From an uncultured bacterium (GTDB lineage: Bacteria; CSSED10-310; CAZUFC01): a stretch of 11,589 nucleotides of DNA. The DNA lies in NCBI GenBank assembly GCA_964619725.1, contig CAZUFC010000195.1, positions 1 to 11,589 of the forward strand. Direction: 5' to 3'. Positions 1 to 11,589 of the stretch are shown one piece after another. The notes under the pieces were generated by a model. It ran no database searches and had not been told where the DNA came from. It saw only the letters and a program-made list of their open reading frames with translations. Each line of letters opens with the position of its first letter. Position 1 is the stretch's first letter. Position numbers and translations under genes: made by a program.

Positions 1-278
1 GCTTGAATCTGCGGGAATCTGAACGCTCTCACTACGATTTTGTATGAGAAATCCGGGTTAGGGGGGCATACGGAACATTCGAAACAGCACTCATTTTCCA
101 TTTCTTTGGTTTCTTTTCGGCCAATACTGTTCTTCGGGCGTCCCGCTTTCATTTCATAAAAATGTTGGTAAAGATTGGTTTTTTTAATGGGGAATTTACT
201 GTAGCGATTTTTTGGGATGGGGCAAATTTAACCGGTGTTTGATCATATCCTAAATTCAAAAAAAGTTTAAAAACTCAT

Positions 279-1178
279 CTATGCGTTCTGGATATTTACA
301 GGCAGGCGGTAGGTCTGGTTCTTGTGTTTTATTTGAATGGTGTAGTTTTTTTCGGTCAGGCCGGTGAATTCGTATAGGCCACCCTGACCGGGCTGGTTTG
401 GATACTTGATTGTTTCGTTTTCTTTTAAATGGACTTGTGCTTCTTTGATGGGTCGTTCTGATTCCAGGCGTGTTGTTTTTACGGTCAGTTTTATGCCTTG
501 ATTCGTTTGGTCGAATATGGCTGAGATCGTAATGTCGTTGGCGGGATCGCTGAAGCTGGTTTGATTGCTTTTGGCGTAGCCTCTGGTTCTCACTGCGCCT
601 CTTGTGCGTATGGCTCCTGTGGTGCGTATGACTCCTGCGGCAGGCTGGAGCTGCAGGTATACTACAAAAGGAGTTTTCTGATTAATATCTTGGAATTTTC
701 TGGTTGTTATGATCTGGATATCATTTTTTAATTTCAGAATTCCTGATTTCAGGGTTTCCCATGTGCGGGATTTCTGTTTTTCCTGTTTTATAAGAGTCAT
801 GTTCGGCGCTTCGCCGAATTCTCCCTGTTCCTCTCTTATGACGAAGCTTCTTATGTCTTCGTATTCGGCTCTGCATGCCGGGCATGATTGGATATGTTCC
901 CAGAAATCGGGATGCGCTGCTTTCAGTTTCTCTTCGGGGAGTTCGGCCATTTCGAGAGGGACTTCTTGTGTGCATTCCCCGCCTGCTGCCGTTTTCAGTT
1001 GAATCGATTCTTTTATGGGGTAGAACTCATCCAGGGCATCCAGCATTTCCTTCACCGTATCAAGACATTGCCTGCATTGGGCGGCGTGACTCCAGGCATC
1101 TTTCAACTTATCCTTGTCGGCTTCGCCAGTGGACAGGTAAACTTTGAAAAAATTTCTGACCTGATTGCAGTTCATCAT
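279..1178 (-). CDS. Putative soluble zinc-binding anti-sigma factor (two ZAS/zf-HC2-like motifs) with a C-terminal beta-sandwich domain
   Basis: Two HxxxCxxC motifs (SHAAQCRQC, EHIQSCPAC), each with an upstream Cys. Its ATG overlaps the sigma factor stop (ATGA, 1175-1178). The C-terminus (PIKEAQVHL...GLYEFTGLTEKNYTIQI) resembles carboxypeptidase-regulatory/transthyretin-like folds. No hydrophobic transmembrane stretch is visible. Confidence 0.72.
   Translation of the reverse strand: MMNCNQVRNFFKVYLSTGEADKDKLKDAWSHAAQCRQCLDTVKEMLDALDEFYPIKESIQLKTAAGGECTQEVPLEMAELPEEKLKAAHPDFWEHIQSCPACRAEYEDIRSFVIREEQGEFGEAPNMTLIKQEKQKSRTWETLKSGILKLKNDIQIITTRKFQDINQKTPFVVYLQLQPAAGVIRTTGAIRTRGAVRTRGYAKSNQTSFSDPANDITISAIFDQTNQGIKLTVKTTRLESERPIKEAQVHLKENETIKYPNQPGQGGLYEFTGLTEKNYTIQIKHKNQTYRLPVNIQNA
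582..635 (-). repeat. Three imperfect 18-bp in-frame tandem repeats encoding GVIRTT-GAIRTR-GAVRTR(G)
   Basis: Plus-strand units: tctggttctcactgcgcc (582-599), tcttgtgcgtatggctcc (600-617), tgtggtgcgtatgactcc (618-635). Confidence 0.8.
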
Positions 1179-1852
1179 GCGCCCTCCTTATCGCTGTTTT
1201 TCCTGTCTGAAGCTTTACTCCCCGGATTTTTTATTTTCAGTGGGTCATATTCGCCGTATTTTCCGGCGCGGCTGACATACGTTCCCACGGTATTCCGCGG
1301 GATGCCCAGTTTAGCGCCTATCTGTTCGTAAGTTAAACCCTGCTGCCTTAGTTCGATGACTTTTTTTCTTTTTTCCCTGGTTTCGGGGTCGTATTTCTGT
1401 GAATTTTTACTCCTTATCCGGGCCCTTTTTACGTTTTTCGTCAATTCCTCGATCAATTCTATGCGTTTTTCCTGTTGAAGGAAGCGCGTATCGGGCAGAA
1501 TGTCGATTAAATTCGAATCGGGATTTTCCGGGTCGATCTGTGAAAATAATGAAATAGCGTATAATGTATTCAGTTTTTCTTTTTGTTTCGCCATTTGAAT
1601 AATCTGATTCCTGACGATTTTGTATATCCATGTCGTCAGCTTGCAACGTCCCTCGAACCTGTCGATGCCTTTCCATATTTTAAGAATGACTTCCTGGACG
1701 ATATCCTCTTTTGATGTTCCCCAAACCTTCGGAACATCCCCCATAATATTGCCGATAAGCGCCAGAACATAACGTTTTAGAGCTTCACAGGCTTCCGGCG
1801 TAAATTCAGGTTTCCCTTTTTCGGCCCACTCGTTCAAGTTAAAATAAGTCAT
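1175..1852 (-). CDS. ECF-type sigma-70 family RNA polymerase sigma factor
   Basis: Region 2: EDIVQEVILKIWKGIDRFEGRCKLTTWIYKIVRN. Region 4 HTH: GLTYEQIGAKLGIPRNTVGTYVSRA. Start placed at ATG 1852 behind GGGAGA. The ORF stays open to ATG 1999, which also has an AAGGA upstream, so the start is uncertain. Confidence 0.92.
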   Translation of the reverse strand: MTYFNLNEWAEKGKPEFTPEACEALKRYVLALIGNIMGDVPKVWGTSKEDIVQEVILKIWKGIDRFEGRCKLTTWIYKIVRNQIIQMAKQKEKLNTLYAISLFSQIDPENPDSNLIDILPDTRFLQQEKRIELIEELTKNVKRARIRSKNSQKYDPETREKRKKVIELRQQGLTYEQIGAKLGIPRNTVGTYVSRAGKYGEYDPLKIKNPGSKASDRKNSDKEGA

Positions 1853-1915
1853 AACAATATCTCCCGTCTTCTTTTTCATTTCATACTGACGGCGTTTCTT
1901 ATGAAAACCGGAAAT

Positions 1916-1945
1916 ATTATATCTCCTGTCCGGCGGGCACGTAAA
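1916..1945 (-). promoter_or_regulatory. Candidate housekeeping sigma-70 promoter for the ECF/anti-sigma pair
   Basis: Minus strand TTTACG-N18-TATAAT (perfect -10, 4/6 -35), about 60 nt upstream of ATG 1852. Confidence 0.35.
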
Positions 1946-2084
1946 GATAAAACGGAAGCTCGGTTGATTGTCAGACATGTTGACTGCTAAAAGAGTCATT
2001 TTATTTCCTTATTAATTGTATTAATTATGGCTGCGGTTTAAGTTTTCTTTTTTCTTCGTCTTGAATGAGAGCGGAAATGTCGCG

Positions 2085-2115
2085 GCCCGGGATTGCGCCA
2101 TGATCAACCCCGGGC
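2085..2115 (-). terminator. GC-rich stem-loop downstream of the pup-like gene (terminator or 3' stabiliser)
   Basis: Minus strand GCCCGGGGTTG-(9-nt loop)-CAATCCCGGGC forms an 11-bp stem. Its one imperfect pair is a G-U wobble only on the minus strand. No clear U tract follows. Confidence 0.4.
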
Positions 2116-2181
2116 TTCGACGTTCGAGTTTATTGAAAGGGGAGGACGCGTCGTTTCGGGAGATGATTTACGTTTTTTTAT

Positions 2182-2382
2182 TTATTGTCCGCCCTGTTGC
2201 CGGGCTTCTTTCAGGAACTGTCTGCTGTTTCCGGAGAGGGCTTTACTGATGGCGTGGTCTGCGGCAGTCCATATATCGTCCGATTCGTTCCTGATTTCGT
2301 CCAATGACTCGCTGTTGGGGTTTTCGTTTTCAGGCGCCGTACGATGATCATTCTGCCTGTTATTTCTCTGTTTTTGATCCAT
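2182..2382 (-). CDS. pup: Pup-like (prokaryotic ubiquitin-like protein) tag, 66 aa, C-terminal GGQ
   Basis: The C-terminus NSRQFLKEARQQGGQ has the same N-x3-F-[VL]-x4-Q-x-G-G-Q spacing as actinobacterial Pup (NAEDFVRAYVQKGGQ). The N-terminal half is polar and probably disordered. AAGGGGT lies 7 nt before ATG 2382. The gene follows a PafA/Dop homolog and an ARC ATPase. Confidence 0.85.
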   Translation of the reverse strand: MDQKQRNNRQNDHRTAPENENPNSESLDEIRNESDDIWTAADHAISKALSGNSRQFLKEARQQGGQ

Positions 2383-2460
2383 TTTTTTTACCCCTTTTAA
2401 TTCGGTTAATTTTTTTGATTCGGGTCTTCGTTCATAGCGCTCATAGATAAAGTTTAAATT

Positions 2461-2484
2461 CGACAACGACAACGATCACGATAA
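2461..2484. repeat. Short degenerate hexamer tandem (CGAnnA x4)
   Basis: cgacaa cgacaa cgatca cgataa, in the spacer upstream of the pup-like gene. Confidence 0.5.
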
Positions 2485-2717
2485 AGAATACATTTTAAAG
2501 TTCTTTGTTTTAGCACAATGATCTGTTCCTGTTATCCCGATGCCTAAGCCGCGAGAGGGGGAAGTTAAATTTCAGAGAGCGATTTTCAACACGGAAGGCT
2601 TTTATGCGTCGAATCAGCGCTTCTTTTATGGGGTTCGATATCTTCATCGGTTCTAGGACAATTGATTGGACTCTGTGTTCTTTCAATTGTCCTCCTGTAA
2701 TTGAGGGTTCCCCGTCG

Positions 2718-4616
2718 CTATGCCGGCAGGGCTTTTTTAAGGTTTGATGTTTTTCCATTATTTCTGATTTTTTGTTCCAGTATGGACATATATGCATCGT
2801 TGATGCCTGGCCTGCTTGTCGTTTCGTTTTCATTTCGTCGTAGGTGTTTTATGATGTAAAGGTTTCCGCTTGAATTTTCATCTTTAAGTTTTTCCACGAT
2901 GACTTCGAGTGATTCGTTCTGATTGAGGAGTGATTCGCATTCTTTTTTGGTGAATCTGAGGGGATCGTTCATTTTCAGTTCGCGGCGTTTGCAAGGCGAC
3001 CAGATGCTGCCGTTCGTTTTGAATTTGAACTCTATTTTATCCCAGTCTATACTTTCTATCTGTTCCGCTTCGGCTTTTCTGATCAGGTTAGCGCGCAGCC
3101 AGGCCCTGGTGTTTTCCGGCGGAGAATAGATGAATTTTTTGATGTGCCCGTTCATAACGACGCTATCGACCAGGCCCTTTTTCTGGTAAGACCAGAAAAG
3201 ACCTTCGGCGTGTTCGAGGCTTGAGTAGATATGGTCCAGGAATTTTATTTGGGGCGATTGCCAGTTGAGTTTTCTGTTGTTGTGGAGCATTCTTTTCAGG
3301 ATATTCCATTTGAGCGCCCAGTCCAGTTTACGGGAAAGCGCGTTGAAGTCTTTTTTATTGAGCAGGTCCAGCACGCCATGCCAGATACTCATTATTTCGT
3401 GCCACCGTGGAACGTATCCTTCCGCTTTACCCTGTTTGACGAATTGTCTGACTCTGTTGAAAAGAGCGTTCTGGTATTCGACGATGGTGTATTTTTGTCC
3501 GTCGATCGTTTTAGCGGTTGCGTTCAGATTCGGATCGCGACTCCATTTATGGAGGGCGTTAAGGGGATCGTCCAGGATGAGTTCGGGGAATATATGATCC
3601 TGTTCCAGCATGGCCAGGATGAGTTGAGTAACGCCGATTTTAAGGAGGCAAGCAGTCTGGCAGAGGTTATTATCGAAGAAGATGACGTGGAGTCTGGCGA
3701 GGTCGTCTGGTTTCGAGTTTGATCGGAAGTAGCTGCGGGTTCCGCAGAGCGGTTCGTCACGGCTGTTGACAATGGGACGTCTATAAGTGGTTTGTTCTCC
3801 TGCAAGAGTTTCGAAGAAGTCGGCGCGTTGCGATATCTGGTAATCGGCGTCGGGCAGGCGGTTTTCGCTGCCTGCCTTGCCTGCTCCGGTAAAGACAATG
3901 GAGCCGGCCTGGTAGGATGCCAGGAAGAGCATGTGATGGAGTTTACGTTCAAAGATGTTGTCGTAGCATCGTCTTGATACGAGGAAATTGCAATGACTGC
4001 CGTAGCTGTTGTCCTGCCCGTCGCTGTTGTTGACCAGGGCTTTAATTTTCTGTCCTGCGGGGAGTTTGGCGTTGGCATTGCGGAGGGCTTTCGCCGCAGT
4101 CAGCATCATGGCGTACCATGCGGCTACGTGATCGAACGCGCTGACGACTTCCGGCACGCAGAGTTCAAGGTGGCCCAGGTCGATGTAGGCGCAACCTCCT
4201 TTCGTCGGCAGATATTTCCGTCCCCAATCGCGCAGATTGGTCTGATGATGATATCCGTAACCGTAACCGCGATCTTGATTTCCCCGGTTATTCGACTCCT
4301 TGTGCCGTTTTGAATCAGCCGGGTCTGAAAGGCGACCGGGAGAACATGTGTGACGTTCGGGGTAAAAGGAGTCCCAACTGTCCAGTTCCGGCGTTGGGCG
4401 CTCTTCATGTTCATCGGGGTAATCGTCTGCTTCATCCCTGCAATGACCGGGAAATTCCCTCAGGAGTGCGGAGGCTGCGCGTGCGCCTGTTCCTCCGGGA
4501 AGGTCCAGTCCCTGAATAAAGTTGCCCAGTTCGATATCCGCTCCGGTAACGATGGGTCGCCCTTTGTATAGTCTGCTTTCCGGGCGCTTTTTTTTCGAGC
4601 GATCAGGCTTTTTCAT
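2718..4616 (-). CDS. PafA/Dop family protein (Pup ligase / deamidase-depupylase, carboxylate-amine ligase fold)
   Basis: Family motifs occur in order: GADIELG, GGCAYIDLGHLELCVPE, NNSDGQDNSYGSHCNFL, GAGKAG, ISQRADF, TTYRRPIVNSRDEP, RLHVIFFDNN, LDWALKW, PPENTRAWLR, IDWD, DPLR. RBS is AAGGA. Signatures are mixed between PafA and Dop, so no symbol is given. Confidence 0.92.
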   Translation of the reverse strand: MKKPDRSKKKRPESRLYKGRPIVTGADIELGNFIQGLDLPGGTGARAASALLREFPGHCRDEADDYPDEHEERPTPELDSWDSFYPERHTCSPGRLSDPADSKRHKESNNRGNQDRGYGYGYHHQTNLRDWGRKYLPTKGGCAYIDLGHLELCVPEVVSAFDHVAAWYAMMLTAAKALRNANAKLPAGQKIKALVNNSDGQDNSYGSHCNFLVSRRCYDNIFERKLHHMLFLASYQAGSIVFTGAGKAGSENRLPDADYQISQRADFFETLAGEQTTYRRPIVNSRDEPLCGTRSYFRSNSKPDDLARLHVIFFDNNLCQTACLLKIGVTQLILAMLEQDHIFPELILDDPLNALHKWSRDPNLNATAKTIDGQKYTIVEYQNALFNRVRQFVKQGKAEGYVPRWHEIMSIWHGVLDLLNKKDFNALSRKLDWALKWNILKRMLHNNRKLNWQSPQIKFLDHIYSSLEHAEGLFWSYQKKGLVDSVVMNGHIKKFIYSPPENTRAWLRANLIRKAEAEQIESIDWDKIEFKFKTNGSIWSPCKRRELKMNDPLRFTKKECESLLNQNESLEVIVEKLKDENSSGNLYIIKHLRRNENETTSRPGINDAYMSILEQKIRNNGKTSNLKKALPA

Positions 4617-4645
4617 TTTATTCCTTTCTCTCTTGCGATGCCTGG

Positions 4646-6319
4646 TTAATTGACGTTAAGCATGAGATAACGATGGGAATGCTTAACGTTTTGTTTAATG
4701 GGTTCAACGCTGACCACGTCCATATCCTGGGGGATATTCTGCAGGTAGGTATGGGCGTTATGAGGCGTAAGCGTACTTTTGAGGCGCTCCAGGGCTGATG
4801 ATACCGCATCGTTCATATCGTCCACGTCGATTCCCGTATCGCTGTTTTGCATATTGCGAAGGAATGCGGACTGTCGCGCCTGTCTGCAGACCTGTTCGAA
4901 GAGTCTGCCGCTGGCCAGTTCGGCTGCCTTGACTTTGCGTGTTTTGCCGTTTCTGAACTTGACCACGCTGAGTTCATTATGTCCGTTGGGGCTGTAGAAT
5001 CGGGATACCGCTGTTTCGATCATTTTCTTTCTGGTGACGGATTTGGATGTTCCGTTGGACTGGTATCTCAGTTCAGGGGGAAGGTGTATCTCGAAGATGG
5101 CCCTGGCCGCTTCCATATTGGGGCGGTCGACCTGAATTTCGAGGTCGGATAATCGTTCGAGCAGAGCGGGATCGATCAGGTCTTTGCGGTTTGTAGCTGC
5201 GATGACGGCTACGTTTCCCCGGTCGGAGAATCCGTCCATTTCGGCCAGCAGCGTTGCCAGGAACCTGTCGGAATGAGCGCCTGATAAGCCGCCTCTAATG
5301 CGTCCGATAGATTCGATTTCATCCAGGAATAAAACGGTCGGTCCTTCCAGGGAAGCCTTGTGAAGAGCTTTGAAGCAGTTCCTGATGTTGGCTTCGGTAA
5401 CCCCTACCCAGGGACTCTGCCATTCGCCCGGTTTGACCACTCCGAAACGGCAGCGCTGTCCGCTGATACGACTCACTTCTGAAGCCGCCACCCTGGCCAT
5501 CAGCGTTTTACCGCAGCCTGGAGGACCGACCATGAGTATTGTCATGCGCCCTTTGATGCCGAATTCGGCGGCTTTGTCGGGATTGATCAGCGAAGCGGTC
5601 AGGTAACCCAGCAGCGTGTTCATCTGCCCATCCTGGCCTCCAACGTTTTCACGTCCTATATCCGGCAACTCCTCCAGAATGAATTCTTTTCCCTGGCTCT
5701 GCTCAATTTTTTCGAAAGCCAGCCACGAATTCCGGTCCCACCTGACTTCATCCCCTGATTTCAACATTACATCATTCAAGGTCGCCGCTTTATCGACTAT
5801 TACTTCCTCATCCCGGCAACGCAGCGCCATGCGGCCGTCTTGAAGATAACGATCAAACATGGCCGTCTCCCCGAAATGCGAAGAATCATTTTTCGATTTC
5901 CCTATGATGATGTTAAGGTCTTTCGACAGGAATACCTCGTCACCTGTATGCAGATCATCAAGATTCAACTGGTCATCTGTATCAACCAGTCGTCTGGAGC
6001 TGTTCCAGACCACTACGGCCCTCCGTCCGTGCGACGTATCCTCCGCATGCAAAAACCGGGCGGTATGCCAGGGGGGCGACGTCAGCTTATCCACCAGACT
6101 CTTGCATTTTTTGAGACTGTCGCGGGCGTTTTCAAGTCCCCTGTTCATTTCTTCTATGGCCGTCAGCAAATATTCATCAAGTCCCTGACTCATTTCAGCG
6201 GATTGCAGCCTAAGGTCCTGAGCGAATTTAACTTTTTGCTGCATGGTGGGCGCATTTTGTCCTACAGTCTTCAACAGCCGTAATTCCGGTATGCTGTTAA
6301 TGTTCTTCGGCGTCGTCAT
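4646..6319 (-). CDS. arc: ARC/Mpa-type proteasomal AAA+ ATPase
   Basis: N-terminal coiled coil ending KLTSPP (cf. Mpa RLGQPP), two OB-like segments (LHTGDEV, LKSGDEVRWD...AFEKI), LEELPD...VGG, Walker A GPPGCGKT, pore loop PWVG, Walker B VLFLDE, sensor-1 AATNRKDLIDPAL, and the ARC-type hairpin VKFRNGKTRKV before SGRLFEQV. Confidence 0.9.
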   Translation of the reverse strand: MTTPKNINSIPELRLLKTVGQNAPTMQQKVKFAQDLRLQSAEMSQGLDEYLLTAIEEMNRGLENARDSLKKCKSLVDKLTSPPWHTARFLHAEDTSHGRRAVVVWNSSRRLVDTDDQLNLDDLHTGDEVFLSKDLNIIIGKSKNDSSHFGETAMFDRYLQDGRMALRCRDEEVIVDKAATLNDVMLKSGDEVRWDRNSWLAFEKIEQSQGKEFILEELPDIGRENVGGQDGQMNTLLGYLTASLINPDKAAEFGIKGRMTILMVGPPGCGKTLMARVAASEVSRISGQRCRFGVVKPGEWQSPWVGVTEANIRNCFKALHKASLEGPTVLFLDEIESIGRIRGGLSGAHSDRFLATLLAEMDGFSDRGNVAVIAATNRKDLIDPALLERLSDLEIQVDRPNMEAARAIFEIHLPPELRYQSNGTSKSVTRKKMIETAVSRFYSPNGHNELSVVKFRNGKTRKVKAAELASGRLFEQVCRQARQSAFLRNMQNSDTGIDVDDMNDAVSSALERLKSTLTPHNAHTYLQNIPQDMDVVSVEPIKQNVKHSHRYLMLNVN

Positions 6320-7698
6320 GATGCAGCCTCCTGTTTTTTCGGCGATACCCTATTACGATCATCCATTTTCATCTCACCGTTCATCTCACCGTTCATCAGA
6401 TGAAAATGACGCGGCTTTATCATTCCGTAGCGCCAGCCGTAGAGCTGGTAATCGATTTTTTCCTCGGAATCCTCGCCGATGACCAGCGCCGTGTTGTAGG
6501 CGCGGGGGAATATGGTCCTGTGAAGAGCGCAATCGTCAATCGACATGAAAACCACGCTGCTTTTCGGCTTTTTGTTTTGAGAATTCGGTGCAGAAGGCTT
6601 GATTTTTTTCTCTCGAGATTCCTTCATGAACGAATGCGAATGCCACCAGCCCAGCAGAATTTCCTGCTTGTCGCGGAGTTTGACGGCGTTGGACAGCGCG
6701 GCCCAGGTTTCATGAGTAAACGTCAGTTTGGTGACTTGAGATTCGGAATGTTCCGCGGGAATTTGCGCTGTAACAACCGCAGCGATTTCCGTAGAATCCT
6801 TTTCACAGCAGAGGCGGCCGATCAGGAAGCCCCCGGTTTCGGCGGTTCCTGCTCTTTTCGTCAAGTCAATCGCTTCATTCAATACGCTTTGCGGAATAAA
6901 AACGGGCATATCTTCCCGGTTTTCCTGTCCGATTAACCTGGAATTGTTCAACAAGGATTGAAACGTCGCCTCATGCACAGGCAACGGCGTAATTATTTCC
7001 CGATGCTTCATGCCCTCACACTTGTCCATTTTTCCAGTCTCCCCGGTCCCTGATTCCTTCGATTCATCCCCGTCTTCCGAATGGGGAAAGGCGGCAACCA
7101 TATAAAAGAAAAGACTCTCCTCTTCAAGCAATCCCGATTCCACGAAATAATAGGAAGCTCTCTGCGCCTGTCCTTCCAGGTAAATGACCGGTATCCTGCC
7201 GGAAAACGTTTCCTCGCCGTTTTCACCCCTGATGACCACCTCGAAACCTTCGGCATAGGGTTCGCCGAGCCTGGCATGCCAGACAGGCCGGACGCTGATT
7301 CGGTCGCGGACCATGATCGGCGGTATTTTGCCTTCCCGTATGGCCTTCATGACCGTCCATTCAATCGCCGGCTCCCAGTCCGGAACGACCGGCAATTGAC
7401 CGATACGGGTCTTGTCCGTTTTGTAAAAGTCCAACGAATATTGATAACCGTCTATCTTCATATGAACCACTCTCCTGTTTTGTTGATTTGTTTTATTATG
7501 GATGATTTCATTGATGATAGGGTGAATATTGAAACAGGGTTCACATTTTTTTTTCAGAAAAGCGTCCCGGCCCATCCAGGGAAAATTCTGCGGACAACAT
7601 ACGATACATTGCGCTGATCTGATTGCTTCGGTCCTCATCGGGTTTGTAAGGCCGGGCCTTCCGGTGAAAGATGAGCCGGACGCTTCTGATGGATTCAT
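6316..7698 (-). CDS. JAB/MPN+ (JAMM) metallo-isopeptidase with an uncharacterised N-terminal region
   Basis: ETGGFLIG, GWWHSH and FMSIDD supply the JAMM E/H/H/S/D residues. Two plausible starts: ATG 7698 (GAGGAG) and ATG 7461 (AGGAGAG, 8-nt spacer). The stop overlaps the ATPase start (ATGA, 6316-6319). Confidence 0.87.
   Translation of the reverse strand: MNPSEASGSSFTGRPGLTNPMRTEAIRSAQCIVCCPQNFPWMGRDAFLKKKCEPCFNIHPIINEIIHNKTNQQNRRVVHMKIDGYQYSLDFYKTDKTRIGQLPVVPDWEPAIEWTVMKAIREGKIPPIMVRDRISVRPVWHARLGEPYAEGFEVVIRGENGEETFSGRIPVIYLEGQAQRASYYFVESGLLEEESLFFYMVAAFPHSEDGDESKESGTGETGKMDKCEGMKHREIITPLPVHEATFQSLLNNSRLIGQENREDMPVFIPQSVLNEAIDLTKRAGTAETGGFLIGRLCCEKDSTEIAAVVTAQIPAEHSESQVTKLTFTHETWAALSNAVKLRDKQEILLGWWHSHSFMKESREKKIKPSAPNSQNKKPKSSVVFMSIDDCALHRTIFPRAYNTALVIGEDSEEKIDYQLYGWRYGMIKPRHFHLMNGEMNGEMKMDDRNRVSPKKQEAAS
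6368..6397 (-). repeat. 12-bp tandem duplication (2.5 copies) encoding MNGEMNGE in the JAB tail
   Basis: Plus strand: ttcatctcaccg ttcatctcaccg ttcatc. Confidence 0.8.
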
Positions 7699-7721
7699 CT
7701 TCGTGTGAACTCCTCAGCGAC

Positions 7722-8000
7722 TCAGCCTGCGTTGATGCGCGGATGCAGAACAAGGGAGTCGTCTTGTTCCAAGGTGTCGGAAACTATTTCCGATGGATTG
7801 AGATGACGTCCCTGGCGGTCCAGGAACGCCTGATAGGACAATGAGTTTCCATTCGGATCGTTTCGGGGTATGTTCATCTCGCTGACCATTTTTTCCACTA
7901 CTTCCTTGATGGAAGCATCAGAGGGTATATCGCTGAATTCCTCTTTTTTCTGTCCGGAAATATCGCTCGCTGTTATTTTTATTGTTGCTGACTCAGGCAT
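7722..8000 (-). CDS. Ubiquitin-like (beta-grasp) protein with exposed C-terminal glycine
   Basis: 92 aa with a ubiquitin/YukD-like pattern: strand IKITASD, strand KKEEF, helix SIKEVVEKMVSEM, then GRHLNPSEIVSDTLEQDDSLVL and PRINAG-stop. RBS is AAGGAG. It sits among E1, E2 and JAB genes. Confidence 0.82.
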   Translation of the reverse strand: MPESATIKITASDISGQKKEEFSDIPSDASIKEVVEKMVSEMNIPRNDPNGNSLSYQAFLDRQGRHLNPSEIVSDTLEQDDSLVLHPRINAG

Positions 8001-8043
8001 TTTACTTTTTCTCCTTTTTTATACGGTTGATATAAGTATTTGT

Positions 8044-8979
8044 TTAGTTTGAATCGAACGCTCCGCTGATCCTCAGATATTCACGCGCTGCCATTTCATG
8101 CTTCAACGCCTTCACCTCCTTTCCGCATAAACGGCATGCCACGGAAAGAGCGCAGAGCGCCTCGCTTATATGATCAGGTGATGGAACAAGACCTGTGAAT
8201 ACCTGTAAAGCGGTCTTGTTCGGCGAATCAGGCGACTGGACAAGGCATACGGCCCTGACCATTTTTACCAGTCCTGAAACTTTGAGGAGCAGTAATCCTG
8301 CGGCTTTTTCGCCTTCGGAGGAGAGTTCTGATGCGTCGAGAATATCGACCTGGAGGATGCTTCCGCCGCCGTTTTCATCTTTTTTTAGTCTTGCCTGGAA
8401 GAACCCGCCGGGGACATCGAGTTTCACGATTATGTCTGCTGAATGTTCTGAAACCGTCCAATCGATGTTTTTTATCAGAGTGTTAATATCATTTTTCCAT
8501 TCGTCGGAAAGGACTTGCTCCGGTTTCCGGCCAGTTTTTATGTTCGCCGTTTTTGCGGAATTTAGTTTGCTCTTCATTTCTCCGGTTTTTATCCAGGCGT
8601 TCCGAAATTCGGTCAGGATGTTCCGTATAGTATGGCCGAAATCATCCGAGTTGGTTTTTACAGGCATTTCCATGCGAAGATGAATTGAGGGGACGGCCCC
8701 GGAGACGACGATTTTGCATCCGCCGGGTAGAAGGGGGTTCAGAGTCAGAAGGCTACAGAGTATTTCAGGTTTTAATTTTCCTTTTTGATGGAAGCAGTTT
8801 AACGGGGCATCCAGCATAAACCATTTGTCCTGGATGCGTGCGGTCGCCTCCGGGTTTTTACCGTCCAGAGTGAAGCGCCATTCGTTCCTGGAACAAAAGG
8901 TGGGGTCGAAGCCTGCTTCTTCCAGGTATTGCGTAACGGACTCGTTTCGTTCGAGGTATTTTAAAGGCATGATGTTCAT
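8044..8979 (-). CDS. Hypothetical protein, possibly tandem YbjN/CesT-like (T3SS chaperone fold) domains
   Basis: 311 aa, with an ATGA overlap with the E2 stop (8976-8979). Two halves separated by a Lys-rich linker each show a helix-3 strands-helix-2 strands-helix hydrophobicity pattern (LLTLNPLLPGGCKI; LLLKVSGLVKMVRA). The CDS is well supported; the fold is only an inference. Confidence 0.6.
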   Translation of the reverse strand: MNIMPLKYLERNESVTQYLEEAGFDPTFCSRNEWRFTLDGKNPEATARIQDKWFMLDAPLNCFHQKGKLKPEILCSLLTLNPLLPGGCKIVVSGAVPSIHLRMEMPVKTNSDDFGHTIRNILTEFRNAWIKTGEMKSKLNSAKTANIKTGRKPEQVLSDEWKNDINTLIKNIDWTVSEHSADIIVKLDVPGGFFQARLKKDENGGGSILQVDILDASELSSEGEKAAGLLLLKVSGLVKMVRAVCLVQSPDSPNKTALQVFTGLVPSPDHISEALCALSVACRLCGKEVKALKHEMAAREYLRISGAFDSN

Positions 8980-9509
8980 TTTTTCACCGTTTCATTTTTT
9001 TGCATGGTTCGTGTCAACGGACTGCGGTCAACGGGGAAGATTTGCGTATTGTTGCGCGCCCATTCGCATGCTTCCGCATTAAGGGCATCATTCTCATTCA
9101 TGGTGACGTTGTTGAACGTAATTATTTCGAATAACTGGTAGAGGATTTCCGTCAGGGCAGTTCCCGGCTTAAGTTTACCGGCGCAAACGAAGGGGGCGTG
9201 ATAAGTGATGTTGGGATGCCAGACGTGCGGCGGCGACATCCAGGTCAGAATCTGATAAGGATCGCAACGCCGGAGGTAATCGGAAGGAAAATATATTCCG
9301 ACAAGGAATTTTTCAGCCTTTTCGACTTGGCCCGAGGGCAGTTTGACCAGCCCCCGGCAATTATAACAGGCGATATAACGCTGATATGGGTAACGACCGA
9401 TGGCCGATAATTCAAGAATGTCGGATTTTTCTGCCAGTCGCATTCCCTCTTTGTGCTGCTGATTTATAAAATTAGTAAAAACCTTGTCCGTCATGACGTT
9501 AGAAGTCAT
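8976..9509 (-). CDS. Ubiquitin-conjugating enzyme (E2/UBC fold)
   Basis: IYFPSDY, WHPNI followed by a Cys (HPNITYHAPFVC), helix LTEILYQLFEII, and DALNAEA (cf. UBC DPLNxEAA). The start is probably ATG 9509, 6 nt after GGAGG; ATG 9515 abuts the RBS. Confidence 0.88.
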   Translation of the reverse strand: MTSNVMTDKVFTNFINQQHKEGMRLAEKSDILELSAIGRYPYQRYIACYNCRGLVKLPSGQVEKAEKFLVGIYFPSDYLRRCDPYQILTWMSPPHVWHPNITYHAPFVCAGKLKPGTALTEILYQLFEIITFNNVTMNENDALNAEACEWARNNTQIFPVDRSPLTRTMQKNETVKK

Positions 9510-9593
9510 AACCATCCTCCTTTGCTTATGGAGCCGTTTAACCCGGCTCGCATTAGACCTGGCCGGTATTTCATCTCAAACATGCCTGCCGGT

Positions 9594-10694
9594 TCATAAT
9601 TCATAGTATTGCTCCGTACGAAGGTCGCTGATCGAGAATACGTCGGACTTAAGGAATCCGAGTGAATCGAGAGAGCGCTGGAAAAAATAGGGAGGTATTT
9701 CCGTGCAGGCCAGGTAATCCAGGAGATCGAAACCGAGGGTTTCCAAACGGGCGCCGCATGAGGCGCAGGTGATCATTTCCGGGTTCAAACGATTGCGAAG
9801 TCGCAGGAGGGGCTTTTCAGAACCGCATCCGGGGCATACCAGGCGAGTCGCGAATTGAACGGGACCGCAGAACCTGATGTAATTTCCGTTGAAGCTCTTC
9901 CTTTCAGGCATTAACAGTTGATAAGCCTGATTCAGCGTGAATTCAGCGGGATCGACGTTCAATTTTTCTACTCTTCGAATGTGATGGTCGAATCGACATG
10001 AAGCGTTGGGGAACATTTTCACCACGTGGTATTTATGGTTCATGGCATCGATGAGGACTTTTCTGCCTATCAGCGCCTTATCACTGGAGCCGTTCAGCAG
10101 TTTTTCGCATTCGACGGCCTGAATGGAAGCGGCAAACGCCCCCAGGCTTGAAGTCCCGTTAGTGGACGCCGGCCCGTCTTCGGGTTCGGCTACACGGCAA
10201 GGATAACGTTGTTCCAGAAGATCATAATCCTCAGAAGACCAGGAGCATTCCAGGCAGGGGGCTGCCGGACCGGGAGCATAGATTTCTACTCGCATGAGCA
10301 TATCCGCCGGCGATACTCCTGCATCGATGTAAGGAACGCCGTTCAGAAGCCAGGAAGACTGGTTTAAATACTGCCTGGCTTCGTTGTTGTCCAGGCAGCC
10401 TGCTATGACGTCTGCCCTGAGTTTACCCAGCGGGACGTTTTGAACCTTGTCCACGACCGATTCCACTTCTAGACCGGGATTGATCTCCCTGAGACGTTCC
10501 GCCTGCACTTCTGCCTTGGCTCTTCCTACATCAGAGCTTCTTATGTCCTGCGATTTCAGGTTTTTAATTTCATAGCCGTCAGGATCGATTAAAGTGACCT
10601 TTTTTACTTCCTTCATCCGGCCAAGATGCGACACAAAATAAGAACCTATATTGCCGCAACCTGCCGCCAAAACTGTTTTGCCTTCTCTTCTCAT
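9594..10694 (-). CDS. E1-like (ThiF/MoeB family) adenylating enzyme with a C-terminal zinc-ribbon extension
   Basis: GCGNIG nucleotide-binding loop, IDPD...NLKSQ, GRAKA, CLDN..AR, CLEC, candidate catalytic Cys166 (RYPC), and an additional CPGC...CASC pair. RBS is AAGGAG. Confidence 0.92.
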   Translation of the reverse strand: MRREGKTVLAAGCGNIGSYFVSHLGRMKEVKKVTLIDPDGYEIKNLKSQDIRSSDVGRAKAEVQAERLREINPGLEVESVVDKVQNVPLGKLRADVIAGCLDNNEARQYLNQSSWLLNGVPYIDAGVSPADMLMRVEIYAPGPAAPCLECSWSSEDYDLLEQRYPCRVAEPEDGPASTNGTSSLGAFAASIQAVECEKLLNGSSDKALIGRKVLIDAMNHKYHVVKMFPNASCRFDHHIRRVEKLNVDPAEFTLNQAYQLLMPERKSFNGNYIRFCGPVQFATRLVCPGCGSEKPLLRLRNRLNPEMITCASCGARLETLGFDLLDYLACTEIPPYFFQRSLDSLGFLKSDVFSISDLRTEQYYEL

Positions 10695-10713
10695 GTCCCT
10701 CTCCTTAAATTTT

Positions 10714-11286
10714 TCAAAGAGTTTCCGGGGTCCACCTGTAACCGGAATTTAAATCAGTGTTCTGATCGCAAAGCGCGCATTTTTCAGCATAGGTCCAGCA
10801 GGGAAGTTCTTCCGTTTCATGATGCCAAACAGAACAGTCTGGATTAGGACAGCGAACAGCCGTCGTTCCCGTTTCAATCTCCTGCTTGCAGCGAGGACAG
10901 AACACTTTCCTGCCCAATTCCGGCAAAGGCGCTTTCCGCGCAAGACGCTCGCCGGAAAAGAAAAAACGACCGGCATCCTTCAGCATGATTTCATCACGGT
11001 CAGACAATTCTTTGATCCCGGTCATCAGGGGGATGCCGTTGACGGAAACGTCGTTCGCATTCTTGCTCATCAGGAGCCAGTTTTCCTTTTGACTTTTTCC
11101 TGATTTTGAATCCGACCGGATCAGAATGACTGTACCGTTTTCCATTCCCGAATTATCGCTTTCCGCCTGCACCGCTTGCACCGCGTGGTTTTTTAAGTGA
11201 AATCTGTCATGTGCATCCAGAACGGCCAGAGCCCATTCACGTTCCTGTTCGTTCCCGTTTTTTGTTTCTTTCCATAAATGAGCCAT
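10714..11286 (-). CDS. Degenerate FHA domain plus prokaryotic RING-like zinc finger (candidate E3)
   Basis: WLLMSKNANDVSVNG...ELSDRDEIML matches the C-terminal half of an FHA domain. CPRC-x12-CPNPDC-SVWHH-x6-CW-x5-CALC is a binuclear treble-clef/RING-type pattern. GAGGAGG lies 6 nt before ATG 11286 (the ORF track start is 11301). Confidence 0.75.
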   Translation of the reverse strand: MAHLWKETKNGNEQEREWALAVLDAHDRFHLKNHAVQAVQAESDNSGMENGTVILIRSDSKSGKSQKENWLLMSKNANDVSVNGIPLMTGIKELSDRDEIMLKDAGRFFFSGERLARKAPLPELGRKVFCPRCKQEIETGTTAVRCPNPDCSVWHHETEELPCWTYAEKCALCDQNTDLNSGYRWTPETL

Positions 11287-11536
11287 TATCAACCTCCTCA
11301 TACATACAGACGCGACCCGCCATTTTTTTTTCAGCTTTATTCGAATAAATTCTCATGTTTTGAAGCTCCCTTTCCACTCGGGTTGTCGCGTCAATAGTAT
11401 TGGATGCTTTTGCAACGAAAAATTTCAGTTGGGGGCGTTTTTTTTTATTTTTTGGGTAATCAGAAAAGCCAGCTTCTGGAAACAAAAACGAAGATTCTGG
11501 AAAAAGAGCTTGCAGTTTTTATGTTTGTCGGTGGGA

Positions 11537-11577
11537 CCTCACCCCCCGGCCCCCTCTCCATGAATGGAGAGGGGGAG
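11537..11577. repeat. REP-like palindromic element (CCTCACCCC...CCCCCTCTCC-loop-GGAGAGGGGG)
   Basis: Perfect inverted repeat: ccccctctccat (11550-11561) and atggagaggggg (11564-11575), preceded by cctcacccccc. Confidence 0.65.
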
Positions 11578-11589
11578 TCAGATTGGGTT

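What the first reader, a model, noticed from the sequence alone, without database searches (positions are those of the whole stretch)
2182..11286. One gene cluster joining a full ubiquitin-like cascade (RING, E1, E2, Ubl, JAB) to a pupylation module (ARC, PafA/Dop, Pup)
Seen: nine co-directional genes. The first eight have gaps under 100 nt or ATGA overlaps, including at the JAB/ARC junction between the modules; the pup-like gene follows after 335 nt. Two different tags are encoded: a beta-grasp Ubl ending in AG and a probably disordered Pup ending in GGQ. Established: Ubl conjugation (E1 adenylation, E2 thioester, JAB removal) and pupylation (GS-fold ligase, ARC recognition) are chemically unrelated and usually encoded at separate loci. 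The characterised bacterial E1/E2/Ubl/JAB operons I know of (Bil/Bub, CBASS Cap2/Cap3) carry no Pup machinery. Inference: this is a dual-tag or relay system, for example RING/E2 selects substrates, the Ubl or substrate is then pupylated, and ARC unfolds it. It could act in signalling or phage defence. I know of no experimental characterisation, but comparative-genomics papers may have noted similar neighbourhoods.
Basis: partly seen in the sequence, partly recalled or inferred. Interest (0 to 1): 0.95.

Follow-up and report, generated by a model that had tools for sequence, protein, structure and literature searches.

The report
Conserved operon joining ubiquitin-like and Pup tagging
This window holds nine genes of a widespread but untested bacterial operon that puts a ubiquitin-like tagging cascade and the unrelated Pup tagging system, with an unfolding ATPase but no proteasome, under one roof.

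Summary
On the minus strand lie nine genes:
- an FHA + C4HC3 RING protein
- a ThiF-type E1
- a UBC-type E2 (HPN...Cys)
- a tandem YbjN/T3SS-chaperone-like protein
- a Ubl ending Ala-Gly
- a JAMM isopeptidase
- an ARC/Mpa-type AAA ATPase
- a Pup_ligase-family enzyme
- a 66-aa Pup ending GGQ

The linkage is not chance. In 45 of 54 related loci with enough flank, all upstream genes recur in the same order. Their labels span more than ten phylum-level lineages.

- The window's GS-fold enzyme falls with Dop (deamidase/depupylase), not the ligase.
- The PafA-like ligase follows Pup in 59 of 60 other loci. In this genome it sits on another contig.
- No 20S proteasome pair was found.

Variants without E1, E2, Ubl and JAB still keep the FHA-RING and YbjN-like genes. 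A complex model supports binding between these two proteins.

One sentence in Kaur et al. 2020 already notes a Ubl system coupled to Pup conjugation. I found no characterisation. Function is inferred: two tags feeding one ARC unfoldase.

The parts
10714..11301 (-). FHA + C4HC3 RING-type zinc-finger protein (putative E3 or substrate selector). The conserved start is Met6, at 11286.
   Evidence: The AF2 model has pLDDT 89.3. All listed top Foldseek PDB hits for the N-terminal half are FHA domains; the best is 2jqj, E 1.8e-4. Conserved ligands are C135 C138 C151 C156 H161 C168 C175 C178. Prok-RING_1 is hit by 25 of 33 orthologues, best 2.5e-8; the window's own copy scores E 7e-4, below the cut-off.
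9594..10694 (-). E1-like adenylating enzyme (ThiF fold) with a C-terminal Cys4 zinc ribbon
   Evidence: Pfam ThiF 8e-30. The nearest PDB sequences are ThiF/MoeB and eukaryotic E1s. Residues conserved at 90% or more include G12 G14 G17, D37, K60, D102, R107, D124, C147, C150, C166, C233, C287, C290, C310 and C313.
8976..9515 (-). E2 (UBC-like) with an HPN motif and the invariant Cys111
   Evidence: See alignment A2. A profile search of the PDB returns 19 eukaryotic UBC E2s among 20 hits, at weak E-values of 0.017-1. PF00179 UQ_con is hit by 11 of 26 orthologues, best 9.4e-5, but not by the window's own copy.
8044..8979 (-). Tandem YbjN / type-III-secretion-chaperone-like protein (pseudo-dimer), a putative adaptor that docks on the FHA domain
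   Evidence: It has no Pfam or NCBIfam hit. The AF2 model has pLDDT 88.5 and pTM 0.89, with two alpha+beta halves. In Foldseek each half resembles SicP, SchA, YbjN, AmyR, ExsC and SycT, with TM(target) 0.5-0.66 and E 1e-3 to 3e-2. The complex model with FHA-RING scores 0.83 against a best control of 0.00. The family has 1735 representatives at E<=1e-3.
7722..8000 (-). Ubiquitin-like modifier, 92 aa, ending Ala-Gly
   Evidence: A91-G92 is invariant in 30 of 30 aligned orthologues. Of 62 orthologous ORFs, 25 stop right after AG, 36 carry tails of 1-30 aa, and 1 lacks the motif. Support for the beta-grasp fold is only weak: YukD in 5 of 30, plus UBL_ZFAND1 and RA_2, and an Atlas YukD cluster at 0.93. 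No structure was predicted.
6316..7698 (-). JAB/JAMM metallo-isopeptidase with an N-terminal domain of unknown fold. The likely real start is Met80, at 7461.
   Evidence: Pfam JAB and Prok-JAB score above their cut-offs. E287, H353, H355, S386 and D389 are conserved at 90% or more in 60 sequences. The nearest PDB sequences are CSN5 and Rpn8, weakly, at E 0.035-0.56. The stop overlaps the ARC start (ATGA).
4646..6319 (-). ARC/Mpa-type AAA+ unfoldase
   Evidence: TIGR03689 pup_AAA scores 257 bits, below the 505 cut-off. The PAN models score about 137 bits. Pfam AAA and Prot_ATP_ID_OB_C are hit. Walker A 265-272 and Walker B D333/E334 are conserved. The conserved C-terminal Tyr lies 4-9 residues from the end in most orthologues.
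2718..4616 (-). Dop-like member of the Pup_ligase (GS-fold) family; predicted Pup deamidase/depupylase
   Evidence: Pup_ligase 8.9e-89. The Dop model scores 271.5 bits and the PafA model 230.6, both below their cut-offs. PDB Dop sequences score 178-187 bits and PafA 117-118 bits. D146, H149 and E151 are invariant in 26 sequences. A quick ML tree places it with 3 Dop references, split support 99.
2450..2552 (.). Copy of a dispersed short repeat inside the unusually long Dop-Pup spacer
   Evidence: Up to 17 other genomic copies overlap it. The contigs of run X1 break at 2453-2479 and the depth rises there.
2182..2382 (-). Pup, 66 aa from the conserved Met, ending GGQ
   Evidence: See alignment A6 of 37 orthologues. 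The 64 orthologous ORFs end GGQ (39), GGE (19) or another x-G-Q/E form (6). Pfam Pup is hit by 4 of 37, best 2.6e-5; the window's long ORF scores E 0.05. Its position directly after the Dop-like gene is the same in the other loci.

Best explanation
The window carries nine of the ten genes of a conserved, horizontally spread bacterial operon. The operon combines two protein-tagging chemistries around one AAA+ unfoldase.

**Shown by sequence, fold and synteny**
1. A eukaryote-like Ubl set. It comprises a ThiF-type E1, a UBC-type E2 with HPN...Cys, an FHA + C4HC3 RING protein, a small Ubl whose mature end is Ala-Gly, and a JAMM peptidase.
2. A tandem YbjN/T3SS-chaperone-like protein.
3. A pupylation set. 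It comprises an ARC/Mpa-type ATPase, a Dop-like enzyme and Pup ending GGQ. The PafA-like ligase that normally follows Pup lies on contig C112 in this genome.
4. No 20S proteasome pair was found.

**Inferred mechanism**
- E1 adenylates the Ubl and passes it as a thioester to E2.
- The FHA-RING protein, held by the YbjN-like adaptor, selects targets.
- JAB trims the C-terminal tails of pro-Ubl and removes conjugated Ubl.
- The Dop-like enzyme deamidates the terminal Gln of Pup and removes Pup, while the PafA-like enzyme ligates it.
- The ARC ring reads Pup and unfolds or extracts the tagged protein. It either hands the protein to unlinked proteases or simply remodels it.
- The FHA-RING/adaptor pair probably serves both ligation routes, because it is kept where E1, E2, Ubl and JAB are lost.
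For: **Domain identities:**

**Conserved order**
- The 80 related loci came from genome contigs.
- All seven upstream genes are colinear in 45 of 54 loci with at least 7 kb upstream.
- The labels of those 45 loci cover Acidobacteriota, Verrucomicrobiota, Planctomycetota, Binatia, Armatimonadota, Eisenbacteria, Hydrogenedentota, Latescibacteria, Margulisiibacteriota and 'delta proteobacterium'.

**Tenth gene**
- A second Pup_ligase paralogue lies downstream of Pup in 59 of 60 loci with more than 2.5 kb downstream. The same holds in 5 of 5 whole genomes tested.
- A quick ML tree gives a split with support 99. The paralogue-1 sequences (including the window's) fall with 3 Dop references. The paralogue-2 sequences (including the C112 copy) fall with 4 PafA references (the same split appeared).

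**Tag hallmarks**
- AG is invariant, and 36 of 62 Ubl ORFs carry tails that need trimming.
- All 64 Pup ORFs end in Q or E.

**Coupling**
- ATGA overlaps join E2 to the adaptor and JAB to ARC.
- Cross-module distance correlations (r 0.35-0.70) match the within-module ones (0.53-0.65) in 32 loci.
- Three six-gene variants (L026, L037, L077) keep FHA-RING, the adaptor, ARC, Dop, Pup and PafA.
- No E2 of this family was found in 4 of 4 such genomes, while it was found once in each of 5 of 5 control genomes.

**FHA-RING with the adaptor.** The complex model supports binding but does not show it.
- Score 0.83, best of 3 controls 0.00.
- That mark was reached by 58 of 80 solved complexes and by 2 of 110 mismatched pairs. 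These counts hold only roughly here, because my own alignments and three chains were used.
- The runs agree in at least 63% of contacts, and the partner's pLDDT is at least 78.

**No proteasome**
- PF00227 gave 0 hits in the own genome, which is 91% complete.
- In 5 other carrier genomes it gave one hit each, or two in G043, all far from the operon and none an adjacent alpha/beta pair.
Against: - Nothing here shows conjugation, expression or co-transcription.
- The window's own E2, Ubl and Pup fail every curated Pfam cut-off. They are called through orthologue profiles, motifs and position.
- The beta-grasp fold of the Ubl was not modelled.
- The Dop-versus-PafA assignment rests on quick trees with long stem branches (2.3-2.7 changes per column). 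It also rests on scores below the NCBIfam cut-offs. Three ambiguous or long reference rows (L009, L011, L013) and four family loci were left out of the second tree.
- The ligase is unlinked in this genome, and a 335-nt spacer holding a dispersed repeat separates Dop from Pup. This copy may therefore be regulated differently or be decaying.
- 9 of the 54 loci are incomplete or divergent. Three Blastocatellia loci lack an adjacent FHA-RING and E1.
- The canonical phosphothreonine-binding residues of FHA domains (recalled, not from a call) are not among the conserved columns of alignment A4.
- The complex model used three chains. Its score vanished when the FHA-RING chain was replaced, so it says nothing about Pup binding.
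Confidence: 0.6

Rival explanations
1. The operon is an anti-phage or other conflict system. The Ubl is conjugated to invader proteins, as in Bil systems, or to an effector. Pup and ARC then unfold or clear the tagged targets. This rival concerns biological role and could share the same biochemistry as the best explanation.
For: - The distribution is patchy. Only 6 of 41 genomes, counting the window's own, have any Pup_ligase homologue.
- The operon nonetheless recurs at about 40-50% identity across many phyla, which fits horizontal spread.
- Flanking genes are mostly not conserved.
- Kaur et al. 2020 mention the Ubl-Pup coupling in a paper on conflict systems (passage seen).
- The E1 and JAB share domain-level similarity with CBASS Cap2/Cap3 models.
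Against: - There is no match beyond generic E1, JAB and AAA domains in PADLOC 2.0. Six of ten proteins have no hit at all.
- No homologue of the adaptor was found in 50,697 phage records.
- Only two actinobacterial Dop-like matches at about 30% identity were found in 72,556 plasmid records.
- No toxin or effector gene is conserved in the operon.
- Cluster GC is 0.496 against a genome GC of 0.471, with contig sd 0.022. This is not a clear island.
Confidence: 0.25
2. These are two independent tagging systems that share a locus and perhaps a promoter. They have separate targets and no cross-dependence.
For: - Each module has every part it needs on its own, as known from actinobacterial pupylation and from archaeal or bacterial E1/E2/RING/JAB operons (established knowledge).
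- Six-gene variants work without E1, E2, Ubl and JAB.
- No Lys is conserved at 90% or more in either tag.
Against: - The fixed gene order is kept across more than ten phylum-level labels.
- Overlapping stop/start codons occur at the JAB/ARC junction.
- The modules have diverged in step.
- The FHA-RING gene, nominally of the Ubl module, and the adaptor stay with the Pup/ARC genes when the Ubl enzymes are lost.
Confidence: 0.15
3. The system is a tag-on-tag relay. Either the Ubl (or a Ubl-modified substrate) is itself pupylated, or Pup is modified by the Ubl, so that only doubly marked proteins reach ARC.
For: - A semi-conserved Lys is present in the Ubl (window K18; K in 25 of 30 aligned sequences).
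- Both ligation systems are always encoded together.
Against: - That Lys is replaced by R, N or Y in 5 of 30 sequences.
- Pup has no conserved Lys; its best column holds K in 22% of sequences.
- Variants lacking the Ubl keep the rest of the operon.
Confidence: 0.1
4. The linkage is an assembly artefact. The contig would be a chimera that joins two unrelated loci through a repeat.
For: - Contigs of run X1 break at 2453-2479, inside a dispersed repeat between the Dop-like gene and Pup.
- Both ends of the window are high-copy repeats.
Against: - The break lies inside the Pup module, not between the modules.
- One X1 contig spans 6761-11561 and others span 4465-6774 and 2453-4493, all with no differences. 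X1 may be the source of the DNA, so it is not independent.
- 45 independent loci show the same order, with Pup after the Dop-like gene.
Confidence: 0.01

Closest known systems
Actinobacterial Pup-proteasome system (Mpa/ARC, Dop, Pup, PrcB/PrcA, PafA)
   Same: - It has the same gene families and the same local order arc ... dop - pup ... pafA. This order was also seen in a Nonomuraea record.
- Pup is small and ends GGQ or GGE.
- The catalytic Asp motif of the GS-fold enzymes is kept.
- The two paralogues fall on the Dop and PafA sides of the tree.
   Different: - There are no 20S subunit genes in the operon, and no alpha/beta pair in the 6 genomes checked.
- The ARC C-terminal Tyr is not penultimate (the Mpa motif is recalled).
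- All scores fall below the NCBIfam equivalog cut-offs.
- The set is fused to an E1/E2/RING/Ubl/JAB set and a YbjN-like adaptor.
Prokaryotic eukaryote-like Ub operons with Prok-RING_1 (Ub, E1, E2, RING, JAB). They are described by the Pfam PF14446 family text and by Burroughs et al. 2011, which is not held here and is recalled only. Nunoura et al. 2010 on Caldiarchaeum appeared in a search listing.
   Same: - A stand-alone E1.
- A UBC-type E2 with HPN...Cys.
- A C4HC3 RING of the Prok-RING_1 family (25 of 33 orthologues).
- A JAMM peptidase.
- A small Ubl with a C-terminal Gly.
   Different: - The RING is fused to an FHA domain.
- The Ubl ends Ala-Gly.
- A tandem YbjN-like gene sits between E2 and Ubl.
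- The operon runs straight into ARC, Dop, Pup and PafA.
[quoted passage not shown]
   Same: It is very probably the same operon family. It links a Ubl system with E1, E2, RING and JAB to Pup conjugation, and it includes Planctomycetes.
   Different: The paper gives no gene list, figure or analysis in the passages I saw, and its supplements are closed. The following points are worked out here:
- the ten-gene architecture
- the Dop/PafA pair
- the FHA fusion
- the YbjN-like adaptor
- the E2-less variants
- the missing 20S
- the much wider range, with Acidobacteriota in 38 of the 80 loci
Bil, Bub and CBASS Cap2/Cap3 bacterial ubiquitination-like defence operons
   Same: They share E1 adenylation, an E2 thioester and a JAB peptidase. 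There are domain-level hits of the E1 and JAB to the Cap2 and Cap3 models.
   Different: - There is no E1-E2 fusion.
- The E2 matches the eukaryotic UQ_con family rather than any PADLOC model.
- A RING-type E3 is present.
- It is linked to pupylation.
- Two Corbett-lab preprints on these pathways do not contain 'Pup' (listing; term search).
Eukaryotic analogies (working likeness only, all recalled): FHA-RING E3 ligases such as RNF8, CHFR and Dma1, and the Rpn11 deubiquitinase mounted on the Rpt AAA ring of the 26S proteasome
   Same: - FHA followed by a RING in one polypeptide.
- A JAMM peptidase gene overlapping the gene of a proteasomal-type AAA ATPase.
   Different: - There is no evidence of common descent of the FHA-RING architecture.
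- The conserved face of the FHA domain is predicted to hold the YbjN-like protein.
- A JAB-ARC complex was not tested.

Membership tests
Pupylation system | Small Pup with a C-terminal Gly-Gly-Gln/Glu | tested here: met
   The window's Pup ends GGQ. The 64 orthologous ORFs end GGQ (39), GGE (19) or another x-G-Q/E form (6). Pfam Pup is hit by only 4 of 37.
Pupylation system | Pup_ligase-family (GS-fold) enzyme with the catalytic Asp motif | tested here: met
   PF03136 8.9e-89. D146, H149 and E151 are invariant in 26 sequences and align to the Dop active-site strand.
Pupylation system | Both a Dop-type and a PafA-type paralogue | tested here: met
   This is met for the genome, not for the window. 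The Dop-like copy is in the window and the PafA-like copy is on C112. The tree split has support 99. Both copies score below the NCBIfam cut-offs.
Pupylation system | Mpa/ARC AAA ATPase with N-terminal coiled-coil and OB domains | tested here: met
   TIGR03689 matches residues 57-510 at 257 bits, below the 505 cut-off. Prot_ATP_ID_OB_C scores 4e-8.
Pupylation system | Linked 20S proteasome alpha and beta subunits (typical, but not universal, in Actinobacteria) | tested here: not met
   PF00227 gave 0 hits in the own genome, which is 91% complete. Five other carrier genomes gave one or two distant hits each and no adjacent pair. No such gene appears among the conserved neighbours.
Eukaryote-like prokaryotic Ub operon (Prok-RING_1 type) | E1 with a nucleotide-binding motif and a conserved Cys | tested here: met
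   ThiF 8e-30. G12/G14/G17 and C166 are conserved at 90% or more in 42 sequences.
Eukaryote-like prokaryotic Ub operon (Prok-RING_1 type) | UBC-fold E2 with HPN and a catalytic Cys | tested here: met
   The H100-P101-N102 motif (P101 invariant, H100 and N102 in at least 90% of rows) and the invariant C111 are present. UQ_con is hit by 11 of 26 orthologues. The PDB profile hits are eukaryotic E2s. The fold was not modelled.
Eukaryote-like prokaryotic Ub operon (Prok-RING_1 type) | RING-type binuclear zinc finger | tested here: met
   Eight conserved C4HC3 ligands are present. Prok-RING_1 is hit by 25 of 33 orthologues; the window's copy scores 19.9 bits against a cut-off of 29.1.
Eukaryote-like prokaryotic Ub operon (Prok-RING_1 type) | Beta-grasp Ubl with an exposed or processable C-terminal Gly | tested here: inconclusive
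   The C-terminal AG is invariant, with or without tails. The fold is supported only by weak hits to YukD, UBL and RA families and by the Atlas. A PDB profile search gave nothing below E 0.28.
Eukaryote-like prokaryotic Ub operon (Prok-RING_1 type) | JAMM/MPN+ peptidase motif (Glu, His-x-His, Ser-x-x-Asp) | tested here: met
   E287, H353, H355, S386 and D389 are conserved at 90% or more. Pfam JAB scores 26.9 bits against a cut-off of 22.5.
CBASS Cap2/Cap3, Bil, Bub defence operons | E2-E1 fusion, or match to the systems' own protein models | tested here: not met
   E1 and E2 are separate genes. PADLOC gives only partial E1-domain hits of 39 bits or less and JAB hits of 35 bits or less. The E2, Ubl, RING and adaptor have no hit.
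YbjN / type III secretion chaperone-like fold | Alpha+beta fold of the chaperone family | tested here: inconclusive
   Each half of the high-confidence model aligns to SicP, SchA, YbjN and SycT with TM(target) 0.58-0.66 and probability 1.00. E-values are only 1e-3 to 3e-2, and there is no sequence-family hit.
FHA domain | FHA beta-sandwich fold | tested here: met
   All listed top Foldseek hits are FHA domains, best E 1.8e-4.
FHA domain | Conserved phosphothreonine-binding Arg, Ser and His (motif recalled) | tested here: not met
   The conserved columns of A4 in the FHA half are W10, L28, W75, N88, G95, L99, D103, F115, S116 and E118. No conserved Arg or Ser-x-x-His appears. No Pfam FHA hit was found at E<=0.1.

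The most novel reading that the evidence does not exclude
The operon encodes a bacterial counterpart of the proteasome's regulatory particle that works without a 20S core.

- The JAMM peptidase would sit on the ARC ring as Rpn11 sits on the Rpt ring.
- It would strip the Ubl while the ring pulls the substrate through.
- Pup would serve as the second, ring-engaging handle.
- The FHA-RING/YbjN-like pair would choose the targets for both ligases.

If so, two chemically unrelated tags act as a two-key degron or unfolding signal. The functional coupling of ubiquitin-type tagging to a proteasomal-type ATPase would then exist in bacteria.
Probability: 0.15. Interest if true: 0.92.

Novelty: new variant of a known kind. 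Interest (0 to 1): 0.78.

Why it matters
Ubiquitin-type conjugation and pupylation are textbook examples of convergent, chemically unrelated protein tagging. They are thought of as belonging to different organisms.

- **Scale.** Here the two systems are one inherited unit in a large, mostly uncultured set of bacteria. The adaptor family alone has 1735 representatives at 50% identity.
- **A testable question.** Do the two tags cooperate on one AAA+ unfoldase, and what does such a machine do without a proteasome?
- **Evolutionary reach.** The result bears on how ubiquitin signalling became coupled to ATP-dependent unfolding.
- **Substrate selection.** The operon offers a compact FHA-RING plus adaptor selector to study.
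- **Tools.** It could yield two orthogonal tagging systems for use in one cell.

Only a one-sentence mention exists in the literature I could search.

Tried and rejected
**Searches that found nothing useful**
- A single-protein scan of genome contigs found no relative. The alignment-based scan worked.
- Burroughs et al. 2011 and 2012 are not held. The held text of Cavalier-Smith 2020 is cut before its 'Pup' passages. The search for 'PafA2', 'UBact' and 'Pup-like' returned unrelated papers. The search for Burroughs 2015 found nothing useful. Supplements are closed, so gene lists behind the Kaur et al. sentence could not be seen.
- No RNA holder was listed among the sequencing runs, so co-transcription could not be examined.
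- Promoter-like and terminator-like sites do not exceed the shuffles: 12 against 11.9, and 12 against 17.3.
- There is no Rfam match.

**Weak or spurious hits set aside**
- The PDB profile search with the adaptor gave only a probably spurious reductase hit at E 9e-4.
- The Atlas search on the JAB N-terminal domain scored 0.84 and 0.75, which are leads only. Its fold remains unknown.
- PADLOC gave only generic domain hits.
- The phage collection gave no match and the plasmid collection gave two distant actinobacterial Dop matches.

**Analyses that did not finish or did not discriminate**
- The careful ML tree did not finish in the time allowed, so quick trees were used.
- GC content does not mark the cluster as foreign.
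- Pup binding to the YbjN-like protein was tested in the three-chain model. Only Pup residues 53 and 56-57 touch, and replacing the FHA-RING chain brought the score to 0.00. No claim about Pup binding is made.

**Neighbours not counted as parts**
- A roughly 210-aa protein upstream of FHA-RING occurs in 29 loci. A roughly 390-aa AAA-lid protein downstream of the PafA-like gene occurs in 28 loci. A sigma-54 activator occurs in 12 loci.
- The first is absent from the window's genome. The second has only distant relatives there, at 24-33% identity.

Full report
**1. What is in the window**

The window is a whole 11,589-base contig (C195) of a 9.17-Mb, 344-contig genome that is 91% complete. Between 2182 and 11301 the minus strand carries nine ORFs in a row:
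- a 195-aa protein (10714-11301)
- a 366-aa ThiF-family E1 (9594-10694)
- a 179-aa protein (8976-9515)
- a 311-aa protein (8044-8979)
- a 92-aa protein ending Asn-Ala-Gly (7722-8000)
- a JAB protein (6316-7698)
- an AAA ATPase (4646-6319)
- a 632-aa Pup_ligase-family protein (2718-4616)
- a small ORF ending GGQ (2182-2472; conserved Met at 2382)

ATGA overlaps join E2 to the 311-aa gene and JAB to ARC, and 335 nt precede Pup. One caveat applies. In 38 of 59 aligned orthologous JAB ORFs the start aligns to residues 73-84 of the window's ORF. The true start is therefore probably Met80 (7461), and the Ubl-JAB gap is then 260 nt. Downstream lie a sigma-70-family gene (1175-1999) and a 299-aa gene without a clear family. 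These two are not conserved neighbours elsewhere: a sigma hit appears in 1 of 80 loci.

**2. Identity of the parts**

- **E1.** ThiF scores 8e-30. The nearest solved sequences are ThiF/MoeB and eukaryotic E1s. The nucleotide-binding glycines, C166 and a C-terminal Cys4 ribbon are conserved.
- **E2.** The window's copy has no Pfam hit. The alignment of 26 orthologues shows HPN followed by the invariant Cys111. A profile of that alignment finds 19 eukaryotic UBC enzymes among 20 PDB hits, at weak E-values of 0.017-1. Eleven of the 26 orthologues hit UQ_con.
- **The 195-aa protein.** A confident model (pLDDT 89.3) has an N-terminal half that matches FHA domains in every listed top hit. The C-terminal half has eight conserved C4HC3 zinc ligands. 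Twenty-five of 33 orthologues hit Prok-RING_1.
- **The 311-aa protein.** It has no family hit. It folds with pLDDT 88.5 into two alpha+beta halves. Each half resembles type III secretion chaperones and YbjN, with TM(target) 0.5-0.66 and weak E-values.
- **Ubl.** Ala-Gly is invariant in 30 of 30 aligned sequences. Of 62 orthologous ORFs, 25 stop right after AG, 36 carry 1-30 extra residues, and one lacks the motif. This is the pattern of a modifier that a peptidase matures. Its beta-grasp fold is supported only weakly.
- **JAB.** The Glu, His-x-His and Ser-x-x-Asp residues are all conserved.
- **ARC.** TIGR03689 (the Pup-system ATPase) scores 257 bits against about 137 for the PAN models, with a proteasomal OB domain.
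- **Pup.** The 64 orthologous ORFs end GGQ (39), GGE (19) or a close variant (6), so all end in Q or E. Four of 37 hit Pfam Pup.

**3. The linkage is conserved**

The Pup_ligase-family protein has more than 2,400 relatives at E<=1e-20, and the best 120 are 44-54% identical. An alignment of 26 of them retrieved 199 related stretches from the species-representative genome collection, of which the best 80 were kept.

By tblastn, the window's proteins match these 80 loci as follows: Pup_ligase 80, ARC 76, JAB 66, Ubl 61, E2 58, FHA-RING 54, E1 51, the 311-aa protein 51, Pup 49. The hits are always in the window's order. Many of the loci are short contigs.

Among the 54 loci with at least 7 kb upstream, 45 have all seven upstream genes colinear. 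The other nine are:
- three Blastocatellia loci without an adjacent FHA-RING and E1 (unrelated genes lie upstream in L025)
- L067, without FHA-RING, E1 or an ORF-level E2 hit
- L037 and L077, without E1, E2, Ubl and JAB
- three loci where the 311-aa gene was not detected

The record labels of the 80 loci are: Acidobacteriota 38, Planctomycetota 13, Verrucomicrobiota 7, Binatia 4, and two each of Eisenbacteria, Armatimonadota, Gemmatimonadota and 'delta proteobacteria'. Hydrogenedentota, Latescibacteria, Margulisiibacteriota and a doubtful 'Bifidobacteriaceae' label have one each, and six are unlabelled.

The 311-aa family alone has 1735 representatives at E<=1e-3 (972 at 1e-30) among 1.84 billion cluster representatives.

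Pairwise-distance matrices of the genes correlate across modules as well as within them. Across modules, E1 against the two GS-fold paralogues gives 0.60 and 0.65, and the 311-aa protein against them gives 0.70 and 0.69. Within modules, E1-E2 gives 0.53 and the two paralogues give 0.60. This was measured in 32 loci. Related genomes share history, so this shows joint inheritance and not interaction.

**4. A tenth gene, and Dop versus PafA**

In 5 of 5 other carrier genomes a second Pup_ligase gene follows within a few hundred bases. Across the loci, 59 of 60 with more than 2.5 kb downstream hold one. In four of these (L079, L089, L090, L094) it lies 0.9-6 kb away on the other strand, and L030 has none. 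The window's genome has its orthologue on contig C112, at about 40% identity to the others. It sits among unrelated genes, with no Pup in front of it.

- The window's enzyme scores higher with the Dop model than with the PafA model: 271.5 against 230.6 bits, both below the cut-offs.
- It also scores higher with solved Dop than with solved PafA: 178-187 against 117-118 bits.
- The C112 enzyme is equivocal.
- A quick ML tree of 47 rows and a second of 39 rows agree. The second adds a Nonomuraea Dop and PafA, which I labelled by their place in the arc...dop-pup...pafA order (the canonical order is recalled). It leaves out the long or ambiguous rows L009, L011 and L013 and four family loci.
- Both trees give one split with SH-aLRT 99. 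Paralogue 1 falls with the Dop references and paralogue 2 with the PafA references.
- Both family stems are long (2.3-2.7), so this is the best reading, not a proof.

Hecht et al. 2020 (PMC7947786, passages seen) used single-copy planctomycete homologues as an outgroup to Dop and PafA. I did not test whether those belong to this family.

**5. No proteasome**

PF00227 finds nothing in the window's genome. In five other carriers it finds one hit each, or two in G043, all far from the operon and none an adjacent pair. The control genomes show that this model also detects HslV-type proteins. The ARC C-terminus is conserved, with a Tyr that lies four to five residues from the end in most orthologues and eight to nine in the rest, the window's copy among them, rather than penultimate. 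The penultimate-Tyr docking motif of Mpa is recalled, not tested.

**6. Variants that separate the parts**

L026, L037 and L077 (Planctomycetota) carry a compact six-gene form: FHA-RING, the 311-aa gene, ARC, Dop-like, Pup and PafA-like. In L037 the PafA-like protein has added TPR repeats. L085 has FHA-RING directly before the Dop-like gene.

The E2 profile finds nothing in these four genomes, whose completeness is not known. It finds exactly one copy in each of five control carriers. In the two of these variants that are in the alignment (L026 and L037), all eight RING ligands are retained. In the tree the variants nest among full forms, L026 beside L029 or L052, which suggests loss of the Ubl enzymes. 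Keeping the gene that lies between the two lost pairs implies selection for it. The FHA-RING and YbjN-like proteins are therefore tied to the Pup/ARC genes at least as tightly as to E1 and E2.

**7. Predicted complex**

I folded a three-chain model of FHA-RING, Pup and the 311-aa protein, with the last as the scored partner. The model supports binding; it does not show it.
- The score is 0.83 in all three runs, and the best of three controls is 0.00.
- That mark was reached by 58 of 80 solved complexes and by 2 of 110 mismatched pairs. The counts hold only roughly here, because my own alignments and three chains were used.
- The runs agree in at least 63% of contacts, and the partner's pLDDT is at least 78.
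- The confident interface joins FHA residues 32-33, 57-65, 74-81 and 93-100 to residues 230-237 and 276-306 of the second YbjN-like half. The FHA residues include the conserved W75 and G95.
- Replacing the FHA-RING chain gave 0.00, so the result says nothing about Pup.

**8. Peculiarities of this copy**

Both window ends (1-65 and 11508-11588) and 2450-2552, in the Dop-Pup spacer, are copies of short dispersed repeats. Up to 62, 38 and 17 other genomic copies overlap them. Contigs of run X1 cover 37-2479, 2453-4493, 4465-6774 and 6761-11561 with no differences and break in the spacer repeat. X1 may be the source of the DNA and is not independent. One contig holds Pup together with the sigma genes, so the lack of a PafA-like gene after Pup is not an effect of the repeat junction. 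Cluster GC is 0.496 against a genome GC of 0.471, with contig sd 0.022.

**9. Literature**

Eight full-text searches (and term look-ups) found one relevant statement. [quoted passage not shown]

Iyer et al. 2008 on pupylation (PMC2588565, passages seen) list Pup neighbourhoods without any JAB or ThiF term. Two 2024 preprints on bacterial ubiquitination pathways do not contain 'Pup'. The two Burroughs reviews that might describe it are not held, and supplements are closed. Within what I could search, I found no experimental work and no detailed description.

**10. How it most likely works**

*Shown.* The parts, their catalytic motifs, their fixed order and wide spread, the Dop/PafA pair, the tag termini, the missing 20S, and the E2-less variants.

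*Inferred.*
- E1 and E2 load the Ubl.
- The FHA-RING protein, held by the YbjN-like pseudo-dimer, picks targets.
- JAB matures and removes the Ubl.
- The Dop-like enzyme deamidates and removes Pup, and the PafA-like enzyme attaches it.
- ARC engages Pup and unfolds the target.
- The overlap of the JAB and ARC genes suggests a JAB-on-ring arrangement like Rpn11 on the 26S base (analogy recalled, untested).

*Rivals.* The same biochemistry could serve defence (0.25). The modules could be independent (0.15). The tags could be joined to each other (0.10). A chimeric contig is excluded for the Ubl/Pup junction.

**11. Verdict**

This is a real, conserved and abundant operon family that is experimentally untouched. 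It is a new variant built from two known kinds of tagging system, and the literature I could search mentions the coupling only in passing. The window's copy is atypical, with an unlinked ligase and a long repeat-bearing spacer.

Noticed in passing
window 1-65, 2450-2552, 11508-11588: These are short dispersed repeats. Up to 62, 17 and 38 other copies overlap them in the same genome. The contig ends in them, and run depth rises from about 8 to about 200 at both ends.
   Followed up: partly
G000 contig C112 (L016:9595-11250 and neighbours): The unlinked PafA-like gene sits among two CHAT-domain proteins, a HEAT-repeat protein, and a 503-aa protein with a sigma-70 region-4 domain. Both Pup-system loci of this genome are thus followed by sigma-like genes.
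   Followed up: partly
L019:2731-3405, L021:2488-3099 and 27 further loci: A roughly 210-aa protein without a Pfam family lies just upstream of FHA-RING in many loci. By eye, its C-terminus looks like a winged-helix DNA-binding domain, so it may be the operon's regulator. It is absent from the window's genome.
   Followed up: partly
L019:13746-14921, L021:13720-14907 and 26 further loci: A roughly 390-aa protein with a P-loop and an AAA_lid_9 domain, plus a conserved N-terminal domain of unknown family, follows the PafA-like gene. It may be an eleventh component in Acidobacteriota.
   Followed up: partly
L037:11982-14474: In a six-gene variant the PafA-like ligase is fused to C-terminal TPR repeats. 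This may be a built-in substrate-binding module.
   Followed up: no
L022 and L041: Two contigs of one MAG each carry a copy of the operon's Pup part, so some genomes may hold two copies. G045 also has a third Pup_ligase gene a few kb downstream.
   Followed up: no
L025:516-2867: In the Blastocatellia loci that lack an adjacent FHA-RING and E1, a 784-aa WD40 beta-propeller protein and an outer-membrane beta-barrel gene lie upstream of E2.
   Followed up: no
window 279-1999: A sigma-70-family gene with a long N-terminal extension overlaps (ATGA) a 299-aa Cys-rich gene that may be its anti-sigma factor. Both run co-directionally after Pup, only in this genome.
   Followed up: no
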